Part shown: positions 1 through 64,000 of the stretch, piece after piece
How positions within the stretch are numbered: position 1 is the stretch's first letter
Layout of the letters: every line of letters begins with the position of its first letter
Assembly (NCBI GenBank): GCA_023336815.1
Contig: JAMBLJ010000036.1
Location: 13,991 to 77,990 of the forward strand
Length of the DNA stretch: 64,000 nt
Direction of reading: 5' to 3'
Origin: Actinomycetes bacterium
Lineage (GTDB): Bacteria > Actinomycetota > Acidimicrobiia > Spongiisociales > UBA5794
Position numbers and translations under genes: made by a program
The notes under the pieces: model-generated
Databases searched by the model: none
The model's input: the letters and a program-made list of their open reading frames with translations, nothing else
What the model was told of the DNA's origin: nothing

Positions 1-23
1 GTTCCGATCGGTTCTTTCGCCAC

Positions 24-1019
24 GTGACCGCCCCGACTGACGCTTTTCTCACCGGCGGAAGCGGCCTCGTCGGTGGGCATCTTCTCCAACGCCTCGTGCA
101 GAACGGATCAGCGGTGAAAGCACTTGCACGCACCGACTCCGCGCAGCAGCGAGTGGCTGTTCGCGGGGGCACTGTAGTGAGCGGAGACGTCTTCGATAAC
201 GCCGCGCTGGCTGCGGGGATGGCTGGCGTGGACACTGTGTTTCACGTTGCCGGAGTCAACACAACCTGCGTTCGAGACCCTGATGCGATGGATCGCGTGA
301 ATATCGAAGGCACACGTGAGATCGTAAGGGCGGCATCCTTGGCTGGTGTACGACGTGTGGTCTATACATCGTCCGCAGCGGTGATCGGCGAACGGCACGG
401 TTCGGTTGGTAGCGAGACAACGATCCATTCCGGTGAATTCCTATCACCGTATGCGCGGTCGAAGTACCTTGCCGAGATTGCTGGATTCGCGGAGGCCGAA
501 CGATGCGGCGTGGACTTCGTGGCTGTCAATCCCTCGTCGGTACAAGGTCCAGGGCGGTCCATGGGTTCGGCCGAGATCCTCCTCAAGGTCCTACAGGCAC
601 GTCGGCCCGTGTTGGTTGACGCGTTCTTGTCGATCGTCGACATCGAGGATTGCACGGATGGTCACATCGCCGCGGCGACTCGCGGCATCGCTGGTTCGCG
701 CTACATCTTGTCAACTCCCGCCATGCGCATGACTGAAGCCGTTGAGATGCTTTCAGTGGCAACGGGCAAGGCGATCGACCCGCGATGGCTTGGTGCGAGG
801 ACGGCCAGGTTCGTCGGGCGCCCGGTAGCGAAACTGATGTCGGCGGTTCGCCCAGATTCCGGGATATGTGTGGCGTTGATCGACACACTGCTCCACGGAC
901 ACCGCTTCGATGGAACGCTTGCAAGCAGGGAGTTGGGAATCGACTACCGACCATGGACCAACACTCTCGAAAGGACAGTTGCATGGTTCCGGTCGGAGGG
1001 TCTGCTGACGAGCGACTGA
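24..1019 (+). CDS. NAD-dependent epimerase/dehydratase family oxidoreductase (extended SDR)
   Basis: N-terminal Rossmann motif TGGSGLVGGHL right after the GTG start; length 331 aa typical for extended SDR epimerases; no in-frame stop upstream of position 24 so N-terminus could extend beyond window. Confidence 0.7.
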   Translation: MTAPTDAFLTGGSGLVGGHLLQRLVQNGSAVKALARTDSAQQRVAVRGGTVVSGDVFDNAALAAGMAGVDTVFHVAGVNTTCVRDPDAMDRVNIEGTREIVRAASLAGVRRVVYTSSAAVIGERHGSVGSETTIHSGEFLSPYARSKYLAEIAGFAEAERCGVDFVAVNPSSVQGPGRSMGSAEILLKVLQARRPVLVDAFLSIVDIEDCTDGHIAAATRGIAGSRYILSTPAMRMTEAVEMLSVATGKAIDPRWLGARTARFVGRPVAKLMSAVRPDSGICVALIDTLLHGHRFDGTLASRELGIDYRPWTNTLERTVAWFRSEGLLTSD

Positions 1020-1047
1020 GTGCAGCAGCGCAGTACGATGATTCATT

Positions 1048-4000
1048 GTGCCTGCGCCATTGTCCTCGCTTGTCGATCGGTGGGATCGCAACCTCGACCC
1101 TCAGATTCCTGGTCGCGTTGTGGTGCCTCCCTCGGCGCGCGCCATCGTGCTTGCCGCCATCGAGCGCCATGCAGATGGACCGATGCTCGCCATCGTGGCG
1201 GGGGAGAGAGAAGCCGAGGAACTGACAGAGGATCTGGCACTGTTCACCGAGGCGGTGATCCAGATGCCGGCATGGGAGACGCTCCCGTTCGAGCACGTGT
1301 CTCCGAACGTCGTCACCATGGCAAGACGAATCGAAGCACGCTCCCGGCTACGATCCGATGAACCGTTCGCGGTTGTTGCTTCCGTGCGAGCTGTCACACA
1401 ACGCGTATCTCCATCGACGGTTTCGCCGATGACCCTCCAACGATCATCGACCTATGACTTCGATACAGTGGTTAGGGGTCTCGTCGAGATTGGCTACGCC
1501 AGGACAGACCGAGCCGAGGCGCGGGGTGACGTGGCTGTGCGTGGCGGGATCATCGACATCTTTCCTCCGAATGCCGATTCGCCCATACGTCTCGATTTCT
1601 GGGGAGATCAACTCGACGAGATCAGAACGTATCACCCTGCGACACAGCGCTCCGAGAAGGAGCTCAACAGCGTACAGATATTCCCTGCCAGGGAAGTGAT
1701 CCTCGACGAGGGTATTCGTACTCGGGCGAAGGAGCTACTTGCTGATGCCCCATGGGCTTCTGACCGGTGGGACAGGATGATGGAGGGTGTGACCTTCCAG
1801 GGGATGGAGTCCTGGCTCCCGTGGCTCGCTGCACCGAGGATGGCGATCGATGAATTTGCCGGTCCCGTTGTCGTATTCGATCCTGCCCGATGTGCGGAGC
1901 GAGCATCAGACTTGATTACCGAAGAAGCCGATCTCGCATCCGCGCTTGCGGGTACCTGGGGATCAGACAGCCCTGATGCGGGCGCGCACCCTCCGCTCTA
2001 CCTTCCGCTAGACCTCGGAGCGGTGGCTGACCGGGTTCTGGAGTCGCCTCCCCATCCACGAGGCCCAGGCGATGAGAGCTACGAGATTCGATCCCTTGAT
2101 GCTGTTGCGGGTGATCCCGAGTCGGTTGCCGATGCGATCAACCGGTGGAAGACGCGATCGGTCGACATCATCGTTGCGATGGACGGCGCAGCAGCAGCTC
2201 ATCGAGTCGCCTCCGTCCTCGGAGAGCACGGTGCGGACCTTCCTGTGGTGACGACGGTGGAATCGCTGTCCGCGGCGGTGACGCCGGTTGGAATCCACAA
2301 TGGGTTCGTATTCCCTGCGCTCGGGTTCGGTGTTGTCGGGGAACGCGAGGTTGCCGGACGCAGACGCGCACATCGCACGGCGCGCCGGGGTACGCGCCGT
2401 CAGACTGCTGACGCCTACAGGGATCTGAACCCTGGAGACTTCGTCGTCCATCACCACCACGGTATCGGACGATTTTCGGGTCTCGTCCATCGAGAGATCG
2501 CCGGAGTCGAGAGGGACTACCTCCTCGTCGAGTACGCAGGTGAAGACCGCTTGTACGTTCCGACGGATCAACTGGCGGCTGTCACCCGATACACGGGAGG
2601 GGAGTCACCGCGATTGTCACGTATGGGTGGGGCAGAGTGGGGCCAGACGCGAGCACGCATCCGCAAGGAGGTCGCCGTCATCGCTGACCAGGTGGTAGCG
2701 CTTCATCGAAAGCGGGCAGCCGCACCCGGGCATGCGTTCGCCCCCGACACACCCTGGCAAGGCGAGTTCGAAGCGGCGTTTCCGTTTGAGGAAACACCTG
2801 ACCAGATGCAGGCCATCATCGATGTCAAGACCGATATGCAGGCCGAGCGTCCGATGGATCGTCTCATTTTCGGCGACGTCGGCTTCGGGAAGACGGAGGT
2901 AGCGATCAGGGCAATGTTCAAGGCCGTTCAGGACGGCAAACAGGCTGTGATGCTCGTCCCGACCACGCTGCTTGCACAGCAACACTTCGCCACCTTCGAG
3001 GATCGTTTTGACCCGTATCCGGTTCGAGTCGAGATGCTGTCGAGGTTCCTCACCGCCAGACAGCAGAAACAGGTGATCCAGGGCATCGGTGATGGCAGCG
3101 TCGACATCGTGGTTGGAACGCACCGACTTCTCAGCGACGACATCGTGTTCCCGAACCTGGGTCTTGTCGTCATCGATGAGGAACAACGATTCGGTGTGTC
3201 TGCCAAGGACACTCTCAGAGAGCTCCGGTCGAGTGTCGATGTACTCACACTCACCGCAACACCGATCCCGCGTACGCTCGAAATGGCTTTGACCGGTATT
3301 CGCGAGGTTTCCAGTATCCGGACCGCTCCCCAGGACCGTCATCCGATTCTCACGTATGTCGGCCCGTACGATGAGAACGCCGTATCGGCGGCAATCCGCA
3401 GGGAGATGCTTCGTGAGGGTCAGGTGTACTACGTACATAACAGAGTGCAATCGATCGACCACGCTGTAGTGCGCCTCCGCGAACTCGTACCGGACGCCCG
3501 GATCGGCGTTGCCCACGGTCAGATGAGCGAGGGACAACTCGAGCAGGTTATGTTCGACTTTTGGAACCGGGAGTTCGACGTCCTCGTGGCGACAACCATC
3601 ATCGAGTCAGGACTTGATATCCCCCAGGTCAATACGCTCATCGTTGAACGGGCTGACAGACTCGGCCTCGCCCAGCTCTATCAGTTGAGGGGCCGAGTGG
3701 GGCGGTCTAGCCAGAGGGCCTATGCCTATCTCTTTCATCCGACCGAGGAACGACTCGGAGAAACAGCATATCGCAGACTCGAGGCGATCGGCCAGTTCGC
3801 TGAGCTCGGTTCAGGATTCGAGCTTGCAATGCGGGATCTCGAGATACGAGGAGCTGGCAGCATCCTGTCCGAGACCCAGTCAGGGCACATCGCGGCCGTC
3901 GGCTTCGATCTCTACACCGAACTCGTCGCCGATGCCGTGAAAGACCTTCGAGGCGAGAGCCCGATCGTCGACGAACCTGCTCCCATCCGGATCGACCTCA

Positions 4001-4398
4001 TGGTGGACGCTCACCTCAGGGATAGCTACGTACCAGGTGTAGAGGCCAGGCTCGAGGCGTATCGTCGGCTTGCGGCTGCCATAACCGCAGAGGCCGTTGC
4101 AGATGTCGTCGCGGAATGGGAGGACCGTTTTGGTCCCCTAACGGACAACGCGCAGCGGCTCATCGATGTTGCCGAACTCAGAGTCGAAGCCCTACGTATC
4201 GGTATCACCGAGATCGTTCAGAATCGGAGGGAGGTGAGAATCGAACCGGTGACGATGAAAGCATCTCAAGAGGTACGCCTCGAGCGGATCGCCCGCGGAG
4301 CGCTTCTGCGTGGGTCGACCCTGTATCTGCCCTCACCCGAGGAGTCGCCGGCAACGATGATTACCCGGTTCCTCCGTACAATGTGGCCAGACTCATGA
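1048..4398 (+). CDS. mfd: transcription-repair coupling factor Mfd
   Basis: 1116 aa; UvrB-homology N-terminal region, Walker A GDVGFGKTEVA, DEEQRFG helicase motif II, TRCF C-terminal domain; stop overlaps next start (ATGA). Confidence 0.93.
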   Translation: MPAPLSSLVDRWDRNLDPQIPGRVVVPPSARAIVLAAIERHADGPMLAIVAGEREAEELTEDLALFTEAVIQMPAWETLPFEHVSPNVVTMARRIEARSRLRSDEPFAVVASVRAVTQRVSPSTVSPMTLQRSSTYDFDTVVRGLVEIGYARTDRAEARGDVAVRGGIIDIFPPNADSPIRLDFWGDQLDEIRTYHPATQRSEKELNSVQIFPAREVILDEGIRTRAKELLADAPWASDRWDRMMEGVTFQGMESWLPWLAAPRMAIDEFAGPVVVFDPARCAERASDLITEEADLASALAGTWGSDSPDAGAHPPLYLPLDLGAVADRVLESPPHPRGPGDESYEIRSLDAVAGDPESVADAINRWKTRSVDIIVAMDGAAAAHRVASVLGEHGADLPVVTTVESLSAAVTPVGIHNGFVFPALGFGVVGEREVAGRRRAHRTARRGTRRQTADAYRDLNPGDFVVHHHHGIGRFSGLVHREIAGVERDYLLVEYAGEDRLYVPTDQLAAVTRYTGGESPRLSRMGGAEWGQTRARIRKEVAVIADQVVALHRKRAAAPGHAFAPDTPWQGEFEAAFPFEETPDQMQAIIDVKTDMQAERPMDRLIFGDVGFGKTEVAIRAMFKAVQDGKQAVMLVPTTLLAQQHFATFEDRFDPYPVRVEMLSRFLTARQQKQVIQGIGDGSVDIVVGTHRLLSDDIVFPNLGLVVIDEEQRFGVSAKDTLRELRSSVDVLTLTATPIPRTLEMALTGIREVSSIRTAPQDRHPILTYVGPYDENAVSAAIRREMLREGQVYYVHNRVQSIDHAVVRLRELVPDARIGVAHGQMSEGQLEQVMFDFWNREFDVLVATTIIESGLDIPQVNTLIVERADRLGLAQLYQLRGRVGRSSQRAYAYLFHPTEERLGETAYRRLEAIGQFAELGSGFELAMRDLEIRGAGSILSETQSGHIAAVGFDLYTELVADAVKDLRGESPIVDEPAPIRIDLMVDAHLRDSYVPGVEARLEAYRRLAAAITAEAVADVVAEWEDRFGPLTDNAQRLIDVAELRVEALRIGITEIVQNRREVRIEPVTMKASQEVRLERIARGALLRGSTLYLPSPEESPATMITRFLRTMWPDS

Positions 4399-5315
4399 AA
4401 CGTTCACACCGACTCACCCCTCTGCTCGTCGCTCTCGGCTTGATTCTCGCAAGCTGTAGTAGCGCAGGGATCGCTGCAACGGTGAACGGGAGCGACATCT
4501 CCGATGAGAAAGTGCTCTCCCTTTCGACGGAACCACTCGATGGTCCGGTCATCCCCGGCCCAAACTTTCGGAACCTGTTGCTGAACGCGATCTTCACCGA
4601 GGCGATGGTCACGGGTGCCGAGCAGGATTTTGGTTTGGCCGGTCTGGACTCCAAGCAATCGATCGATGCCTTCGTTCAGAGCGCCACACCCCAGGAGACA
4701 GATGTCCTTCGGTCTATCTCGGAGAACTCAGAGCTCTCTGAGAGTGCCGTGGAGCTCGTGGCAGTGCAGTTGCTCACGAGAAGAAGTGTTCAGGAGGAAC
4801 TCGCTCAGGATCCCGAGATCATCACAAGCGTCTGGGAGGAGGATCGGGATCTCCTTGTTCAGGCGTGTGCCAGGCACATCGTGCTCGCAACCGAAGCCGA
4901 GGCCGAGGTTGTACAAGGTCGGATCGAAAGCGGCGAGGGATTTTCAGATCTGGTAGCTGAGGTCTCGCTCGATACCCAGTCTCCGGGTGGTGCGTTTCCA
5001 TGTCCGCTGAACCCGAGCTCACTCGGCGATCCGTTCAGAACGGTTCTGTCCACGGCACCGGTCGGCGAGGTCACGGCTCCGGTCCAGTCGCGACTCGGAT
5101 GGCACGTGATCCTCGTGGACTCGCGCGAAACACCAGCAACGTTCGAAGCCTTCGCCGAAGATCCCGCTCTCTGGATGCCAGCATCGGTTCTTGACGCTGA
5201 GTGGACGACATGGCTCAACGACACGCTTGCAGAGTCGAGTATCGATGTCCGATCACAAATCGGAGAATGGGTTTCTACGAGCGATGGGATCCTTCCACCT
5301 CCCGCATCACCTTGA
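4395..5315 (+). CDS. lipoprotein with parvulin-type (PpiC) peptidyl-prolyl isomerase domain, SurA/PrsA-like
   Basis: ATG at 4395 overlapping mfd stop; signal peptide with lipobox LILASC; C-terminal parvulin signature ...ARHIVLATEAEA...GWHVILV; ORF track start at 4116 is an in-frame upstream extension inside mfd. Confidence 0.7.
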   Translation: MKRSHRLTPLLVALGLILASCSSAGIAATVNGSDISDEKVLSLSTEPLDGPVIPGPNFRNLLLNAIFTEAMVTGAEQDFGLAGLDSKQSIDAFVQSATPQETDVLRSISENSELSESAVELVAVQLLTRRSVQEELAQDPEIITSVWEEDRDLLVQACARHIVLATEAEAEVVQGRIESGEGFSDLVAEVSLDTQSPGGAFPCPLNPSSLGDPFRTVLSTAPVGEVTAPVQSRLGWHVILVDSRETPATFEAFAEDPALWMPASVLDAEWTTWLNDTLAESSIDVRSQIGEWVSTSDGILPPPASP

Positions 5316-5316
5316 C

Positions 5317-6780
5317 ATGGCTTCCACAGCGCAGGTGAGCATCGTTGGGCTAGGTCCGGCGGGGATCGACCGCCTCGCAGCCGATGCGAAATCGATTTTG
5401 CTCGACCTCGATGCAACCGTGGTGCTCCGGACGACACATCATCCAACAGCTGCAGCGATCGCAACACAGCGCGATGTCACCACTTGCGACGATCTGTACG
5501 ACACGCTTCCCGAGTTCGATGAAGTCTATGAAGCGATAGCTGAGAGAGTTATCGTCGCCGCATCCCGCCGACGGGTCGTGTACGCCGTGCCAGGAAGTGC
5601 AGTGGTTGGCGAACGGGCCGTTGGAATGATCGTTGCCAGGTGCCGCGAGATCGGGATAGCCGTCGATGTATATCCAGGGCTGTCGTTCCTCGATCTCGCT
5701 TACATCGCTGTTTCTATCGATCCCATCACCGACGGTGTCCAGGTACTCGATGCGCGGGACCTACCCGACCCTCTCCCGCTTCATATCCCCACGCTGATTA
5801 CCCAGGTAGATTCGCCGCTTCGCGCATCGGATGTGTCTCTGGCCCTGACGCGCACACTCGACCCGGAGGCGCCGATCACGATACTCGATGCCCTCGGAGA
5901 CGATGATGAAGTCGTTGAGGTGACGACGGCTGCCGCACTGGCGAGATACGCCGGCGGATCGCGAACGACGGTCTTCGTTCCAGCGTCGTCCTCGGGGATT
6001 CTCGGATTGATCGCTACGAACAGGATCTTGCGCGAGACCTGTCCCTGGGATAAGAAGCAAACCCATCACACACTGCTCACACACCTCGTGGAGGAAGCCT
6101 ACGAAACGGCGGACGCGATCGCATCGCTCCCGGTTGGGGCACCTGAGGGCGATGCGGACTTCGGTGCATATGCAGAGGTCGAGGAGGAGCTCGGTGATCT
6201 GCTGCTTCAGGTCGTGTTTCACGCGACGCTTGCATCGGAGGCCGGAGCGTTCGACGTCGACGAAGTTGCTGAGGGGATACGACGCAAGCTCGTGGCACGT
6301 CATCCGCACGTATTCGGAGATGTGTCGGTTGAAGACGCCGACGAGGTACTTGCCAACTGGGAAGAGCTCAAGCAGAAGGAGAAGGGTCGCACAAGCCTCA
6401 TGGACGATGTACCCGTTGGGATGCCAGGGATCGCTAGAGCGACGAAAGTGCAGAACCGCGCGAGAAGCGTTGGCTTCGATTGGAGCGATATCGAAGACGT
6501 CGTAGACGTGTTGCGCGGTGAGATCGATGAACTCGTCGAGGCTGGTTCGGATGCTGAAGCGGTTGCTAGCGAGCTCGGAGACGTCCTCTTCTCCGCCGTC
6601 AACATCGGACGTCATCTTGGTGTCGATCCGGAGGTAGCGCTTCGCGGATCGGTCGATCGTTTCATGCAACGTTTTCGACTCATGGAGGAAGCGTTCATAA
6701 GCACAGGCACATCCATGCGCGAGGCATCGAACGAGATGCTCGAGAACGCGTGGGAGAATGCAAAGGAGACCCTGTCGTAG
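5317..6780 (+). CDS. mazG: MazG-family nucleoside triphosphate pyrophosphohydrolase with N-terminal tetrapyrrole-methylase-like domain (YabN-like)
   Basis: ATG at 5317 two nt after lipoprotein stop; N-terminal SIVGLGPAG methylase-like fold; tandem MazG EExGE-type helices (EELGDLLLQVVFHA, ELGDVLFSAVNIGRHLG, WEELKQKEKG). Confidence 0.8.
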   Translation: MASTAQVSIVGLGPAGIDRLAADAKSILLDLDATVVLRTTHHPTAAAIATQRDVTTCDDLYDTLPEFDEVYEAIAERVIVAASRRRVVYAVPGSAVVGERAVGMIVARCREIGIAVDVYPGLSFLDLAYIAVSIDPITDGVQVLDARDLPDPLPLHIPTLITQVDSPLRASDVSLALTRTLDPEAPITILDALGDDDEVVEVTTAAALARYAGGSRTTVFVPASSSGILGLIATNRILRETCPWDKKQTHHTLLTHLVEEAYETADAIASLPVGAPEGDADFGAYAEVEEELGDLLLQVVFHATLASEAGAFDVDEVAEGIRRKLVARHPHVFGDVSVEDADEVLANWEELKQKEKGRTSLMDDVPVGMPGIARATKVQNRARSVGFDWSDIEDVVDVLRGEIDELVEAGSDAEAVASELGDVLFSAVNIGRHLGVDPEVALRGSVDRFMQRFRLMEEAFISTGTSMREASNEMLENAWENAKETLS

Positions 6781-6823
6781 GACAATGCATCGACCAGCGC
6801 ACGTGTCGGTCTACCCTCGGTGA

Positions 6824-8533
<1,710 letters not shown>

Positions 8534-8559
<26 letters not shown>

Positions 8560-9076
8560 CCGGTCGATCGTTGAGATCCAGATCGACCGCTCGGTAAGGT
8601 CCAGGGTCGACGTCCGTACGCGGTGTCATCTCGGACTTCCCGTCGTGATCGACGTGCCACCACTCCTGGAGGACGGTACGCCGTTCCCCACCATGTTCTG
8701 GCTGACCTGTCCACTCGCGAGGCTCAGGGTCTCGCGCATCGAGTCATCGGGCGGAGTGAGAGCTGCTGATGCTCTGATCGAGTCCAACGCGCTGGTCGCC
8801 GAGCAGCACGCCGCAGCCATGCAGCGATATGAGAGCGAGCGAAGCGCCTTGATCCCAGACGACTGGGATGGTCCGAAGCCCAGCGGAGGTGTCGCTGGGT
8901 CGTCGGGTGGTGTCAAGTGTCTCCACGCTCACTACGCCGACACGGCCGCCGGCAATGACAACCCTGTCGGTGAAGATGTCGCAGAGCGGATCGAGCCTCT
9001 TGCGTGTACCGCGCCGTGTGTGATCGCGAACGAGACCGGGATGGAACGCAATCCAGCCTGGGTTGAACCCCGATGA
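8534..9076 (+). CDS. DUF501 domain protein
   Basis: In-frame ATG at 8534 (alt 8552) after ftsB-like stop; conserved DUF501-like core PVVIDVPPLLEDGTPFPTMFWLTCP; conserved eno-ftsB-DUF501-ppx synteny; ORF track start 8279 is an overlapping upstream extension. Confidence 0.6.
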
Positions 9077-9972
9077 CAGTTGCGGCCATCGACATCGGAT
9101 CGAACTCCCTGCGCCTGCTCGTCCTCGATCGGACGGGGGTAGAGCTTGAGCGCGATGTCACGGTCACGGGGCTTGGCTCCGGGATCGAAGCTACGGGTAC
9201 CTTCGATCCGCACGCAGTGGAACGTACACTCGATGTGATTAGCCGATACGCCGATGTGATCGCAAGTCACCCTGTGGAATTGCTGAAGGCGGTCGCGACG
9301 TCTGCGTCACGCGATGCCGCCAACGGTGAAGAGCTCATGATCGCGATAGATAACGCGCTGGGTGTCCGACCCGTCATCATTGATGGAGCCACCGAAGCGA
9401 GCCTTGCCTTCTTCGGTGCGACCATTGAGTCGTACCCTTCGGACCGGAAGCTCGTGATCGATATCGGAGGTGGCTCCACTGAGGTCGTCGTCGGCTATGA
9501 ATCTGTTACCTACGCAACGAGTATTGACATAGGTTCCGTCCGGTTGACCGACGCCTTCGTAGCCGACCGTCCGGTGGCACCGGACGTCCTCGACGCGATG
9601 CGAGCTCACACAGATAGAGCATTCGGTCAGGTTGCGTTGGTCGGCCCCGTAGATCAAGCGATCGGTGTGGCGGGTACGCTGACCAATCTCTCAGCGATGG
9701 CGATGCATCTGGAGATGTACGATCGCTCGGTCGTTGACGGGTCGTATATTTCCCTCGCCGTGATCTCTGATCTCATCGAGGAACTTTCCACGCTCACGAT
9801 CGCTGAGACCGAGATGATCCCTTCTCTCGATCCGAAGAGGGCCAGAGTCATCCTGGCTGGAGCGGTCATTGCTCACAGCATCATGACACGTTGCGATATC
9901 AGTGGCCTCCGTATCTCCGAGAGGGACCTGCTCGACGGACTCGCTAGGGAACTGCTCCAGGCGATCGACTGA
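9073..9972 (+). CDS. Ppx/GppA family exopolyphosphatase/guanosine pentaphosphate phosphohydrolase
   Basis: ATGA overlap with previous stop; N-terminal AAIDIGSNSLRLLV actin-like ATPase fold motif of Ppx/GppA; 299 aa (short actinobacterial form). Confidence 0.88.
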   Translation: MTVAAIDIGSNSLRLLVLDRTGVELERDVTVTGLGSGIEATGTFDPHAVERTLDVISRYADVIASHPVELLKAVATSASRDAANGEELMIAIDNALGVRPVIIDGATEASLAFFGATIESYPSDRKLVIDIGGGSTEVVVGYESVTYATSIDIGSVRLTDAFVADRPVAPDVLDAMRAHTDRAFGQVALVGPVDQAIGVAGTLTNLSAMAMHLEMYDRSVVDGSYISLAVISDLIEELSTLTIAETEMIPSLDPKRARVILAGAVIAHSIMTRCDISGLRISERDLLDGLARELLQAID

Positions 9973-9977
9973 CATAG

Positions 9978-12038
9978 TTATTCCTTGGCAGCTGCCATGG
10001 CCTTGGCGACCAGATGCGAGGGGAGCTCCTGATAGTGGTCGAGTTCTGCGGTGAACCTGCCCCAGCCGTTGGTCAGCGATCTCAGATCGATCGCGTATCG
10101 AAGAATCTCGCTCGATGGGATATCTGCCTCGATCGTCTGGGAACCGTCGGACGCCGTCTGTGAGCCCTGCACAGCACCCCTGCGAGCGGCGATATCCCCC
10201 ATGACGTCACCCTGATACTGATTCGGAACAGTGATGGCGACTTTCGATACCGGCTCGAGAACGATGGGATTTGCACGGTCGAACGCCTCTCTGAAACCTG
10301 CACGCGCGGCGAGCTTGAACGCCATCTCGGAGGAGTCGACGGCGTGGTACTTCCCATCGTCGACGGTGATCTGGATATCCACGACTGGGTAGCCGTGGGA
10401 TCCTCCGTTCTCCATCGTCTCGATCGCGCCCTTCTCGACGGCGGGAATGAACTGTCTTGGGATGCTGCCGCCCTTGACCTTGTCCACGAACTCGAAACCA
10501 GCGCCCCGCTGACGGGGCGAAAGGATGAGATGGCATACGCCGTACTGCCCATGACCGCCCGACTGCTTCTTGTGTTTCCCATCGGCATCCGCGGTTGCGG
10601 TGATCGTTTCCCTGTACGCAACCTTCACCGGCACTTGGTCGACCTGGACACCGAACTTTCGGTCGAGCTTCTCAAGGGTAATCAGGAGATGCGTTTCGCC
10701 AAGACCGCTGAGGAGGGTCTGATGGGTCTCCTGGTTCTGTTCGACCTTCAAGGATGCATCCTCATCGATGATCCGCTGGAGGGAGGTTGACAGCTTGTCG
10801 TCGTCTGACTGGGTCCGTGCAACGATCGCGGTTGCGAGTACGGGTTGGGGTCTGTCGATGCCTGGGACCGTGACCGGGGCGTTTTTCGGGGCGAGCGTAT
10901 CGCCGGTCTTGGTGTCCAGCAGCTTCGCAGCGGCGATGATATCTCCGGCTGGTGCGGCCGACACGAGTGTTGTTTCCTTGCCGAACATCGTCGCGATCTT
11001 GGCGAGTCGTTCGTCCTGACCGGACCGGCCGTTGGTGAGGTGTGTCTCTGGCTTCAGCGTGCCCGACATGACCTTCATCAACGAGATCTGTCCGACATAC
11101 GCATCGGCGAGTGTTTTGAATACGAAGGCGAGGGGTTCCTGGTCAGGGTCCTTTGTTATCTCGATTTCCTCACCGCCTGCGAGAACTCTTGCAGGCGGTC
11201 GATCCTGGGGTGACGGCCCGATCTCGACGATGAAATCAGCGAGCCGGTCAACGGCGATCGGGCCGGTCGCAGAGCCACATACAACGGGGAAGACCGTTGC
11301 GTTCGCGATGCCGAGAGCCATGGTGGCCTCGAGCTCCTGCACACTCGGAATCGTTCCTTCCAGGTAGCCTTCGAGCAGATCGTCGTCTGCAACCACGATC
11401 CCTTCCACGAGGTTGTCGTGAACCTCATGCTCTTTGTCAGCGATCTCCTGGGGAATATCGACAACCTCGGCGGAGCCGGAGTCGTACACGTAGGCCTTGT
11501 CACGAAAGAGCCCAACAACCCCGCGGAAACTCGCCTCAGAGCCGATCGGCAGTTCGATCGGTGCGATACCTGCGCCGAACCTGTCGCGAAGCTCTTTGAG
11601 CGTCCGCTCGAACGATGCACGTTCCTTGTCGAGTTTGTTGATGAAGATCATGCGCGGGACCTGGAGCTTCTCGGCGATCCTCCATGCATACTCTGTCTGC
11701 ACCTCAACGCCCTCGACCGCACTTACGACGAATACGGCGAGGTCCGTGACGCGCAGAGCAGCGTGAACATCCCCAGAAAAATCCGCGTACCCCGGTGTGT
11801 CGATGAGATTGATCTTGTAGCCGAGCCACTCGAAGGGAGCCATTGCCATGGTGACGGTCATCTGGCGGGCATGTTCCTCAGGGTCGTAATCTGTGACGGT
11901 ATTCCCCGCCTCAACCGTTCCGATTCTTCCGATCGCACCGGCACGGAACAGGAGAGCTTCCGCAAGGGTCGTCTTGCCAGCACCGGAGTGACCAACAAGA
12001 GCGACGTTGCGGATCTTCTCAGGAGGGAAGACATTCAC
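9978..12038 (-). CDS. elongation factor G family GTPase (EF-G paralog)
   Basis: G1 motif GHSGAGKTT, DTPGYADF G3 motif, full EF-G domain series to C-terminus; likely start is GTG at 12038 preceded by AGGAG (12050-12046) rather than the ORF-track start at 12125 which abuts the tRNA. Confidence 0.85.
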   Translation of the reverse strand: MNVFPPEKIRNVALVGHSGAGKTTLAEALLFRAGAIGRIGTVEAGNTVTDYDPEEHARQMTVTMAMAPFEWLGYKINLIDTPGYADFSGDVHAALRVTDLAVFVVSAVEGVEVQTEYAWRIAEKLQVPRMIFINKLDKERASFERTLKELRDRFGAGIAPIELPIGSEASFRGVVGLFRDKAYVYDSGSAEVVDIPQEIADKEHEVHDNLVEGIVVADDDLLEGYLEGTIPSVQELEATMALGIANATVFPVVCGSATGPIAVDRLADFIVEIGPSPQDRPPARVLAGGEEIEITKDPDQEPLAFVFKTLADAYVGQISLMKVMSGTLKPETHLTNGRSGQDERLAKIATMFGKETTLVSAAPAGDIIAAAKLLDTKTGDTLAPKNAPVTVPGIDRPQPVLATAIVARTQSDDDKLSTSLQRIIDEDASLKVEQNQETHQTLLSGLGETHLLITLEKLDRKFGVQVDQVPVKVAYRETITATADADGKHKKQSGGHGQYGVCHLILSPRQRGAGFEFVDKVKGGSIPRQFIPAVEKGAIETMENGGSHGYPVVDIQITVDDGKYHAVDSSEMAFKLAARAGFREAFDRANPIVLEPVSKVAITVPNQYQGDVMGDIAARRGAVQGSQTASDGSQTIEADIPSSEILRYAIDLRSLTNGWGRFTAELDHYQELPSHLVAKAMAAAKE

Positions 12039-12125
12039 CAAAGGACTCCTTCTTCGATTGCCCCAAGAATACGCAAGTCCAGAGTGCTGAGCGAAGTTGG
12101 CTGTACGGTATTCTCGTGACAACAA

Positions 12126-12212
12126 GCCCGGGTGGCGAAATCGGCAGACGCGGCGGACTTAAAATCCGCTATCCGAAAGGATGTGTGGGTTCAAGTCCCG
12201 CCCCGGGCACCA
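12126..12212 (+). tRNA. tRNA-Leu (anticodon UAA)
   Basis: 87 nt incl. CCA; acceptor stem GCCCGGG/CCCGGGC, D-arm GCG..CGC, anticodon stem GCGGA/TCCGC with loop CTTAAAA (anticodon TAA), long class-II variable arm, T-arm GGTTCAAGTCC, discriminator A + CCA. Confidence 0.9.
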
Positions 12213-12234
12213 TGTTTCTGGCGAGATGGCACTG

Positions 12235-12591
12235 TCACGACGCGGGCACTCCGAGAAGGTCTCGTTTCGCCGCGAGGTACACCTCATCGGTGAGGTTCCC
12301 ATCGCTGTGCTCTGCATGGAGACGCTCGATCTCGGACACGAGGATGGAAGAGTGATCGACCGTGTGACGGATGCCTTTCCCGTACGGCGGTCTGATCGGG
12401 CGTACGGCGAAGTAGATCAACACTCCGACGTGTCCTGTGAAGATGACAAGCGCAGCCCACATCGCCTTCTTGATGATCGGAAGGTCGCGACGTCGTGTCA
12501 GGTCGATGAACGATGCAGCCCAGAGCAAGAAGATGGTGCCGCTGATGGCTATCGCCAGAAGAAACTCGACAGACACTCCGAAGACTTTCAT
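12235..12591 (-). CDS. small membrane protein, PLDc_N (phospholipase-D/nuclease N-terminal) domain + C-terminal SHOCT domain
   Basis: Two TM helices with conserved PLDc_N-like IDL..RR.....KA.WA..V...P..G...Y pattern; C-terminal SHOCT-like helix pair LHAEHSDGNLTDEVYLAAKRDLLG. Confidence 0.65.
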   Translation of the reverse strand: MKVFGVSVEFLLAIAISGTIFLLWAASFIDLTRRRDLPIIKKAMWAALVIFTGHVGVLIYFAVRPIRPPYGKGIRHTVDHSSILVSEIERLHAEHSDGNLTDEVYLAAKRDLLGVPAS

Positions 12592-12593
12592 GA

Positions 12594-12944
12594 TCAGCCC
12601 AGGATCCTTGTCTTCATGGTCGAAAATTCTTCATCTGTGATGGCACCGGAGTCGTGGAGGTCCGACAGCTTCTGTATCTGGGCGATTCGTTCATCGCTGA
12701 GCGTTGCTGCCTGTTCCTCTGCATAACGGGTGGCCGGATCCATTGGCATGGCAGTGTCATCGGGTCTCGTGATGAAGTAGAAGACCATTCCAAGGAGGGG
12801 AAGAAAGACGACAGCGATGGCCCAAAGTGCCTTGGCAAGTCCCGAGACGTCGTCGCGTCGTGCTAGGTCGATGAGGGTGAACACCCACAGGATCGTGAGT
12901 GGAACGAAGATGAGGAACAGGAAGAACAGATTCCAAAACGTCAT
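12594..12944 (-). CDS. small membrane protein, PLDc_N + SHOCT domain (tandem paralog)
   Basis: Same architecture as neighbour (LIDLARRDD...KALWAIAVVFLPLLGMVFYFITRP; C-terminal KLSDLHDSGAITDEEFSTMKTRILG); likely start MTFWNLFF at 12944 (ORF track 12977). Confidence 0.65.
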   Translation of the reverse strand: MTFWNLFFLFLIFVPLTILWVFTLIDLARRDDVSGLAKALWAIAVVFLPLLGMVFYFITRPDDTAMPMDPATRYAEEQAATLSDERIAQIQKLSDLHDSGAITDEEFSTMKTRILG

Positions 12945-12988
12945 GCGCCCTCCAGGTTGAGATCTTTCGCTCCCCATCGTACATCCGG

Positions 12989-14497
12989 GTGTGGGCGAGC
13001 GTAGGCAATCCCTTTACTCACGGACGCTGCGTGCCGAAAGAGTGTCATGGTGCATCCTCCTCACCGCTCATGCTGATTCTCGCCGCTCTCGCTGGATTGA
13101 CCGTTGTCAGCGCTGCGGTGCTGGGCTTCGTGTACCTCAAGCGACGCAGCTCCGATAGGCGGCTCGGCTATCTAGCCCAGTACGACCAACTCACAGGCCT
13201 CATCAATCGAACCCTCTTCCAGGACAGACTCAATAGCGCCATAGCGCGCGCCCGGAGAGAAGGTGGACTCGTCACCGTCATGTTCCTGGACATCGATGGG
13301 TTCAAGGACGTCAACGATCGCTTTGGCCATGCGATCGGAGACGAACTCCTCAGACAGATCTCGTCTCGCCTCGTTGCCTGCTTGCGTGAAACGGATACGG
13401 TCGCCCGTCTTGGTGGGGACGAATTCACCGTGATCCTTGAGGGCGGGCAGCGTGTTGAGGACGCAGGGCAGGTTGCCACGAAGATCCTCAAGACGATCGG
13501 GACGCCGTATCAGATCGGGAACAGGGAAGTTGTCATCACGACGTCGATCGGGATCGCCGTGTATCCCCTCGATGGCGATACATATCAGGATCTCGTGAAG
13601 GGTGCTGACACGGCAATGTACCAATCGAAGGCAGCCGGGAGGAACACTTACCAGTACTTCACACGAGCCCTTCGAGACCGCACATCGGATCGCATGGCGA
13701 TCATGGAGGATCTCAGAACCGCCATCGACGCTGGCGATCAGTTGCGTATCGAGTACCAGCCAAAAGTCGATATCGCCAGAGGTGTCGTCGTGGGTCTCGA
13801 GGCGCTGATTCGTTGGGAGCACCCGGAACGGGGTCGAATGATGCCAGGCCAGTTCATTCCTCTCGCTGAAGAATCAGACATGATCATCACCATGAGCGAG
13901 TGGCTCATCAACGAAGCGTGTCTCGACATGCGCTCGTGGATCGATAAGGGCATGAGACCCATGCGTGTTGCCGTGAACTCATCGGACAGGCTCTTTCGTG
14001 ATGCCAATCTCGTTGAGATGATCGCTATCGCACTCGCCGCTGCCGACCTCGATCCCAGACACTTCGAGGTCGAGGTGACTGAGCGAACCCTAACCCAGGA
14101 ATCAGAGCGTGCAGGGCGGGCGATAGAGAGACTCGCTGACATGGGTGTCAAGGTGTCGATCGATGACTTCGGCACGGGATATTCGTCGCTTCGTCAGATC
14201 CAGAGTCTGCCGATCGGGGCCCTCAAGATCGATGACTCATTCGTCCGAGAGGCCAACCGGCGGCCGGAATCAGTTGCGATCGCTGACTCGATCATCTCCA
14301 TAGCTCGATGTTTCGATCTCGAGGTGATCGCTGAGGGTGTAGAGACCCAGGAGGAGCTTTCGACGATGCGTGCTCTCGGTTGTAATCGGGTGCAGGGGTA
14401 TCTTGTGGCCAAGCCTCTTCCTTCTTCGGACGTACTTGCGTTCGTTGAGAGCTACGACAAGACGCTGTCCTTCCAGCCTGTCGACCGGGCCGAGTAG
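12989..14497 (+). CDS. membrane-anchored GGDEF-EAL protein (diguanylate cyclase/phosphodiesterase)
   Basis: Single N-terminal TM helix (LMLILAALAGLTVVSAAVLGF), GGDEF motif RLGGDEFTVIL with RxxD-like I-site region, EAL domain with EALIRWEHPERG and DDFGTGYSSL; true start may be the in-frame ATG at 13070. Confidence 0.88.
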   Translation: MWASVGNPFTHGRCVPKECHGASSSPLMLILAALAGLTVVSAAVLGFVYLKRRSSDRRLGYLAQYDQLTGLINRTLFQDRLNSAIARARREGGLVTVMFLDIDGFKDVNDRFGHAIGDELLRQISSRLVACLRETDTVARLGGDEFTVILEGGQRVEDAGQVATKILKTIGTPYQIGNREVVITTSIGIAVYPLDGDTYQDLVKGADTAMYQSKAAGRNTYQYFTRALRDRTSDRMAIMEDLRTAIDAGDQLRIEYQPKVDIARGVVVGLEALIRWEHPERGRMMPGQFIPLAEESDMIITMSEWLINEACLDMRSWIDKGMRPMRVAVNSSDRLFRDANLVEMIAIALAAADLDPRHFEVEVTERTLTQESERAGRAIERLADMGVKVSIDDFGTGYSSLRQIQSLPIGALKIDDSFVREANRRPESVAIADSIISIARCFDLEVIAEGVETQEELSTMRALGCNRVQGYLVAKPLPSSDVLAFVESYDKTLSFQPVDRAE

Positions 14498-14561
14498 AAC
14501 GATTCCCTGGAGTACGGGGTATCGTTCCCGAACCCCAACCCCTGTACCAAAGGCAACGCGC

Positions 14562-16154
14562 ATGCTCCTTGTTCGAAATGTCACCATCGAAGCTGGTGCC
14601 CGCACCCTTCTCAGCGATGTTTCCTTCAGTGTGCAGAAGGGCGACAAAGTTGGGCTGGTCGGTCCCAATGGCGCTGGAAAGACCACTCTGATGCGTGTCC
14701 TCGCCGAAGGCGGGCAGCCGAAAGTTGGCAACGTCACACGTGCGGGCAAGATCGGGTACCTCGCCCAGGAGGTACCCATTGCTGAGGTCGACGATGAGTC
14801 GGCACTCGAACGGATACTGACGGCACGTGACATCGGTGCGATAGAGCGCACGATGGAGGCAACCCGTCTTGCGATGGAGGATGCAACCGACGAAGAACGT
14901 GATCGCCTCATCCATCGTTTTTCTCGCCTCGACGACGAGTTCACATCGAAGGGCGGGTACGTGGCCAAGGCTGAGGCGAAGCGCTTCGCAGCAGGGTTAG
15001 GCATCGGTATGGGTGAACTCGATCAGCCGGTAGCAACGATGTCGGGGGGCCAGCGCAGACGTGTCGAACTCGCACGCATCCTGTTCGCCGACACGGAGAC
15101 GCTGATCCTGGATGAGCCGACCAACCATCTGGACCTCGACGCAAAGGCTTGGCTGATGCAGTTCCTTGCGGACTATTCGGGAGGGGTGCTGCTTGTGAGC
15201 CATGACCTCCCGTTGCTCGATGCGGCGATCACATCGGTGCTTGCCGCCGGTGATGGGACGGTCGAGCCGTATCGGGGCAACTACTCGTTCTACGTGACCG
15301 AGCGCGAGCGTCGCCATGAACAACGTCTGGCAGAACGAAAGCGTCAAGATGCTGAGATCGCTCGACTCGAAGAGGGGATCCGACGGTTCAAAGGTTCAAC
15401 AGCCAAGATGGCGCGACGAGCGAGTTCGTGGGAGACGCGGGTGGAGCGTATGCAGGCAGGGCTCGTCGAGACAGCCAGGGAGAACCGTGCGATCAATGTA
15501 ACTTTCCCTCAGCCGGAACCATCGGGCAAGATTCCGTTGCGAGCGGAAAACCTTGCCAAGGCGTATGGGCACAATGTGGTGTTCGTTGACGTCGACGTGA
15601 TCATCGACCGGGGCGATCGGCTGATCATCATGGGACTCAACGGTGCAGGCAAGACCACCCTCCTGCGCATCCTTGCTGGCGTCGAGACACCCGACCTCGG
15701 TGAGGTCGACATCGGCTATCGGGTTTCTGTTGGGTACTACGCACAAGAGCACGAGGACATCCATCCAACCCGTAGTGTGCTTGAACACATGAAGGAGGTC
15801 TCAGGGCTTCCCGATCGTGAATTGCGGGGGATACTTGGACTCTTTCTCCTTGCAGACAAGATCGATCAGGAGGCTGGCACATTGTCAGGTGGGGAGCGCA
15901 CGAAGCTCGCACTGGCGAGAATCGTCGTTGGCAGACACAACGTGCTGCTCCTCGATGAGCCGACCAACAACCTCGATCCGCAGGCGAAAGAGGCACTTCT
16001 CATGGCACTCCAACGATACGAGGGGACCGTCATCCTTGTGAGCCACGATGCCCATTTCGTGGCGCAGCTCGGGCCCACGAGAGCGATCATCATGCCCGAT
16101 GGCGATGCCGACTATTTCGATCAATCGATGCTGGAGCTCGTATCGCTGGCGTGA
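14562..16154 (+). CDS. ABC-F family ATPase (tandem ABC domains, no TM domain)
   Basis: ATG at 14562 (ORF track start 14370 overlaps GGDEF-EAL gene); two Walker A motifs GPNGAGKTTL and GLNGAGKTTL, two LSGG signature motifs (MSGGQRRRV, LSGGERTKL), linker between domains. Confidence 0.9.
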   Translation: MLLVRNVTIEAGARTLLSDVSFSVQKGDKVGLVGPNGAGKTTLMRVLAEGGQPKVGNVTRAGKIGYLAQEVPIAEVDDESALERILTARDIGAIERTMEATRLAMEDATDEERDRLIHRFSRLDDEFTSKGGYVAKAEAKRFAAGLGIGMGELDQPVATMSGGQRRRVELARILFADTETLILDEPTNHLDLDAKAWLMQFLADYSGGVLLVSHDLPLLDAAITSVLAAGDGTVEPYRGNYSFYVTERERRHEQRLAERKRQDAEIARLEEGIRRFKGSTAKMARRASSWETRVERMQAGLVETARENRAINVTFPQPEPSGKIPLRAENLAKAYGHNVVFVDVDVIIDRGDRLIIMGLNGAGKTTLLRILAGVETPDLGEVDIGYRVSVGYYAQEHEDIHPTRSVLEHMKEVSGLPDRELRGILGLFLLADKIDQEAGTLSGGERTKLALARIVVGRHNVLLLDEPTNNLDPQAKEALLMALQRYEGTVILVSHDAHFVAQLGPTRAIIMPDGDADYFDQSMLELVSLA

Positions 16155-16168
16155 TCGGTAGGTGACCT

Positions 16169-16750
16169 TCAGCTCTGTGGTTCGGTGCGGCTGACAACCT
16201 CGATCCCATCATCCCTAAGTGTTGCTTGAACGCTCCACACCTTGAGGTTCGACGAGAACAGGACAGCAATAGAGGTGTCGTCAGCTGATCGCGTGTCGGC
16301 TACGAAACCTGGAGAGGGTGTTGCCCAGAGCAAGATGAGATCGCCGTGCATGACAACGAACGCCGCCTTACCTCCTTCTACGGTGGCTATGCGCACAGTC
16401 CCCACCTCATCAGGATCATCAAGGTTGACACTCCGTAGATCCTCGGGATCTGCGGTGCTCCCCCCGGTCGCATCCGGCTCTTGTGAGCCGGGCTCGACTG
16501 TGTCGCTCCCGTCGGTGGACTCACCGGTGGTCGAATCGAGGCCGCCGGAGGCTTGGGGCTCGAAATCTACAGACGAGTCCACTTGCACGACAGGGAGCGC
16601 TGCAACCTCTGCAGCAGTGAGTGGTCTCAGGGGACGGTCAAGAACCTGCCCACCCGCTACCGTCACTGCGCCAGAGGCGACAAGTACCGAGCCGACGGCT
16701 GCTGTAACCCAGCCGGCGACCAGGAGGAGTCTCTGCCGCATTGATGCCAT
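16169..16750 (-). CDS. hypothetical secreted/membrane-anchored acidic protein
   Basis: N-terminal hydrophobic signal/anchor LLLVAGWVTAAVGSVLVASGAV, Asp/Glu/Thr/Gly-rich low-complexity linker, C-terminal globular part; divergent from two-component system; alternative + strand ORF 16242..16772 lacks such features. Confidence 0.45.
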   Translation of the reverse strand: MASMRQRLLLVAGWVTAAVGSVLVASGAVTVAGGQVLDRPLRPLTAAEVAALPVVQVDSSVDFEPQASGGLDSTTGESTDGSDTVEPGSQEPDATGGSTADPEDLRSVNLDDPDEVGTVRIATVEGGKAAFVVMHGDLILLWATPSPGFVADTRSADDTSIAVLFSSNLKVWSVQATLRDDGIEVVSRTEPQS

Positions 16751-16831
16751 CGTGCAGTCCCTCGGGTTGTGACGTTTCCAACAGGATGTTAAGGAGTTGC
16801 TAAGGCGTCCACCATCTGTTTAATTGTTCGT

Positions 16832-17512
16832 ATGGCTTCAGTTGTGATCATCGAAGACGACCAGCGTATCCGTGAACTCATGGCGCATGTTCTCGCTGGA
16901 AAGGGATACGAGGTCGAGGGCGCTGCAACAGCGCTCGATGGTCTCCAACGGATCGTTGCTACCTCCCCGGACGTGGTTGTGTTGGATATGGGTCTGCCCG
17001 ATCTCGATGGAGCTGAGTTGCTGAAGATGATCAGAGCAGTCACAGATGTGCCCGTCATCGTTGCTACAGCGAGGAGCGAGGACACAGACGTGATCCGCAC
17101 GCTTGACGCAGGTGCGGATGACTACCTCGTGAAGCCGTTCTCGGTCGAGCAACTCGAGGCGCGTTTGCGAGCAGTTCTCAGACGATCAGCGAGCAATGGT
17201 GCGGCACCCGCCATCATCGTTGGTGATCTACGGATCGATTCCGGTTCTCGCATCGCGACGCTCGAGAACACAGCGTTGCAGCTGAGCCCCAAGGAGTTCG
17301 ATCTCCTCGTGTATCTCGCCGAACGTGTGGGTATCGTCGTCTCAAAGCGCCAGCTCATGGCCGAGGTCTGGCGTCAGCCGTACGGCGGTTCAGAGAAGAC
17401 CGTCGATGTACACATCTCCTGGTTGCGTAAGAAACTGGGAGAGACCGCGGCGGCACCCCGGTATCTCGAGACCGTGTATGGGGTGGGCATCAAACTTATC
17501 GACCCTACATGA
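16832..17512 (+). CDS. OmpR-family two-component response regulator
   Basis: Receiver domain (IIEDDQRIRELM..., conserved D in VVVLDMGLPDLDG, K in DYLVKPF) plus winged-helix trans_reg_C (LSPKEFDLLVYLAERVGIVVSKRQL...YGVGIKL). Confidence 0.92.
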   Translation: MASVVIIEDDQRIRELMAHVLAGKGYEVEGAATALDGLQRIVATSPDVVVLDMGLPDLDGAELLKMIRAVTDVPVIVATARSEDTDVIRTLDAGADDYLVKPFSVEQLEARLRAVLRRSASNGAAPAIIVGDLRIDSGSRIATLENTALQLSPKEFDLLVYLAERVGIVVSKRQLMAEVWRQPYGGSEKTVDVHISWLRKKLGETAAAPRYLETVYGVGIKLIDPT

Positions 17513-18822
17513 GAAAGCGGCTCGCTCTCTTGAGTCTTGCCGTGGCATCGCTCGTCGTGGTTGCGTTTCTTGTACCCGTTGCTGTTCTCATCAGGAACCA
17601 GGCACAGACAAGGGCGCTGTCCGGTGCAGAACGTGATGCACAGTCCGTGGCTGCGGTGCTGGCGGTATCGGGTGGTGCGAACACGGGCGGTGATATCAGC
17701 ACACGTCTCGTGGAGACCGTTCTCGACGCGTTCGGCAACCCCATCGGTCTCAGCATCATCTTCTCCGAGTCGCGGGTTGTCGGAGCTCCGGTGAGCTGGT
17801 CATCCAACATAGAACAAGCACAGAGGGGGGCGGCCTTCGCTGCGAAATCCGACGGCGGCGCCGAGGTTCTGGTTCCCGTACTCGTACCCGACTCACCGGG
17901 ACCCAGTGGAACGATCGTCGTCCGTGCGTTCGTGACCGATGCCGAGCTGACGGCCGGTGTACCCCTTGCATGGGCGATGCTCGGCGGTCTTGGTGTTTTT
18001 CTCATCGCCGTTGCGATGTTCGCGGCCGACCGACTCGGGCGATCGGTTGTGAGGCCTGTCACTGAACTGTCGGACGCAGCGCATCGCTGGGGTGAAGGGG
18101 ATCTGGATGTTCGCGTGACCCCTGGTGGACCTGATGAGATAGCTGAAGTGGGCCAGGCGTTCAACACGCTCGCTGGACGCCTCGATTCCCTTCTCGTGGC
18201 GGAGCGGGAATCGGTCGCGGATTTGTCCCATCGGCTGAGGACACCCCTCACAGCGCTGCGGCTCCAGGCAGAGATGCTGTCCGATCCGATGGAGAGTGTT
18301 CAGCTCAAGGCCGACATCGATGATCTCGAACGAGCTGTTGATGACCTCATCCAGGCGGCACGATCGCGTTCGGTGAGAGCCTCACCCGTTGAAATGGTCG
18401 ACCTGGGAGAGGTGGTCACCCACAGAGCTGGCTTCTGGCGCATCCTTGCCGAGGAGCAGAACCGGCCAACATCGGTCACGATCGAGGAAGGTGATCATCC
18501 CGTTTCGCTTGCTCGCTCAGATCTCGGAGCTCTCGTTGACGTTCTCATCGAGAACGTTTTTGCCCATACGCCTGTCGGCGTTGGGTACAGGCTCGACGTT
18601 CGGAATCGAGGTATCGGCGGCCAGGCTTTCACCGTGTCCGACGATGGTCCAGGCTTTAGCGACATCAACGTGATGACGAGAGGGAAGAGCGGAGCGGGTG
18701 GTACCGGTCTCGGTCTCGACATCGTGGTGCGGACGGCGGAACGCACAGGTGGCACGATCCGTGTCGGCACATCCGCAACGGGTGGCGCGGAGATCGAGAT
18801 CGCCTTCGGAGCAGCGGGTTGA
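17509..18822 (+). CDS. sensor histidine kinase (TM-HAMP-HisKA-HATPase_c)
   Basis: ATGA overlap with regulator stop; two TM helices flanking a periplasmic loop, HAMP, H-box LSHRLRTPLTAL, G-boxes DDGPGF and GTGLGLDIV. Confidence 0.9.
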   Translation: MRKRLALLSLAVASLVVVAFLVPVAVLIRNQAQTRALSGAERDAQSVAAVLAVSGGANTGGDISTRLVETVLDAFGNPIGLSIIFSESRVVGAPVSWSSNIEQAQRGAAFAAKSDGGAEVLVPVLVPDSPGPSGTIVVRAFVTDAELTAGVPLAWAMLGGLGVFLIAVAMFAADRLGRSVVRPVTELSDAAHRWGEGDLDVRVTPGGPDEIAEVGQAFNTLAGRLDSLLVAERESVADLSHRLRTPLTALRLQAEMLSDPMESVQLKADIDDLERAVDDLIQAARSRSVRASPVEMVDLGEVVTHRAGFWRILAEEQNRPTSVTIEEGDHPVSLARSDLGALVDVLIENVFAHTPVGVGYRLDVRNRGIGGQAFTVSDDGPGFSDINVMTRGKSGAGGTGLGLDIVVRTAERTGGTIRVGTSATGGAEIEIAFGAAG

Positions 18823-18834
18823 GCGGTCTGTGAC

Positions 18835-19179
18835 TCAGGCCTGACTCACCAGTTCTGCGGGGTCCAGGAACCGGGCGAGGTCCTCCAGGGCCTCGGCTGA
18901 TACGGAGAAGTACGCCCACTTGCCGCGCTGTTCTCTGTTGAGGAGACCTGCGTCGGTGAGCACCTTGAGGTGATGGCTCACGGTCGGCTGGCTCACGTGG
19001 AGAGGTTCGGTGAGATCACACGCACATTGCTGTTCCTGTGAAGCAACGAGGCTGAACAGTCGCAAACGTGTCGGATCGGCAAGCGCCTTGAGTCTTGTGG
19101 CCATCTCGAGGGCATCCGCTTCGCTGAGCGGTTCACAACATACGGGGGAGCAGCAGGCGTCCATGCGATGAGTATACAT
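18835..19179 (-). CDS. ArsR/SmtB-family metalloregulator (CadC/ArsR-like, alpha3N-type Cys site)
   Basis: HTH_5 core LADPTRLRLFSLVA...CACDL...SQPTVSHHLKVLTDAGLL; CAC in alpha3 (cf. ELCVCDL) plus N-terminal Cys cluster CCSPVCC as in CadC-type thiol metal sites. Confidence 0.8.
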   Translation of the reverse strand: MYTHRMDACCSPVCCEPLSEADALEMATRLKALADPTRLRLFSLVASQEQQCACDLTEPLHVSQPTVSHHLKVLTDAGLLNREQRGKWAYFSVSAEALEDLARFLDPAELVSQA

Positions 19180-19182
19180 TTC

Positions 19183-19233
19183 ACATAGACAACTGTCTAT
19201 GTTCGGTTATAGTCGTATCGACAGATGTCTATA
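19183..19233. promoter_or_regulatory. two operator-like inverted repeats in the divergent arsR-like/VOC intergenic region
   Basis: Perfect 9-2-9 palindrome ACATAGACA-AC-TGTCTATGT (19183-19202) and related imperfect copy TATCGACA-GA-TGTCTATA (19216-19233), centres ~32 bp apart; followed by AAGGAG RBS for the + gene. Confidence 0.55.
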
Positions 19234-19248
19234 TAAAGGAGCGATGTC

Positions 19249-19674
19249 ATGTCACAAGCCGAAGTCCCAACCACGGGAAGGGTGCAGCTAGCACTCAACG
19301 TCACGGATCTCGAATCATCCGTTGATTTCTACACGAAGCTGCTTGGTGTTCCCCCAGTGAAAGAGAAGCCGGGATACGCGAACTTTGCCGTTGCAGTCCC
19401 ACCTCTGAAACTCGTCCTGTTCGAGTCGAGCGATGGGGGCACGATCAACCATCTTGGCGTTGAGGTATCTGACACCGCTGCAGTGGGTCGAGCGATCGAA
19501 CGACTAGAAGACGCGAAACTGACGACGGAAACCGAAGCCGAAGTTTCGTGCTGCTATGCCAAACAGGACAAGGTGTGGGCAACGGGTCCTGATGGCGAGA
19601 AGTGGGAGTATTACACGGTTCTCGAGGCGACCCCGGACCAACAACAGGCATCAGAGGTGGCGTGCTGCGCTTGA
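19249..19674 (+). CDS. VOC (glyoxalase/bleomycin-resistance/dioxygenase) family protein, CadI/ArsI-like
   Basis: 141 aa; VOC fold pattern (RVQLALNVTDLESSVDFYTKLLG, INHLGVEVSD); vicinal cysteines CCY mid-protein and C-terminal VACCA; divergent from ArsR-type regulator as for cadI/arsI. Confidence 0.6.
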   Translation: MSQAEVPTTGRVQLALNVTDLESSVDFYTKLLGVPPVKEKPGYANFAVAVPPLKLVLFESSDGGTINHLGVEVSDTAAVGRAIERLEDAKLTTETEAEVSCCYAKQDKVWATGPDGEKWEYYTVLEATPDQQQASEVACCA

Positions 19675-19710
19675 TCTCCTGCCCACTCGTCGAAACGTTT
19701 CCTGTGCCCT

Positions 19711-19740
19711 CGATTCCACGGGGGCACAGGGAGGTGCCAG
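19711..19740 (+). terminator. GC-rich hairpin downstream of VOC gene
   Basis: CCTGTGCCC (19711-19719) / GGGCACAGG (19732-19740) 9-bp perfect stem, 12-nt loop; no U-tract (common in high-GC actinobacteria). Confidence 0.35.
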
Positions 19741-19767
19741 AATCGGGGTTGTAGCGAAAGAGAGCAC

Positions 19768-22524
19768 ATGGCAACGACCACCGTTTCGACAACCATCACC
19801 GACCCGCCAGAGCGGTACCCGGCCGAATGGGAACAGGATGCCGTGCTCAAGGACGGCGGAACGATCAGGATCCGACCGATCGTTCCCGAGGATTCCGACG
19901 CCCTGCAGGAATTCGTCCAGAACATGTCGACACAGAGCAGCTACTTCCGGTTCTTTCGTGTCAAACGTGAACTCGACGCGGACGAGCTCAAGACATTCAC
20001 CCAGGTCGACTACAAGGCCGACATGGCATTCATCGGGATCGTCGACGGAGAACTCGTAGGCGTTGGTAGGTACAACGCCCTCGAAGATGACCCATCGACC
20101 GCGGAGATAGCGTTCACCGTTCGTGACTCGTTTCAAGGGATGGGTATCGGTACGTTGCTCGTCTTTCGGATCTCCGCATATGCGCGTGCGCTCGGGATCG
20201 AACGCTTCAGAGCATTTCTCCTTGCCGATAACCATGCGATGATGCGGGTATTTCGCAACGCTGGTTTCGCACTCAACCGTGAAATCGACGAAGGTGTCTA
20301 CACGGTTGAGATCCCAACAGAAGAGTCCGACTCTGTTCTTGCTGCCGAAGGTAAGGCTGAGCAGATCTCGACGGCAGCGAGCCTCATGCCTCTCTTCTAC
20401 CCCCACTCCATCGCCGTTATCGGTGCGAGTAGGAACAGGGCGTCCATCGGCGGTCGACTATTCAACAACATCCTCAACGCGGACTTCATGGGTCCGCTCT
20501 ATCCGGTGAATCCAAGGACATCGGTTGTTCGGTCGATACCGACCTTCGCCTCCGTCAAGGACATACCGGGACCGATTGACCTTGCTTTCATCGTTGTGCC
20601 GTCCCAGCATGTCGCTGATGTCGTGAGAGAATGTGCGGAGAAGGGTGTCCGGTCGCTCGTTGTGATCTCCGCCGGATTCTCCGAGGTCGGGGGTTCCGGT
20701 GCGGAGGCTGAGGCCGAGATTCTCGACATCGTGAGGACGGCAGGGATGCGGATGGTCGGACCGAACTGTATGGGTCTGCTGAACACCGATCCGGTTGTCA
20801 ACCTCGATGGTCAGTTCGGTCCGATCATGCCCCCACGAGGGAACGTGGCGATGCTCTCCCAGAGTGGTGCGTTAGGTCTTGCCATACTCGACTACGCAAC
20901 CGAGCTTGGTATCGGTATCTCGACGTTCGTGTCGGTGGGAAACAAGGCGGACGTTTCAGGCAACGACTTGCTGCTGTACTGGGAAGAGGACCCGAACACT
21001 GATGTCGTTCTCCTCTACCTCGAGTCCTTTGGTAACCCCCGCCGATTCTCGAGAATCGCCAGGCGCATTGGTATGAAGAAGCCGATCGTCGTCGTGAAGT
21101 CGGGCCGAACAGCCGCAGGAGCTCGGGCGGCGTCGAGTCACACGGGGTCACTCGCAAGCCTCGACACGGCGGTGGATGCGCTCTTTGATCAGGCTGGTGT
21201 CATTCGCGTCGACACGCTAGAGGAACTCTTCAATGTCGCATCGCTTTTGTCGAGCCAACCACTGCCACGAGGTCGCAACGTTGGGGTGATCACCAATGCC
21301 GGGGGTCCCGCGATCCTGGCGGTCGACGCTCTCGAGTCTCAGGGGCTGCACGTCCCCCATCTTTCGGACGAACTCCAGAAACAGTTGCGAGAGTTCCTGT
21401 CAGCCGATGCAGCGGTGTTCAATCCAATCGACATGATCGCCGCGGCTGGTCCTGAGGAGTACAAGAAGACGATCCAGGCATTGCTCGCAAGTGACGAGAT
21501 TGATGCGCTCATCACCGTCTTCATCCCCGCTTCAGACGTGGGTGTCCCCGAGACGGCAACTGCGATTCGTGAGGCCGCGGAGGAATCGAGTGGCGAGAAA
21601 GTCTTCCTCAGCGTCTACATGAACTCATCGGGAGTTCCAACGGAGCTCTCGTCGGCGACTGCCCAGTTTCCGGTATTCCCGTTCCCGGAGCGTGCGGCAA
21701 TGGCCCTGCGCAAGGCGGTCGAATACGCCGAGTGGCGTGAGAAGCCTGCCGGCACGTTCGTGCGCCCCGAAGGTATCGACAAGACCGAGGCTCGCAGGAT
21801 CCTCGACGCTGCGTGTGAGGGCCTCCCCCCGGATGGCGAGTGGCTTGCCCCCGAAGCTGTGGATGGGATCCTCACTGCATACGGTCTCCCTGTCCCGCGA
21901 ACGGGGGTTGTTCATTCGCTCGAAGAGGCACGTGCGTTCGCGGAGAGCATCAGTGGACCGGTCGTGTTGAAGGTGATCTCGCCATCGGCTGTCCATAAGT
22001 CCGATGTTGGTGGTGTTGCTCTGGACGTGAACGGCCCTGAGGAAGTGAAGGCTGCGTACGAACAGGTCACATCTGCGGTCCCCGACCCCGAAGGTGTGCT
22101 GGTTCAAGAGTTCGTGGTCGGTGGCCATGAGGTGCTCATCGGCATGGTGGAGGATCCGAACTTCGGGCCACTTGTCGTGTTCGGTCTCGGGGGTGTGTTC
22201 GTCGAATTGATCGGCGATGTTGCCTTCCGCATCCATCCGTTGACCGATCATGATGCGGCCGAGATGATCGCAGATGTGAAGTCGGCACGGTTGCTCGAGG
22301 GATACCGGGGTGGCGACAAGGGTGATATCGATGCTGTTATTGACGCCCTGCTAAGGGTGTCCGCAATGATCGAGGATCTTCCGGAGGTCTTCGAGATGGA
22401 TCTCAATCCGGTGAAAGTCGGCACACCGGGCTCAGGTGTGCGTATCGTGGACGCACGGATAAAGGTTCGCCCGATAGAACACAGCTGGATCCCGTCTCGT
22501 ACGGACCTGCCATCGATGTTGTAA
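19768..22524 (+). CDS. bifunctional GNAT acetyltransferase / NDP-forming acyl-CoA synthetase-like protein (Pat-type protein lysine acetyltransferase, actinobacterial domain order)
   Basis: 918 aa; N-terminal GNAT (ELVGVGRYN...FQGMGIGTLL), then CoA-binding domain (HSIAVIGASRNRASIGGRLFNN, VVISAGFSE), CoA-ligase and ATP-grasp domains (VVLKVISPSAVHKSDVGGVAL). Confidence 0.82.
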   Translation: MATTTVSTTITDPPERYPAEWEQDAVLKDGGTIRIRPIVPEDSDALQEFVQNMSTQSSYFRFFRVKRELDADELKTFTQVDYKADMAFIGIVDGELVGVGRYNALEDDPSTAEIAFTVRDSFQGMGIGTLLVFRISAYARALGIERFRAFLLADNHAMMRVFRNAGFALNREIDEGVYTVEIPTEESDSVLAAEGKAEQISTAASLMPLFYPHSIAVIGASRNRASIGGRLFNNILNADFMGPLYPVNPRTSVVRSIPTFASVKDIPGPIDLAFIVVPSQHVADVVRECAEKGVRSLVVISAGFSEVGGSGAEAEAEILDIVRTAGMRMVGPNCMGLLNTDPVVNLDGQFGPIMPPRGNVAMLSQSGALGLAILDYATELGIGISTFVSVGNKADVSGNDLLLYWEEDPNTDVVLLYLESFGNPRRFSRIARRIGMKKPIVVVKSGRTAAGARAASSHTGSLASLDTAVDALFDQAGVIRVDTLEELFNVASLLSSQPLPRGRNVGVITNAGGPAILAVDALESQGLHVPHLSDELQKQLREFLSADAAVFNPIDMIAAAGPEEYKKTIQALLASDEIDALITVFIPASDVGVPETATAIREAAEESSGEKVFLSVYMNSSGVPTELSSATAQFPVFPFPERAAMALRKAVEYAEWREKPAGTFVRPEGIDKTEARRILDAACEGLPPDGEWLAPEAVDGILTAYGLPVPRTGVVHSLEEARAFAESISGPVVLKVISPSAVHKSDVGGVALDVNGPEEVKAAYEQVTSAVPDPEGVLVQEFVVGGHEVLIGMVEDPNFGPLVVFGLGGVFVELIGDVAFRIHPLTDHDAAEMIADVKSARLLEGYRGGDKGDIDAVIDALLRVSAMIEDLPEVFEMDLNPVKVGTPGSGVRIVDARIKVRPIEHSWIPSRTDLPSML

Positions 22525-22534
22525 GTGAGGTTGC

Positions 22535-23146
22535 ATGCATGTACGTGATCTGATGACCACCGACGTGGTCGCGGTCGCTCCGTCGACGACAGTGCGAGAC
22601 GCCGCCCGGATGATGTTCCGATACCGGGTGTCAGGCCTGCCCGTCGTCGATCCAGATGACCACCTGCTCGGGATCATCACCGAAGGCGACTTCCTCGCCA
22701 TGGAAGTCGAACGGGCAGATACCGGCCAGGCTGCGGAGTTCGTTGAAGAGGTCATGTCGCATTCTGTGCTGACAGTACCTCCAGACCTCGAGATCATCGA
22801 AGCGGCACGTTTCATGCATACGAATGACGTCAAGCGTGTGATTGTGGTCGAGGACGACAAGATGGTCGGCATTATCTCTCGTTTCGATGTCGTTGCTGGC
22901 TTCACCCGTCCAGACGACCTCATTGAAGACGAGATCCGGGAGGATCTGATCCGACGTGTGCTGTTCGTCGATCCCGAGACTGTCGACGTCGTGGTGAGCA
23001 ACGGGGTGGTTACATTGTTCGGCAAGATCGGCACGCGCACCGAGGTGCGGCTGATGGAGGAGCTCACCCGTCGGTTGGACGGAGTCGTCGATGTGGAGAA
23101 CAAATTGCAGTGGCGGATCGACGACACGGCTGTTTCTGAGCGGTGA
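22535..23146 (+). CDS. CBS-pair + BON domain protein
   Basis: Two CBS motifs (MTTDVVAVAPSTTVRDAARMMFRYRVSGLPVVD; VLTVPPDLEIIEAARFMHTNDVKRVIVVED), C-terminal BON-like VVVSNGVVTLFGKIGTRTE...VDVENKL. Confidence 0.75.
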   Translation: MHVRDLMTTDVVAVAPSTTVRDAARMMFRYRVSGLPVVDPDDHLLGIITEGDFLAMEVERADTGQAAEFVEEVMSHSVLTVPPDLEIIEAARFMHTNDVKRVIVVEDDKMVGIISRFDVVAGFTRPDDLIEDEIREDLIRRVLFVDPETVDVVVSNGVVTLFGKIGTRTEVRLMEELTRRLDGVVDVENKLQWRIDDTAVSER

Positions 23147-23955
23147 CCGAGGACGATTCTCCCTCGCCACAAGCGACGGAAGGGGCGGGAGCCTATCCAA
23201 CCGTCGTTTTCGCGCATGCGAACGGATTCTGCAAGGAGGTGTGGCGCCCCGTTGTGGCTGAACTTGGCGCCCTCACGTCCGACGTTTCGTGGTTGTCCGT
23301 CGACCTACTCGGCCACGGAGACAACCTGGATGGCGACGGCCCGTTCAGTCTGGACACCCTCTCGCGTGATCTCTCGCGAAGACTCTCGGACGTCACCGGT
23401 GCTGTGGGTGTTGGCCACTCGTCAGGTGGCGCGGCGATAGCGAGGGCCGAGACACTCGACCCTGGGACTTTCTCACATCTTGTTCTGATCGAGCCGATCA
23501 TCTTTCCTCCGCCGTACAGGGTCATCGACATCCCCCTCGCGCACGCCGCGGAGAAGCGCAGGGTTGTCTTCAGCGATCGGCAGGCGGCGTACGACCGGTT
23601 CGTGAACGGTCCCTTTGTGTCATGGCGACAGGACGCACTCGATGCGTACGTTGACTTCGGCTTCGTTGACACCCCGAACGGATGGCGGATCAAGTGTCAA
23701 CCAGCCGTCGAGGCTGAGGTCTTTCGCCAGGGACTCAACCATGACACCTGGGACCGGATCGAGCGGATCGAGGTGCCGGCGACGATCGTTGCGGGCGAGT
23801 CGTCTGAGACACATCGTGAGCCGTACCTCTCAAGCCTTGCAGACCGCTTCGTGGAGAGCGAGGTCATCATCGTGCCAGAGACGGGACACTTCGTGCCGAT
23901 GGAACGACCCGATCTCATCGCGTCGATCATCGCTCAGGTTCTGGGTGACCTGTGA
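23143..23955 (+). CDS. alpha/beta hydrolase (candidate MenH, SHCHC synthase)
   Basis: ATGA overlap with previous stop; nucleophile elbow VGHSSGG, 270 aa; sits immediately upstream of menF in a menaquinone cluster. Confidence 0.55.
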   Translation: MTEDDSPSPQATEGAGAYPTVVFAHANGFCKEVWRPVVAELGALTSDVSWLSVDLLGHGDNLDGDGPFSLDTLSRDLSRRLSDVTGAVGVGHSSGGAAIARAETLDPGTFSHLVLIEPIIFPPPYRVIDIPLAHAAEKRRVVFSDRQAAYDRFVNGPFVSWRQDALDAYVDFGFVDTPNGWRIKCQPAVEAEVFRQGLNHDTWDRIERIEVPATIVAGESSETHREPYLSSLADRFVESEVIIVPETGHFVPMERPDLIASIIAQVLGDL

Positions 23956-23982
23956 CACATTGAGCCAGGTACCATCGCACTG

Positions 23983-25299
23983 ATGCTCCTCGTATCACGC
24001 TCACAGGTCGATGCCATACGACAGCAGCTCGATGGACGGTCGGGTCTTCGCGTCGCCCATATCGATGTCTCGTTCGACCCGTTCGATTTCGCAAGAACGG
24101 GCGCGGCCCTCGTCGATCGAGCTGTTGCCTATTCCACTCCAGGAGGCGATCGCATTGCCGGTCTTGGTACGGCGTGGCGTGCCACCGCAGCTGGAACCAC
24201 CCGATTCTCGATTCTGCGCGACGAGAGGGCGAATGTCGGACACCACGATCTCACCTCGTTCGTCGGGTTCTCATTCTCGTCCGACGGCCCGAAGACATCG
24301 ATATGGGATGGCTACGGCGCAGCAGAAGTATTCATTCCAAGGATCACGATTGAGGGAACTGAGAGCGGATCGTCGCTCACCGTGGTCGTGCCCGAGGACG
24401 AAACCGTCGACGCAACGCTTGAACTGCTTACCGCAATGCGACACCCAAAGTGGATCGCCGTGGATGACACGGGAGATCATTCGATCGAGTCACATCCCCA
24501 CGTGACCGCATGGGCAAGTGCCGTGGCTACCGCGATCGACGCCATCCACTCAGGCGACCTCGACAAGGTGGTGCTTGCTCGGTCGGTGATCGTGAACTCA
24601 ACGGAACCGGTCGCGATCCTGCGTGTGTTCCGCGCCCTGGTGGAGCGATACCCACAGTGCTACAACTTCGCATGGAAGTCCGGAGACTCGGTCTTCCTCG
24701 GAGCGAGTCCGGAACTGCTCGCAGACGTTCGGGGAAGTCGCCTCACATCAAATCCGCTCGCGGGCTCGGCGAGACGGGGGGAGGGTGATGCTGATGACGA
24801 ATCGATCGGGCACGCGTTGCTGACATCTGACAAGGACAGGGAAGAGCATCGGCTCGTTGTTGAGGACCTCACAAGCCGCCTATCCGGGCTGACCACGGAG
24901 TTGCATGTCCCCAGCAGCCCATCGTTGAAGAAGATGGCGACGGTACAGCACCTTTCGACCGAGATAGCGGGGACCCTTGTCGAGGACGTGGGGATCCTCG
25001 ACGTCATCTCTGAAGTCCATCCGACCCCGGCAGTTGGCGGTGTCGAACGTGAAGCTGCGCTGCAATTCATCTCCGATGTCGAGCAGATCGATCGAGGGTG
25101 GTACACCGGTGGCGTCGGTTGGATCAACGGTCGTGGTGAGGGGGCGATCTGCATCGGATTGCGATGCGGGTTGATCCATGAAGGAAGAACTCACCTCTTC
25201 GCCGGTGCCGGTATCGTTGCGGATTCCCAGCCCGAGTCAGAGGTTGCCGAGACGCGTCTCAAACTGAGACCGTTGTTCGATCTCCTAGCGACGAGTTGA
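23983..25299 (+). CDS. menF: isochorismate synthase (menaquinone-specific)
   Basis: Chorismate-binding enzyme C-terminal core: LSTEIAGTL, HPTPAVGG, RGWYTGGVGWI, GAGIVADSQPESEVAETRLK. Confidence 0.85.
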   Translation: MLLVSRSQVDAIRQQLDGRSGLRVAHIDVSFDPFDFARTGAALVDRAVAYSTPGGDRIAGLGTAWRATAAGTTRFSILRDERANVGHHDLTSFVGFSFSSDGPKTSIWDGYGAAEVFIPRITIEGTESGSSLTVVVPEDETVDATLELLTAMRHPKWIAVDDTGDHSIESHPHVTAWASAVATAIDAIHSGDLDKVVLARSVIVNSTEPVAILRVFRALVERYPQCYNFAWKSGDSVFLGASPELLADVRGSRLTSNPLAGSARRGEGDADDESIGHALLTSDKDREEHRLVVEDLTSRLSGLTTELHVPSSPSLKKMATVQHLSTEIAGTLVEDVGILDVISEVHPTPAVGGVEREAALQFISDVEQIDRGWYTGGVGWINGRGEGAICIGLRCGLIHEGRTHLFAGAGIVADSQPESEVAETRLKLRPLFDLLATS

Positions 25300-26973
25300 T
25301 GCAAGCGCCTCAGCGATAGCTGTCTTGATAGTTTTGTGATGTGTTGTGTTGGCAGTTCGGTCGGTCACGACCTCGACGAGATCGGTCCCGCAAATGGGGG
25401 CTTGTATACGTTCGACGAAATCGTCGAGCGATGACGGCTCGGACGTGGGTACGCCCAGTGCGTCCGCGATCGGTGAGATCCTGTGACCATGGGGTGTTCC
25501 CCAATGGCGTTCGAATGTCCGGTGATCTACCACAGGACTGGTCGCCTGTGGCAGGAAAGAGAAGATCCCGCCTCCGTTGTTGTTGACAACGATAATGCGG
25601 AGTTGTGCGTCGAGTCTGGCGAGTTCGGCGAGGCTGCCGAGATCGTGAAGCGCAGCAACGTCTCCGATGAGCAGGGCTGTTGGTTGTCCGGAGAGCGCTA
25701 CTCCGAGGCCAGTGGCGATCAACCCATCGATGCCGTTGACGCCACGGTTAGCGAGGATACGAATATCCGAACGCGGTTGTGCGTACGCGTCGACGTCGCG
25801 GATAGGTCGCGATGATGCAACGACAAGGTTCGTTCCGGGAGGTAGATTCTCAACGGTAGACCGAGCGATCTGAGGTTCGTTGGGAAATGGCAGACGCCAG
25901 ATTTCCTTGCGAAGGGTATCACCCACCACCCGATCCGCCTCGAGCCAGGCGCCCAGGAACGAGTTATCCTCGTGCGAAACGAGCCCCATCGTATCGAGTA
26001 TCGCTGGTACGTCTCCGTGCAGAGATGTGGTCGCCGAGGCAAGCGGGTCAGAGAGCCTTGACTCGTCGATGAGGATCTGATCGACGCCACACGTCTCCAA
26101 CCATGTGCACATCGCCTTCGATGTCGGAATCGCACCAACGCGTACCACGACGTCGGGGGCGTGTGTCACCAAGGGACCGCTCGGGATACCCGATGTTGCT
26201 GACACGATGAGGTCGGGGTTGCGGAGGATGTTGGGGCCGGTTGCATTGACCTGTGGGTCTGAGAATACAGGGGCGCGTAGCCGCTGGGAGAGATTATCGA
26301 TAGCGGACGCCAGCCTCGGAAATCCCCGGCCACCTGCAACGATCAGCACGGAACGATCACCCAGATCTCGCACCGATGCATCACGATCAGCCGGTGTGGG
26401 CGGAACGGCAGCGACGGGCTCTGGCGTTGCAGGACGGATTACTTGAGACGGCAAGAGTGGCTCGTCGAACGGCATGTTCGCATGTACAGGACCTTGAGGA
26501 GCGATCATCGCCCTGTGGGCGAGAGCTGTTGCGTCGTCCCGTGCTGACTCGATCCGGTTGGAATCGAGATCGACAAATCCTGTGACATGTGATCCGTAGA
26601 GGTCTATCTGGTCCATGGTTTGGGGAGCACTCGAGCCGCGGAGCCGAAGCGGACGATCCGCCGTCAGGATGAGCATCGGAGTCATCGACTGGTCCGCCTC
26701 GACGATGGCCGGGTAGTAGTGCGTCGCAGCTGATCCCGATGTACACGACACGACAGCAGGTTTCCCTGTGGCTTTCGCGTAGCCGAGAGCAATAAATCCC
26801 GCTGACCGTTCGTCGCGTATCGAGATGTCCTCGATACGCGACTCGTTCGCAAGGGCGATCGTGATCGGTGTGTTCCGGGAACCTGGCGATACGAACGCGA
26901 CGCTGACCCCGGCGTCGGCGAACCCACCGACGAGGGCAGCGGCGTATCGTGCGGACGTGTTTGTGCTGCTCAC
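25285..26973 (-). CDS. menD: 2-succinyl-5-enolpyruvyl-6-hydroxy-3-cyclohexene-1-carboxylate synthase (TPP-dependent)
   Basis: 562 aa; TPP N-domain YAAALVGGFADAGVSVAFVSPGSRNTP, TPP-binding GDVAALHDLGSL...NNNGGGIFS; menaquinone cluster context. Confidence 0.85.
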   Translation of the reverse strand: MSSTNTSARYAAALVGGFADAGVSVAFVSPGSRNTPITIALANESRIEDISIRDERSAGFIALGYAKATGKPAVVSCTSGSAATHYYPAIVEADQSMTPMLILTADRPLRLRGSSAPQTMDQIDLYGSHVTGFVDLDSNRIESARDDATALAHRAMIAPQGPVHANMPFDEPLLPSQVIRPATPEPVAAVPPTPADRDASVRDLGDRSVLIVAGGRGFPRLASAIDNLSQRLRAPVFSDPQVNATGPNILRNPDLIVSATSGIPSGPLVTHAPDVVVRVGAIPTSKAMCTWLETCGVDQILIDESRLSDPLASATTSLHGDVPAILDTMGLVSHEDNSFLGAWLEADRVVGDTLRKEIWRLPFPNEPQIARSTVENLPPGTNLVVASSRPIRDVDAYAQPRSDIRILANRGVNGIDGLIATGLGVALSGQPTALLIGDVAALHDLGSLAELARLDAQLRIIVVNNNGGGIFSFLPQATSPVVDHRTFERHWGTPHGHRISPIADALGVPTSEPSSLDDFVERIQAPICGTDLVEVVTDRTANTTHHKTIKTAIAEALASTRR

Positions 26974-27005
26974 CGATCACCAGAATACCGGGACATGGGA
27001 ACGGC

Positions 27006-27875
27006 TTAGAACACCATGCCGAGGGCGATGAAGAGTCCGGTGAACAACTGGAGCTGAGCCGTTCCCTTGAGCACGCCTATGAGGGGCGGTCCCGCTGTTT
27101 CGGTGAACACGGTTGTGACGAGTGGAACGCCGAGAGGGGCGACGACGAGCGCCATCAGACTCATCCCAGGGAGGGCCCCGACGCCAACGCTCAAGATGAT
27201 CGTTACGAACGCGGCGATGATCGTCGCCGCATAGAGCTTTCTCGCGCGTTGCCGACCGAGCATGACGGCGAGGGTCCTCTTGGTAGCGTCTCGGTCGGTG
27301 TCGATGTCGCGGATGTTGTTGACTTCCAGTATCGCCGCAGCGAGAAGTCCCATAACGATTCCGCCCGCCCAGACGGCGGCGGGTACCGAGTCCGAAAAGA
27401 CGTACCGTGTTCCGGCTGTTGCGACGAGGCCAAAGAAGATGAACACGAAGAGTTCGCCAAGTCCATAGTAGCCGTAGGGGATGGGACCGTTCGTGTAGCC
27501 GAGGGCAGCGATGATCGATACGACGCCGATGACGAATATAGGCCATCCTGCATACCAGATGAGGTAGATCCCGCCGAGTCCAGCGATCCCGAAGACGATG
27601 AACATGCCCCGTCTCATGTCGCGTGGCGTGATGACACCGGACGCTACCGCTCGTTGCGGCCCGATCCGAGCCTCCGTGTCCGCGCCCCTTGCGGCATCAG
27701 CGAGGTCGTTTGCAAAGTTCACGCCGATCTGGATGGCGAGGGCCGACAGGAGTACCACCACGAACGGGAGCAGAGCGAAGACGTCGTCCCTCCACGCGCT
27801 CGCCGTACCGATGAGAACTGGAGCGATCGAAGCGAGGAGAGTGGCGGGCCTCGCAGCCATGAGCCATGGGTTCAT
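27006..27875 (-). CDS. menA: 1,4-dihydroxy-2-naphthoate polyprenyltransferase (UbiA family)
   Basis: Start ATG at 27875 just after menB stop (27883); multi-TM UbiA prenyltransferase with NDxxDxxxD-like FANDLADAARGAD; ORF track start 28010 is an upstream extension overlapping menB. Confidence 0.8.
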   Translation of the reverse strand: MNPWLMAARPATLLASIAPVLIGTASAWRDDVFALLPFVVVLLSALAIQIGVNFANDLADAARGADTEARIGPQRAVASGVITPRDMRRGMFIVFGIAGLGGIYLIWYAGWPIFVIGVVSIIAALGYTNGPIPYGYYGLGELFVFIFFGLVATAGTRYVFSDSVPAAVWAGGIVMGLLAAAILEVNNIRDIDTDRDATKRTLAVMLGRQRARKLYAATIIAAFVTIILSVGVGALPGMSLMALVVAPLGVPLVTTVFTETAGPPLIGVLKGTAQLQLFTGLFIALGMVF

Positions 27876-27882
27876 CGTTCGG

Positions 27883-28830
27883 TCAGAACTGCCAGGGGAA
27901 CGCCGAGTAGTCCTGGTCCCGCTTCTCGAGAAATGCATCGCGTCCTTCTTGGGCTTCGGCCGTTCCATAGGCGAGACGCGTCGCCTCTCCGGCGAACAGC
28001 TGCTGGCCAACCATGCCGTCGTCTGGCAGATTGAATGCGTACTTCAACATCTTCTGTGCCGTCGGGCTCTTTGCGGTGATCTCCGCTGCCCATTCGAGTG
28101 CCGTCGCCTCGAGGTCGGCGTGCGGGATGGCAGCATTGACCATACCCATCGCAACAGCCTCGCTCGCCGAGTAGTTCCTGCCAAGGAAGAAGATCTCGCG
28201 TGCGCGCTTCTGCCCAACCTGTCGCGCAAGGAGCGCGGATCCGTATCCACCGTCAAAACTTGCGACATCGGCGTCTGTTTGTTTGAAGACAGCGTGCTCC
28301 GATGAGGCGAGGGTGAGATCACACACAACATGCAAGCTGTGGCCGCCGCCGACTGCCCAGCCAGGTACCACAGCGATGACGACCTTCGGCATAAACCGGA
28401 TCAGACGCTGGACCTCAAGAATATGGAGACGCCCCAGCCGTGCTGGATCGACGCCATCATCCCCTTCGTACTTGTATCCGTCCTTGCCGCGGATCCGTTG
28501 GTCGCCACCAGAACAGAAAGCCCAGCCGCCGTCCTTGGGTGAGGGGCCGTTGCCGGTCAGGAGTACACACCCAACGTCGGGAGTCATCCTTGCGTGGTCG
28601 AGGACGCGGTAGAGCTCGTCAACGGTTCCAGGACGAAAGGCGTTCCTGACCTCAGGTCGATCGAACGCTATCCGTACAGCGCGGACATCCTTTGCCCTGT
28701 GGTAAGTGATATCGGTGAGGTCGAATCCCTCGACGGGATCCCACATGTTCGGATCGAAGATATCGGATACCACAGTTCCTCCCGTGGTGATTGCACCGGC
28801 GATACTGTAGTAACCGATGGCGAACGACAC
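27883..28830 (-). CDS. menB: 1,4-dihydroxy-2-naphthoyl-CoA synthase (crotonase fold)
   Basis: Crotonase-fold MenB signatures RIAFDRPEVRNAFRP, LTGNGPSPKDGGWAFCSGGDQ, VVPGWAVGGGHSLHVVCDLT; N-terminus may start at an internal Met. Confidence 0.88.
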   Translation of the reverse strand: MSFAIGYYSIAGAITTGGTVVSDIFDPNMWDPVEGFDLTDITYHRAKDVRAVRIAFDRPEVRNAFRPGTVDELYRVLDHARMTPDVGCVLLTGNGPSPKDGGWAFCSGGDQRIRGKDGYKYEGDDGVDPARLGRLHILEVQRLIRFMPKVVIAVVPGWAVGGGHSLHVVCDLTLASSEHAVFKQTDADVASFDGGYGSALLARQVGQKRAREIFFLGRNYSASEAVAMGMVNAAIPHADLEATALEWAAEITAKSPTAQKMLKYAFNLPDDGMVGQQLFAGEATRLAYGTAEAQEGRDAFLEKRDQDYSAFPWQF

Positions 28831-30100
28831 CCCATACGGTTGGCTCGAAGCAACTGCCGAATCGTCCCCGGATGCGCCGGCTCTGTTCTTTCCTGCAGGG
28901 GTCGTGTCGTACCGCGAGCTTCATACGCAGGTGATGGCAAGGGTGCGCTCGCTACGCAGTGAGATCGTCGAGGGGTCCATCGTGCCTGCAGTGATGCAAC
29001 TCGACCTTCCGTCGATTATCGAGATGCTTGCGATCATGCGATGTGGTGGCGTGCTGCTTCCGTATAGGTCGTTACGACCCGGCTTTCCATCCATCGAACG
29101 TGATGGGGCTGCTGTGTGTATCCCAACATCTGGCTCAAGCGGCGAATCCCAGCTCGTGCCGCTGAGCTACACGAACATCAGCGCATCGGTCGCTGCGTCG
29201 CGCGAGAGACTCAATACGGGCCCCGACGACCGGTGGCTGGCGACACTGCCACTCGATCATGTCGGAGGGCTGTCTGTCCTGTGGCGATCCCTTGAGGCAG
29301 GTGGCGCAGCGGTCGTATCGCCGTTCGGTCCCTTGCTCCCTGGATTTATCGACGATGTCAGACCGACGATCGCATCTCTCGTCCCCACCATGGTCCATCG
29401 TCTGCTCGACTGGTCTCCCGATTCCCTTGCGTCCATCGGATCGATCCTTACCGGTGGTGCTGGCACGTCGTCCGGCTTGTTGGATAGGGCTCACACGTGT
29501 GGTGCATCGATCATCGTGACGTATGGTCTCACGGAAGCCTCCTCCCAGGTCGCAACAGCAATACCAGGATCGCCTGAGCGATCGTCGGTCGTCGTCGGAC
29601 CACCCCTTGACGGTTTCTCGATACGTATCCTCGGTCCTCACGGTGAGGTAGGCCCTGGCGAACAGGGAAGGATCGAGATCGATGGACCTGCCGTCTTCAA
29701 CGGATATCTCGGTCAACCGCCCCGATCTGAGCCGTTCCTGACCTCCGATGTCGGATTCGTCACAGAGGATGGTTCACTCGGTGTGGTTGGACGAAGTGAC
29801 GACATCATCGTTGTTGGCGGTCGCAACGTGAGCACACGCGCTCTTGGCGACATGATCGTTGCTACGGGTCTGGTACGGGATGCGATGGTTGTTGGCATCC
29901 CGGATCCCGAATGGGGCTCCATACCTGTGGCCATCGTCGACGTCGCTCCGCCGAATTCGCTACGAGCGGTCGAGGAAGCTCTCGCCGAGATAGGAGAGAC
30001 GGGCCACGCACCCCACCGCTGGATAGAGGGTGGCGTGCCGTTACTCCCGAATGGCAAACACGATCGAGTCTCCGCTCGGCGGATGTTCGGAGCGGGGTAG
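28817..30100 (+). CDS. menE: o-succinylbenzoate--CoA ligase (AMP-binding)
   Basis: AMP-binding motif TSGSSGESQLV, YGLTEASS, C-terminal K of adenylation fold (LLPNGKHDR); men cluster context. Confidence 0.78.
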   Translation: MANDTPYGWLEATAESSPDAPALFFPAGVVSYRELHTQVMARVRSLRSEIVEGSIVPAVMQLDLPSIIEMLAIMRCGGVLLPYRSLRPGFPSIERDGAAVCIPTSGSSGESQLVPLSYTNISASVAASRERLNTGPDDRWLATLPLDHVGGLSVLWRSLEAGGAAVVSPFGPLLPGFIDDVRPTIASLVPTMVHRLLDWSPDSLASIGSILTGGAGTSSGLLDRAHTCGASIIVTYGLTEASSQVATAIPGSPERSSVVVGPPLDGFSIRILGPHGEVGPGEQGRIEIDGPAVFNGYLGQPPRSEPFLTSDVGFVTEDGSLGVVGRSDDIIVVGGRNVSTRALGDMIVATGLVRDAMVVGIPDPEWGSIPVAIVDVAPPNSLRAVEEALAEIGETGHAPHRWIEGGVPLLPNGKHDRVSARRMFGAG

Positions 30101-30109
30101 GGTGTCGAT

Positions 30110-30892
30110 ATGGATCTGAACCTGCGAGGAAAGCGTGCCATCGTTGCAGCGGCTTCCAGGGGTCTTGGAGCTGCGATCGCATCGAGCCTTGCATCCGAGG
30201 GATGTATCGTCGAGATCTCCTCCCGTTCGTTGTCCAACGCCACCGCCACCGCATCTCAGATCTCATCCGATACCGGTGCAACGGTGACCGCTGCTGAAGT
30301 GGATGTCAGCGATAGAGAAGCCATCCGCTCATGGGTTCACGAGACAGGCGCTCGACTCGGGGGGCTTGACATCGTCATCCCGAACGGTGGGGGACCTCCT
30401 GCAGCAACGTTCGATGAGACGGGCCCTGTCGACTGGGATGCAGCGTACGCTCTGACGTTGCGCTCAGCGATGGCGTTTGCCCAAGCAGCACGCCCTCACA
30501 TCGGACGCGGAGGCACGATGTTGTTCCTGACATCCACATCGGTGAAAGAACCGATCGCCGCTCTATCCATGTCGAACGTCTTCCGTGCAGGTGTCGGGTC
30601 GCTGGCCAAAACTTTGGCGAACGATTGGGCCCATGACGGTATCCGCGTGAACCATCTGATACCTGGTCGGATAGCGACCGAGCGGCTCACCGACCTCGAC
30701 GGATCGGCGGCGCAACGGCTCGGACTCGGGATCGAGGACATTCGATCGACAAACGAGTCGTCGATACCGCTTGGCCGATACGGTGAAGTGGTCGAGTTCG
30801 CCGCCGCTGCGACATTCCTCGTTTCCCCCGCGGCGTCCTACATCACAGGTGCAACTCTCCAGGTTGATGGCGGTGCGATCCGGGGCCTCTAG
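30110..30892 (+). CDS. SDR family oxidoreductase
   Basis: GKRAIVAAASRGLGAAIA cofactor motif, NGG, catalytic Y..K region (SNVFRAGVGSLAK variant), 260 aa. Confidence 0.75.
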   Translation: MDLNLRGKRAIVAAASRGLGAAIASSLASEGCIVEISSRSLSNATATASQISSDTGATVTAAEVDVSDREAIRSWVHETGARLGGLDIVIPNGGGPPAATFDETGPVDWDAAYALTLRSAMAFAQAARPHIGRGGTMLFLTSTSVKEPIAALSMSNVFRAGVGSLAKTLANDWAHDGIRVNHLIPGRIATERLTDLDGSAAQRLGLGIEDIRSTNESSIPLGRYGEVVEFAAAATFLVSPAASYITGATLQVDGGAIRGL

Positions 30893-30911
30893 CGACACGT
30901 GGCCGATGCAA

Positions 30912-31895
30912 CTAGTTCTCGAAGCCTGGGCCTATCACGACAGTGATCGGGAGATGGTTGGCTCCAAGGTCTGGACCGGTCTTCAACTCGAGTGGTGTCA
31001 GCGTCGAGTCCATGAGAACGACGTCGATCGGGAGTCCCAGCCATCCGCCGATGACAGGGAAATCGGATACCGGCGATGTGGCAAGGTAGCCCGAACCCTC
31101 TGCCGCGTTGCGCAGGTTCGCTGTCGACATCAGCGACCTCAAGCCTTTCGTCCAAGATGTTGCTCCGATGTTGCCTATGACCGCAACAGGGTTCCCCGTC
31201 TCGTCGATCGACGTGCCGATAGCATCCAGACGAGCCGAGAGGGCCTCTGCCCGTTCTCCGGATGTACCCATCGGCCCGACAGCCGTGACGATGTCGAGTA
31301 CCTGTGAACCTGACGACACGGAAACCCTGTACACGATCTGACCATCTTCGGCTGCAGTTGTAGTGACATTCCACTGTTCCGTTCCCAAGATCACAATCCC
31401 TGTGGAGCCCGAAGGGGGGAATGCGAGCATCGTGTACGGTGAGCCATCGGCAACAAGTGGTAATGCTCGGTCTCTCGTGATACCTGCAAGAAAGATCACG
31501 TCCCCTTCTGTGTTGAAGAGCCACCGGAGTGTTGCCTCCATGTCGGCAACTCCGCCGCCGAGGTCTGCGTGGATTACGAGTACTCCGTCCTCGCCGGTTG
31601 CGGGCGGCTGGTTTCCCATCCACAGCGGAGCGATGAGGAAACCGTTCACAATCGCCGCACCAAGAAATACGATGATCGTTATCCCGCGAGCCGAGAGTGC
31701 GTAGAGAATCGACACAAGGAGGAGAAACCACATGAGATGCCATCGATAGTTCGCGGCAAGATCGAATCCCCACCAGATATCGCCGAAGAACGCTGCAACC
31801 GTAGCGATCGTCGCGATTGTGCCGAAAACGGCGAGGACGATGACGAACGTAGCACGCAGACCTGCGCCGACCCCCGAGTCACCCATTCCCATCAT
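30912..31895 (-). CDS. endonuclease/exonuclease/phosphatase (EEP) family membrane protein
   Basis: Start ATG at 31895 forms ATGA overlap with upstream gene stop; 3-4 N-terminal TM helices then EEP-like domain ending in NHLPITVVI (cf. SDHxPV motif). Confidence 0.55.
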   Translation of the reverse strand: MMGMGDSGVGAGLRATFVIVLAVFGTIATIATVAAFFGDIWWGFDLAANYRWHLMWFLLLVSILYALSARGITIIVFLGAAIVNGFLIAPLWMGNQPPATGEDGVLVIHADLGGGVADMEATLRWLFNTEGDVIFLAGITRDRALPLVADGSPYTMLAFPPSGSTGIVILGTEQWNVTTTAAEDGQIVYRVSVSSGSQVLDIVTAVGPMGTSGERAEALSARLDAIGTSIDETGNPVAVIGNIGATSWTKGLRSLMSTANLRNAAEGSGYLATSPVSDFPVIGGWLGLPIDVVLMDSTLTPLELKTGPDLGANHLPITVVIGPGFEN

Positions 31896-33496
31896 GAGCC
31901 GAAAGCGTACATGAATCCGTCGCGAGAACCTACGTATATGGTGCCGTTCCATACGGCAGGCGTGGATTCGATGCATCCGTTCGTTGCCGGCGTCGTCCAC
32001 ATCTCGGTCGGGTTCCTGGGATCGCTCACGTCATATGCCCTGAGTCCTGAGTCCTCTGAGAAGCAGTCGATGGCGATCACGAGGGTGTCGTCTACGATCA
32101 CAGGCGATGACCAGGCGTTGACACCTATGTCGTCCTCCCAGAGTCTGTCGCCTGTTTGTGTGTCGACCGCTACGAGCTCGCCGCTATCCGTGGCGACGAA
32201 TATCACGCCATCAGGATGGAGGGCCGGTGTCGCCCAGGCGCCGGTGTCCTGACCACGGGCAGCTGGAAGCTCGATGCGCCATACGATCGGGTCAACACTT
32301 TGCAGGTCGTTCGCCGGGATCGATGTATCCAGTTTCATGAGGGATCCGATCTCCCGCACCCTCCTCGCCGCGAGATTGCTGTCCTTCTCGTGGTCGGCGT
32401 GAGATACGACGTAGATGAAGCCCTCGTCGTCGATCGAGATGGTTGCGTCGGTGTCGTCCCCTGTCCAAAAATCGAAGAACACCTCTGCATTGCCGTTTTC
32501 GATATCGGTGAGGTCGACTCCCTGGATGCGACCCGCACTGTTCGCAAAGTAGGCCTTTTGACCGAACACTGCAGTCGAGTTCTCGACCGACTGGTCGCGC
32601 CCCAGTTCCTCCAGGAGTTCGTCGGACCACGCTTTCGTTTCCCATACGACCTTTGGATCGACCGTTACGTTGCCGTCCTCGTCGTACCCTCTGTTGAGCT
32701 TGACCGCGAACCACCAGGAGTTCTCACCACCCTGATACAACATGTCGTCGACGATCACTGGGTTCGAGTCCCAGTCATCGTTCCAGATCCCCTCGACGGA
32801 CTTTGCATGCAACGACCAGACTTCACGAACCTCGTCACCATCGATCGCGAGGATCCGGAATCGTGGATCTCGTGACCCGGTATAGACGAGGGGGAAGCCA
32901 TCGGGATCCAACGTGACGCTGCCTTTGATGATGTCGCCCATGTCGAAGGACGGTCGTAGATCGGTGCCGGTGTCCGCATCCACGAAGTGGATCTTCTTGT
33001 CATATGCGCCGAAGATCATCTCGGTTTTTCCGTCTTCCCTCTCGTAGACGACGGGTTGGCCGGTCCAGCCCGTACCCGACCATGTCTTTGGCTCGCGCCC
33101 GACGGGAGAAGAGCCTGTCATAGCGTGCTCCGGATATCGCCAGAGTTGGGATGGCGCTGTTTTGGGCACGGGACCGCTTCCAAAGAAGGTCCTTGTCGGA
33201 TTGCCCCGGAACATGGTGAGTCCGTTGACGCTACCCCACGGTTTGTACACAGATTCAGCGGTCACGACTCCGGCCGGCCGAGGGGGCACGGTGGTCGTGC
33301 TGCTCGTTGTGGATGAATCCACTATCGAAGAGTCAGTCACCCCTGTCGGTTTCGTGGACGATGGTGTTGGGGCGATCGGCGGCAGCGTCGTAACGGACGA
33401 TCCGCCTGGCCCAGCTGAGATCAGATTGTCGTTGCCCGCAACGCATGCGGACGCGAGCAGGGCGAGCGAGACGGAGAGAAGGACAGCTTTTCGCAT
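31892..33496 (-). CDS. PQQ-like beta-propeller repeat lipoprotein
   Basis: Probable start MRKAVLLSVSLALLASAC (lipobox) at 33496; Ser/Thr-rich linker; repeated beta-propeller blades with W/G-rich motifs (..VYVGSRDGFMYAF); translationally coupled to EEP protein. Confidence 0.6.
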   Translation of the reverse strand: MRKAVLLSVSLALLASACVAGNDNLISAGPGGSSVTTLPPIAPTPSSTKPTGVTDSSIVDSSTTSSTTTVPPRPAGVVTAESVYKPWGSVNGLTMFRGNPTRTFFGSGPVPKTAPSQLWRYPEHAMTGSSPVGREPKTWSGTGWTGQPVVYEREDGKTEMIFGAYDKKIHFVDADTGTDLRPSFDMGDIIKGSVTLDPDGFPLVYTGSRDPRFRILAIDGDEVREVWSLHAKSVEGIWNDDWDSNPVIVDDMLYQGGENSWWFAVKLNRGYDEDGNVTVDPKVVWETKAWSDELLEELGRDQSVENSTAVFGQKAYFANSAGRIQGVDLTDIENGNAEVFFDFWTGDDTDATISIDDEGFIYVVSHADHEKDSNLAARRVREIGSLMKLDTSIPANDLQSVDPIVWRIELPAARGQDTGAWATPALHPDGVIFVATDSGELVAVDTQTGDRLWEDDIGVNAWSSPVIVDDTLVIAIDCFSEDSGLRAYDVSDPRNPTEMWTTPATNGCIESTPAVWNGTIYVGSRDGFMYAFGS

Positions 33497-33625
33497 CGCG
33501 GCGAGTGTAGAAAGGCGTCCCCGATACTCGATGCACCCAGCCAACCCATCGAAGATCTCGCCAAGGTCGTTGGCTTGTCATGTTCGTGATGTCTGCACTG
33601 CTACGCCTCTGGTTAGGCTCGCCGT

Positions 33626-34537
33626 GTGAAACGAGCGATCGACTTCGGTATGGCGGCGTACTCCTCCACGATGGAGCAGTGGAGGCGCGGTGACCCGATG
33701 CTCATGGGTGCAGCTATCGCTTACAACTCGCTGTTCGCCCTCGTCCCGCTTGCGATAGCTTTCCTGTCGATCGTTGCCCTGTTCGACCGATCGAATAGCG
33801 CGTTGTTCAAGCTGGTCGACCTCATCACGCAGACATTTCCTCCGGAGATATCGACATTCCTGGTCGATCTGCTCCAGCAGTCCAACCAGTTCGTGAGCGA
33901 CGACTCGGCGCTTCTCCTTACGGTCTCGATACTCATCGCCCTGTGGTCCGGGTCACGGGCCGTGTACGCAGCGCAGAAGGCGCTCAGGCTTGTCGACGGC
34001 GGCGAAGACGAACGCGGGTACATCCGTGGACGGCTCACGGGAGTCGTGGTCACCGTGGGGGCTGGAGCGTCCGTGATGGTCGGCTACGGGTTATTGCTCC
34101 TTGGCGAGGATGCATGGAATGCGATCGCATCGTTCCTCGGTCTCGGACGTACGGGGTACGCACAAGCAGTGGTATCCGTCCTCGCTCTTCTGTGGATGTT
34201 CGGCTTGTTGTGGGTCTTATACAGGTTCGGACCGCCGGTTCCTGTTGAACATGCTGGGGTATTGGCAGGGATCGTCACGACTGTGCTGGTTCTTGGTACA
34301 TGGCTGGCCTTCAATCTGCTCCCCGGTGGTACGAACGAGTCCCTTGCCGTGTTCGGATCACTTGGATTACTCCTGATCTGGCTCTACTTCGTCGGGATCG
34401 CGGTAGTGGCTGCACCGATCGTAGTTCTCGGCATCTGGGCCGCGTGGAGCGATCTGACCGACCGGTACCCTGTTGAAGATGGTGGAAAGTCAGGCGAAAC
34501 TCAGGGATCTGAAGACGGGACTGCAACTCCTTCTTAA
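33626..34537 (+). CDS. YihY/BrkB family membrane protein
   Basis: N-terminus GAAIAYNSLFALVPLAIAFLSI typical of YihY/BrkB (formerly RNase BN) family; 6 predicted TM helices. Confidence 0.75.
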   Translation: MKRAIDFGMAAYSSTMEQWRRGDPMLMGAAIAYNSLFALVPLAIAFLSIVALFDRSNSALFKLVDLITQTFPPEISTFLVDLLQQSNQFVSDDSALLLTVSILIALWSGSRAVYAAQKALRLVDGGEDERGYIRGRLTGVVVTVGAGASVMVGYGLLLLGEDAWNAIASFLGLGRTGYAQAVVSVLALLWMFGLLWVLYRFGPPVPVEHAGVLAGIVTTVLVLGTWLAFNLLPGGTNESLAVFGSLGLLLIWLYFVGIAVVAAPIVVLGIWAAWSDLTDRYPVEDGGKSGETQGSEDGTATPS

Positions 34538-36236
34538 GATTCTGAGCGGGTATCGATCGATCGCCCTCATCTCCATCCTTGGAGCGTTGATCTGGATGGC
34601 GATGATCGTCGTTATTCCATATCTTGTTGGATCGATCGTCGACGAGGCAGTGACTGCACGAGATACATCGGCGATATGGCCGATTCTGGGAATCATGCTC
34701 GTTGCGGGTGCCATCCAGGCCCTCGGCATAGCGATGCGCCGGTACTTTGGCTTCAAACTGTCCTATCGGGCTGAGGCAGATGTCAGAAATAGGATCTTCG
34801 CCCATATCCAGCGGATGGCGTTCAACTTCCATGACACGACGTCAACGGGTGAGCTCATGGCCCGTGCATCCTCAGATCTGTCACAGCTGCGGCTGATCTT
34901 GTCGATGCTCCCGATCACGCTTGCGAACCTTGCGATGTTCCTCGTCGTCTCGGCTGTTCTCATCGTGATCGATCCTGTACTCGGTCTTACCGCGTCGTTG
35001 ATGGTGCCGGCCCTTCTGCTCACGTCTGGCCGCTTCGCGAGCCGCGTTGTCGGTTTCTCGTTCGATCTCCAGGCAAGGCTTTCTGCACTGTCCCACGTCG
35101 TTGAAGAGTCGATTTCGGGCATCGAAGTGGTCAAGAGTTACGGGCAGGAGTCTCGCCAACTCGACAGGCTGGAGGAGAAGGCTGAGGTCATCTATGACTC
35201 GTCCATGTCCATGGCGCGAGAGCGAGCGATTCACCGCCCCCTGTTCGAGATCATTCCCGCGCTTGGAACCGTTGCAGTCCTCGCCGTTGGAGGCATCCGC
35301 GTTGTCGATGGCGCCATCACCATCGGTGAATTCGTCTCGTTCACGCAGTACCTCGCGGTGATGGTCCTCCCTCTCATGATCACTGGCTGGTTCTTTGCAA
35401 ACCTTCCTCGTTCCGCCGCCGCGGCGTCGAGGATCGACATTCTTCTCGAAACCGCACCCGAGATCGCAGACCCGAGGCGACCGGTGCACCTGCCTCAGGG
35501 ACCGGGCCAGATCGAACTCAGACATGTGTCGTTCGCCTACCCGGACGGGACCGCAGTTCTCGAAGATGTCTCGCTGACGATCCCTGGAGGTACTTCCGTA
35601 GGGCTCGTTGGTGTCACAGGATCGGGAAAGTCCACGATTGCTCACCTGATACCGCGGTTCTATGACGTTTCTGATGGGTCGATTCTCCTCGATGGGATCG
35701 ATATCCGTGAGATCAGCCTTGACCAGCTCCGGAGCGAGGTTTCCGTTGTCTTCCAGGAGACGTTCCTCTTCTCCGCGTCCGTCGTCGACAACATTCGCGT
35801 CGGGGATGCGCTCGCATCCGATGAGCAGGTGCGATCGGCTGCCCGGCTTGCGCGAGCACACGACTTCATCTGCGCGATGCCAGATGGATACGACACGGTG
35901 GTGGGTGAGCGTGGAGCGACCCTGTCTGGGGGTCAGCGGCAGCGCGTCAGTCTCGCCCGCGGTGTGGTGCGTGATCCGAGGATCCTGATCCTCGACGATG
36001 CCACCTCGTCTGTCGATGCCGTTGTCGAGGCTGAGATCCAGGAGGCTCTCCGCCAGGTTATGTCAGGTAGGACGACGTTAATCGTTGCGCACCGGACATC
36101 GACACTGGCGCTCGTTGACAATGTAGCGTTCATCGAAGACGGCAGGCTCGTAGCGTTCGGACCCCACGACACCTTGCTGAGGGAAATCCCGCGATACACC
36201 GAGGTGCTCGCGGCGGAAGAGTCGGTTGTTGGATGA
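34473..36236 (+). CDS. ABC transporter permease/ATP-binding protein (type I exporter half-transporter)
   Basis: 6-TM domain then NBD with Walker A GVTGSGKST, signature LSGGQRQR, Walker B ILILDDATS, H-loop AHR. Confidence 0.9.
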   Translation: MKMVESQAKLRDLKTGLQLLLKILSGYRSIALISILGALIWMAMIVVIPYLVGSIVDEAVTARDTSAIWPILGIMLVAGAIQALGIAMRRYFGFKLSYRAEADVRNRIFAHIQRMAFNFHDTTSTGELMARASSDLSQLRLILSMLPITLANLAMFLVVSAVLIVIDPVLGLTASLMVPALLLTSGRFASRVVGFSFDLQARLSALSHVVEESISGIEVVKSYGQESRQLDRLEEKAEVIYDSSMSMARERAIHRPLFEIIPALGTVAVLAVGGIRVVDGAITIGEFVSFTQYLAVMVLPLMITGWFFANLPRSAAAASRIDILLETAPEIADPRRPVHLPQGPGQIELRHVSFAYPDGTAVLEDVSLTIPGGTSVGLVGVTGSGKSTIAHLIPRFYDVSDGSILLDGIDIREISLDQLRSEVSVVFQETFLFSASVVDNIRVGDALASDEQVRSAARLARAHDFICAMPDGYDTVVGERGATLSGGQRQRVSLARGVVRDPRILILDDATSSVDAVVEAEIQEALRQVMSGRTTLIVAHRTSTLALVDNVAFIEDGRLVAFGPHDTLLREIPRYTEVLAAEESVVG

Positions 36237-38008
36237 AGTACATGTCATCTGCGGGCGACTACAGGGTCGAGAGGCCAGGACGTCTGACCGCCAGGGCAGC
36301 CCGACTGTCGACTGGTCTCGGATGGCCGATCACCGGCGCCCTTGTTGTGACGCTTGTGGCGACGATCGTTCGGTTGCTTGGGCCACTCGTGATCCGCGGT
36401 GGTATCGATGACGGGATAGCGGCGGACGACAAACAGACGATCCTCATAGCAGCGGGCGTCTACGTTGGACTTCTGGTTGTTCAGTACTTCGTGACCGCTG
36501 CGTCCCAATGGAGCGTTGCCTACGTGGGGGAGCGATACCTGGTTCAACTTCGTTCGGTTGTTTTCTCGAAGATGCTGCGGCTCGACATGGGGTACTTTTC
36601 GAGGACCAAGAGTGGTGTTCTGGTGTCGCGAATGACGGCCGATATCGAGTCACTCCAGGAGTTCGCATCGGATGGTGCAGTCATGGCCCTTAGCAACCTC
36701 CTGACGGTCGTTGGGGTGGCGGCGGCGCTGGCGCTCGTCGATTGGCAGATGGCCCTTGCGGTGTTCGGTGTTGTCACCGTCCTTCTCGGCGTGTCTGTTG
36801 TGTTCCAGCGCCAGGCTCGCAAGGCGTACGACATGGTGCGCGAACGTATCGGCCGCGTCCTCGCCACCCTTCAGGAGGGCATCACAGGTGTCAGGGTCGT
36901 GCAGGCATTCACACAAGAGAGCACGCAGGCGTCGACGTTCGGGAGAATTAACGAACGCCACTTCGAAGCGAATATGGCCGCCGCTCGGGCCATCTCATGG
37001 TACTTCCCCGTCGTAGCGTTTCTCCGAGTGGTAGCGATGGTCGTGACCCTTGGTATCGGGGCTACGCGGGTGATCGATGGCTCTATGACCGTTGGAACAC
37101 TTGTTGCGTTCCTTCTGTATCTTGACTGGTTCTTTCAGCCGATCATCAACCTTTCGAACGTGTACAACCTGCTTCAGTCGGCGCTTTCAGCACTTGCAAA
37201 GCTGTTCGAGGTCATGGACGAAGACGTCGCTGTCGACGAGAGGCACGGAGCGTACGATCTCCCGGACCCCGTACGGGGAGCGATCGTCGTCGATGGGGTA
37301 GCGTTCGCCTACAACCCGGCTGTTCCTGTACTGAGCGACATCGACATCACCGTTTCCCAGGGTGAACGAGTGGCGATCGTTGGAGAGACGGGATCCGGCA
37401 AATCGACCATCGCAAAGCTGATGATGCGCTTCTACGACCCTTCGAGTGGTGTGATCACGCTCGATGGGGCCGATCTGAGGGATCTCACGATCTCCTCGAG
37501 GCTCGATGCAATGGCACTCATACCGCAGAACGGATTCCTCTTCGCGGGCACCCTGCGCGAGAACTTCACCTACGCCCGATCAGGAGCAACCGATGAGGAC
37601 GTCTGGCGCGTTCTCGAGGTTATGGGGATCGACGACTGGATCAGGTCGCTCCCCGAACAACTCGACACCGAGGTACGCGAACGCGGATCCCGATTCTCCG
37701 CAGGGGAACGCCAGCTCGTTGCCCTCGCCAGAGCGTTTCTCGCCGATCCGTCTGTCATAGTCCTCGACGAGGCAACATCGAACCTCGATCCAGAAACAGA
37801 GATCAAGGTAGAGGGTGCTCTGCGGGCCCTGCTCTCCGGTCGGACATCCATCGTCATCGCTCATCGTCTCCGTTCGGCTGAGAAAGCAGACCGCGTCATC
37901 ATGGTAGATGCTGGGAGGATCATCGCTGAGGGCACCCACAACGAGCTCGTGGATGGATCCGATGCGTATCGTGAACTGGTCGAGGTGTGGCAGCGAGGTC
38001 TCGCCTGA
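36233..38008 (+). CDS. ABC transporter permease/ATP-binding protein (heterodimer partner)
   Basis: ATGA overlap with previous gene; Walker A GETGSGKST, signature FSAGERQLV (degenerate), Walker B VIVLDEATS, H-loop AHR. Confidence 0.9.
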   Translation: MKYMSSAGDYRVERPGRLTARAARLSTGLGWPITGALVVTLVATIVRLLGPLVIRGGIDDGIAADDKQTILIAAGVYVGLLVVQYFVTAASQWSVAYVGERYLVQLRSVVFSKMLRLDMGYFSRTKSGVLVSRMTADIESLQEFASDGAVMALSNLLTVVGVAAALALVDWQMALAVFGVVTVLLGVSVVFQRQARKAYDMVRERIGRVLATLQEGITGVRVVQAFTQESTQASTFGRINERHFEANMAAARAISWYFPVVAFLRVVAMVVTLGIGATRVIDGSMTVGTLVAFLLYLDWFFQPIINLSNVYNLLQSALSALAKLFEVMDEDVAVDERHGAYDLPDPVRGAIVVDGVAFAYNPAVPVLSDIDITVSQGERVAIVGETGSGKSTIAKLMMRFYDPSSGVITLDGADLRDLTISSRLDAMALIPQNGFLFAGTLRENFTYARSGATDEDVWRVLEVMGIDDWIRSLPEQLDTEVRERGSRFSAGERQLVALARAFLADPSVIVLDEATSNLDPETEIKVEGALRALLSGRTSIVIAHRLRSAEKADRVIMVDAGRIIAEGTHNELVDGSDAYRELVEVWQRGLA

Positions 38009-38036
38009 GTGCCAGTCGCCTCGGTATCATGGCCTC

Positions 38037-38678
38037 ATGAAACCATCCTCCGAACGCGCCACTGTCAAGCGACTCCCGGAGCGGGGCGTCTATGACGAAA
38101 CAACCATCAACGAGGTTCTCGACGAGGCGTTGATCTGCCACATGGCATTCGTGACGGATCGTGGACCTGTGGTGATCCCGACCATCCACGCTCGCATCGG
38201 CCGAACACTATATTTGCATGGGTCTCACGCTTCGCGCATGATGCGGTCAACGCCTGATGAGGACGTGTGCGTTGCAGCCACGATCGTCGACGGCATCGTT
38301 GCTGCTCGCTCGGCCTTCCACCATTCGCTCAACTATCGGTCGGTTGTGATCTTCGGCACACCACGCAATGTCACGGACGGTGGTGAGCGTTCGCGTGCGT
38401 TCGAAGCGATAACCGAACATGTCCTCCCCGGCCGCTGGGACGAGGCGCGCCAGCCCAACGAGAAAGAGGATGCCGGTACCAAACTCCTTGCGATCGACAT
38501 CACCGAAGCATCGGCCAAGGTGCGATCCGGTCCTCCGGGCGATGACGAAGAGGACATGTACTCAGGCATCTGGGCCGGGGTTATCCCGCTTGCGGTGACA
38601 CCGGGACCAGCGCAAGCGGCACCCGATCTCGAACCGGGGGTCGACGTACCACCCTCGGTGAAGAACTACGGAGCTTGA
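38037..38678 (+). CDS. pyridoxamine 5'-phosphate oxidase-related FMN/F420-binding split-barrel protein
   Basis: ATG at 38037 with MKPSSERATVKRLPERGVYDETTINEVLDEALICHMAFV... PPOX-like split barrel; ORF track start 37908 overlaps ABC gene. Confidence 0.6.
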   Translation: MKPSSERATVKRLPERGVYDETTINEVLDEALICHMAFVTDRGPVVIPTIHARIGRTLYLHGSHASRMMRSTPDEDVCVAATIVDGIVAARSAFHHSLNYRSVVIFGTPRNVTDGGERSRAFEAITEHVLPGRWDEARQPNEKEDAGTKLLAIDITEASAKVRSGPPGDDEEDMYSGIWAGVIPLAVTPGPAQAAPDLEPGVDVPPSVKNYGA

Positions 38679-38683
38679 CCGGG

Positions 38684-39469
38684 CTACGCGTTCGTGTCGT
38701 CCCTCCAGGCCAACCACTCCTTGACCTGTGAGAAGTCATATTTCGGTCCGTTCAGACCGATCGTGAACTCATCGGCACCCGCAGCCCGATAGCTATCCGC
38801 AAGTTCGATCTTGTCAGCCTCCACGCCGATCGAGCGCTCGATCTCGCCGGGGTCACGCCCGATCTTGGCGCACCACTCGTCGAGAACCGCGTTCTTGTGC
38901 GTGAAGACGTCGACATCGCCGAATCCGTGCCATATGTCGGCATATTCGGAGACGATTCGCAGTGTCATCTTCTCGCCACCACCACCGATGAGGATCGGGA
39001 GCGAACCCGTCGGCTGGGGATCGAGCTCGCTGAGCCGCTCCTTGATGACAGGCATGGCCTCGTCGAGGATCTTGAGGCGACCGACTGCCGTACCGAATTC
39101 GTACCCGTATTCGTCGTAGTCCTTCTCGAACCACCCAGATCCGATACCGAATATGAGCCTCCCACCAGAGATGACGTCGACGGTACGGGCCATGTCGGCA
39201 AGGAGTTGCGGGTTGCGGTAGGAATTGCACGTAACGAGTGCACCGATGCGGATCGATTCTGTTGCTTCCGCCCAAGCGCCGAGCATCGTCCAGCACTCGA
39301 AATGTTTTCCAACGTTGGCGTCGGGTTCTCCTCCGTACAACGGGTAGAAATGATCCCAGTTGTAGAGCACATCGACGCCGAGTTCTTCGGCCTCAGCTGC
39401 TGCACGCCTGATGTCGGCGTAGTTGGCATGCTGGGGATGAATTTGAACGGCTATGCGCGCCTTTGCCAT
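38684..39469 (-). CDS. LLM-class F420-dependent oxidoreductase (luciferase-like monooxygenase family)
   Basis: 261 aa TIM-barrel LLM pattern (GVDVLYNWDHFYP, RLIFGIGSGWFEKDYDEYGYEFG); GGAGGA RBS upstream. Confidence 0.75.
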   Translation of the reverse strand: MAKARIAVQIHPQHANYADIRRAAAEAEELGVDVLYNWDHFYPLYGGEPDANVGKHFECWTMLGAWAEATESIRIGALVTCNSYRNPQLLADMARTVDVISGGRLIFGIGSGWFEKDYDEYGYEFGTAVGRLKILDEAMPVIKERLSELDPQPTGSLPILIGGGGEKMTLRIVSEYADIWHGFGDVDVFTHKNAVLDEWCAKIGRDPGEIERSIGVEADKIELADSYRAAGADEFTIGLNGPKYDFSQVKEWLAWRDDTNA

Positions 39470-39544
39470 GGGAGTCCTCCTTGGTGGTTCCCATCGACCC
39501 TACCGTTCCTGCGCTGCCTTGGTCGCGATGCATAAGCTCTCGAC

Positions 39545-40780
39545 ATGAGCGATATCGAGATACGTCCCGTAACAGAAGCAGAGTTCGGAAACTTCACCGC
39601 TGCCATCTCTGAGGGATTCTCGAGCGATCTACGGGAAGTCATCGCCGAACGCGACCGCAGGGCCTTCCCTGTCGAACGCACCCTCGCTGCGTTCGACGGT
39701 GCGACGATCGTTGGAACCTTCGGAGGTCTCGATCTGACCCTCACCGTACCCGGCGAACAACAGATCGCCATCGAGGGGACGACCATCGTCACCGTGTTTC
39801 CTACGCACCGCCGCATGGGTCTTCTTCGGTCCATGATGGATCAGCATCTTGAACTCGCGTACCAGCGTGGAGATGCTCTGGCCGGGCTGTGGTCGTCGTC
39901 CAGCGACATCTACGGTCGGTTCGGATACGGCATCGCAACACACAGCCGGTCGCTGGCGATCGAGGGATCGCAGATCATATTTCGCGACAGCGTTGCGGTC
40001 GAACGGGTCCGACGTGTGTCCCCAGAGACCGTTGAAAGTGAGATCAGGGATGTGTATGGCAGAGTTGCTCTGCGTACCCCTGGGATGTTCGCCCGCGATG
40101 ACCTCATATGGCGTGATCATGTACTCGCTGATGACGAGTGGAAGCGGGAGGGGAGTACGACACATCGCTTCGTTGTGCATGATGGACCAAAGGGCGTCGA
40201 TGGGTATGCGATCTATCGACAGAAGGCGTCTGAGTCCAACGACGGGCATCCCAACGGAACGGTCTCGATTGTCGAGGTCATCGCTGAGTCCGCGGTCGGC
40301 CGTGCCTCGTTGTGGGCATATCTCACCCGGATCGATGGGTGCCCGAACGTGCGGGTGGGCAACGCTCCGCTCGTGGACCCGCTCTCAGCAATGGTGACGC
40401 AGCCTCGACGTGTTGCGGTGACGGCTGTGTACGACGCCCTCTGGATCCGGGTGCTTGATGTCGCGACCGCTCTTAGCACCCGACGATATGAGACCGATGG
40501 GTCGCTCGTCTTCGAGGTACTGGATTCGTTCCGCCCCGAATCAGCCGGTATCTATCGGCTCACCGTCGAGGGAGGGATCGGTACGTGTGGACGTAGCGAC
40601 GCCGACGCCAACGCTGACCTTCGTATCGACGTCGAAGCGCTCGGCGCCCTGTATCTCGGTGGAGGAAATGCCAACCACCTTGCTGATGCTGGCAGGGTTG
40701 TTGGATCGGCGGAGGCACTGCGTACGTTGCACCGCATGTTCCATACCGACGAACAACCCTGGTGCAACTGGGTGTTTTAG
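39545..40780 (+). CDS. GNAT family N-acetyltransferase, Eis-like (GNAT + central + C-terminal SCP2-like domain)
   Basis: 411 aa; N-terminal GNAT (MGLLRSMMDQHLELAYQRGDALAGLWSS, YGRFGYG), overall length/architecture of Eis family. Confidence 0.7.
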   Translation: MSDIEIRPVTEAEFGNFTAAISEGFSSDLREVIAERDRRAFPVERTLAAFDGATIVGTFGGLDLTLTVPGEQQIAIEGTTIVTVFPTHRRMGLLRSMMDQHLELAYQRGDALAGLWSSSSDIYGRFGYGIATHSRSLAIEGSQIIFRDSVAVERVRRVSPETVESEIRDVYGRVALRTPGMFARDDLIWRDHVLADDEWKREGSTTHRFVVHDGPKGVDGYAIYRQKASESNDGHPNGTVSIVEVIAESAVGRASLWAYLTRIDGCPNVRVGNAPLVDPLSAMVTQPRRVAVTAVYDALWIRVLDVATALSTRRYETDGSLVFEVLDSFRPESAGIYRLTVEGGIGTCGRSDADANADLRIDVEALGALYLGGGNANHLADAGRVVGSAEALRTLHRMFHTDEQPWCNWVF

Positions 40781-40782
40781 GT

Positions 40783-40866
40783 AGACAGCAGACAGCAGAC
40801 AGCAGATGACAGATGGCAGATGACAGACGGCAGACAGCAGACGGCAGACAGCAGATGACAGACGGC
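40783..40866. repeat. 12 tandem copies of 7-bp repeat AGA(C/T)(A/G)GC (consensus AGACAGC)
   Basis: Read directly: agacagc x3, agatgac, agatggc, agatgac, agacggc, agacagc, agacggc, agacagc, agatgac, agacggc in perfect 7-bp phase. Confidence 0.95.
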
Positions 40867-40868
40867 AC

Positions 40869-40903
40869 GTTTTCCGTTTTCCGTTTTCCGTTTTCCGTTT
40901 TCC
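40869..40903. repeat. 5 perfect tandem copies of GTTTTCC
   Basis: gttttcc x5 contiguous, 2 nt after the AGACAGC array. Confidence 0.97.
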
Positions 40904-40984
40904 GAAGAGGGTGTAGGTGGGCGGCGACGAATGCCGCGTGCTGATCAGTGCCGCAGCACCGGTTCGTCTTCTTGATTCCTGCCT

Positions 40985-41054
40985 CGGAGAACGGAAAACG
41001 GAAAACGAAAAGGCCATCAGCCATCAGCCGTCAGCCGTCAGCCGTCAGCCGGAA
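40985..41054. repeat. 10 phased heptamers: CGGAGAA CGGAAAA CGGAAAA CGAAAAG then GCCATCA x2, GCCGTCA x3, GCCGGAA
   Basis: Read directly; GGAAAAC units are the reverse complement of the upstream GTTTTCC array (inverted symmetry about an ~80-bp core containing CTGATCAG). Confidence 0.95.
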
Positions 41055-41071
41055 CCTGCAACGGTTTCTTC

Positions 41072-41094
41072 CCGGAGAACGGGAAACGGAAAAC
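41072..41094. repeat. direct repeat of CGGAGAACGG(G)AAACGGAAAACGA (second copy of 40985-41007)
   Basis: cggagaacgggaaacggaaaacga vs cggagaacggaaaacggaaaacga, 23/24 identical, flanking the GCCGTCA array. Confidence 0.9.
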
Positions 41095-41234
41095 GATGTC
41101 TCCTCCTTTCTCAATTCGTCTGCTTCTCCGTTCCGTGATAGGTTCAGCAATCCTCCCCGGGCCGGGCATCGACCCGAGAGGCTTGACAGCTCAACGTTGC
41201 CCGCTCCTTGAGGATGATTCCGAGGAGACGACAG

Positions 41235-44200
41235 ATGAGCACAAGATTCCCGCTGTACAACCCGCTGGAGCACCACGATGCGTGTGGTGTCGGGTTCATC
41301 GTTGACCGGTCGGCTACAGCATCGCACCGTATCGTTCGCCAGGGTGTCGAGTGTTTGCACAATCTCGACCATCGCGGTGCCCGTTCTCAGGATGGAACGG
41401 GTGATGGAGCAGGGATGATGACGAGGATCCCGTTTCGTCTCATCGAACGAGATCTTCGCACGAAGGCGATCGCTGTCCCCGACCGCAGCCGTATCGGTGT
41501 GATCACTGCGTTCCTCGACCCTGACGAAGCCGTGGGGGCTCGAAAGGCAGTAGAACGAGCCGTCGCTGACAACGACATGACCACGCTCACGTGGCGCCCC
41601 GTTCCAATCGATCCAAACATTCTGTCGGAAACTGCACGTGCATCGATGCCCGTGATCGAACAAGCGATCATCGAGTCATCCGAAGTCATATCCTCGTCAG
41701 ACCGGTTCGAGCGGTCGCTGTTCCTCGCTCGCAAGTCCATCGAGAACCGCCCGGTTGCGGGATGTGAGATCGTTTCGGCGTCAAGCCGAACGATCGTCTA
41801 TAAAGGGTTGTTCACCGCAGACACGATCGAAGCCTTCTACTGGGATCTGCGGGACCCGGTGTACGAGTCCGATTTCGTCATATTCCACCAGCGGTATTCA
41901 ACGAACACGAAACCTTCCTGGGCCCTGGCGCAGCCATTCAGGATGCTCGCCCATAACGGCGAGATCAACACAGTGCAGGGCAACAGATCGTCCATGGCTG
42001 CACGGTCGAACGACCTCGTCGAAGGGGTGTGGGGGACGCGTGTCTCTGAACTCGCCCCTCTCGTGCGATCGGGGATCGGTAGTGACTCAGCAAGCCTGGA
42101 CGAGGCTGTCGAGGTGCTTGTTCGCTCCGGGCGAGACCTCACTCATGTGAAGGAGATGCTGATACCCCAGGCGTGGGAGAACGTTCCCGATCTCGATCCG
42201 AAGTTGCAGGCGTTCTACGAGTACCACGCATTCCTTACCGAGCCGTGGGACGGACCGGCGGCTATCGCTGCAAGCGATGGGCTCACACTCATCGCAGGTC
42301 TCGATCGCAACGGTTTACGTCCAGCGCGGTGGACGGTCACACCAGATACTGTGCTTATTGCGTCGGAAGCCGGCATCGCTCCTGAGGTCGAGGTGCTCGC
42401 CACTGATACGGGCCAGCTTGGGCCAGGTGAGGTCATCGAAGTGGATCTCGCCGACGGGACGCTTCGATTCTCTGACCATGTCAAACGTCGGCTTGCGGCG
42501 AAAGCTCCCTACGCGGATTGGATCACAACGAACACGCTCTACGTTCGTGATCCGTTCGACGACCTCCAGGATGACCGCTTTGATGCCGAAGCCCTGGCGC
42601 GTGTGTTCGGCTACACCGCCGAGGAGCGCAGGCTCCTGCTCGAACCGATGGCCGGGGGTATCGATCCCATCCTGTCGATGGGTCACGACTCCGGTCTTGC
42701 GGTCCTTTCCGAGTTCCCACAGCGGCTTCCGCGGTTCTTTCACCAAGCGTTCGCTCAGGTTACGAACCCGCCGATGGATCCGATCCGAGAGAAACTTGTC
42801 ATGTCGTTGCGAACCTATGTTGGCCGGCACGGGTCGCTGCTGGAGGAAACCGAACAACAGGCGCACATGGTGGAACTGTCATCTCCGATCCTGTCGGATG
42901 CGGACGTCGAGGAGCTGTGCACGCTCACTGACCCGGCGTTCCGGTCTAAGTGGTTTGATATCCTTTTCGACCCCTCAGCTGGATCGATGGTTGACCGACT
43001 GGACGAGATCTGTTCTGCGGTCGAGGACGCTGTTCGCTCAGGGGTGTCGATCATCGTGCTGAGCGACAGGGGAACCACTCCCGAGCTCGCCCCCATCCCC
43101 ATCGTGCTTGCTGTTGGCGCTGTTCACCACAGGCTCATCGACACGGGTCTTCGGCTCCATGCGTCGATCATCGCCGTTTCGGGAGAACCGCGCGATGCGC
43201 ATGACATCGCGTGTTGCGTCGGGTTCGGTGCTGCCGCGGTGAATCCGTATCTTGCTATCGAGCAGGTTCGGGCACTCGCAGTAGAAGGCGCCATCACGCT
43301 TGGCGCCGTCGAGGCACAGGAGAACTACCGGTCAAGCCTTGAGAATGGCTTGCTGAAGGTCATGTCGAAGATGGGGATCTGCACCGTCAAATCGTACCGG
43401 TCGTCGGAGCTGTTCGAGGCGATCGGGCTTGATCCTGAGGTCTGTCAACTTGCATTCCGCAACGTGCACAGCAGGGTTGGCGGCCGCGGTCTCGCAGCGA
43501 TCCAGGACGATGCCGTCGCGCGTCACTCCAGGTACGTGAGCGAGGAAGCCGAGGTTGAGGGGTACTACAAACACCGCAGGGGCGGGATGCCGCATGTGGC
43601 CGCACCGATGGCAGTCCTGGCACTTCAGAAGGCTGTAAGAAGTGGTGACCAGATCGATTTCGAGCGATATCTGGATCTGGTTCAGGAAAGTCGCCCGGCC
43701 CTCGAACTCAGAGACCTGCTCGAGATAATGCCGTTCGGCCCCCCCGTTGCTGTTGAGAACGTCGAACCGATCGAGTCGATCATGCGTAGGTTCGTTACGG
43801 CAGCCATGTCGATGGGTGCGGTATCGAAGGAGGTCCACGAGACCCTCGCCGCGGCCATGCACAGGATCGGTGGCCGGTCGAATTCTGGTGAGGGCGGAGA
43901 GGATCCCTCGCGATTCGCTACGGACCGAAACTCCGTGATCAAGCAGGTTGCGAGCGGGAGATTTGGTGTGACTCCCGGATACCTCGCTTCTGCCGACGAG
44001 ATCCAGATCAAGATGGCACAGGGATCGAAACCTGGTGAAGGGGGCCAGCTGCCTGGGCACAAAGTATCTGTCGAGATCGCACGGCTCAGACACACCGAGC
44101 CGGGTATCACACTCATCTCGCCACCGCCCCACCATGACATCTACTCGATCGAGGACCTCGCCCAACTGATATATGACCTCAAGACGTTCAAGCCGACGGC

Positions 44201-45644
44201 GCGTGTTGCGGTAAAGCTCGTATCGGGGCCTGGTATCGGAACGATCGCTGTTGGTGTCGCCAAGGCATCTGCAGACGGGATCACCGTCTCCGGCAATGCC
44301 GGGGGCACGGGGGCATCGCCTGTCGTGTCGATGAAACACGCAGGGTCGCCATGGGAACTCGGTCTCGCTGAGGCGCATCAATCGCTCGTAGCCAACGGTC
44401 TGCGTTCTGCGGTCAGCGTCGAAACGGATGGCGGCTTGCGAACGGGACGTGACATCGTGGTCGCTGCCCTGCTCGGTGCTGATCGGTTCGGGTTCGGCAC
44501 CCTGCCCCTGCTTGCTCTGGGGTGCAAGATGGTGCGCCAATGCCACGAGAACACCTGCCCTGTCGGGATCGCAACACAACGCGACGATCTGCGAGCCAAG
44601 TACACCGGTTCCGTGGAACAGGTCGTCGCCCTGTTCGAGTTGATAGCGAGCGACGTGCGCTCGATCCTGGCCAGGATGGGCGCACGATCCCTCGACTCGA
44701 TCATCGGTCGCGGTGATCTGCTCGCGGCAACTGACGAAGGCCCGGGATCAGACCTCGCCTCGATGCTGGTGAGCGCACGGTCCGAGACGGATCGACGTTT
44801 CCGCGAACTCCCCGCGTCACCGCTTGGCGAGCAGTTGGCCTTCGCTGGTCGCTCGGTGCTCGATGGGAGGGATTCGCTCTCTGTTGCGTATCCCATCAGG
44901 AACACGGATCGGGCTGTAGGAACGAGACTCTCTGGTGAGATCGCAGCACGTCACGGAGATGCCGGATTGGTCGACCGGCGCTTCACTGTCCGTCTATCAG
45001 GTACAGCCGGTCAGTCGTTCGGTGCGTTCCTTGTGGAGGGTGTACATCTGGACCTCGATGGTGTTGCAAACGACTACGTTGGCAAAGGGATGGCAGGCGG
45101 TTCGATCGTGATCCGACCATTTACGGATTCACCCTCGATCCCGCACGGTGGTGGAAATGCCTGTCTCTATGGAGCCACGGGTGGCGAGTTGTTCATCGCC
45201 GGCAGCGTTGGTCAACGCTTCGCGGTCCGTAACTCCGGAGCCACCGCTGTCGTGGAGGGTGCGTCTGACCATGCGTGTGAATACATGACGGGGGGCAAGA
45301 TCGTCGTTCTCGGCCCTGCCGGTCGCAACATCGCTGCGGGTATGAGCGGGGGAGTGTTGTTTCTGTACGACGAAGCGATGACGATCAAGGCGCACATGTC
45401 CGACACAGCGCCTGCTGCAACGAGACTCGCGGCGACCGACCGTGACGAGCTACGGCTTCTCTTGATGGAGCACCTGGCCCGCACCGGGTCACGTGCAGCG
45501 GCAGCGCTTCTCGGTGGCTGGCACCAAGCCCAGGACCGATTCTGGGTGGTGAGACCAAAGGCGCCTCTGACTGATGGTGCGTTGGATGTCACGGAGGTTG
45601 AAGCGCAGAAATCAGACACCAGACACCAGACGACAGACACATAG
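41235..45644 (+). CDS. gltB: glutamate synthase large subunit (GOGAT alpha)
   Basis: 1469 aa; N-terminal Ntn amidotransferase Cys (HDACGVGF), central domain, FMN domain (GEGGEDPSRF...), C-terminal GXGXG beta-helix domain; ATG at 41235 chosen over TTG at 41208. Confidence 0.95.
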   Translation: MSTRFPLYNPLEHHDACGVGFIVDRSATASHRIVRQGVECLHNLDHRGARSQDGTGDGAGMMTRIPFRLIERDLRTKAIAVPDRSRIGVITAFLDPDEAVGARKAVERAVADNDMTTLTWRPVPIDPNILSETARASMPVIEQAIIESSEVISSSDRFERSLFLARKSIENRPVAGCEIVSASSRTIVYKGLFTADTIEAFYWDLRDPVYESDFVIFHQRYSTNTKPSWALAQPFRMLAHNGEINTVQGNRSSMAARSNDLVEGVWGTRVSELAPLVRSGIGSDSASLDEAVEVLVRSGRDLTHVKEMLIPQAWENVPDLDPKLQAFYEYHAFLTEPWDGPAAIAASDGLTLIAGLDRNGLRPARWTVTPDTVLIASEAGIAPEVEVLATDTGQLGPGEVIEVDLADGTLRFSDHVKRRLAAKAPYADWITTNTLYVRDPFDDLQDDRFDAEALARVFGYTAEERRLLLEPMAGGIDPILSMGHDSGLAVLSEFPQRLPRFFHQAFAQVTNPPMDPIREKLVMSLRTYVGRHGSLLEETEQQAHMVELSSPILSDADVEELCTLTDPAFRSKWFDILFDPSAGSMVDRLDEICSAVEDAVRSGVSIIVLSDRGTTPELAPIPIVLAVGAVHHRLIDTGLRLHASIIAVSGEPRDAHDIACCVGFGAAAVNPYLAIEQVRALAVEGAITLGAVEAQENYRSSLENGLLKVMSKMGICTVKSYRSSELFEAIGLDPEVCQLAFRNVHSRVGGRGLAAIQDDAVARHSRYVSEEAEVEGYYKHRRGGMPHVAAPMAVLALQKAVRSGDQIDFERYLDLVQESRPALELRDLLEIMPFGPPVAVENVEPIESIMRRFVTAAMSMGAVSKEVHETLAAAMHRIGGRSNSGEGGEDPSRFATDRNSVIKQVASGRFGVTPGYLASADEIQIKMAQGSKPGEGGQLPGHKVSVEIARLRHTEPGITLISPPPHHDIYSIEDLAQLIYDLKTFKPTARVAVKLVSGPGIGTIAVGVAKASADGITVSGNAGGTGASPVVSMKHAGSPWELGLAEAHQSLVANGLRSAVSVETDGGLRTGRDIVVAALLGADRFGFGTLPLLALGCKMVRQCHENTCPVGIATQRDDLRAKYTGSVEQVVALFELIASDVRSILARMGARSLDSIIGRGDLLAATDEGPGSDLASMLVSARSETDRRFRELPASPLGEQLAFAGRSVLDGRDSLSVAYPIRNTDRAVGTRLSGEIAARHGDAGLVDRRFTVRLSGTAGQSFGAFLVEGVHLDLDGVANDYVGKGMAGGSIVIRPFTDSPSIPHGGGNACLYGATGGELFIAGSVGQRFAVRNSGATAVVEGASDHACEYMTGGKIVVLGPAGRNIAAGMSGGVLFLYDEAMTIKAHMSDTAPAATRLAATDRDELRLLLMEHLARTGSRAAAALLGGWHQAQDRFWVVRPKAPLTDGALDVTEVEAQKSDTRHQTTDT

Positions 45645-45660
45645 GCCACGTCTGTCGTCT
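45613..45660 (+). terminator. heptamer repeat (CAGACAC x4) forming the gltB 3' end plus 11-bp-stem hairpin spanning the stop codon
   Basis: cagacac cagacac cagacga cagacac (45613-45640); stem AGACGACAGAC (45628-45638) / GTCTGTCGTCT (45650-45660) with the TAG stop in the loop. Confidence 0.5.
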
Positions 45661-45956
45661 CACATCTGGAATCTGTTGGCTGTGAACTGATAGCTTCTTC
45701 TTCCTCTTCTTCTGCCGTCTTACCGACATTCTCTGGAACATTGCGGGTGTGCTTGACGTTGTCTGTATACGAGTTGCGGCTCTCCCGGGTGGCCCGGTCT
45801 TCCCCCACTCCCACTCGCAGTCACCCGGGTGAGTCGCACCAAGCTCACCTCCAACTGCTTGAGAAACATCGGTGTTCAACCTTCGAAATCCAGGTACACT
45901 GGTTTCACCTAGCCGCGTAGTGCAATCTCGGTTAGACCCATCAACGAGGAGCGATC

Positions 45957-47360
45957 GTGACCACAGTCGATATCGATCTTGGCAGCTATCAGCTCGGCTG
46001 GTCCGACGAAGAAGACTACGTTTTTAAGCCTGAGAAGGGTCTCGACGAGGAGCTCATCCGCACGATCTCGTCGATGAAGGGCGAGCCGGAGTGGATGCTT
46101 GACTTCCGTCTCAAGGCGTACAAGCGGTTCCTCAACAAGCCGACACCTCAGTGGGGTGGTGGTGGTCGTCTCGATGAGATCGACTACGACGACATCTACT
46201 ACTACATCAAGCCAACCGAGGGCCAGGCCAAGGATTGGGACATGGTTCCCGACTCCATCAAGGAGACGTACGAGAAGCTGGGTATCCCTGAGGCCGAGCG
46301 CAAGTTCCTCGCCGGTGTGACAGCGCAGTACGAGTCCGAGGTCGTGTACCACCGCAACCGTGAAGACCTTGAGAAACTCGGTGTCCTGTTCTGTGACATG
46401 GACACCGCGGTTCGGGAGTACCCCGAGCTCGTTCAGGAGTACTTCGGCACGATCATCCCGCCGAACGACAACAAATTCGCTGCGTTGAACTCGGCCGTAT
46501 GGTCCGGTGGCTCGTTCATCTACATTCCACCGGGTGTTCATCTCGAGGAGCCCCTTCAGGCGTACTTCCGTATCAACGCTGAGAGCATGGGTCAGTTCGA
46601 GAGAACACTGATCATCGTTGACGAGGGTGCGTTCTGTCACTACGTCGAGGGCTGTTCAGCCCCTACGTACACATCAGATTCTCTCCACGCAGCGGTTGTC
46701 GAGGTCGTCATCAAGGAAGGCGGCAGATGTCGCTACACGACGATCCAGAACTGGTCGAACAACGTCCTCAACCTCGTCACCAAGCGCGCAGCGGCATACA
46801 AGAACGCCACGATGGAATGGATCGATGGCAACCTCGGCTCCGGGCTCACGATGAAGTATCCGGCCGTGTGGCTGATGGAAGAGGGTGCGCACGGCGAGGT
46901 TCTCTCGATCGCCTTCGCCAACACAGGTCAGGTTCTCGATGCCGGAGCCAAGATGGTTCATGTTGCATCGAACACAACGTCACATATCACGTCAAAGTCG
47001 ATCAGCAAGGGTGGCGGACGTTCGATGTACCGGGGTCTCGTACGTGTTGAAGAGGGCGCAACGAACGCCAAGTCCTTTGTTATGTGTGACGCCCTGTTGC
47101 TCGACGAGGACTCTCGATCGGACACATACCCGTATATGGAGATCGAGGAGTCCAACGTCGACATCGGTCACGAAGCAACAGTGTCGAAGGTTGGTGAAGA
47201 TCAGTTGTTCTACCTCATGAGCAGGGGTCTCAGCGAGGCCCAGGCAACAGCCATGATCGTCGCAGGTTTCATCGAGCCGATCGTCAAGGAACTCCCGATG
47301 GAGTACGCAGTCGAGCTGAACCGCCTGATAGAGCTTCAGATGGAGGGCTCCATCGGATAG
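45957..47360 (+). CDS. sufB: Fe-S cluster assembly protein SufB
   Basis: 467 aa; GTG start with AGGAG RBS; SufB core ([22 protein letters not shown], beta-helix region) ; no sufC/sufD/sufS downstream. Confidence 0.85.
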
Positions 47361-47407
47361 CGTTCGCTCGAACGCACCACCTACCGATGTGAGTAGTCTC
47401 GCATACC

Positions 47408-48067
47408 ATGCGTATTCGAATAGCTGAGTGCACTGTCCGCTATGAGGGACGTCTCAACGCGTATCTGCCATCAGCCACGCGTCTGGTGATGGTCAAGGCC
47501 GATGGTTGTGTTGCCATCCATGCAGATGGTGGTGCGTACAAACCGCTCAACTGGATGAACGCTCCGAACACGTTGACCGAGGACGATCACCAGTGGATCG
47601 TCATCAACCCGAAGGGCGAGAAACTTATCATCGACTTCGGTGAGATCCACTTCGAGACTGCTCTCGAGATGGGCGAGGATCCCGGTCTTCAGAAGGATGG
47701 CGTGGAACTGGAGCTACAGCGGCTCCTGGCCGAAAGACCGGAAACCTTTGGCGAACGCATGGAACTTGTGCGACGTGAGTTCCCAACCCCCATCGGCCCT
47801 GTGGACCTCCTGTGTAGAGATGGCGACGGTGTCTCGGTTGCCATCGAGATCAAGCGTCGTGGCGAGATCGACGGTGTTGAGCAGCTGACGCGATACCTCG
47901 ACTTCTTGAATCGGGACACGAGGTTGGCTCCCGTTCGTGGCATATTCGCCGCCCAGTCAATCAAACCGCAGGCGAAGCTTCTCTGCGAGGACCGTGGCAT
48001 CGTATGGGTAGAGGTCGACTACGACGATCTCAAAGGGACGGATTCCGACGTGATGAAGCTCTTCTGA
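47408..48067 (+). CDS. nucS: endonuclease NucS (EndoMS, mismatch-specific RecB-like nuclease)
   Basis: 219 aa; N-terminal [21 protein letters not shown]...[14 protein letters not shown] closely matching mycobacterial NucS pattern; C-terminal RecB-like nuclease motifs (D..E.K: [20 protein letters not shown]). Confidence 0.88.
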
Positions 48068-48119
48068 GGAGCTTCGGCTAGCGATGTCGGATTCCTCGCG
48101 AGCGTGCTAGTTTGGGACG

Positions 48120-48674
48120 ATGGGCCTCGGATCCACACCAACAGCTGTCCTGCGCGACGAACATCGGTTGATCCTGGAGGTTGCCGATGCGCTTGATCAG
48201 CTGTTCGCAGTCGAGCCAGGCGGAGCAGCGCTTGACTTCGATGCCGTTGATCGCTGTATCACCTTCTTCAGACTCTTCGCTGATGCCTGTCACCACACCA
48301 AGGAAGAGGATCTTCTCTTTCCCGAACTCGAGAGGGCAGGGCTTCCACACGATTCTGGCCCGATCGCGGTCATGCTCAACGAACACGAGCAGGGGCGTGT
48401 GTTCGTTCGTGCGATGGCTGACGCCATAGAGACGGCGCGAACTGGGGAATCCTCGAGCCTCGCGGACCTGCGAGCCGCTGCAGATGGCTTTGTCTCGCTG
48501 ATCGTTGCCCATATCGCCAAAGAGGACGGTGTATTGTTCAACATGGCTGATGGCATGATCGTCGGACCCGAATGTCGAGAGCTGTGTGCTGCCTACGACA
48601 CCGCGTGCAGCCGCAGATTCGAAGGGCAGTCGAAAGAGGATCTTGAGCGGTTGGGTGCAGCGATCCTCGGTTGA
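48120..48674 (+). CDS. hemerythrin-like (HHE cation-binding) domain protein
   Basis: Four-helix pattern with His/Glu ligand motifs: LRDEHRLI, FADACHHTKEEDLLFPELE, LNEHEQG, AHIAKEDGVLF. Confidence 0.75.
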   Translation: MGLGSTPTAVLRDEHRLILEVADALDQLFAVEPGGAALDFDAVDRCITFFRLFADACHHTKEEDLLFPELERAGLPHDSGPIAVMLNEHEQGRVFVRAMADAIETARTGESSSLADLRAAADGFVSLIVAHIAKEDGVLFNMADGMIVGPECRELCAAYDTACSRRFEGQSKEDLERLGAAILG

Positions 48675-48686
48675 TCTCCCTATCAG

Positions 48687-49355
48687 CTACTTCCCCCTGA
48701 GTGCTAGCGCAACGGCCTCAACGCGACTGTGAACTCCGAGTTTTGCCAGGATGTGCTGGATGTGGTTTCGGACAGTTGCCGGTGAAAGGAACAACTCTTC
48801 GGCGATCGCCTTGCCATCGAAACCTTCGGTGAGCAACTGGAGCACGTCGCGTTCCCTCGGGGTGAGCGCTGAGAGATGCTCGTTCGATGCTGCAGTGGCA
48901 GGAGTGCGGCCATCGAGTCGCTGCACGATCAGTCGCTCGAGTTCCGGGGGAAGCGAGACCTCGCGGATGAGGTGGATCAGCCGACAAGCCTCGCGCATCT
49001 CGATGGGGGGTACGATCGTTGAGGCGCTCAGCCACAGTGTCGCCCCTGAGGCGGAGCGTCCGAGTACTTCTTTCGTCTCAACCGTCTCGTCTTCCGTGCC
49101 AATCTCGGCTGCGGGACACATTCCGTTGCACACGACGTCGCCGCAGCGGTCCCGCCAACATAGGATCTCGTGACATGGACGGCCGAGAGCCTCGTCTGAT
49201 CGGTAGCCGAGAAGATCCGTCGCGGCGTCGTTCCAGGCGACGATGCGCAGATCCGGCCCGATCGCAACCATCGCGTCGCTCGTTCGTCCCATCACGTCGA
49301 GAAGTTCGACGAGAGACCCCTCGATTCCCGGTTCTATCGCTGTGACACTGGCCAT
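48687..49355 (-). CDS. PAS-domain LuxR-family transcriptional regulator (Cys-rich PAS)
   Basis: N-terminal PAS-like fold with CHEILCWRDRCGDVVCNGMCP (5 Cys), C-terminal GerE/LuxR HTH LTPRERDVLQLLTEGFDGKAIAEELFLSPATVRNHIQHILAKLGVHSRVEAV. Confidence 0.8.
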   Translation of the reverse strand: MASVTAIEPGIEGSLVELLDVMGRTSDAMVAIGPDLRIVAWNDAATDLLGYRSDEALGRPCHEILCWRDRCGDVVCNGMCPAAEIGTEDETVETKEVLGRSASGATLWLSASTIVPPIEMREACRLIHLIREVSLPPELERLIVQRLDGRTPATAASNEHLSALTPRERDVLQLLTEGFDGKAIAEELFLSPATVRNHIQHILAKLGVHSRVEAVALALRGK

Positions 49356-49412
49356 GAGTGCTACCGACTGTACGGACCGACACCAAGCGGCGTCAAGGAC
49401 GGCCAGTTGCTG

Positions 49413-49913
49413 CTACCCATTGGCGCGGGTCCGCAACACCTCGAGGATCCCTCCTGCGGACAGGATCGTCCGCATTTCTTCTGGCAGAGAGTCGCCCTGG
49501 TATGTGTCACCCGTTGTGCGGTTGGTGACGGCTCCTGTGGCAAGGTCGACCGCGATCACTTGACCCTCCTCGAACACGTCGTGTACACCTTCACATACGA
49601 GAACAGGCAACCCGACTGCAACTGCGTTTCGCATGAAGATTCGAGCAAGCGACTCTGCGACCACACAGGCCACACCTACCGCCTTCAAGTTCTCGGGGGC
49701 TGTCTCCCTACTCGATCCACAGCCAAAGTTGGATCCCCCAACGATGACATCGCCTGGTTGACATTCCGATGCGAAGACGGGGTTCACAGATTCGAGTACA
49801 TGCAGCTTGCGTATCTCAAGTGGTGCAACAGCGTATGTGCCGGGCGACAGAACATCGGTACTGATGTCGTTTCCGAACCTCCACACCCTGCCTTGTACCA
49901 GTGTCTCAGGCAT
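49413..49913 (-). CDS. 3-isopropylmalate dehydratase-type small subunit (LeuD-like, archaeal/short type)
   Basis: 166 aa; GRVWRFGNDISTDVLSPG and VIVGGSNFGCGSSRE swivel-domain motifs of aconitase-family small subunits. Confidence 0.85.
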   Translation of the reverse strand: MPETLVQGRVWRFGNDISTDVLSPGTYAVAPLEIRKLHVLESVNPVFASECQPGDVIVGGSNFGCGSSRETAPENLKAVGVACVVAESLARIFMRNAVAVGLPVLVCEGVHDVFEEGQVIAVDLATGAVTNRTTGDTYQGDSLPEEMRTILSAGGILEVLRTRANG

Positions 49914-51177
49914 GTTTCACTCCCTGATCTCGCGGATCGGCGATCGCACCGGCAAGCGCTGAGGCGGCTACGGTCGCTGGTGATGCAAGGAAGATCTCTG
50001 CGTCTGGGCTTCCCATACGTCCGATGAAGTTACGATTGTGGGTCCCGATGCAGCGCTCGCCCGGAGCCATCAGACCACCGTGGCCACCGAAACACGGGCC
50101 ACATCCGGGTGGAAGGACAGATGCACCTGCGTCGACGAGAGTCGCCAGTACTCCGGTTTCCATTGCCTCCTTCAGGACGTCGCGTGAGGCGGGTACGACG
50201 AGTAGTCGCACACCCGGTGCGATATGTTTTCCGGCAAGCACCTCGGCTGCTGCCCTCAGGTCCTCGATCCGGCCGTTGGTGCACGAACCAAGGAAGGCTT
50301 GCTGGATGGTGAGTCCCTCGGCATCAGCGATCGGGCCGACTCTGTCGACCTCATTAGGCATGGCGATCTGTGGTTCGAGGTCCGAAAGCGAGATCTCATG
50401 CACCGTCTCGTAGACGGCGTCGTCATGCGGGCCGAACGGCTCACACCCGATGCCTCCGTGATCAAGGAGGTACGAGTTCGTGATGTCGTCGGCTGCGAAC
50501 AGACCGAACTTCGCCCCCATTTCCACCGCCATGTTCGCGACAGTGAGCCTGCTCGACATGTCAGCCCTGGAGGCTGCTTCGCCTCCGAACTCCATGGCTT
50601 TGTACTGGGCGGCATCCGCGCCGAAGCGACCTGCCAGGTACAGGATCACATCTTTCCATGTCACTGTCGGCTGGAGGGAGCCTGTGAGTTCAAACCGGAT
50701 CGTCTCGGGAACACGGAACCACAACCTTCCCGTTGCAAGCGCGTAGACCATGTCGGATGTTCCGATCCCGGTCCCACCCGCTCCGAGCGCACCGTAGGTT
50801 GTTGTGTGCGAGTCGGTGCCAACGACGAGTGACCCCGGCCGAATGTGACCGTGTTCGGGGAGGAGCTGATGACAGATTCCCGTGCCTGAGTCGTAGAAGG
50901 CCTCGATTCCGAGGCGAGTGACGTGGTCGCGGATCCGTTGATGGATAGCCGCCGCTTCAGCGGATGGCGCAGGGACGAGGTGGTCTATGACTACAACCGT
51001 CCGTTCGGGATCGAACACATCATCGAATCCGACATCCGCAAGCGTGTCGAAGACCTGGGCAGCGAATATGTCGTGCAGCAGAGCGAGGTCGATGTCGGCG
51101 ACAATGAACTCGCCAGCGACCACAGATTCGTTTCCTGTCGCTCTGGCCAGGATCCGTTCTGCCTGTGTCATTCCCAT
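49906..51177 (-). CDS. 3-isopropylmalate dehydratase/homoaconitase-type large subunit (LeuC-like, short type)
   Basis: Aconitase-family large subunit with Fe-S ligand Cys regions (GSCTNGR, PPGCGPCFGG); likely start MGMTQAERIL at 51177; overlaps leuD-like start by 8 nt. Confidence 0.85.
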   Translation of the reverse strand: MGMTQAERILARATGNESVVAGEFIVADIDLALLHDIFAAQVFDTLADVGFDDVFDPERTVVVIDHLVPAPSAEAAAIHQRIRDHVTRLGIEAFYDSGTGICHQLLPEHGHIRPGSLVVGTDSHTTTYGALGAGGTGIGTSDMVYALATGRLWFRVPETIRFELTGSLQPTVTWKDVILYLAGRFGADAAQYKAMEFGGEAASRADMSSRLTVANMAVEMGAKFGLFAADDITNSYLLDHGGIGCEPFGPHDDAVYETVHEISLSDLEPQIAMPNEVDRVGPIADAEGLTIQQAFLGSCTNGRIEDLRAAAEVLAGKHIAPGVRLLVVPASRDVLKEAMETGVLATLVDAGASVLPPGCGPCFGGHGGLMAPGERCIGTHNRNFIGRMGSPDAEIFLASPATVAASALAGAIADPRDQGVKHA

Positions 51178-51193
51178 TGTCGTGACTCCGTGT

Positions 51194-51940
51194 TCATCCT
51201 GCACCAAGGCTTCGACCACCGCACACGTACAGGGTCTGTCCTGTCACGTAGGAAGACTCATCCGCAGCGAAGAAGAGTGCAGCGTTTCCGATATCGCTCG
51301 AGGTCCCAACACGCTTGGCAGGGATCGTTTTGATAAGTCGTTCCTGGACCTCCTCCTTCAATCCACGGAACAACGGTGTGTCCACCAGGGCTGGTGCGAT
51401 AGCGTTGGCCGTGACACCGTAGCGAGCCATCTCGAGTGCCAGAGATCGGGTGAGGCTGATCACAGCACCCTTGGATGCGGCGTAGTTGGCCTGGCCCGGC
51501 CCACCGAGCCACGCCCTCGATGAGATGTTGACGATCCTGCCGTATTCCTGCTCCATCATGTGTGGCGCAGCCGCCCGACACGTGAGGAACTGTGACTTGA
51601 GATTGACCTGAAGGACGGTGTCCCAGTCCTCCTCGCTCATCTTCGCTAACCATCCGTCCCGAGCCATACCTACGTTGTTGACGAGAATATCGATGCGTCC
51701 GTACGAGTCGATAGCAGCCTGGATGAGCGAGTTCGCACCTGCTGACATCGACACATCTGCGGCATGGCCTGTGACTTCGTGCCCAGCGTTGATGAACTCA
51801 TCGACGACCTCGTCCACCTTGTCAGGGAACAGATCGTTGATGACCACCTTTGCACCCGCGGCACCGAGCGTCTCAGCGATTCCTTTGCCAATGCCCTGAC
51901 CCGATCCTGTGACGACCGCAACCCGATCTTTGACGTTCAT
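51194..51940 (-). CDS. SDR family oxidoreductase (FabG/3-hydroxyacyl-CoA dehydrogenase-like)
   Basis: ATG at 51940 with GAGGAAAACA RBS; TGSGQGIGKGIA, NNVG, catalytic YAASK; ORF track N-terminal 184-aa extension is spurious. Confidence 0.85.
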   Translation of the reverse strand: MNVKDRVAVVTGSGQGIGKGIAETLGAAGAKVVINDLFPDKVDEVVDEFINAGHEVTGHAADVSMSAGANSLIQAAIDSYGRIDILVNNVGMARDGWLAKMSEEDWDTVLQVNLKSQFLTCRAAAPHMMEQEYGRIVNISSRAWLGGPGQANYAASKGAVISLTRSLALEMARYGVTANAIAPALVDTPLFRGLKEEVQERLIKTIPAKRVGTSSDIGNAALFFAADESSYVTGQTLYVCGGRSLGAG

Positions 51941-51953
51941 TGTTTTCCTCTCT

Positions 51954-52793
51954 TCATCGTCCGGTGAACTCGGGCGGTCGTTTGTCGATGAACGCCTGGA
52001 TCCCCTCGTCTCTGTCCTGGCTCGCACGGAGAACGGCATGGCTGGTCGATTCGAGTTCGAGTCCTGTCTCGAGATCGGTTTCGGTCGCTCGATTGACGAG
52101 TACCTTGACGCGGTCATGGGAGAGCGGTGCACGGCTTGCGATGCGCTCGGCAAGCGCCATCGTTGCTTCCATGAGATCGTCGTCCGGCACGACACGGTTG
52201 ACGAGACCCATACGAAGCGCATCCTGTGCGCTGATGTGATCCGCTGTGAACATGAGCTCCTTGGTGAAGCCGGGCCCGATGAGACGGGTCGCACGCTGGG
52301 TACCACCCGCACCAGGAAGGCTTCCGACCTTCGCTTCAGGGAAGCCGAGTCGCGAGCTCTCGGTACACACGCGCAGGTCACCCGACAAGGCCAGCTCGAG
52401 TCCTCCACCGAGGGCGTACCCCGAGATCGCCATGATGACGGGCACGTGCATGTTCTCGAAACGACCGAAGACGTCGCGCACGAGGATGCCAAGCGGATCG
52501 TGTATCAATCCGGCCTCGAAATCCTTTCCCCTACTTTTGAGATCAGCCCCAACACAGAACGCCTTTGTACCGGATCCCGTCACGACAAGTACACGGGTCG
52601 CAGCGTCGGATTCGACGGCCTGAACGATGCTCTTCATCGTTTCGAGCATCGGCACGGTCATGGCGTTCATCGCGGTTGGCCGGTTCAACGTCAGGACACC
52701 AACTGCGCCCTTGCACTCGTAGAGGACAGGTGCCTCGGCGGAGGTGCTGTCTCGATCATCTGTCACGGTTGATCCCTTTCCTGGTGTGCTCAT
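51954..52793 (-). CDS. enoyl-CoA hydratase/isomerase (crotonase) family protein
   Basis: [42 protein letters not shown] oxyanion-hole/catalytic motifs. Confidence 0.88.
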
Positions 52794-53995
52794 GTCTTTG
52801 ACGCAGCCATCACCACGCCGTCCTCGTTGAGCTGCTCGATATCGGATGGTGTGAACCCGAATTCGTGGAGGATCTCATTGGTGTGTTGGCCAGCGATTGG
52901 GGGTGCTGGCCCTGTCGGGTCACAGGGTGTGTGTGAGAAGCGCCCGGGGAAGCCAGGAGAGCGAACCTCTCCCGTGGAGGGATGGTCGACCGTGACGATC
53001 GATCCACCCTGTGTGATGTGATCTTCGGCCATCAGTTCTGGATAGGACAGCAGTGGTCCGCAGAGGATGTCCGCTTGATCGAGGGCCTCGACCCAGTCAG
53101 CGGTACATCGTTCAGAAAAGAGTGGTTCCACGATCTCTCTGAGGGCAGCACGATGGTTGACCCGCTTCTCGTTCGAATCGAATCGATCGTCGACAGCGAG
53201 ATCGGGAATTCCCAGGACCCCGCAGAGCGCCACCCATCGTTTCGGGGTGTAGGCGGCGATCATGACATATCCGTCCTTCGTCCGGTATGCCTCGTTCGGC
53301 GCGGCGTAGGGCGCAGCACTGCCGAGCCGCTGTGGCGACTTCCCGCTGGCCAAGTACATCGAAAGCGGGACAACCTGATACGAGAGCAGAGCATCGAGGA
53401 GCGACACATCGATTCGCTGGCCGCCGCCTGTGCGCTCTCTCGCGTAGAGGGCTGCCAGGATCGATTGGGAAGCGAACACCCCGCCAGCCATGTCGGCCGC
53501 GGGTACACCAACCTTCACTGGAGGACCGTCCGGTGTTCCCGTCACACTCATGATGCCGCCCATTGCCTGTGCAACACCATCGACGCCAGGGCGATCACGC
53601 CACGGCCCCGATTGGCCGAACGCGGATATCGCTGCATAGATCGCCATGGGATTGGCTTTGGCGATGGCGTCGTAGCCGACCCCGAGCCTGTCGGCGACAC
53701 CGGGCCGGAAACTCTCGAGCACGATGTCGGATCGTTCGGCGAGACGCAATACGACTCCTGTTCCGCCATGTCGTTTGAGATCGACAACGATGCTTCGCTT
53801 GTTCCGATTCATACCGAGGAACGCAGCTGCGACATCACCAACGAATGGTGGTCCCAACCCTCGTCCCCATTCACCGCCTGGCGGTTCCACCTTGATGATG
53901 GTGGCGCCGAGGTCACCGAGATGCATCGCACACGTTGGACCGGCCGCTCCCTGTGAGAGGTCGAGAACGGTGACGCCATCAAGTGCTCCGCGCAT
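52790..53995 (-). CDS. CoA-transferase family III (CaiB/BaiF) protein
   Basis: [39 protein letters not shown]-terminal signature of family III CoA-transferases; ATGA-type overlaps on both sides. Confidence 0.88.
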
Positions 53996-54605
53996 GCACC
54001 TGTTCCTCCCGGGTCAAACCGAGTGTTGGGGCAGGCGATGCACCACGAACTACGAACTCGGCGATCTCGGCGGCTATCTCTTCAGGGGAGTATCGACCGG
54101 ACGGCTGGTACCAGCGAACGACGGAATTGCACATGCCAAGAATGGCCTTCGCCGCGATCCCAACGTCCTGCTCAACGAAATCGCCCGTTGCGATGCCCTC
54201 CTTGAGCATGTCTCGAAAGATACGTTCGTATCGATCCCGATTCGCGATATGTGTTGTCATGAAGTCGGGACTCAGATAGCGACCCTCTTCGATGAAACAT
54301 GCAATCGCATCCCTGTCACGGATCGCTGCCACCGTGTGAAGAGCGATGGCAGTTCTCACACGTTCAGCAATCGGGAGGTCGGACTCAGCAACCTCGCTCA
54401 CAACCGGAGTGACCCGGTTGACGGTCAACTCGATGATTTCCGAGAGGAGCGCCTGCTTGCTCGAGAAGTGGTGATACAAACTTGATTTCGAGATCCCGAC
54501 TTCTGTTGCGAGGTCGGCCATACTCGTCCCGTTGAAGCCCTTGTTGCGAAATAACGCCGCGGCTTCGAGCCGGATTCGTGCCCTGGTGGTGATCTCGTCC
54601 GTCAT
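53979..54605 (-). CDS. TetR/AcrR family transcriptional regulator
   Basis: N-terminal HTH RIRLEAAALFRNKGFNGTSMADLATEVGISKSSLYHHFSSKQAL; embedded within operon (overlaps both neighbours). Confidence 0.88.
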   Translation of the reverse strand: MTDEITTRARIRLEAAALFRNKGFNGTSMADLATEVGISKSSLYHHFSSKQALLSEIIELTVNRVTPVVSEVAESDLPIAERVRTAIALHTVAAIRDRDAIACFIEEGRYLSPDFMTTHIANRDRYERIFRDMLKEGIATGDFVEQDVGIAAKAILGMCNSVVRWYQPSGRYSPEEIAAEIAEFVVRGASPAPTLGLTREEQVHARST

Positions 54606-55138
54606 GGAGATGTTTCACGGACGAGGTGAGCTCCAGCCTCGAGAGCCTTGAGGTTCATGTCGCGGTGTTTCGCTGGAACACGTGCGGCCACGGCGGTGCG
54701 TAGCGCCTCGTCCTCGACCACGTCCGCGACTGCCTGGAGTACTCCAAGAGCGACGACACCCGTCACGAGCTGGCTGCCAGATATCGCTCTCGAGGTGTCG
54801 ACAACGGCGAACTGACGTGCGGTCCCTGCCAGGCTGGCTGGTGCACATCTACCATCGACGATCAATCGTCCGTCCGGTGAGAGCTCGGGCTGGTATCTCG
54901 TATATGCCTCTGCGCTCAGCACGATGAGGAGATCTATGTCGTCTGCAAGGGGAAATCCGATCGGTCCGGTCGCTATCACGACATCCGATCTGCTCGCGCC
55001 GCCCCTGGACTGTGGCCCATACACCTGGCTGTGAGTTGCGTGACTTCCCGAAAGGATGGCGGCCTCGGCGAGGATCCTGCCAGCGGTGACAACACCCTGT
55101 CCACCGGCTCCGGCGATTCGGATCTCGTTGCGGTTCAT
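54602..55138 (-). CDS. 2-oxoacid:ferredoxin oxidoreductase gamma subunit
   Basis: IRIAGAGGQGVVTAGRILAEAA...QVYGPQSRGGASRSDV (PorG/KorC family). Confidence 0.85.
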   Translation of the reverse strand: MNRNEIRIAGAGGQGVVTAGRILAEAAILSGSHATHSQVYGPQSRGGASRSDVVIATGPIGFPLADDIDLLIVLSAEAYTRYQPELSPDGRLIVDGRCAPASLAGTARQFAVVDTSRAISGSQLVTGVVALGVLQAVADVVEDEALRTAVAARVPAKHRDMNLKALEAGAHLVRETSP

Positions 55139-55953
55139 GACCTCCCGACCTTTCGTACCCCGGAGAACACGGGGCGCAGCTCGTTGTGAAGCACTCCTGT
55201 TGCCAGACCGGGAGGTGGGGCTGATGACGGGATGTGGTTGACGAAACGTTTGTCGGACAGTGGCCCGGAGACTCCTTCATCGCGCACTGACATCCACGTC
55301 AACATTTCAGCTCCACCACCGACCTTGTTGTACCGACCGAAGTACTCAGGGCAGTCGCTGATGACCTCGATAAACGAAAAACCGGGATGGTTCAATCCAT
55401 CGGCCATGACCTTTGTCATGTCCATCGGATTCGCTGCGAGGACTCTGGCCACGAACGAGGCACCAGCGCCGATGAGGAGTTTGCAGGCATCGAAGTTCGG
55501 TTCGGTGTTGCCGGCAGGTGTTGTCGATGCGATCGCCCCTTCCGGGGTCGTTGGAGCAGCCTGTCCACCGGTCATCCCGTAGATCGAGTTGTTGAGCAAG
55601 AGCACAGTGATATCGATATTTCGTCGAGCGGCATGGATCAGATGGTTGCCGCCGATCGCCAGGGCATCACCATCACCAGTCACCACGACGACATTGAGAT
55701 CCGGGCGTGCGAGTTTGAGCCCCGTTGCGAACGCTGGTGCCCTGCCATGTGTTCCGTGCAGGGTGCAGAAGTCAACATATCCCGCGAGGCGGCTGCTGCA
55801 CCCGATCCCCGCGACCATCGCGATCTTGTCCTGATCCAGTTGGAGTTGGTCAACCGCGGTGAGGAACGACCGCAGAACGATGCCGTGGGCACACCCCGGG
55901 CACAGGACATGGGGCATCGCCCATTCTCTGAGATATGATTTCACATCCGTCAT
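55135..55953 (-). CDS. 2-oxoacid:ferredoxin oxidoreductase beta subunit (TPP-binding)
   Basis: CPGCAHGIV N-terminal Cys motif, TPP-binding GDGDALAIGGNHLIHAARRNIDITVLLLNNSIYGMTGGQ. Confidence 0.88.
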   Translation of the reverse strand: MTDVKSYLREWAMPHVLCPGCAHGIVLRSFLTAVDQLQLDQDKIAMVAGIGCSSRLAGYVDFCTLHGTHGRAPAFATGLKLARPDLNVVVVTGDGDALAIGGNHLIHAARRNIDITVLLLNNSIYGMTGGQAAPTTPEGAIASTTPAGNTEPNFDACKLLIGAGASFVARVLAANPMDMTKVMADGLNHPGFSFIEVISDCPEYFGRYNKVGGGAEMLTWMSVRDEGVSGPLSDKRFVNHIPSSAPPPGLATGVLHNELRPVFSGVRKVGRS

Positions 55954-57116
55954 TGGCGCACCTTCTCTGCATGCAGGATCTCTTCGAGCAGGGTCGTCGG
56001 TGTTATCGGTTCGCCGTCAGCCTTGAGATATCCGAGGACCTCGGCATTGCCTGCCACGGCACGTTCGACTTCTCCGATGAGTTGACCGAGGTTCATCTCT
56101 GCAACGAGAATGGTGTCGACCCTTGATGCGACGGCAGCGACTTCTCTTGCTGGGAACGGCCACAGGGTCACAGGGCGAATGAGTCCGACCTTGATCCCGG
56201 CATCGCGCGCCCGTTCAACCGCCTCGCGGGCAGATCGTCCGACGATGCCATACGCGAAGATCGCGATGTCCGCGTCGTCGAGCATGTAGGTGTCCACCTC
56301 GACGATCTCATCGAGGTGAGCCTCTATCTTGCGATGAAGACGAGCGACAAGAGCTTCAGCTACCTGAGCGTCGTTGGTAGGAAAGCCTCGTTCGTCGTGA
56401 GCGAGACCTGTGACATGGAACCGGTATCCATCGCCAAAGGCTGGGAGCGGTGGTGTACCGTCCGGCGGTGCGACCATCGGCCAGAAGTCGTCCGGATCAT
56501 CATGTGGCTGTTCACGATCGATCACATCGACCGTCGCGGGGAGTACGACGCTCTCACGTGTATGTCCGATGATCTCGTCGTAGAGGACGATGACCGGTGT
56601 GCGAAACCGCTCCGCGAGGTTGAAGGCCTTGACCGTGACGTGGAATACCTCTCCGACAGACGACGGTGCGAGCACGATGATGGGGTGATCTCCATGGGTG
56701 CCCCAGCGTGCTTGCATAACATCTCCCTGGGAGGGGGACGTTGGGAGTCCGGTGCTCGGACCACCCCGCATGACGTTGACGATCACACACGGGACTTCGG
56801 TCATTGCGGCGAATCCAATGTGTTCTTGCATGAGCGAGAACCCTGGCCCGCTTGTTGCGGTCATCGACTTCATTCCACCGAGTGATGCGCCTACAACGGA
56901 TGCGAGAGATGCGATCTCGTCCTCCATCTGCACGAAGACCCCTCCGATGTTTGGGAGCAGTCTCACCATGTGCTCAGCGATCTCCGACGATGGTGTGATG
57001 GGATACCCACCGTAGAACCGACACCCTGCTGCGAGGGCACCTTTGACACAAGCTTCGTTTCCCTGGATCAGTTGGGCCTGAGCGAGCGGAATCTCCGGTA
57101 GTCGGGTTTCGGTCAT
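55950..57116 (-). CDS. 2-oxoacid:ferredoxin oxidoreductase alpha subunit
   Basis: GNEACVKGALAAGCRFYGGYPITPSSEI, domain I/III of PFOR-like alpha subunits. Confidence 0.88.
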   Translation of the reverse strand: MTETRLPEIPLAQAQLIQGNEACVKGALAAGCRFYGGYPITPSSEIAEHMVRLLPNIGGVFVQMEDEIASLASVVGASLGGMKSMTATSGPGFSLMQEHIGFAAMTEVPCVIVNVMRGGPSTGLPTSPSQGDVMQARWGTHGDHPIIVLAPSSVGEVFHVTVKAFNLAERFRTPVIVLYDEIIGHTRESVVLPATVDVIDREQPHDDPDDFWPMVAPPDGTPPLPAFGDGYRFHVTGLAHDERGFPTNDAQVAEALVARLHRKIEAHLDEIVEVDTYMLDDADIAIFAYGIVGRSAREAVERARDAGIKVGLIRPVTLWPFPAREVAAVASRVDTILVAEMNLGQLIGEVERAVAGNAEVLGYLKADGEPITPTTLLEEILHAEKVRQ

Positions 57117-57991
57117 CAGGCGCTCGATTCATTCGTGGTGTTCGTTCCGACGACCGCCAGCTCCCGTGGTGCATGGATATCAATGGCGAAATCGGGACAG
57201 AGAATCTCGCACAACCTGCACCCTGTGCAGGCTTCTGGATCGACGATGGTCAGCTTTCCGTCTACGTCGACCGCAAGGCAGTACTCGGGACAGACCCTCG
57301 AACAGATGTCGCAGCCCTTGCACCAGTCGTGTCGGATCTCGATCTCGTGAGGTCCGGAGAACCCGTCTGGATCCTGCGCGGCATCGGGTACTCGCGCCTC
57401 AGCGACCTGTCGACCCGCTCGGAACGCCGCGAGGTTGATCTTCTCGGTCCCGGCAGGGACCAGATCTGCGATCGCTGCTTCCCAGTGGACGTCGTCGATG
57501 TCGATGAAGGCTGCCACCGTGCCGAGGATCACGCTGTTGGCGGCACGAACGTTGCCGAGATCCGTTGCAGTTGCCGTTGCGTCGATGAGTCGCGTCTTGA
57601 GATGGCGGCTATCGAAAAGCTCGCCATCGATACCGGGGTAGCGCCGCAACCATGAACGTCGATCAGTGCATGCACCAGGGGGCACGATCGTTCGGATGTC
57701 TGCGACAACCGCTCCTCCGTCTCGAACGTACTCGACCCACCGCACCGCTTCGGCCCACTCGAATGCTGCAAGGACCTCCGCGCTCCCGAGGGGGACGAGC
57801 GGACTATCGACTCGCTCACCCCACCGAATATGGCTGAACACGGATCCTCCGCGCTGAGCCATTCCGTGGACCTCGCTTTGTTTGACATCATGACCTGCAC
57901 GCATGAGCGCGTCCGCAACGATCATGCTCGCCAGGATCACTCCCTGGCCCCCGACACCAGCCAGCAGCAGGCCTCGTGACCCCTCAGGCAT
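57116..57991 (-). CDS. iorB: indolepyruvate:ferredoxin oxidoreductase beta subunit fused to 2x[4Fe-4S] ferredoxin domain
   Basis: N-terminal GVGGQGVILAS...EVHGMAQRGGSV (IorB/gamma-type), C-terminal CKGCDICSRVCP...CTGCRLCEILCP ferredoxin motifs. Confidence 0.8.
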   Translation of the reverse strand: MPEGSRGLLLAGVGGQGVILASMIVADALMRAGHDVKQSEVHGMAQRGGSVFSHIRWGERVDSPLVPLGSAEVLAAFEWAEAVRWVEYVRDGGAVVADIRTIVPPGACTDRRSWLRRYPGIDGELFDSRHLKTRLIDATATATDLGNVRAANSVILGTVAAFIDIDDVHWEAAIADLVPAGTEKINLAAFRAGRQVAEARVPDAAQDPDGFSGPHEIEIRHDWCKGCDICSRVCPEYCLAVDVDGKLTIVDPEACTGCRLCEILCPDFAIDIHAPRELAVVGTNTTNESSA

Positions 57992-59798
57992 GGGAAACCT
58001 CCGCTGTGTTCACGAGGACGATCGCACGTGGGGGACACAGTTGAACACACAGGGTGCAACCGGTGCAGGTAATGGGGTCGATGACAACTTTGCGTCGCCC
58101 TTCGAACAGTTCGTCTGACCATACGATCGACGGACATCCTGGTGTCATACATGCCTGGCAGGCGGTGCATGCCTCAGCGAGAACGGTGAACGGTGTGTCT
58201 CTTACCTTCATCGGTGCTTCGACGCACGGCCTGTTCGTGATCACGACCGACGGGCCTGCGTGACTGATAGCGTCCCCGAGCGCTCCGTAGGTTGCTGCGA
58301 GGTCGTACGGATCGATGACCTTCACATCCTTGACCCCGACGGCTGTGCACATCGCAACCAGGTCCACCGGAGTCGCTGCGGTGCCTTGCAGCGTGACTCC
58401 GGTGCCTGGATGTTCCTGGCCGCCGGTCATGGCAGTGGTGCCGTTGTCGAGAATGAGAACCGTGATGTTGGCATGTGCGTACACCGCATCCGCCAGTGCG
58501 GCGACGCCACTGTGGAGGAAGGTCGAGTCTCCGATCGTCGCTACGACCGGTCCATCCGCTCCTCCGGAGGCGGCCATGCCGACTGCCATTCCGATACTGC
58601 TTCCCATCGCGACGCACGTGTCCATCGATGAGAGGGGTTCGAGCGCAGCAAGCGTGTAGCAGCCGATATCACCGGTTACGACTGCGCCCAATCTCTTGAG
58701 TGCCAGGAACGGAGGAGTGTGCGGGCAGCCCGGGCACATCAGCGGTGGTCTTGTGACCGTTGATGGGGCAGCCACGATCGGTATGCCCTTCGATACCAGG
58801 CCTGCTTCCGCAAAGCCGGCCCGGACCACATCCGGACTCAGTTCGCCGATCTGGGGGAAAAGCGACTTGCCCTCCACGTCGATTCCCGCTGCTCGAAGAT
58901 CGTTCTCCACATACGGGTCGAGTTCCTCGACGACGAACAGGCGGTCAACCGAATCGGCGAACCGTCTGATGCGCTCCATGGGGAGCGGATAGCTCATACC
59001 GAGCTTGAGGATGCGTGCATCGGGGAGCACCTCGCGGACGTAGTGGTGTGCGATCCCGGACGTGATGACGCCAAAATCGGTCCCCGATCCGAACGCTTCC
59101 GTGAGCGGACTTTCTTCGACGTAGTCACGCATGTCATCCAGACGCTTCAGTACCACGGGTCGTCGTCTTCGGGCATTTCCTGGGATCATCACGTACTTCG
59201 CTGGATTCTTCGTGAAGCCGAGGACAGGTCGGTCCAGTCGTTCCGCTAGTTCGACAAGACCCCTGTTGTGCGAAACACGTGTGGTCGTACGTACGAGCAC
59301 CGGTGTGTCGAAGGTTTCAGAGATCTCGAAGGCAAGCGCTGTGTATGCCTTTGCCTCAGCACTGTCGCTTGGCTCGAGGAGCGGCACTGCCGCCATGCGA
59401 GCGTACGCCCGGTTGTCCTGCTCGTTCTGGGAACTGTGCATGCCGGGGTCGTCTGCGCTGATCACAACGAGTCCAGCGCCTACGCCCGTATATGCGGCCG
59501 TCATGAACGTGTCGGCCGCCACGTTAAGACCAACATGTTTCATGGTGACGAGAGCCCGTACCCCACCGAGCGACGCTCCGAGTCCCACATCGAGTGCTAC
59601 CTTCTCGTTCGGTGACCAGCGAACGTCGATGTCATCACGATTCGCTATCGATTCGAGGATCTCGGTGCTCGGCGTACCCGGATATCCGACTGCCACGAGC
59701 ACACCCGCTTCGACCGCCCCCCTCGCAACCGCCTCGTTCCCTGACATCAGGACACGAGTGACCTCGTCGGCTTTCGAGGCAGTTGGCGCGGTGATCAC
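57984..59798 (-). CDS. iorA: indolepyruvate:ferredoxin oxidoreductase alpha subunit
   Basis: 604 aa; LMSGNEAVARGAVEAGV...GYPGTPSTEI, TPP-binding domain, C-terminal Cys clusters CTACQACMTPGCP / CTGCTLCVQLCP. Confidence 0.85.
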   Translation of the reverse strand: MITAPTASKADEVTRVLMSGNEAVARGAVEAGVLVAVGYPGTPSTEILESIANRDDIDVRWSPNEKVALDVGLGASLGGVRALVTMKHVGLNVAADTFMTAAYTGVGAGLVVISADDPGMHSSQNEQDNRAYARMAAVPLLEPSDSAEAKAYTALAFEISETFDTPVLVRTTTRVSHNRGLVELAERLDRPVLGFTKNPAKYVMIPGNARRRRPVVLKRLDDMRDYVEESPLTEAFGSGTDFGVITSGIAHHYVREVLPDARILKLGMSYPLPMERIRRFADSVDRLFVVEELDPYVENDLRAAGIDVEGKSLFPQIGELSPDVVRAGFAEAGLVSKGIPIVAAPSTVTRPPLMCPGCPHTPPFLALKRLGAVVTGDIGCYTLAALEPLSSMDTCVAMGSSIGMAVGMAASGGADGPVVATIGDSTFLHSGVAALADAVYAHANITVLILDNGTTAMTGGQEHPGTGVTLQGTAATPVDLVAMCTAVGVKDVKVIDPYDLAATYGALGDAISHAGPSVVITNRPCVEAPMKVRDTPFTVLAEACTACQACMTPGCPSIVWSDELFEGRRKVVIDPITCTGCTLCVQLCPPRAIVLVNTAEVSHA

Positions 59799-61051
59799 TG
59801 TGGTGCGGATGTGCTCAGCAGCGGCATGATCTCGTCCTCTGCGAGGACATGGTCAGATTGCTTTGCTGCGGCGAGGATCTTGTCGACCGTTGCATCGTCG
59901 AAGCTATGTCCGCGTTTCATGAGCCAGGCGACAGCGTTGGCCTTTCCACTCATCGGTCCGACGGTGATCTCCTGCTCACGTCCGAGCTCGTCTGCGGGTA
60001 CGCCGCTGTAGATGCGGTTCGCGAGCCATGTGTCTCCTGTGCGGAGCGCCTTGAGGACGGCAGCGGCGTGGACACCGGTGCTCGTCTCGAACGCGTCCTT
60101 ACCAACACTGGGACAGTTGTTCGGGACAACGGTCTCCGTTGCGGTAGAGATAGCTCGACAGTACTCGGGCAGAGCGTGAAGATCGGTGTCGAGCCATCCG
60201 AGCAGCTTGAGATTCACGAGCAGCGTCTCCATTGGTGTGTTGCCGACGCGTTCGCCGATACCGAGACCGCACCCGTGAACTCTGTGGGCACCAGCCGAAA
60301 GTGCAGCAAGCGAATTGATCACGGACAGGTTGCGATCGCGGTGCCCGTGCCAGTCGATCTTCACCTCTTCGCCGGAATCCGCGACGATCTCGACGGCGAG
60401 AGCAACGAGAGCTCTGGTTCCCCACGGGGTGGCATGCCCGACCGTATCTGAGAGACAGATCCGCCGCGCCCCTGCTTCGATCGCTGTTTGGTACACCTTG
60501 CGTAGAACCTCTGGTCGTGCACGAGTTGTGTCTTCGGTCACGTACATGACCTCGAGCCCCGATTCACGGGCAAGCGTTACGGCATCGTGTGTTGTACGAA
60601 CAAGGAAGTCGACGTCCCACCCCTCAACGAACTGTCTGATGGGGCTTGAGCCGAGGAAGAGGGCGGCCTCTATCGCAACACCCGAGCGTTGCTGCGCCTC
60701 AGCGATAGGAAGGATGTCGGCTGCGTGGGTTCGTCCTGCGCAGTTCGGCTTGACGTTGAGTCCCGCCTTGTCGATCTCGGTTGCAAGCGCTACCACGTGG
60801 TCGAGAACCACCGGATCCGCACCGGGGTACCCGATGTCTGCGGCATGGATGCTGAGGGCTTCGATCCGGTGCAGGATGTCGAGCTTCTCATCAAGGGTTG
60901 GCTGGCGCACGGATGGACTCTGAAGTCCATCCCTGAGGGTTTCGTCGTCGAGTTCAACTTCGGTTGGCGGCGAGATATCGCCTTCTCCTATGAGGTTCCA
61001 GTCGTAGAGCAGCTGTTGTTCCCGTGTCTCGGAGGTTTCTTTCGTGGTCAC
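59795..61051 (-). CDS. DRE-TIM metallolyase, 2-isopropylmalate/homocitrate/citramalate synthase-like (short form, no regulatory domain)
   Basis: DETLRDGLQS, HGHRDRNLSVINSLAALSAGA, GIGERVGNTPME motifs of LeuA/NifV/CimA family; 418 aa; first gene of minus-strand operon. Confidence 0.75.
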   Translation of the reverse strand: MTTKETSETREQQLLYDWNLIGEGDISPPTEVELDDETLRDGLQSPSVRQPTLDEKLDILHRIEALSIHAADIGYPGADPVVLDHVVALATEIDKAGLNVKPNCAGRTHAADILPIAEAQQRSGVAIEAALFLGSSPIRQFVEGWDVDFLVRTTHDAVTLARESGLEVMYVTEDTTRARPEVLRKVYQTAIEAGARRICLSDTVGHATPWGTRALVALAVEIVADSGEEVKIDWHGHRDRNLSVINSLAALSAGAHRVHGCGLGIGERVGNTPMETLLVNLKLLGWLDTDLHALPEYCRAISTATETVVPNNCPSVGKDAFETSTGVHAAAVLKALRTGDTWLANRIYSGVPADELGREQEITVGPMSGKANAVAWLMKRGHSFDDATVDKILAAAKQSDHVLAEDEIMPLLSTSAPQ

Positions 61052-61283
61052 GTCGCCTCCCTGCGCATGTACCGTCCGGCCGTTCGGTTGGCTCCGTTAC
61101 AGGGTCACAGCCAGCCGGACTCCTGACAATCCGCCCGATGTGTCATATTCCTGATACGTCTGCATCAGATGTCGGTTCGGTCATCGGGCCGGGAAAGCGG
61201 GTGATGGGTGGCCCAGAGGGATCGGTGTGGGGTCGATGCATCAGGGAAATGGCGCCCGTGGCTCATTGACGCATCGGTGTGGG

Positions 61284-61781
61284 ATGGAGACACTCGTGGA
61301 GTCGACCGAACGGCCGGACGGTTGCACGATCATCGTGGCTGATCCGACTGGTGAAGGAGGAACATTGAGCGGATCAGCTGTTGCGGTGTCGTTCCGACCA
61401 GCCGAACTGGAGGTGCGACCCGATGGGTCTGGCAACCTCCTCGGGAGCAGATGTCAATCGTGTGGTGCCCACTTCTTCCCGATCAGGGAGGCATGCTCGG
61501 GTTGTCTCAGCAGAGACCTCGACGACGTCAGGTTCTCGACGAACGGAACGCTGTACACGTACTCCGTCGTTCGCCAGTCGACTCCAGCGTTCGAGGTGCC
61601 CTACGTACTCGGCTACGTCGACCTGCCGGAAGGTGTCCGCATCATGGGACAGATCACAGGATGTCCGATCGAGGACATCTCGATCGGCATGGCGGTGGAA
61701 ATGGTGCTTGAACCCTTTGGTACCGATGACGATGGGAACCCTCTCACCGGATTCCGATTCCGACCAGCGGAGGCATCATGA
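61284..61781 (+). CDS. DUF35 OB-fold/Zn-ribbon protein (thiolase partner; BbsA/ChsH2-C-like)
   Basis: Zn-ribbon CQSCGAHFFPIREACSGC followed by OB fold (YTYSVVRQS...GYVDLPEGVRIMGQI); start ATG 61284 or TTG 61365 after GAAGGAGG; stop overlaps thiolase start. Confidence 0.75.
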   Translation: METLVESTERPDGCTIIVADPTGEGGTLSGSAVAVSFRPAELEVRPDGSGNLLGSRCQSCGAHFFPIREACSGCLSRDLDDVRFSTNGTLYTYSVVRQSTPAFEVPYVLGYVDLPEGVRIMGQITGCPIEDISIGMAVEMVLEPFGTDDDGNPLTGFRFRPAEAS

Positions 61782-62923
61782 TGACCGGTGTCCATGTAGT
61801 GGGGGTCGGGATGACCCGGTTCGGGAAACACCCTGACAGCGATGCGACCGACCTCGGATCGGCAGCCCTTCTCGAAGCCATCGACGATGCAGGTATCGAC
61901 GCACGTCTCATCGAATCTGCGTACGTTGGTCACGTGTTCCAGGGAATGGTCACAGGCCAGCGGATCCTGGCACAGGTCGGCCTAGCTGGGCTACCGCTTG
62001 CCAACGTCGAGAACGCGTGCAGCAGCGGAGCTACAGCCATTAGGGAAGCGTCGCTTGCGATCCGGGCGGGTGAGAACGATGTGGTAGTGGCCATCGGCAC
62101 CGAACACCTCACGAGTAAATTCAGCGGGGCGCTGACACCGGATCCGAGCGATCCTGAGGCCGCAGTCGGGGCAACGATGCCTGGTGTATACGCCATGCGC
62201 GCACGTCGGTACATGGAAGAATTCGGGATGACCAGGGAACAGCTCGCGCTGATCCCTGTCAAGAACAAGGCGAACGCTGCGAGGAACCCGCTTGCCCACT
62301 TCCGCAAAGAGATCACCGTTCAAGATGTGCTCGACTCACGCCCGATCGCCGACCCGCTCCATCTGCACGATTGCTCACCCGTGACCGACGGTGCCGCAGC
62401 GGTGATTCTCATGAGCGACAAAGCTGCGAAACGGTTCGCCAACGGAAGGGGTGTTCGGCTTGCTGCGTCAACCCTCCGTTCCGGATCGGTCGATGTCACT
62501 CCCACATCGATGACGTTCGAACCTCTCACCTGGGACACGGCCAAGGATGCTTACGAACGCGCAGGGATCGGTCCTGATGAAGTCGACTTCGCCGAAGTTC
62601 ACGACTGCTTCAGCATCGCAGAGGTGTTGCGTGTCGAGGGGCTCGGTCTCTTCGAACAGGGAACCTACCCCTGGGCAGTCGAACGAGGTGAGGCGAACAT
62701 CGGAGGGCGACTTCCGATCAACCCGAGTGGCGGACTGATCGGCAAGGGTCACCCACTCGGCGGAACCGGTGTCGCACAGGTGGTTGAGGTCGTCAGACAG
62801 CTGCGAGGCGAGTCGGGCGATAGGCAGATCGAGGGCGCCAGGGTTGGTGTTGCCCACTGCCGTGGAGGAAAGGCAGTCGGCATCGAAGGAGCGGCGTGCA
62901 CGGTTCAGATACTGGTTCGCTGA
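61778..62923 (+). CDS. thiolase-like protein, SCP-x/nonspecific lipid-transfer-type (propanoyl-CoA C-acyltransferase-like)
   Basis: VHVVGVGMTRFGKH, active-site region NVENACSSGATAIREA, C-terminal GHPLGGTGVAQVVEV; 381 aa. Confidence 0.85.
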   Translation: MMTGVHVVGVGMTRFGKHPDSDATDLGSAALLEAIDDAGIDARLIESAYVGHVFQGMVTGQRILAQVGLAGLPLANVENACSSGATAIREASLAIRAGENDVVVAIGTEHLTSKFSGALTPDPSDPEAAVGATMPGVYAMRARRYMEEFGMTREQLALIPVKNKANAARNPLAHFRKEITVQDVLDSRPIADPLHLHDCSPVTDGAAAVILMSDKAAKRFANGRGVRLAASTLRSGSVDVTPTSMTFEPLTWDTAKDAYERAGIGPDEVDFAEVHDCFSIAEVLRVEGLGLFEQGTYPWAVERGEANIGGRLPINPSGGLIGKGHPLGGTGVAQVVEVVRQLRGESGDRQIEGARVGVAHCRGGKAVGIEGAACTVQILVR

Positions 62924-62928
62924 CACCC

Positions 62929-64000
62929 GTGGTCCCGAGCGGGCAACCCCTCCCGTTCGTTCTCATGCGGGGAGGAACGAGCAAGGCTGTGTTCCTCCGT
63001 GGCTCAGACCTCCCCCGGGACGTCGACGAGCGTGATGCCACGATTCTCTCGCTGTTCGGAAGCCCGGATCCCAGACAGATCGATGGACTTGGTGGCGCCG
63101 ATCTGCTCACAAGCAAACTGGCAATCATCGACCCACCGACGCACCCCGAGGCGGATATCGACTACACGTTCGCCCAGGTCAGCATCTCGGAAGCGGTCGT
63201 CGACTATGACATCAACTGCGGCAACATCTCTGCCGCCGTTGGTGCCTACGCGGTCGATGAAGGTCTCGTCGTTTCTGTCACGGAGCCGATCACCGTTGTC
63301 CGCATCCACAACACCAACACGGATCGAATCCTCCTTGCCCATGTGCCAACACACGGTGGGCGCGCCGCGGTCGATGGTTCCTATGTCGTTCACGGTGTAC
63401 CGGGGTCCGGTGCGCCGATCGGCCTTGATTTCGGGGCAACGGCAGGTGGCATCACTGGATCGCTCTTCCCGACAGGGAACGTCCTCGATGAACTCGTCAC
63501 CCCCTTTGGGTCGGTGCCAGTCTCCATCGTCGATCTTGCGAACCTGACAGTCTTCTTTGCTGCACGGGATGTTGGGATGGTTGGTACGGAGGGACCATCG
63601 GACATGACCGACGACATGTTCGCCAGGGTTGCAGCGATCAAGGCGGCAGCGGCGGAAGCGCTTGGTATCGACGGTGGCGGGCTGATCCCTGTCCCCGCCA
63701 TGGTTGCGGCACCTGCCAGCTACACGGCCTTTGCGTCTGGAACACGAATCGATGCCGAAGATGTCGATCTTCTTGCGAGGGTCGTTGGCGGTAGACCTCC
63801 TGTCCTGCACAAGGCATACCCTGGCACTCTTGCAGCATGTACCGGTGCAGCTGCCCTCATTTCCGGGACGACGGTCCATCGGGTTGCCAGGCAGCGCGAT
63901 TCAGATGAGGTGAGGATCGGCCACACAAGTGGTGTCATGCCCGTCAGCGCCAGGGTTGCGAGCGATGGGCAGGGGTGGTCTGTTGAGAGTGCGGTGTACA
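62929..64000 (+). CDS. PrpF/AcnD-accessory/3-methylitaconate isomerase family protein (3' partial, runs off window)
   Basis: Own translation: ...VVPSGQPLPFVLMRGGTSKAVFLRGSDLP...DYDINCGNISAAVGAYAV... (PrpF signatures MRGGTSKG and INCGNxSAAVG); no stop before window end; absent from ORF track; start GTG 62929 or ATG 62965. Confidence 0.75.
   Translation, partial: MVPSGQPLPFVLMRGGTSKAVFLRGSDLPRDVDERDATILSLFGSPDPRQIDGLGGADLLTSKLAIIDPPTHPEADIDYTFAQVSISEAVVDYDINCGNISAAVGAYAVDEGLVVSVTEPITVVRIHNTNTDRILLAHVPTHGGRAAVDGSYVVHGVPGSGAPIGLDFGATAGGITGSLFPTGNVLDELVTPFGSVPVSIVDLANLTVFFAARDVGMVGTEGPSDMTDDMFARVAAIKAAAAEALGIDGGGLIPVPAMVAAPASYTAFASGTRIDAEDVDLLARVVGGRPPVLHKAYPGTLAACTGAAALISGTTVHRVARQRDSDEVRIGHTSGVMPVSARVASDGQGWSVESAVY

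Follow-up and report, generated by a model that had tools for sequence, protein, structure and literature searches.

Why should the last codons of gltB be written in seven-nucleotide repeats, and why should its stop codon sit in the loop of a hairpin that these repeats help to build? The gene, which specifies the large chain of glutamate synthase (1469 aa) and runs from ATG to TAG at 41235..45644 of the plus strand as judged from the open reading frame and its translation, lies in the 64-kb stretch of DNA analysed here ('the window'). All four Pfam GltB domains are detected in its product, which is 100% identical to the NCBI MAG protein P0001. On its 5' side is an eis-like GNAT acetyltransferase gene (39545..40780, plus strand; Pfam) and on its 3' side is sufB (45957..47360, plus strand; Pfam), and all relatives examined keep the order eis-like, gltB, sufB. 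A gltBD operon is ruled out because the gene that follows is, by its Pfam match, sufB and not gltD.

The initial annotation had read the last gltB codons as CAGACAC-type heptamers, and direct reading bears this out. The left arm (45606..45640, plus strand) consists of CAGAAAT (45606-12), CAGACAC (45613-19), CAGACAC (45620-26), CAGACGA (45627-33) and CAGACAC (45634-40), followed by a single A and then the TAG at 45642-44, and TRF reports a period of 7 with 4.0 copies and a score of 42 at 45613-45640. It had also pointed to an 11-bp perfect inverted repeat with the stop codon in its loop, and that too is there: the arms AGACGACAGAC and GTCTGTCGTCT match perfectly at 45628-45638 and 45650-45660, and the 11-nt loop of this structure (45628..45660, plus strand) holds the TAG. 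The palindrome continues imperfectly beyond the perfect stem, 45606-45638 against 45650-45682 giving 73% complementarity over 33 nt. Its right arm (45650..45682, minus strand, with three minus-strand pattern matches) is made of degenerate CAGAY-NN units and on the plus strand reads GTCTGTC, GTCTCAC, ATCTGGA, ATCTGTT and GGCTG, which are degenerate reverse complements of the left-arm units.

None of this is what the composition of the window would lead one to expect. The pattern CAGACRNCAGAC has seven matches in the window versus 0.18 expected, every one of them at the two sites flanking gltB, and CAGAYNNCAGAYNNCAGAY, with at most one mismatch, has 16 versus 0.07 expected, confined to the same two sites. 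The 7-periodicity of the cassette that holds the palindrome (18/21 versus a shuffle mean of 9.5) and the RNA fold of 45595-45695 (-38.6 kcal/mol, z = -3.8) were each equalled by 0 of 200 shuffles. The stem is made of periodic 4-5-bp helices with internal loops between them, and at this site the fold is more favourable for the sense strand (z = -3.2) than for the antisense (z = -1.4). A reading as a G-quadruplex, for which four or more tracts of at least 3 bases are needed, is out, the CAGACAC/GTCTGTC units having no GGG or CCC runs. Rfam gave nothing relevant for 40000-47000 at E <= 1, and the hairpin and the conserved elements that flank it are not members of any curated RNA family.

What, then, does GltB gain from such an ending? 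In the gltB frame the array translates to QKSDTRHQTTDT and then stop; the array has no stop codon in any frame, and the gltB frame ends at the first in-frame stop beyond it. The codons FWVVRP (45540..45557, plus strand), delimited by homologue and PDB alignments, specify the last conserved GltB residues. Alignment to solved GltB structures in the PDB ends at FWVVRPKAPL, divergence starts directly past FWV(L/V)RP in 120 of 120 GltB homologues, and inside single clusters of proteins at least 90% identical there are two to four unrelated C-terminal tails. The suggestion that the repeats give GltB a tail lying outside the conserved protein is thus upheld. Protein-level conservation of a tail motif (ETRHQ/DTRHT/PRREQT) was considered and rejected, what looks like such a motif being either translated related DNA units or the GGGAACA promoter region read in frame. 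The tail is variable and probably disordered, and it is probably a by-product of the array; it is unconstrained, and annotated GltB protein ends in this clade are arbitrary.

The FWVVRP codons are also the left limit of a hypervariable cassette that holds the palindrome and that could be delimited in 20 loci (45558..45734 in the window). Among relatives the identity of the cassette is at the level of shuffled sequence and its flanks are 76-97% identical. Near the right end is a pyrimidine tract, (CTT)n, at 45694..45718 on the plus strand, common to L001 and L097, where it pairs with GAAG-rich left-arm units. The right limit is the ECF-sigma-type motif GGAAC-N17-CGTT (45735..45760, plus strand), which 20 of 20 relatives have; the spacing stays at 17 nt throughout, the sequence of the spacer varies, and from ECF consensus sequences we take the motif to be a promoter, for sufB. 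Between the functional gltB end and the promoter of the transcription unit that follows, this is the only unconstrained DNA, and the element fills it.

Within these limits the relatives provide a view of how freely such DNA can change. Significant 7-periodic arrays occupy the gltB-sufB cassette in 12 of 19 Acidimicrobiia relatives, with at least six units represented (CAGACAC, GCCGACA, ACGACAC, CCAGAGT, A/GGTTCAC and CAGCAGT), though copy numbers taken from short-read assemblies may be collapsed. Of the cassettes, 10 have an array that can be scored, and in every one of them the second arm complements the first, differing from the reverse complement of the first by 0-3 mismatches versus 3-4 from the first array itself. 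The turnover can be fast: L005 and L098 are 97% identical in both flanks and 53% identical in their cassettes, against a shuffled baseline of 43-52%, and the cassettes are nearly equal in length (96 versus 95 nt). In L093 the sequence GAGGACGACAC is present once; in L005 it is the seed from which the ACGACAC array extends, and growth from an L093-like seed would fit local slippage. Arrays begin at or just past the stop codon of the upstream gene, and in L006, L087 and L089 they also lie directly 3' of the nucS stop. Units are shared between sites within a genome (L003, L006, L095 and L089, and in the window at two loci one mismatch apart) to a degree that only 2 of 720 permutations match. Neither (CAGACNN)x3 nor GTTTTCCGTTTTCC occurs in any of the 100 loci searched, and the CAGAC-NN family appears private to this genome among those sampled. 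Five relatives (L002, L087, L092, L096 and L097) have neither an array nor an unusually stable fold, with z between +2.0 and -1.8, and in L094 just 34 nt separate the RP codons from the promoter motif. A scan of genome contigs with the C-terminal fragment of GltB gave matches that, among those listed, were all distant GltBs at most 58% identical; the positive controls of the same scan were the Nostoc STRRs and a CGGGAAT/ATTCCCC palindrome directly 3' of gltB in Luteimonas.

The reading that we prefer, with a probability of about 60%, is that what we see at the gltB end forms the left arm of a palindromic element of heptanucleotide repeats, which belongs to a genome-specific 'CAGAC-NN' family of long simple-sequence repeats, and not a device for the regulation or amplification of gltB. 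Replication slippage of the 7-nt unit would lengthen and shorten the arrays, strand-switch (fold-back) copying or gene conversion would keep the second arm complementary, and one unit would spread to further 3'-of-gene sites of the genome. The gltB frame would simply have run into a stop-free array and on to the first in-frame stop, which by chance would lie in the hairpin loop, and both the variable tail and the stable stem-loop at the stop codon would be by-products as far as gltB is concerned. Probably the element has no function for gltB. Slippage alone leaves unexplained both the joint change of the two arms and the sharing of units by distant loci.

The other site at which the family was found in the window, to which the survey of this genome's array families is confined, starts 3 nt past the eis-like stop and is a more elaborate affair. 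It is a compound palindrome of heptamer arrays (40783..41095, plus strand) comprising CAGAYRR x12 (40783-40867), GTTTTCC x5 (40868-40904), GGAAAAC x4 (40985-41011), GCCRTCA x5.6 (41013-41051) and a GGAAAAC-like x3 (41073-41095), with the layout A-B...B'-A' and an RNA fold of -133 kcal/mol (z = -6.0). The initial annotation had assigned the two arrays on either side of gltB to one unit family in the same orientation, and this is supported: the consensus CAGACAC at the gltB end and AGACAGC 4.8 kb upstream differ, after rotation, at one of seven positions, a closeness reached by just 1.7% of random heptamer pairs. The upstream array belongs to the eis-like gene as its 3' element, which is how arrays also lie at other genes in relatives, and it is not placed to bracket gltB.

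Could two direct-repeat arrays nevertheless recombine, with tandem amplification or deletion of the 4.8-kb segment between them as the outcome, as had also been proposed? The shared family and orientation on both sides of gltB are what this idea has going for it, but RecA-dependent exchange needs roughly 20-30 bp of uninterrupted identity and the longest exact direct match of the two array regions is 7 nt (GACAGAC), a length equal to the median among 105-nt segments drawn at random from the window. Since no longer identity exists, the flanking arrays are not a substrate for homologous recombination. Their overall similarity is 69% over 39 nt, in relatives the array is usually on the 3' side only, gene order is stable, and the upstream array goes with the preceding gene; the proposal is unsupported, its chance of being right being close to negligible, and nothing gives reason to expect that gltB is amplified. 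A more serious contender is a palindrome selected as RNA, a 3' stem-loop that would terminate or stabilize the gltB transcript and keep read-through out of the sufB promoter and leader, the stop in the loop making a terminating ribosome and the hairpin mutually exclusive. The strength of the fold, its placement exactly between the gltB end and the conserved promoter motif, the upkeep of arm complementarity through changes of unit in 10 of 10 scorable cassettes and the siting of arrays at other genes right past their stop codons all speak for it, and REP hairpins near stop codons in Escherichia coli do influence translation and mRNA stability. No U-tract follows the stem, where the sequence is CACATCTGGAATC, and a scan for consensus terminators and promoters gave no match at the hairpin, though actinobacterial terminators often lack a U-tract. 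Also on the other side are the five array-free relatives and the 34-nt interval of L094, together with the want of a consistent advantage for the sense strand: the antisense folds better in L005, L089, L090, L095 and L099, and L089 and L095 have a recurring mismatch that reads C.A in the sense direction and G.U in the antisense. A conserved essential hairpin is ruled out by the array-free relatives, which lack a stable fold, and because of these relatives and of the unfavoured sense strand a conserved RNA function is unlikely; selection of the hairpin as RNA is on the whole an explanation we doubt. A lineage-specific RNA role may exist in this genome, since in the window the sense fold is the better one and the right arm is complementary to the gltB ribosome-binding region.

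That complementarity has an explanation of its own to offer. The 11 nt that separate the Shine-Dalgarno from the AUG (41225-41235) would base-pair with the right arm (45651-45661, UCUGUCGUCUC), which would thereby modulate gltB translation, and the left arm would be a competing mimic of the SD-AUG site. The 3' UTR of Staphylococcus aureus icaR, which pairs with its own Shine-Dalgarno region, is a precedent, the 11-nt complementarity is matched by only 1 of 300 random segments, and the 10-mer AGACGACAGA occurs three times in the window versus 0.33 expected, exactly at the SD-AUG site and in both arms. Against this, the complementarity is absent in 10 of 10 relatives tested, the local 11-bp hairpin should outcompete pairing over 4.4 kb, and the match may be no more than a family unit (family D2) lying close to the start codon, with the upstream arrays about 130 nt away; such pairing is very improbable. 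A different kind of departure would be for the arrays to be mobile or actively written, as REPIN-like heptamer hairpins that an enzyme acting in trans (of the RAYT/IS200 transposase type, or similar) spreads and replaces, or that are kept for a protein binding the unit as DNA or RNA. Such a system would account for a genome-specific 'dialect', for a unit that is common to distant sites of one genome and differs at the same site in close relatives, and for the swapping of a whole cassette at near-equal length between the 97% identical flanks of L005 and L098, and the arrays are palindromic and 3' of genes as REP/REPIN elements are. No transposase or mobile gene is near any of the about 20 loci, the neighbours being housekeeping genes in conserved synteny; copy number varies, shared terminal sequences and target duplications are lacking, and a local seed apparently gave rise to the L005 array. 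We judge it improbable. Bolder still, each genome of this Acidimicrobiia clade might have its own heptamer dialect at several 3'-of-gene sites, overwriting whole palindromic cassettes, both arms and at about the same length, within 3% of flank divergence; an active sequence-specific copying system (hairpin-templated synthesis, master-copy conversion, or an unrecognized enzyme or binding protein) would then be at work in place of passive slippage, and here the right arm would in addition target the gltB ribosome-binding site. That is speculation, and we would be surprised to see it borne out.

Returning to the simple-sequence element that we favour, its interest extends past the gene that it happens to end. 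In many bacterial genomes no long simple repeat is commoner than the heptanucleotide array, whose origin and purpose have been in question since 1990. The gltB site adds an uncultured actinobacterial lineage to their carriers and, being one orthologous site bounded by conserved codons and a promoter motif, it forms a natural comparative series in which even very close relatives differ in unit, copy number and both arms. Such a series makes testable the upkeep of arm complementarity, the sharing of units across loci and any activity of the hairpin.

How does the element compare with what is already on record at the ends of bacterial genes? The REP, BIME and REPIN sequences of Proteobacteria are not tandem heptamers; their length is fixed at about 35 nt, and they are associated with RAYT transposases. 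REP elements can stabilize upstream mRNA and, if near a stop codon, affect translation. The likeness lies in imperfect extragenic palindromes 3' of genes, in species-specific families and in the frequency of inverted pairs, whereas the arrays here vary in length, have no shared termini and have no transposase among the neighbours examined. An intrinsic terminator would likewise put a stable stem-loop at a gene end, upstream of the next promoter, but here there is no U-tract, the stop codon is inside the loop, the helices are periodic and of 4-5 bp, and several close relatives do without.

Heptamers bring us nearer. Geobacter metallireducens has heptanucleotide families such as GGGACCG x4 at 49 sites and MTYCTGA x5 in inverted pairs (PMC2700814), which have dozens of sites and resemble the present arrays in being genome-specific, in having 4-5 units and in that some pairs are on opposite strands. 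The units are different, and no cross-strain comparison is reported for the Geobacter families; unlike the family here, they occur within and between genes and were proposed to be regulator-binding sites or regulatory RNAs. Xanthomonas and Nostoc have repeats of the same design, made of the heptamers GGGAATC and GGGGA(C/T)T (Rehm et al. 2015, PMC4692102). Their background includes the STRR heptanucleotides of cyanobacteria (Mazel et al. 1990, cited in PMC4692102) and Mrazek's idea that such repeats arise by slippage (cited in PMC4692102 and PMC4679880). GGGAATC in Xanthomonas forms 186 arrays with 70 inverted pairs, 89-93% of them intergenic and on average 28 nt past the upstream ORF, with 7-11% overlapping ORFs, and no function was found (PMC4692102). 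Differences there are: the units here lack G-tracts and therefore G-quadruplex potential, the unit is not clade-conserved and changes between strains with 97% identical flanks, and the host is an uncultured lineage of Acidimicrobiia. The correspondence is otherwise close, with tandem 7-nt units typically in about four copies, a single unit family reused at several sites of a genome (here two sites, in the window), a mostly intergenic location just past the upstream stop, a smaller share overlapping ORF ends, inverted pairs that are common and can form stem-loops, and a position kept between relatives as length and sequence vary. All five traits of the class are found at the gltB site, namely a tandem 7-nt array of at least three copies, reuse of the unit at several loci, siting 3' of an ORF, inverted pairs and a conserved position with variable sequence, and on this comparison the gltB element fits the known class of genome-specific intergenic heptanucleotide repeats, described from other phyla, and adds a new member to it.

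The gltB reading frame (41235-45644, forward strand) specifies a full-length glutamate synthase large chain in which 4 of 4 Pfam domains were found and which is 100% identical to a protein from an NCBI 'Actinomycetia bacterium' MAG. The next genes are sufB and then nucS (Pfam), which rules out gltD as the gene 3' of gltB. That the last codons of gltB are CAGACAC-type heptamers, as initially annotated, was borne out both by direct reading of 45606-45644 (CAGAAAT CAGACAC CAGACAC CAGACGA CAGACAC A TAG, translating to QKSDTRHQTTDT*) and by TRF, which gave a period-7 array of 4.0 copies. The claim that the resulting tail is repeat-encoded and outside the conserved protein also holds: alignment to solved GltB structures stops at FWVVRPKAPL (Azospirillum residue 1463 of 1479), 120 homologues are conserved through FWV(L/V)RP with unrelated sequence beyond, and GltB clusters at at least 90% identity have 2-4 wholly different tails side by side. 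The C-terminal tail is dispensable.

The perfect 11-bp inverted repeat reported at the stop codon was found in place, AGACGACAGAC (45628-45638) and GTCTGTCGTCT (45650-45660) flanking an 11-nt loop with the TAG inside. It extends imperfectly to 33 nt (45606-45638 versus 45650-45682, 73% complementarity), the right arm being itself an array, now decayed, of the reverse-complement units GTCTGTC GTCTCAC ATCTGGA ATCTGTT. For the 101 nt around the stop the predicted RNA fold has -38.6 kcal/mol (z = -3.8) and the DNA fold -18.5 kcal/mol (z = -2.8). Within the window the periodic pattern CAGAYNNCAGAYNNCAGAY, with at most one mismatch, occurs 16 times against 0.07 expected, and its matches are confined to 40782-40863 and 45606-45682. 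The gltB-end and upstream arrays are indeed of one unit family, the consensus units CAGACAC and AGACAGC being 1 position apart after rotation, a closeness attained by only 1.7% of random heptamer pairs.

The orthologous locus was taken from 20 relatives by exact-protein look-ups and by a metagenome-contig scan whose query was a conserved motif close downstream, cassette here meaning the DNA from the FWV(L/V)RP codons to the conserved GGAAC motif. Gene order in the relatives is stable: eis-like acetyltransferase, gltB, sufB, nucS and then an opposite-strand sigma-70 gene. The right cassette boundary, GGAAC-N17-CGTT (45735-45760 in the window), is at the same position in 20 of 20 loci (the window and the fetched loci L001-L003, L005, L006 and L087-L100), its spacing invariant and its spacer variable; by the ECF consensus it is read as a putative ECF-sigma-type promoter for the sufB leader. 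Periodicity of 7 nt in the cassette is beyond all shuffles in 12 of 19 loci, marginal in 2 and absent from 5. The unit itself is CAGACAC in the window and L004, GCCGACA in L003, ACGACAC in L005, CCAGAGT in L006, GGTTCAC or AGTTCAC in L089, L091, L093, L095 and L099, and CAGCAGT in L098. Within the cassette, the second array is 0-3 mismatches (mean 1.5) from the reverse complement of the first and 3-4 mismatches from the first in the same orientation, in all 10 scorable cassettes; a palindromic layout is thus general, with the sequence itself free.

How fast the sequence can change is seen on comparing L005 with L098: identity is 97% in the final 618 nt of conserved gltB and again 97% in the 150 nt 3' of the cassette. 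Between the cassettes themselves (96 and 95 nt) it drops to 53%, versus 43-52% for shuffled cassettes, being lost right after the RP codons and regained at GGGAACAC. To judge from this alignment, both arms have changed wholesale and not by gradual drift. The ACGACAC array of L005 runs on directly from GAGGACGACAC, which is single-copy at the same place in L093; this is how slippage from a local seed would be expected to look, and may be a hint of mechanism. An array starts at, or a few bases from, the stop codon of its upstream gene, and in relatives second arrays outside the cassette sit 3' of nucS or of a pyridoxamine-oxidase-like gene, or else upstream of gltB. Compared with the unit of the genome's own gltB cassette, such a second array is identical in L006 and L095, 1 mismatch away in the window and L003, 2 in L089 and 3 in L005, a degree of within-genome sharing equalled by 2 of 720 genome permutations; (CAGACNN)x3 arrays were found in 0 of the 100 fetched loci. 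Arm-by-arm co-variation, cassette replacement between near-identical flanks and one unit per genome are the most useful new facts, and together they would favour a copying process that goes further than simple slippage.

The initial annotation had gltB bracketed by direct repeats capable of driving its amplification or deletion. The array upstream of gltB begins 3 nt past the stop of the eis-like gene and opens a compound palindrome of 4-5 heptamer arrays (40783-41095, about 315 nt), in the order CAGAYRR x12, GTTTTCC x5, spacer, GGAAAAC x4, GCCRTCA x5.6 and GGAAAAC-like x3, in which the pairing of the outer arms leaves one A.A mismatch in every unit and whose RNA fold reaches -133 kcal/mol (z = -6.0). 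The best reading makes it a 3' element of the eis-like gene, and the bracketing then follows from two consecutive genes each having its own 3' element. Most relatives have a short eis-gltB spacer without the compound palindrome. Between 40781-41100 and 45596-45700 no exact direct match exceeds 7 nt (GACAGAC), a length that random 105-nt stretches from the window reach at the median, and the best gapless similarity between the two flanking array regions is 69% over 39 nt. RecA-dependent exchange needs about 20-30 bp; the arrays share microhomology and offer no substrate for it. Among the relatives compared no rearrangement of the locus was seen, the upstream array being mostly missing there. 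The amplification/deletion proposal is unsupported.

A role in RNA is the other reading to be weighed, as the cassette occupies the position expected of a terminator. Three results speak against a conserved RNA function. No U-tract follows the gltB-stop stem, and a consensus terminator scan had no match at the site; in the five relatives without an array no fold is unusually stable (z from +2.0 to -1.8), and the cassette of L094 is 34 nt only; and the sense strand is not preferred, as the antisense strand folds better in L005, L089, L090, L095 and L099, with a recurrent mismatch in L089 and L095 that is C.A on the sense strand and would be G.U on the antisense. These three results make the palindromes look like something produced at the DNA level. 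In the window, where the sense fold is the better (z = -3.2 versus -1.4), a local RNA effect is possible, though not required.

Other features of the locus deserve record. In L096 (8655-9644) and L097 (7047-8036), the window's nearest relatives, the eis-like gene and gltB are separated by an inserted PALP-family gene on the opposite strand; in the window that spacer has the heptamer arrays instead. Upstream of sufB (45773-45840, starting at about 45768) is a long, strongly conserved hairpin whose C-rich loop, TCTTCCCCCACTCCCACTCGCAG, is invariant; palindromic boxes resembling CACCTAGCCGCGTAGTGCAAT come after it and are duplicated in L005 and L098. Of its 24 predicted pairs 3 have compensatory changes (14 sequences), it has no Rfam match, and it probably represents a so far undescribed leader RNA at the 5' end of the Acidimicrobiia suf operon. 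The window and its closest relatives also share a conserved 5' leader of gltB, GATAGGTT...CCTTCCCGGGCCGGGCAYCGACCCGA...CGTTGCCCG (window 41125-41234; L001 230-319; L002 2610-2709; L003 about 2000-2105), which is likewise without an Rfam match and may be a regulatory leader or promoter region. The 11 nt between the gltB Shine-Dalgarno and AUG (41225-41235), GAGACGACAGA, have a perfect complement in the right arm of the 3' hairpin (45651-45661); the 10-mer AGACGACAGA is found 3 times in the window (0.33 expected), and the complementarity was not seen in 10 relatives.

Heptameric arrays have a literature. Xanthomonas has 186 GGGAATC arrays, with 70 in convergent pairs; 89-93% are intergenic and 7-11% overlap ORFs, at a mean of 28 nt past the upstream ORF, their positions common to species with lengths and sequences variable, and the authors found no role for them (PMC4692102). 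Geobacter metallireducens has GGGACCG x4 at 49 sites and MTYCTGA x5 as opposite-strand pairs (PMC2700814), and TAACTGA arrays of Beggiatoaceae sometimes overlap stop codons (PMC4679880). Mrazek, as cited in PMC4692102 and PMC4679880, has heptamers as the commonest long simple repeats and proposed polymerase slippage. On the fetched distant loci TRF recovered the Nostoc arrays, and in Luteimonas saliphila (L040, 10745-10870) a palindrome of CGGGAAT x4 ... ATTCCCC x4 fills the spacer between gltB and the next gene: the published Xanthomonas-type repeat, in a position of the same kind as the window element. In an uncultured bacterium whose GltB is 58% identical (L007, 10690-11560), 4-5 copies of a ~140-nt repeat, each a GGGGGGACGACCCCCC hairpin plus a GCGTTCT heptamer array, lie directly 3' of gltB, with a complementary GAACGCC array upstream of the gene (6072-6104). 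The gltB-end element belongs to this known kind of repeat: it shares all the class features tested, and differs from the published examples in being without G-tracts and in the turnover of its unit at strain level.

Follow-up and report, generated by a model that had tools for sequence, protein, structure and literature searches.

The regulator gene at 48687-49355 (minus strand) of the window, by which we mean the whole stretch of 64,000 nucleotides analysed, encodes a one-component transcription factor of 222 residues that is built like EL222 and VqmA, with a PAS sensor domain, a linker helix and a LuxR-type helix-turn-helix (HTH) domain. Its PAS pocket holds a conserved set of three cysteines and one histidine (Cys3His), which from its conservation is probably a site for an iron-sulfur (Fe-S) or other metal cofactor. 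The reading that we favour, with modest confidence, is that this protein is an uncharacterised metal-thiolate sensor of redox state or oxygen, probably of the Fe-S kind, which is accompanied by a di-iron partner protein in a minority of genomes.

The gene was assigned from its open reading frame and its PAS and GerE domain matches. Residues 26-113 match PAS_9 (33.5 bits, cut-off 27) and PAS_4, and the protein has the five-stranded antiparallel sheet with flanking helices of the PAS superfamily. Residues 163-218 (48702-48869, minus strand) form the C-terminal four-helix GerE DNA-binding domain that characterises LuxR/GerE-type HTH transcription factors (PF00196, E 5.8e-21), and a profile search of the PDB matched this part to the C-terminal domains of DegU, NarL, GerE and DosR. 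When the AF2 model of the regulator was searched with Foldseek, the best match was EL222 from Erythrobacter litoralis (PDB 3p7n, 8a5r; E 5.5e-9), and a strong fold match was also found to VqmA (E about 1e-7). The relation to EL222 was likewise recovered with hhalign, at 97.3% probability over 180 columns for the full-length protein and 91% for the PAS domain alone. Like the regulator, EL222 is 222 residues long with a PAS-linker-LuxR HTH arrangement, and the PAS-J-alpha-LuxR architecture of LOV-HTH proteins of the EL222 type is found in the regulator. In EL222 the PAS beta-sheet governs HTH release and dimerisation, which is a likely allosteric scheme for the regulator as well. VqmA, a Vibrio quorum-sensing receptor (PDB 6ide, 6ugl), is also a PAS-LuxR one-component protein. 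However, it binds the organic autoinducer DPO, has no C-x14-C-x3-C...H pattern and is about 18-20% identical to the regulator in the fold alignment.

The initial annotation described five clustered cysteines in the PAS domain, and all five do lie within residues 61-80 (C61, C66, C71, C76 and C80; 49116-49175, minus strand), on the peptide CHEILCWRDRCGDVVCNGMCP that spans residues 61-81, while the whole protein has six. Five cysteines within a 20-residue window occurred in 185 of 200,000 shuffles of the regulator protein. The segment replaces the F-alpha region of the PAS fold, which in the AF2 model gives way to an irregular loop with the lowest confidence of the PAS domain (pLDDT 58-70). A lack of conservation in homologues would speak against a cofactor site here; instead, C61, C76 and C80 are invariant in all 121 close homologues. 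The other two are more variable, with C66 present in 89 and C71 in 101 of these sequences. Both are found together in 69, C71 alone in 32 and C66 alone in 20, and none of the 121 has neither, where about 5 would be expected under independence. This distribution suggests that C66 and C71 stand in for each other.

A candidate for a further ligand is H128 (codon at 48972-48974, minus strand), which is found in 120 of the 121 close homologues, the sole exception being a gap, and in 69 of 69 sequences of a broad alignment made without selection on position 128. The AF2 model has a strand at residues 126-132, which places H128 in the last PAS strand (I-beta). Relatives at 30-45% identity, which come from Methylomirabilota, Nitrospirota, Acidobacteriota, Chloroflexota and Proteobacteria, keep C61-x14-C76-x3-C80 and H128 as a constant core, and only six PAS columns are invariant at this distance: A45, G58, C61, C76, C80 and H128 (alignment A3). 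The five cysteines proposed as a unit in the initial annotation are thus not the conserved unit, which is made up of the three constant ones (61, 76 and 80) together with His128. C66, C71 and C124 are additions particular to the Acidimicrobiia branch.

The alignments also place these residues in the fold. With hhalign, GRPC61 of the regulator aligns with GRNC of the EL222 LOV motif, so that C61 falls on the flavin-cysteine position, while an hmmsearch alignment puts C76 and C80 within a few residues of His77, the heme ligand of EcDOS/DosP. The cysteine site therefore lies within the PAS cofactor pocket by homology. It does not follow that the regulator is a LOV domain or a photoreceptor, because the LOV motif is reduced to its Gly-Arg and its Cys (GRPCHEIL in the regulator, GRNCRFLA in EL222, with the following region gapped), and the full flavin motif of GxNCRFL with its flavin-contacting Asn and Gln is absent. 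This is in contrast to EL222, in which neither the Cys-rich loop in place of F-alpha nor the invariant three cysteines and histidine are found. A heme-binding PAS domain with Cys/His axial ligation, sensing gas or redox state in the manner of RcoM, NPAS2 or CooA-type ligand switching, would agree with the position of C76 and C80 near the EcDOS heme histidine, with the presence of the heme sensors DosP/EcDOS and FixL among the closest PDB relatives of the domain in sequence and fold, and with a Cys-Pro dipeptide (C80-P81) in 107 of the 121 close homologues. However, P81 is not kept across the wider family, the helix that bears the heme histidine, F-alpha, is replaced by the Cys loop, and a heme would need two protein ligands at most, yet three cysteines and a histidine are invariant. 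We find heme barely plausible.

Regulatory clusters, those of IscR, NsrR and mitoNEET among them, are typically ligated by three cysteines and one other residue, and an Fe-S centre in a PAS domain has precedents. In OrpR of Desulfovibrio vulgaris, a [4Fe-4S] cluster that is sensitive to redox state is bound by C52, C61 and C65 of the PAS domain and by a fourth ligand still to be identified, and the domain gates a DNA-binding transcription factor by redox potential (PMC8359166). Going by the described motif, the C-x8-C-x3-C of OrpR and the C-x14-C-x3-C of the regulator have in common three cysteines and the final C-x3-C; the output of OrpR is a sigma-54 AAA+ activator, whereas the regulator has a LuxR HTH and no AAA+ domain. 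NreB is an oxygen sensor with a [4Fe-4S] cluster in S. carnosus and a sulfide sensor with a three-cysteine [2Fe-2S] cluster in B. licheniformis, the cluster being held by three or four cysteines of a cytoplasmic PAS domain, in its helical E-alpha/F-alpha portion (PMC13478379). The B. licheniformis structure has no His, Asp or Glu residue within 8.7 Å of the iron atoms (PMC13478379). NreB resembles our reading of the regulator in using a PAS Fe-S cluster as the sensing element, but its CX2CX11CX2C (S. carnosus) or CX2CX11C (B. licheniformis) motif is absent from the regulator, which has C61-x14-C76-x3-C80 instead. It also has no histidine ligand and acts as a histidine kinase via NreC, while in the regulator the LuxR HTH is on the same polypeptide. 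The cysteine spacing of the regulator matches no characterised Fe-S PAS domain.

A zinc site, whether structural or redox-active, is just as typically formed by a Cys3His set, which counts against reading the cofactor as Fe-S. Short-spaced Cys3His and Cys4 sets are common among zinc sites, and a ligand that can be swapped between C66 and C71 would suit any tetrahedral metal site. The zinc could be structural, with the PAS domain or linker sensing an organic metabolite from the adjacent pathway, and regulators at the end of catabolic operons do often sense pathway intermediates. It could also serve as a redox switch like those of RsrA and Hsp33, where oxidising the zinc-thiolate site ejects the metal and leaves disulfides. 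WalK is reported to show that zinc can regulate a cytoplasmic PAS domain (bioRxiv 10.1101/405365). Nonetheless, the ligands of the regulator are at cofactor-contacting positions of the pocket and not in a peripheral knuckle, an organic ligand would find little space in a pocket occupied by a metal, and the many unrelated gene contexts and other outputs of the module (see below) point to a general signal over a single metabolite. Moreover, the gene neighbours are rich in Fe-S proteins and include a RIC-like protein. We thus judge a zinc site, in either form, to be rather unlikely.

With five cysteines within 20 residues, a metal-free thiol-disulfide switch can also be envisaged, in which dimerisation or the binding of DNA would depend on reversible disulfides; control of this kind has been reported for VqmA and PedR. 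VqmA, which has the same architecture and is among the top structural matches, changes its activity with the redox state of its cysteines. In PedR, a small regulator of the LuxR type, control is exerted by an intermolecular Cys80 disulfide, which thioredoxin reduces (PMC13421787). However, an invariant histidine together with exactly three invariant cysteines fits metal ligation better, as does a fourth cysteine that moves between positions 66 and 71, which agrees poorly with specific disulfide pairs. A switch of this kind is very unlikely in our estimation.

The initial annotation regarded such a cluster as unusual for PAS-LuxR proteins, a view that has to be abandoned, as the motif marks a large, unnamed, multi-phylum family and not a one-protein oddity. 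The same Cys-PAS module is found elsewhere fused to SARP/BTAD, receiver and multi-PAS histidine-kinase outputs and is portable between output domains. Around distant members of the family (L056-L079), the neighbouring genes are unrelated, with none in common, and no hemerythrin was detected there with an HMM made from members of the local family. The ten distant-member clusters that were checked are all metagenomic and carry generic names, and full-text literature searches with iron-sulfur or hemerythrin terms returned no description of a PAS/LuxR family with this site.

From the position of the regulator, directly downstream of a large ferredoxin-dependent operon, the initial annotation proposed a link between the two, and the arrangement itself is well conserved. 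The operon (49413-61051, minus strand; assigned from Pfam and NCBIfam) is on the strand of the regulator, and its genes abut tightly or overlap. They encode an IPMS/homocitrate-synthase-like protein, IorA, an IorB-ferredoxin protein, the alpha, beta and gamma subunits of a 2-oxoacid:ferredoxin oxidoreductase, a TetR regulator, a family III CoA-transferase, an enoyl-CoA hydratase, an SDR protein, and LeuC-like and LeuD-like proteins. Of 50 species-level loci, 42 have a LeuD-like gene as the immediate upstream neighbour of the regulator. In most Acidimicrobiia loci, the genes from OFOR-alpha through LeuD directly precede the regulator with order and strand preserved, and the linkage between operon and regulator outlasts rearrangement in Thermoleophilia/Gaiellales. 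The operon includes a TetR regulator of its own and the PAS-LuxR gene has a separate promoter, both of which count against control of the operon by the PAS-LuxR protein.

This promoter is a sigma-70-like site, TTGACG-N18-TACAGT (49367-49396, minus strand), which is the only match to such a pattern in 47300-50100. From the end of its -10 hexamer to the ATG is a distance of 11 nt, which would make the regulator mRNA nearly leaderless. A TAnnnT at this fixed distance, preceded by TTGAC, was found with a strict pattern in 19 of 33 related loci and is visibly kept in most of the others. The convergent hemerythrin gene has a -10-like element of its own, TAGTTT (48108-48113, plus strand), 6 nt before the ATG and hence of the leaderless type; TAnnnT recurs at the same distance upstream of related hemerythrin genes even though the gene further upstream differs, being NucS here and a tRNA or other genes in related loci. 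The two genes thus have separate predicted promoters. A conserved block around the regulator -10, CCGTACAGTCGG, has 66 matches in the window with three mismatches or fewer against 75.5 expected, with no extra copy beyond chance. When the regions upstream of 17 hemerythrin and 35 regulator genes were scanned, no inverted repeat was shared by more than two related loci, and no common operator or palindrome was found among the promoter regions of the regulator, the hemerythrin gene and the operon. With no shared operator found, we infer the regulatory targets from adjacency only.

The hemerythrin/HHE gene (48120-48674, plus strand; open reading frame and PF01814 match) encodes 184 residues, of which 6-143 match PF01814 (E 3.3e-21). 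The initial annotation took its product for a di-iron sensor of O2, NO or redox state. The di-iron HHE fold stands: the AF2 model (pLDDT 93.8) is a four-helix bundle with two extra C-terminal helices, and the H...HxxxE...H...HxxxE di-iron set of the hemerythrin/HHE superfamily is present as H15, H59, E63, H89, H131 and E135, all of which, together with H58, are invariant in 121 hemerythrin sequences. In sequence, however, the protein is nearest to YtfE/RIC and not to the O2-carrying hemerythrins. YtfE ranks first in a PDB profile search (E 8e-9), and the motifs of the RIC/YtfE domain (HxxKEExxLFP, GPIxVMxxEH and HIxxENxVLF) can be aligned. YtfE/RIC (PDB 5fnn, 7bha) has the same four-helix di-iron ligand set, with the motifs around helices 2-4, but the hemerythrin differs in its two-helix C-terminal extension and in C57, C152, C156 and C163, which lie outside the YtfE-aligned region and are invariant or nearly so in the 121 sequences. 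The NCBIfam equivalog cut-offs are not reached (YtfE 27 bits against 254, DnrN 22.3 against 300, RIC 19.7 against 204.7), the HHE domain begins as early as residue 6, and neither an N-terminal ScdA_N domain nor a DfCCgG motif is present. Since RIC of N. gonorrhoeae is likewise without ScdA_N (PMC9268430), its absence is still compatible with a RIC-like function. A fold search gave the uncharacterised PF0695 (3cax) as the best and only good match and nothing that would account for the C-terminal Cys extension. The closest description is thus a putative YtfE/RIC-like di-iron protein with a cysteine quartet of its own. YtfE/RIC proteins repair aconitase-type clusters (PMC9268430), and the aconitase-family and other Fe-S enzymes encoded nearby are classic RIC clients.

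Both genes of the pair are real, with 785 matches to the regulator and 1191 to the hemerythrin in a large protein search; one of the latter, from an NCBI MAG labelled Actinomycetia, is 100% identical. The genes converge tail-to-tail with 12 nt between their stop codons (48675-48686), in keeping with the 13 bp given in the initial annotation if this is taken as a coordinate difference. A pattern scan found no terminator-like site in this gap, and RNA folds of the junction were not more stable than those of shuffles (z between 0.0 and 1.6). In related adjacent pairs the gaps are about 9-85 nt, measured between the ends of tblastn matches.

The hemerythrin is convergent with and adjacent to the regulator in 14 of 48 regulator-centred loci, a share of no more than about 30% that makes it accessory and not obligate as a partner. 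That the adjacency is functionally meaningless, with unrelated genes abutting by chance, would agree with the absence of a hemerythrin from whatever flanking sequence was available (10 kb at most) in 30 of the 48 loci, with the separate promoters, with the majority of 51-61% identical hemerythrin homologues not being beside a regulator, and with one genome in which a MerR-type gene adjoins the hemerythrin instead. Among 12 hemerythrin-centred metagenome loci at 51-67% identity with enough downstream sequence, the regulator was present in three. However, no gene other than the hemerythrin (18 loci) recurs downstream of the regulator, and the convergent pair is kept in at least three different upstream contexts: beside the LeuCD operon, in an unrelated context (L028/31/32/41/55), and beside RidA/PALP/thiolase genes (L081-L083). 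The gene past the hemerythrin changes as well, while the pair stays. For its recurrence and its retention in unrelated contexts, the pairing is not chance, and a meaningless adjacency is unlikely. A link of the hemerythrin to the upstream SufB/NucS genes was also considered and rejected, since the upstream gene varies by locus while the regulator side is constant. Of the interpretation in the initial annotation, cysteine conservation, operon synteny and a hemerythrin link beyond chance are retained, while the five-cysteine unit, the supposed oddity and the type of hemerythrin have to be corrected.

Returning to a metal-thiolate sensor, the PAS pocket would hold a centre on C61, C76, C80 and H128 in place of a flavin or organic ligand, with either C66 or C71 as a further ligand in the Acidimicrobiia branch. 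The centre would most likely be a labile Fe-S cluster. Its loss, oxidation or nitrosylation would be felt by H128 on I-beta and passed on to the beta-sheet and linker, and the resulting change would alter HTH dimerisation and DNA binding as in EL222. In this way the regulator would report O2, redox or NO status. Its likely targets, regulated in either direction, would be the convergent hemerythrin gene and/or the neighbouring operon with its O2-labile Fe-S enzymes, namely two ferredoxin-dependent 2-oxoacid oxidoreductases and a LeuCD-type dehydratase. The hemerythrin may protect or re-metallate damaged clusters of these enzymes, and perhaps of the sensor, to which it may be physically linked, or it may process NO or O2. 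More speculatively, and with much less confidence, the regulator could represent a multi-phylum class of EL222-like PAS-HTH sensors with a Cys3His Fe-S cluster in the flavin/heme pocket, which in Acidimicrobiia would form a two-gene sensor and repair module, the RIC-like hemerythrin with its own Cys4 site resetting the clusters of sensor, dehydratase and oxidoreductases after damage by O2 or NO.

Few PAS domains are known with Fe-S clusters, these being the two NreB types and OrpR, each with a different motif. If the proposal is true, a widespread PAS-LuxR family with a Cys3His pocket adds a simple, single-polypeptide sensor of redox state or O2 (or of NO or sulfide). As the EL222 scaffold is already in use in optogenetics, the regulator might yield a compact redox-responsive transcription switch. 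The hemerythrin, with its RIC-like domain and extra cysteine quartet, is a second uncharacterised protein, the function of which becomes approachable through its pairing with the regulator. Such a sensor could also explain how O2-labile ferredoxin-dependent metabolism is controlled in uncultured marine and hydrothermal Acidimicrobiia.

The regulator is a 222-residue protein encoded at 48687..49355 on the minus strand; at its N-terminus is a PAS domain (matches to PAS_9 and PAS_4 both exceed their Pfam gathering thresholds) and at its C-terminus a GerE/LuxR HTH (E 5.8e-21). A 184-residue hemerythrin (48120..48674, plus strand; Pfam Hemerythrin/HHE, E 3.3e-21) converges on it, leaving 12 nt between the stop codons, and no terminator was found at the junction. 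Five of the six regulator cysteines lie inside 20 residues, a clustering reproduced in 185 of 200,000 shuffles of the protein; residues 61-81 read CHEILCWRDRCGDVVCNGMCP. The convergent pair and its five-cysteine segment, as described in the initial annotation, are thereby confirmed, while the interpretation attached to them, redox or oxygen control of the neighboring operon, is partly supported and is sharpened here. Close relatives of both proteins come nearly all from Acidimicrobiia/Actinomycetota MAGs, several of which are hydrothermal-vent assemblies according to their record names, and a 100% identical hemerythrin is present on an NCBI MAG contig labelled Actinomycetia.

Non-conservation of the cysteines in orthologues had been named as grounds for abandoning the sensing proposal. 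Instead, C61, C76 and C80 occur in every one of 121 sequences (the window regulator and its 120 best homologues, 62-94% identity), accompanied by C124 in 119 and H128 in 120. C66 and C71, found in 89 and 101 of these, behave as interchangeable: both are present in 69, C71 alone in 32, C66 alone in 20 and neither in 0, where independence would predict about five sequences lacking both, a comparison that is indicative only as the sequences are related. To reach distant relatives, we scanned GTDB species genomes and ran HMMER exhaustively against 1.84 billion representatives. The relatives at 30-45% identity belong to Methylomirabilota/Rokubacteria, Nitrospirota, Acidobacteriota, Chloroflexota, Binatia and Proteobacteria and retain C61-x14-C76-x3-C80; seeming exceptions were search-pattern artefacts, truncated fragments and one closely spaced C-x2-C variant. 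H128 is found in 69 of 69 sequences of a broad alignment, in a column not used for selection, and A45, G58, C61, C76, C80 and H128 are the only invariant columns among 24 PAS domains aligned at 28-46% identity. Because the distant relatives keep C61, C76, C80 and H128 yet lose C66, C71 and C124, the conserved unit of the family is Cys3His. The cysteines are therefore conserved, but not five as a unit; the fuller cluster is an elaboration within Acidimicrobiia.

The AF2 model of the regulator (mean pLDDT 81.9) has the canonical PAS order of strands and helices, a linker helix (137-146) and a four-helix HTH, with residues 66-90 irregular and of lower confidence. When aligned by hhalign with EL222 (query identical to PDB 8a5r), the regulator reaches 97% probability when the whole protein is used and 91% with just the PAS. 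In both alignments GRPC61 sits on the LOV motif GRNC, which places C61 where LOV domains have their flavin-adduct cysteine on E-alpha. Identity as a LOV domain was rejected since the rest of the motif is lost. The best PDB sequence match to the PAS profile is E. coli DosP, with C76 and C80 a few residues from its RPAH77P, the proximal heme histidine on F-alpha, an assignment (His77/Met95) that agrees with the printed sequence. This proximity is where a heme reading finds its footing, and of four rival explanations we consider it the least plausible. H128 lies on the final beta-strand (126-132), a strand which lines the PAS pocket and in LOV domains bears the signal-relaying Gln. With C61 at the LOV cysteine, C76 and C80 near the DosP histidine and H128 on the last strand, alignment and model together map the invariant residues to cofactor-contacting pocket positions rather than a knuckle at the periphery. 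Comparison with the PDB, named families and cluster names turned up no homologue of this Cys-PAS that is solved or named.

The regulator is most likely a one-component sensor with a metal-thiolate centre in its PAS pocket, and the centre is probably an Fe-S cluster. C61, C76, C80 and H128 would bind it, and in the Acidimicrobiia branch C66 or C71 would contribute a further ligand; ligation by three cysteines plus one other residue is typical of regulatory clusters such as those of IscR, NsrR and mitoNEET. The same Cys3His set could equally describe a structural or redox-switch zinc site, the foremost of the four rivals, and the clustered cysteines might instead form a metal-free disulfide switch, which ranks third. 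For an Fe-S PAS there are precedents in NreB of S. carnosus and B. licheniformis (PMC13478379), and in OrpR three PAS cysteines, C52-x8-C61-x3-C65, carry a redox-sensitive [4Fe-4S] cluster (PMC8359166). The state of the proposed centre, intact or not, would be passed on to the LuxR HTH by way of the I-beta strand and the linker, in the way EL222 transmits light.

Directly upstream of the regulator, as previously noted, and on its strand is the ferredoxin-dependent operon (61051 to 49413, minus strand; 11.6 kb), whose genes tightly abut or overlap. It encodes an isopropylmalate/homocitrate-synthase-like enzyme, IorA, an IorB-ferredoxin fusion, the alpha, beta and gamma subunits of a 2-oxoacid:ferredoxin oxidoreductase (OFOR), a TetR regulator, a family III CoA-transferase, an enoyl-CoA hydratase, an SDR and a LeuC/LeuD-like (homoaconitase-family) dehydratase. 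Two distinct ferredoxin-dependent 2-oxoacid oxidoreductases, IOR-type and OFOR-type, thus accompany a synthase and LeuCD-like isomerase paired with CoA-transferase, hydratase and SDR, and the set amounts to a 2-oxoacid/dicarboxylate pathway that is uncharacterised and is kept throughout Acidimicrobiia and, in part, in Thermoleophilia. In tblastn searches of 79 species-level loci with the operon proteins, the block from OFOR-alpha to LeuD keeps its order directly upstream of the regulator, and the LeuD-like gene adjoins it in 42 of the 50 loci long enough to show it. The linkage also outlasts a rearrangement: in Thermoleophilia/Gaiellales the regulator is found ~2.7 kb upstream of CoA-transferase-hydratase-SDR-LeuCD.

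The regulator gene is not simply the last cistron of the operon: it has a promoter-like element of its own, TTGACG-N18-TACAGT, which stops 11 nt short of the ATG and is conserved in other loci too. TAnnnT hexamers lie 6 nt before the hemerythrin ATG (48108-48113) and 11 nt before that of the regulator (49367-49372), a placement conserved in related loci, and both mRNAs appear leaderless or nearly so. Searches of the promoter regions of regulator, hemerythrin and operon revealed no operator in common. The 18-mer ACCGTCCGGCCGTTCGGT at 61071-61088 recurs as its exact reverse complement at 61305-61322, 234 nt apart; each copy is itself an imperfect palindrome, and one copy stands at either side of the divergent intergenic region that precedes the first operon gene (61051..59795, minus strand). 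The two could be an operator pair for the operon TetR or the PAS-LuxR protein.

In the hemerythrin family the di-iron ligands H15, H59, E63, H89, H131 and E135 are invariant. Its nearest solved relative in a PDB profile search is the "repair of iron centres" (RIC) protein YtfE (E 8e-9), whose motifs it shares in alignment; unlike YtfE it has no ScdA_N domain, it falls far under curated RIC cut-offs, and its top fold match is the uncharacterised PF0695. Four cysteines are invariant or nearly so: C57 beside the His pair, and C152-x3-C156-x6-C163 within a confidently modelled C-terminal two-helix extension that matched no solved structure in a fold search. This quartet suggests that the protein has a further metal or redox site, analogous to the rubredoxin-like domain in rubrerythrin.

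Of the regulator-centred loci, 48 extend at least 700 nt downstream; in 14 of these the hemerythrin is the adjacent convergent gene, in four it is convergent at a distance of 1-10 kb, and in 30 the flank available lacks it. That the pairing is coincidental is the second most plausible rival; the hemerythrin is nonetheless the only recurrent downstream neighbor of the regulator. The pair persists without the LeuCD operon in related loci L028, L031, L032, L041 and L055, and beside RidA, PALP and thiolase genes in L081-L083, with a variable gene beyond the hemerythrin (NucS in the window; tRNA or others elsewhere). When metagenomes were sampled from the hemerythrin side (C-terminal Cys motif, 51-67% identity), the regulator was present in three of 12 loci with enough downstream sequence, and in one genome the hemerythrin lies elsewhere, adjoining a MerR-type gene. 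The association is real but facultative. In L005, L008 and L012 a putative reverse-complement tRNA gene, recognized by eye, replaces NucS just past the hemerythrin. Recombination or rearrangement may have its boundary at this end of the cluster, where the hemerythrin and regulator lie. In the window, 45957-48067 holds a full-length SufB (TIGR01980, 715 bits) followed directly by the endonuclease NucS, and a 1478-aa ORF before SufB reads by eye as glutamate synthase large subunit; this neighborhood is not kept in related loci.

RIC proteins restore the clusters of aconitase and fumarase (PMC9268430). The conserved genes around the regulator encode two ferredoxin-dependent oxidoreductases, an aconitase-family dehydratase and a di-iron protein resembling RIC, which suggests that it may adjust the production of O2-labile enzymes, of a cluster-protecting protein or of both according to redox or O2/NO status. 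We infer the identity of the cofactor, the signal, the sign of regulation, the targets and any contact between hemerythrin and regulator.

The Cys3His PAS is also found as the C-terminal part of SARP-type (Trans_reg_C + BTAD) regulators (metagenomic proteins P0136 and P0209), fused to a receiver domain (P0152) and within a five-PAS histidine kinase (P0165); in these fusions it behaves as an autonomous sensor module, and it serves several signalling architectures. Distant Cys-PAS-LuxR members had no common genomic context, and a literature search found no description of the family. In Gammaproteobacteria and Kiloniellales MAGs (L073 ~6900-11030 and L074) the gene is followed by YeeE/YedE-like membrane proteins and a small TusA-like CPxP protein (by eye), and one member comes from a Candidatus Thiodiazotropha MAG. 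By analogy with B. licheniformis NreB, some branches may sense sulfur species instead of O2. On the evidence so far of sequence, fold and synteny, the family merits biochemical test, as a sizeable and uncharacterised variant of both Fe-S/metal PAS sensors and PAS-LuxR one-component regulators.

What the first reader, a model, noticed from the sequence alone, without database searches (positions are those of the whole stretch)
49413..61051. Twelve-gene translationally coupled operon mixing LeuA/LeuCD-type, bbs-like beta-oxidation and two ferredoxin-dependent 2-oxoacid oxidoreductases
All of these genes are on the minus strand with overlapping or abutting start and stop codons. In order they are: a LeuA-like DRE-TIM synthase; IorA and an IorB-ferredoxin fusion; a three-subunit 2-oxoacid:ferredoxin oxidoreductase (alpha, beta, gamma); a TetR regulator; a family-III CoA-transferase; an enoyl-CoA hydratase; an SDR; and archaeal-type LeuC/LeuD. 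A Cys-rich PAS-LuxR lies 58 bp downstream on the same strand. There is no LeuB-type dehydrogenase and no acyl-CoA dehydrogenase. The combination does not match leucine biosynthesis, the methylcitrate cycle, benzylsuccinate (bbs) beta-oxidation or amino-acid fermentation individually, but borrows a module from each. One coherent reading is as follows. A 2-oxoacid plus acetyl-CoA gives a 2-alkylmalate via the LeuA-like enzyme. LeuCD dehydrates or rehydrates it to an alkyl-maleate/fumarate type dicarboxylate. The CoA-transferase activates it, and the hydratase and SDR carry out beta-oxidation-like steps. The ferredoxin-dependent IOR and KOR/VOR enzymes interconvert the 2-oxoacids and acyl-CoAs feeding or leaving the route. 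This looks like an undescribed low-potential-ferredoxin-linked pathway for branched or aryl-substituted C4-C7 dicarboxylates or 2-oxoacids.
Basis: inference. Interest (0 to 1): 0.78.

Follow-up and report, generated by a model that had tools for sequence, protein, structure and literature searches.

The report
Predicted arylpyruvate-to-benzoyl-CoA pathway operon
A conserved gene cluster in uncultured Acidimicrobiia combines leucine-type chain-extension enzymes with toluene-pathway-type beta-oxidation enzymes in a way that best fits a previously undescribed, oxygen-free route from tyrosine/phenylalanine-derived keto acids to the central aromatic intermediate benzoyl-CoA.

Summary
The twelve minus-strand genes are real, correctly typed and tightly packed: 9 of 11 junctions overlap. 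The order is kept at 69-81% identity in at least six Acidimicrobiia MAGs.

It encodes a BbsA-like DUF35 protein, a BbsB-like thiolase and a 3-methylitaconate delta-isomerase (Mii)-like enzyme. A conserved 18-bp palindrome sits in front of each arm. In relatives this arm continues into 4-hydroxybenzoyl-CoA reductase-like genes and Had/Oah/Dch of the anaerobic benzoyl-CoA pathway.

Best reading (inferred, not shown):
- (4-hydroxy)phenylpyruvate plus acetyl-CoA gives benzylmalate (LeuA-like enzyme).
- Benzylmalate is dehydrated to benzylmaleate (LeuCD).
- Benzylmaleate is isomerised to phenylitaconate (Mii-like).
- Phenylitaconate is activated as its CoA ester (family III transferase).
- Hydratase, BbsD-like SDR and BbsAB-like thiolase then release aroyl-CoA plus succinyl-CoA.

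This explains why LeuB and an acyl-CoA dehydrogenase are absent. IOR plus an Oor/Kor-type OFOR, joined by a ferredoxin domain fused to IorB, form a five-gene cassette that one relative lacks. It probably feeds arylacetyl-CoA in by reductive carboxylation and/or supplies reduced ferredoxin.

No paper describing such a route was found. There is no biochemical evidence, and no cultured carrier turned up among the best 80 hits of the species-genome scan or the best 120 of either protein search.

The parts
59795..61051 (-). LeuA-like DRE-TIM Claisen-condensing enzyme (418 aa, no LeuA regulatory domain). Proposed 2-(4-hydroxy)benzylmalate synthase.
   Evidence: It matches PF00682 and falls below every NCBIfam cut-off; the best is IPMS at 180 bits against a 517-bit cut-off. 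Its best solved relative is Sulfolobus homocitrate synthase at only 115 bits. The LRDGLQ, HGHRDR, GIGERVGN and TGVHAAA motifs are present. Its pocket positions are M169/V171/C199/H259 plus a small residue in the N103-C-A-G-R107 segment. The corresponding residues are L/E/S/N/E in IPMS, H/R/T/S/H in HCS and A/D/A/M/S in HphA.
57984..59798 (-). Indolepyruvate (arylpyruvate):ferredoxin oxidoreductase alpha subunit, IorA.
   Evidence: TIGR03336 scores 669 bits, above the 651-bit cut-off. It overlaps the LeuA-like gene by 4 nt.
57116..57991 (-). IorB fused to a 2x[4Fe-4S] ferredoxin domain, in the position of an OorD/KorD delta subunit.
   Evidence: Residues 14-195 match the POR domain, and there are two CxxCxxCxxxCP motifs at 224 and 255. 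The domain hits OorD/OGOR_delta models. The fusion is conserved in L002, L004, L005, L008-L010 and L013.
54602..57116 (-). 2-oxoacid:ferredoxin oxidoreductase alpha (55950-57116), beta (55135-55953) and gamma (54602-55138), Oor/Kor-like.
   Evidence: Alpha scores 582 bits on NF006412, above the 411-bit cut-off. The next-best models are 2-oxoglutarate synthase alpha and beta and OorC.
53979..54605 (-). TetR-family regulator inside the operon.
   Evidence: It matches TetR_N and TetR_C_24. It is kept in L002-L011 and L013.
52790..53995 (-). Family III CoA-transferase, dicarboxylate:succinyl-CoA type. Proposed phenylitaconate activation.
   Evidence: PF02515 scores 418 bits. The best NCBIfam models are succinate-glutarate and succinyl-CoA:mesaconate CoA-transferases. 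In the PDB search SUGCT scores 270 bits and BbsF 159 bits.
51954..52793 (-). Crotonase-type enoyl-CoA hydratase. Proposed BbsH-equivalent step.
   Evidence: It matches ECH_1. Only generic short-chain hydratases appear as best solved relatives.
51194..51940 (-). SDR, BbsD-like. Proposed 2-[hydroxy(aryl)methyl]succinyl-CoA dehydrogenase.
   Evidence: Its best solved relative is BbsD (7PCS_B) at 261 bits. A two-domain (3R)-hydroxyacyl-CoA dehydrogenase follows closely at 259 bits, and the best FabG scores 212 bits. The start codon is ATG 51940.
49906..51219 (-). Archaeal-type LeuC (aconitase-family large subunit).
   Evidence: NF001614 scores 547 bits, above the 385-bit cut-off. M. jannaschii IPM/citramalate isomerase scores 418 bits.
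49413..49913 (-). LeuD/DmdB-family small subunit with a shortened substrate loop.
   Evidence: TIGR02087 scores 163 bits, above the 109-bit cut-off. The loop reads SPGTYAV--AP, with a 2-residue deletion and no Arg. The M. jannaschii IPMI loop is RYLVYT and the homoaconitase loop is PYLRTT. The shortened loop is shared by L011, L012 and L013 only.
48687..49355 (-). Cys-rich PAS-LuxR regulator, 57 nt downstream of LeuD. Membership in the unit is uncertain.
   Evidence: It matches PAS and GerE domains. tblastn did not detect it downstream of LeuD in L011, the only full-core relative whose fetched DNA reaches past LeuD.
61071..61088 (.). Operator-like palindrome O1, ACCGTCCGGCCGTTCGGT, 19 nt upstream of the LeuA-like start codon.
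   Evidence: The motif ACCGnnCGGCCGnnCGGT occurs only twice in the 64-kb window, against 0.05 expected. It is conserved at the same place in L002, L004, L005, L008, L009 and L010.
61305..61322 (.). Operator-like palindrome O2 (the reverse complement of O1), 42 nt upstream of the likely DUF35 start.
61365..61781 (+). DUF35 (zinc-ribbon plus OB-fold) protein, BbsA-like. The ORF opens at 61227; the likely start is TTG 61365.
   Evidence: It matches PF12172 and PF01796, and its only NCBIfam hit is BbsA at 85 bits. Relatives are 136-152 aa long. A GGAGG sequence lies upstream of TTG 61365.
61778..62923 (+). SCPx-type thiolase, BbsB-like.
   Evidence: Its best solved relative is benzoylsuccinyl-CoA thiolase (7PXP_C) at 287 bits, against 230 bits for the next. 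The NCBIfam BbsB model scores 317 bits, below its 750-bit cut-off.
62896..64000 (+). PrpF-family isomerase, Mii-like (3-methylitaconate delta-isomerase type), cut by the window end.
   Evidence: 3G7K scores 339 bits against 199 bits for PrpF. The residues aligned with Mii K62 and C96 are conserved. The full-length orthologue in L002 scores 350 bits.

Best explanation
The operon and its divergent arm together encode a catabolic route. It converts an arylpyruvate (4-hydroxyphenylpyruvate and/or phenylpyruvate, from tyrosine or phenylalanine) into the corresponding aroyl-CoA plus succinyl-CoA. It does this without a glycyl-radical enzyme, without alpha-oxidation and without an acyl-CoA dehydrogenase.

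Proposed steps (all inferred from sequence and context; none assayed):
1. The LeuA-like enzyme condenses acetyl-CoA with the arylpyruvate to give 2-benzylmalate.
2. LeuCD dehydrates it to 2-benzylmaleate.
3. The Mii-like isomerase shifts the double bond to give benzylidenesuccinate, which is phenylitaconate.
4. The family III CoA-transferase makes phenylitaconyl-CoA, using the succinyl-CoA that is released later.
5. The crotonase hydrates it.
6. The BbsD-like SDR oxidises the benzylic alcohol to benzoylsuccinyl-CoA.
7. The BbsB-like thiolase with its DUF35 partner releases (4-hydroxy)benzoyl-CoA and succinyl-CoA.

In relatives, the adjacent Hcr-like reductase then removes the 4-hydroxyl group. 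Dch, Had and Oah (with Bcr or Box enzymes) process benzoyl-CoA.

The IorA / IorB-ferredoxin / OFOR cassette is an accessory module, and its role is the least certain part. It most likely converts arylacetyl-CoA to arylpyruvate by reductive carboxylation, with electrons from the Oor/Kor-type OFOR passing through the fused ferredoxin domain. It may also supply reduced ferredoxin for Hcr and Bcr. The in-operon TetR probably represses both arms through the two palindromes.
For: 1. Completeness. The scheme uses every enzyme gene of both arms and needs neither LeuB nor an acyl-CoA dehydrogenase. Neither is found here or in L002, L004 or L005.

2. Similarity to the Bbs enzymes. Among all PDB chains the SDR is closest to BbsD, at 261 bits. 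A two-domain (3R)-hydroxyacyl-CoA dehydrogenase follows at 259 bits, and the best FabG scores 212. The thiolase is closest to benzoylsuccinyl-CoA thiolase BbsB, at 287 bits against 230 for the next hit. The only NCBIfam hit of the DUF35 protein is BbsA.

3. The isomerase. It is much closer to E. barkeri 3-methylitaconate delta-isomerase (339-350 bits) than to PrpF (199 bits). It keeps the residues aligned with Mii K62 and C96. In E. barkeri, Mii works next to a LeuCD-like dimethylmaleate hydratase (established knowledge). The LeuD here passes the LeuD/DmdB subfamily cut-off.

4. Aromatic context in relatives. L002, L009, L010 and L011 carry Hcr-like genes beside the isomerase. The alpha subunit scores 861-882 bits on TIGR03194, and its best PDB hit is 1RM6 at 645 bits against 300 for the next. 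The beta subunit has the Cys-rich insertion. They also carry Had (458 bits, cut-off 339), Oah (576 bits, cut-off 464) and Dch. L004 has Bcr-like genes and L005 has BoxB/BoxC-like genes. In L028 a 57%-identical LeuA-like gene lies directly between Had and HcrC.

5. Substrate pockets. In the LeuA-like enzyme, hydrophobic M169 and V171 stand where IPMS has Glu/Ser and HCS has Arg/Thr. A small residue stands at the gatekeeper position, where HphA (2-benzylmalate synthase) has Ala73 (PMC12961565). The LeuD recognition loop is two residues shorter and lacks the Arg of homoaconitase.

6. Conservation. The core set (LeuA-like, CoA-transferase, crotonase, SDR, LeuCD, plus isomerase, thiolase and DUF35) persists in L011 without IOR or OFOR. 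At least 18 further contigs appear to carry both the LeuA-like and the Mii-like gene, judged by matching contig lengths.

7. Co-regulation. The same 18-bp palindrome lies in front of each arm and is conserved in five relatives.

8. Feeder role of IOR. In L013 a PaaK-type phenylacetate-CoA ligase (564 bits) lies between LeuD and LeuA-IorA. IOR is known to work in the carboxylating direction in Methanococcus maripaludis (Porat et al., as cited in PMC4162585).
Against: - No enzyme of this clade has been characterised, and every step is inferred.
- The CoA-transferase is a single gene closer to SUGCT, YfdE and mesaconate transferases than to BbsEF.
- The crotonase is generic.
- The BbsA, BbsB and Hcr model scores are below the NCBIfam equivalog cut-offs.
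- The SDR's lead for BbsD is only 2 bits over a (3R)-hydroxyacyl-CoA dehydrogenase.
- The window itself ends inside the isomerase gene, so Hcr, Had and Oah are shown only for relatives.
- LeuA-like homologues of 53-61% identity share the same pocket residues. They sit in heterogeneous, partly housekeeping contexts, 12 of them with LeuCD plus an Iso_dh gene. The pocket argument is therefore not specific to this clade.
- L012 lacks a thiolase and isomerase within 10 kb. L013 and L065 pair LeuA/LeuCD/IOR with an acyl-CoA dehydrogenase instead.
- The direction of IOR and the substrate of the OFOR are unknown.
Confidence: 0.55

Rival explanations
1. One-carbon homologation followed by ordinary beta-oxidation. 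Arylacetyl-CoA is carboxylated by IOR to arylpyruvate. LeuA-like and LeuCD enzymes, with a LeuB encoded elsewhere, extend it to 2-oxo-4-phenylbutyrate. The OFOR decarboxylates that to 3-phenylpropionyl-CoA and returns the electrons to IOR through the fused ferredoxin. Dehydrogenase, hydratase, SDR and thiolase then give benzoyl-CoA plus acetyl-CoA.
For: This reading gives both IOR and the OFOR a stoichiometric role, and it explains the conserved IorB-ferredoxin fusion. L013 and L065 combine LeuA, LeuCD and IOR with an acyl-CoA dehydrogenase, and L013 also carries PaaK. Twelve more distant LeuA-like loci carry LeuCD plus Iso_dh, several with a thiolase as well.
Against: It needs LeuB and an acyl-CoA dehydrogenase, both absent from this cluster and from L002-L011. 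It leaves the Mii-like isomerase and the dicarboxylate-type CoA-transferase without a role. The thiolase and DUF35 protein resemble BbsAB, which cleaves an alpha-branched substrate. L011 keeps the pathway genes without IOR or OFOR.
Confidence: 0.12
2. The same chemistry acts on a non-aromatic 2-oxoacid (R-CH2-CO-COOH to R-CO-CoA plus succinyl-CoA). The substrate would be, for example, a branched-chain or other amino-acid-derived keto acid. The benzoyl-CoA genes would then be mere neighbours.
For: The scheme works for any 2-oxoacid with a beta-methylene group. The LeuC and LeuD best hits are isopropylmalate/citramalate isomerases. The LeuA-like family is widespread outside aromatic contexts. 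L012 and L013 have LIV-type ABC transporters nearby.
Against: Hcr-like, Had, Oah and Dch genes are adjacent in at least six independent loci, including L028. The best solved relatives of the SDR and thiolase are BbsD and BbsB. IorA reaches the IOR equivalog cut-off. PaaK is present in L013. The gatekeeper residue is small and the LeuD loop is shortened.
Confidence: 0.15
3. A mosaic of functionally independent modules that share only a promoter. These would be IOR/OFOR for amino-acid oxidation, LeuA/LeuCD for biosynthetic chain elongation, and a generic beta-oxidation set. There would be no single pathway.
For: The five-gene IOR/OFOR cassette is absent from L011 and L012 and is recombined with other partners in L013. 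Most components reach only family-level rather than equivalog scores.
Against: LeuA-like, CoA-transferase, crotonase, SDR and LeuCD stay together in the Acidimicrobiia MAGs, in a MAG labelled Kiloniellaceae and in an Acidobacteria MAG. Start and stop codons overlap. Both arms share an operator motif. There is no LeuB for biosynthesis. The LeuD loop is clade-specific.
Confidence: 0.1

Closest known systems
Benzylsuccinate beta-oxidation (BbsEFGH-CD-AB) of anaerobic toluene degradation (Thauera, Aromatoleum, Geobacter)
   Same: The proposed last four steps are the same: CoA-transferase with succinyl-CoA, hydration of phenylitaconyl-CoA, SDR oxidation, and thiolysis to benzoyl-CoA plus succinyl-CoA by a thiolase/DUF35 pair. 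BbsD and BbsB are the best solved relatives of the SDR and thiolase.
   Different: There is no benzylsuccinate synthase and no BbsG dehydrogenase. There is one CoA-transferase gene of a different subfamily instead of BbsE/BbsF, and one SDR instead of BbsC/BbsD. Phenylitaconate is proposed to arise as the free acid from benzylmalate, not by dehydrogenation of benzylsuccinyl-CoA.
HphA/HphCD/HphB homologation of phenylalanine and tyrosine in cyanobacteria (2-benzylmalate synthase pathway; PMC12961565)
   Same: The proposed first two enzymes are the same: a LeuA-type condensation of arylpyruvate with acetyl-CoA, then a LeuCD-type dehydratase. A small residue sits at the gatekeeper position.
   Different: That pathway is biosynthetic and ends with the LeuB-type HphB, giving a longer amino acid. 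Here there is no LeuB, and the maleate intermediate is proposed to be diverted by an isomerase into catabolism. No direct comparison with an HphA sequence was possible, and the other pocket residues differ (M/V/C/H here against D/A/M/S in HphA).
Last steps of nicotinate fermentation in Eubacterium barkeri (3-methylitaconate delta-isomerase Mii plus dimethylmaleate hydratase DmdAB)
   Same: The enzyme pair is the same: a Mii-type isomerase (339-350 bits, K62 and C96 kept) and a LeuC/LeuD-DmdB-type hydro-lyase. Together they interconvert itaconate-, maleate- and malate-type diacids.
   Different: The proposed direction is opposite (malate to maleate to itaconate type). The substituent is a benzyl group instead of a methyl group. 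A LeuA-type synthase replaces the dimethylmalate lyase, and there is no B12 mutase.
Anaerobic phenylalanine/phenylacetate route via phenylacetyl-CoA:acceptor oxidoreductase (PadBCD) and phenylglyoxylate:acceptor oxidoreductase (PadEFGHI)
   Same: The start and end points are the same: arylpyruvate or arylacetyl-CoA in, benzoyl-CoA out.
   Different: The logic is entirely different. Pad uses molybdenum-dependent alpha-oxidation and loses CO2. Here C2 is added and C4 is released as succinyl-CoA. The OFOR alpha subunit scores only 86 bits on the PadG model.
2-oxoglutarate:ferredoxin oxidoreductase as electron donor for benzoyl-CoA reductase in Thauera aromatica (established knowledge, from memory)
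   Same: An Oor/Kor-type OFOR is encoded together with ferredoxin-dependent aromatic-ring enzymes.
   Different: Here the OFOR's ferredoxin-like delta domain is fused to IorB, and the OFOR always travels with an IOR. Its substrate has not been tested.

Membership tests
Bbs-type arylsuccinate beta-oxidation | Thiolase BbsB with a DUF35 partner BbsA | tested here: inconclusive
   The best PDB hit is BbsB at 287 bits, and BbsA is the only NCBIfam hit of the DUF35 protein. Both are far below the equivalog cut-offs: 317 against 750 bits and 85 against 250 bits.
Bbs-type arylsuccinate beta-oxidation | SDR BbsCD (heteromer of two paralogues) | tested here: inconclusive
   There is a single SDR gene. 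Its best PDB hit is BbsD at 261 bits, only 2 bits ahead of a two-domain (3R)-hydroxyacyl-CoA dehydrogenase. There is no BbsC paralogue.
Bbs-type arylsuccinate beta-oxidation | Heteromeric CoA-transferase BbsEF | tested here: not met
   There is a single gene. SUGCT scores 270 bits and YfdE 248 bits, against 159 for BbsF and 120 for BbsE.
Bbs-type arylsuccinate beta-oxidation | Benzylsuccinyl-CoA dehydrogenase BbsG, and an associated fumarate-adding glycyl-radical enzyme | tested here: not met
   No acyl-CoA dehydrogenase or glycyl-radical enzyme was found in the scanned ORFs of the window or in the clusters of L002, L004 and L005.
LeuABCD / 2-oxoacid chain elongation | LeuA/CimA/NifV equivalog score and a C-terminal regulatory domain | tested here: not met
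   All NCBIfam scores are far below their cut-offs (best 180 against 517 bits). The protein is 418 aa with only the HMGL-like domain.
LeuABCD / 2-oxoacid chain elongation | LeuC/LeuD heterodimer | tested here: met
   The subfamily cut-offs are passed: NF001614 at 547 against 385 bits, and TIGR02087 at 163 against 109 bits. The LeuD substrate loop is atypical.
LeuABCD / 2-oxoacid chain elongation | LeuB-type (Iso_dh) oxidative decarboxylase | tested here: not met
   It is absent from the operon, from the scanned ORFs of the window and from relatives' clusters.
Mii (3-methylitaconate delta-isomerase) subgroup of PrpF family | Closer to Mii than to PrpF or OMA isomerases, with the catalytic Lys62/Cys96 pair | tested here: met
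   3G7K scores 339-350 bits against 199 bits for PrpF. K and C are conserved at the aligned positions. The assignment of these two as the catalytic residues is from memory of the Mii structure paper.
Indolepyruvate:ferredoxin oxidoreductase | IorA and IorB equivalog scores | tested here: inconclusive
   IorA passes, at 669 against 651 bits. IorB scores 192 bits, below the 237-bit cut-off, and carries an extra ferredoxin domain.
Oor/Kor-type four-subunit 2-oxoacid:ferredoxin oxidoreductase | Alpha, beta, gamma and a separate delta ferredoxin subunit; 2-oxoglutarate specificity | tested here: inconclusive
   Alpha passes NF006412, at 582 against 411 bits. Beta and gamma are below their cut-offs. 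Delta is present only as a domain fused to IorB. Substrate specificity cannot be tested with these tools.
4-hydroxybenzoyl-CoA reductase (relatives only, not in the window) | Alpha, beta and gamma subunits, with a [4Fe-4S] insertion in beta | tested here: inconclusive
   L002 alpha scores 882 bits against a 995-bit cut-off, but 1RM6 is by far the best PDB hit (645 against 300 bits). Beta has a Cys-rich insertion. The window ends before this region.
Methylcitrate cycle, AcnD/PrpF variant | PrpC citrate-synthase-type enzyme, AcnD and PrpB | tested here: not met
   None is present in the cluster, and the isomerase is Mii-like rather than PrpF-like.

The most novel reading that the evidence does not exclude
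The cluster would encode a complete, previously unknown way to shorten arylacetates and arylpyruvates to aroyl-CoA under anoxic conditions.

In this reading IOR and an Oor/Kor-type OFOR form one electron-coupled unit through the ferredoxin domain fused to IorB. Oxidative decarboxylation of one 2-oxoacid drives reductive carboxylation of arylacetyl-CoA to arylpyruvate. The LeuA-like enzyme traps the arylpyruvate irreversibly as benzylmalate. LeuCD, the Mii-like isomerase and Bbs-like enzymes then deliver (4-hydroxy)benzoyl-CoA and succinyl-CoA.

This would be a carbon-conserving alternative to both fumarate addition and Pad-type alpha-oxidation, needing neither a radical enzyme nor a Pad-type molybdoenzyme. 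It would be widespread in uncultured Acidimicrobiia.
Probability: 0.25. Interest if true: 0.88.

Novelty: new variant of a known kind. Interest (0 to 1): 0.78.

Why it matters
Benzoyl-CoA is the hub of anaerobic aromatic degradation. The known entries from the C6-C2 and C6-C3 skeletons of tyrosine, phenylalanine and their fermentation products need one of three things: a membrane molybdoenzyme (PadBCD), ammonia-lyase chemistry, or glycyl-radical fumarate addition.

If the proposed route is real, it shows a fourth logic. It recruits leucine-type chain-extension enzymes for catabolism. A Mii-type double-bond shift replaces both LeuB and an acyl-CoA dehydrogenase. The side-chain carbons are recovered as succinyl-CoA.

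It would also give a function to a large, uncharacterised LeuA-like family and to a conserved IOR-OFOR ferredoxin fusion. It would assign an aromatic-carbon role to abundant uncultured Acidimicrobiia.

All the enzymes are soluble and of known folds, so the hypothesis can be tested directly by heterologous expression.

Tried and rejected
- Leucine biosynthesis or generic chain elongation: rejected. There is no LeuB, the LeuA-like enzyme is below all equivalog cut-offs, and the LeuD loop is atypical.
- Homocitrate/homoaconitate chemistry, including a speculative cycle from 2-oxoglutarate to malonyl-CoA plus succinyl-CoA: considered and set aside. The Arg residues that bind the distal carboxylate in HCS and in homoaconitase LeuD are replaced by Met or deleted.
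- Methylcitrate cycle (AcnD/PrpF variant): rejected. PrpC, AcnD and PrpB are absent, and the isomerase is Mii-like.
- Itaconate or mesaconate degradation: rejected. There is no MaoC hydratase or citramalyl-CoA lyase, and an SDR cannot oxidise a tertiary alcohol.
- Recovering the rest of the source contig beyond base 64000: exact look-ups of the window's LeuA-like protein and thiolase returned only 2-kb Logan contigs, so Hcr, Had and Oah cannot be shown for this genome.
- A PaaK-type ligase in the window: the only candidate (28817-30100) is unrelated to the L013 PaaK and lies among genes matching chorismate-binding, TPP-enzyme and UbiA prenyltransferase families.
- Clade-specific specificity positions in the LeuA-like enzyme: only 7 positions separate this clade from 68 homologues of 53-61% identity. 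The pocket residues are shared, so this did not discriminate.
- Literature: ten full-text searches were run. Eight looked for a description of the route, pairing benzylmalate, phenylitaconate, methylitaconate, benzoylsuccinyl-CoA, IOR, Hcr or Acidimicrobiia with benzoyl-CoA, isomerase, isopropylmalate or phenylacetate. They found none. The library excludes most subscription journals.
- The promoter/terminator consensus scan gave nothing above chance.
- Structure prediction and fold search were not run. The models would not have resolved substrate specificity with the outputs available.

Full report
**1. Observation**

In order they are:
- a 418-aa LeuA-like DRE-TIM protein;
- IorA, which passes the IOR-alpha equivalog cut-off (669 against 651 bits);
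- IorB with a C-terminal 2x[4Fe-4S] domain;
- the alpha, beta and gamma subunits of an OFOR;
- a TetR regulator;
- a family III CoA-transferase;
- a crotonase;
- an SDR (true start ATG 51940);
- archaeal-type LeuC and LeuD.

Nine of the eleven junctions overlap, by 1 to 26 nt. The other two are gaps of 13 nt, and possibly 16 nt if LeuC starts at 51177. The consensus scan found no more terminator-like sites than shuffled sequence gives. The Cys-rich PAS-LuxR follows after 57 nt.

The rest of the window is ordinary chromosome: Mfd, enolase, EF-G, several genes matching families used in menaquinone biosynthesis, glutamate synthase, SufB and actinobacterial NucS. GC content is uniform at about 0.60. 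The source is an Actinomycetota MAG, and the relatives are labelled Acidimicrobiia.

**2.

A second arm runs divergently from the LeuA-like gene, across about 313 bp. It encodes three proteins.
- A DUF35 zinc-ribbon/OB-fold protein. Its only NCBIfam hit is BbsA.
- An SCPx-type thiolase. Its best solved relative is benzoylsuccinyl-CoA thiolase BbsB, at 287 bits against 230 for the next hit.
- A PrpF-family isomerase, which runs off the window end.

The isomerase is far closer to 3-methylitaconate delta-isomerase of Eubacterium barkeri (339 bits; 350 bits for the full-length L002 orthologue) than to PrpF (199 bits). It retains the residues aligned with Mii Lys62 and Cys96.

The SDR inside the operon has BbsD as its best solved relative, at 261 bits. 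A two-domain (3R)-hydroxyacyl-CoA dehydrogenase follows at 259 bits, and the best FabG scores 212.

**3. Conservation**

The LeuA-like protein has more than 120 cluster-level relatives at 69% identity or above in metagenomes. The same twelve-gene order plus the divergent arm is present in L002, L004, L005/L006, L009 and L010. L008 is truncated but consistent.

Three variants are informative.
- L011 has isomerase-thiolase-DUF35 divergent from LeuA-TetR-CoA-transferase-crotonase-SDR-LeuC-LeuD. It lacks the five IOR/OFOR genes.
- L012, an Acidobacteria MAG, has LeuA-CoA-transferase-crotonase-SDR-LeuCD.
- L013 has LeuCD-PaaK-LeuA-IorA-IorB::Fd-OFOR-TetR, plus an acyl-CoA dehydrogenase, a crotonase and an acyl-CoA synthetase.

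The enzymatic core is therefore the LeuA-like enzyme, LeuCD, CoA-transferase, crotonase and SDR, together with the isomerase and thiolase/DUF35. IOR/OFOR is a mobile five-gene cassette.

At least 18 further contigs probably carry both the LeuA-like and the Mii-like gene.

**4. Context in relatives**

In L002, L009, L010 and L011 the divergent arm continues with three genes of the xanthine-oxidase family. Their closest relative by a wide margin is 4-hydroxybenzoyl-CoA reductase. The alpha subunit scores 861-882 bits on TIGR03194, and PDB entry 1RM6 scores 645 bits against 300 for the next hit. The beta subunit carries the Cys-rich insertion.

Next come three benzoyl-CoA pathway genes:
- 6-hydroxycyclohex-1-ene-1-carbonyl-CoA dehydrogenase (Had; 458 bits, cut-off 339);
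- 6-oxocyclohex-1-ene-1-carbonyl-CoA hydrolase (Oah; 576 bits, cut-off 464);
- dienoyl-CoA hydratase (Dch).

L004 adds four Bcr-like genes. L005 adds BoxB- and BoxC-like genes. In the short contig L028, a 57%-identical LeuA-like gene lies between Had and HcrC. The window itself ends before this region, and the source contig could not be recovered.

**5. Regulation**

The palindrome ACCGnnCGGCCGnnCGGT occurs exactly twice in 64 kb, against 0.05 expected. One copy is at 61071-61088, 19 nt upstream of the LeuA-like start. The other, in reverse-complement form, is at 61305-61322, 42 nt upstream of the likely DUF35 start.

Both copies are conserved at the same relative positions in L002, L004, L005, L009 and L010; L008 shows the one copy within its truncated upstream sequence. 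This argues that the two arms are co-regulated, most simply by the in-operon TetR (inference).

**6. Mechanism proposed**

Every step is inferred.

An arylpyruvate, Ar-CH2-CO-COOH, is condensed with acetyl-CoA to give 2-benzylmalate. LeuCD removes water to give 2-benzylmaleate. The Mii-like enzyme moves the double bond into conjugation with the ring, giving benzylidenesuccinate. This compound is (E)-phenylitaconate, whose CoA ester is the established intermediate of the Bbs pathway (established knowledge of toluene catabolism).

The CoA-transferase activates it with succinyl-CoA. The transferase's best family models are succinyl-CoA:dicarboxylate types. The crotonase hydrates the ester, the BbsD-like SDR oxidises it, and the BbsAB-like thiolase yields aroyl-CoA plus succinyl-CoA.

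The scheme uses every enzyme of both arms. The double bond is made by dehydration and isomerisation of the free acid, so no acyl-CoA dehydrogenase is needed. The maleate intermediate is diverted before rehydration, so no LeuB is needed.

The pairing of a Mii-type isomerase with a LeuCD/DmdB-type hydro-lyase is known from E. barkeri nicotinate fermentation, where it runs in the opposite direction (established knowledge). LeuD here passes the LeuD/DmdB subfamily cut-off.

**7. Substrate clues**

Five pocket positions distinguish three enzyme types, according to PMC12961565:

| Enzyme | Residues at the five positions |
|---|---|
| IPMS | L / E / S / N / E |
| Homocitrate synthase | H / R / T / S / H |
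| 2-benzylmalate synthase HphA | A / D / A / M / S |

In that study HphA Ala73 was the gatekeeper for aromatic substrates.

Alignment with E. coli LeuA places M169, V171, C199 and H259 at positions 2 to 5. Position 1 falls within the invariant Asn-Cys-Ala-Gly-Arg segment. The register there is ambiguous, but every candidate residue is small.

The pocket is therefore hydrophobic and enlarged, and it lacks the Arg needed for 2-oxoglutarate.

The LeuD recognition loop reads SPGTYAV--AP. The M. jannaschii isopropylmalate isomerase loop is RYLVYT and the homoaconitase loop is PYLRTT. The loop here is two residues shorter and has no Arg. This form is shared only by L011, L012 and L013.

These features fit a bulky apolar substituent but do not prove an aryl group. 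The LeuA-like pocket residues are also shared by the 53-61% homologues, which sit in other contexts.

**8. IOR and OFOR**

IorA is translationally coupled to the LeuA-like gene. IorB carries, in every relative, a ferredoxin domain at the position of the OFOR's delta subunit. The OFOR is nearest to Oor/Kor-type, 2-oxoglutarate-type enzymes.

L011 lacks the cassette, so it cannot be part of the core chemistry. Two roles are plausible.

(a) Feeder. Arylacetyl-CoA plus CO2 plus reduced ferredoxin gives arylpyruvate, and the irreversible LeuA-type condensation pulls the reaction forward. The PaaK-type ligase next to LeuA-IorA in L013 supports this. So does the documented biosynthetic use of IOR with aryl acids in Methanococcus maripaludis (cited in PMC4162585).

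(b) Supplier of reduced ferredoxin for Hcr and Bcr, as known for 2-oxoglutarate:ferredoxin oxidoreductase in Thauera aromatica (from memory).

I favour (a) slightly. Nothing here decides between them.

**9. Rivals**

- One-carbon homologation followed by normal beta-oxidation. This gives IOR and OFOR elegant roles and fits the acyl-CoA dehydrogenase in L013 and L065. However, it needs LeuB and an acyl-CoA dehydrogenase, which this cluster lacks, and it leaves the isomerase and CoA-transferase unexplained.
- The same chemistry on an aliphatic 2-oxoacid. This cannot be excluded by sequence alone.
- A mosaic of unrelated modules. The conserved core, the overlapping genes and the shared operator argue against this.

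**10. Novelty**

Eight full-text searches looked for a description of the route. They paired benzylmalate, phenylitaconate, methylitaconate, benzoylsuccinyl-CoA, IOR, Hcr or Acidimicrobiia with benzoyl-CoA, isomerase, isopropylmalate or phenylacetate. They found none. The library omits most subscription journals.

Every enzyme belongs to a known family, and the last four steps copy the Bbs pathway. I therefore rate the finding a new variant of a known kind at the pathway level, not categorically new.

The main weaknesses are these. There is no biochemistry. The best 80 hits of the species-genome scan and the best 120 of both protein searches are all MAGs or metagenome contigs, so no cultured carrier is known. 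The aromatic downstream genes are seen only in relatives. The role of IOR/OFOR is unresolved.

Noticed in passing
window 48120-48674 (+); L011 16402-16944 (-): A hemerythrin-domain protein, with a weak YtfE/RIC-like hit, lies convergent to the end of the operon. One lies downstream of LeuD in L011 too. It may repair Fe-S clusters or sense oxygen for the many oxygen-labile Fe-S enzymes of the cluster.
   Followed up: partly
window 57116-57991 (-), residues ~215-275: The fusion of IorB to a 2x[4Fe-4S] ferredoxin domain, directly upstream of the OFOR alpha gene, is conserved down to 44% identity (L013). It suggests a physical IOR-OFOR electron-transfer unit.
   Followed up: partly
L013 860-19607: A second cluster type occurs in 'Ca. 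Thermofontivivens'. Its order is LIV-type permeases, acyl-CoA synthetase, crotonase, acyl-CoA dehydrogenase, LeuC, LeuD, PaaK-like ligase, LeuA-like, IorA, IorB::Fd, OFOR, TetR, then a binding protein. L065 (Methylomirabilota) shows LeuD-LeuA-ACAD-IorA. These may represent a different downstream chemistry.
   Followed up: partly
L014-L087 (68 loci): A broad, uncharacterised LeuA-like family at 53-61% identity occurs in Acidobacteriota, Chloroflexota, Planctomycetota and Gemmatimonadota. It has the same unusual pocket residues (VMYVTED, DWHGHRDR). Its contexts are heterogeneous; 12 loci carry LeuCD plus Iso_dh, several with a thiolase too. Its function is unknown.
   Followed up: partly
window 19768-22524 (+): A 918-aa protein combines GNAT acetyltransferase, CoA-binding, succinyl-CoA-ligase-like and ATP-grasp domains. 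This is the Pat-type / ADP-forming acyl-CoA synthetase architecture. Archaeal ADP-forming synthetases partner IOR, but this gene lies about 27 kb from the operon.
   Followed up: no
window 23983-30100: Four neighbouring genes match chorismate-binding (23983-25299), TPP-enzyme (25285-26973), UbiA prenyltransferase (27006-28010) and AMP-binding (28817-30100) families. This fits menaquinone biosynthesis (MenF, MenD, MenA, MenE), but the Men names are my inference from Pfam families. The AMP-binding protein is unrelated to PaaK.
   Followed up: partly
window 63004-63879 (-) and 52982-53956 (+): These long antisense ORFs overlap the Mii-like and CoA-transferase genes. The first had no Pfam or NCBIfam hit; the second was not scanned. 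They look like the spurious ORFs that are typical of GC-rich DNA.
   Followed up: partly
L011 (contig labelled Kiloniellaceae MAG): This contig is assigned to an alphaproteobacterial MAG, yet its cluster proteins are 53-84% identical to the Acidimicrobiia ones. The cause is either mis-binning or recent horizontal transfer of the whole pathway.
   Followed up: no
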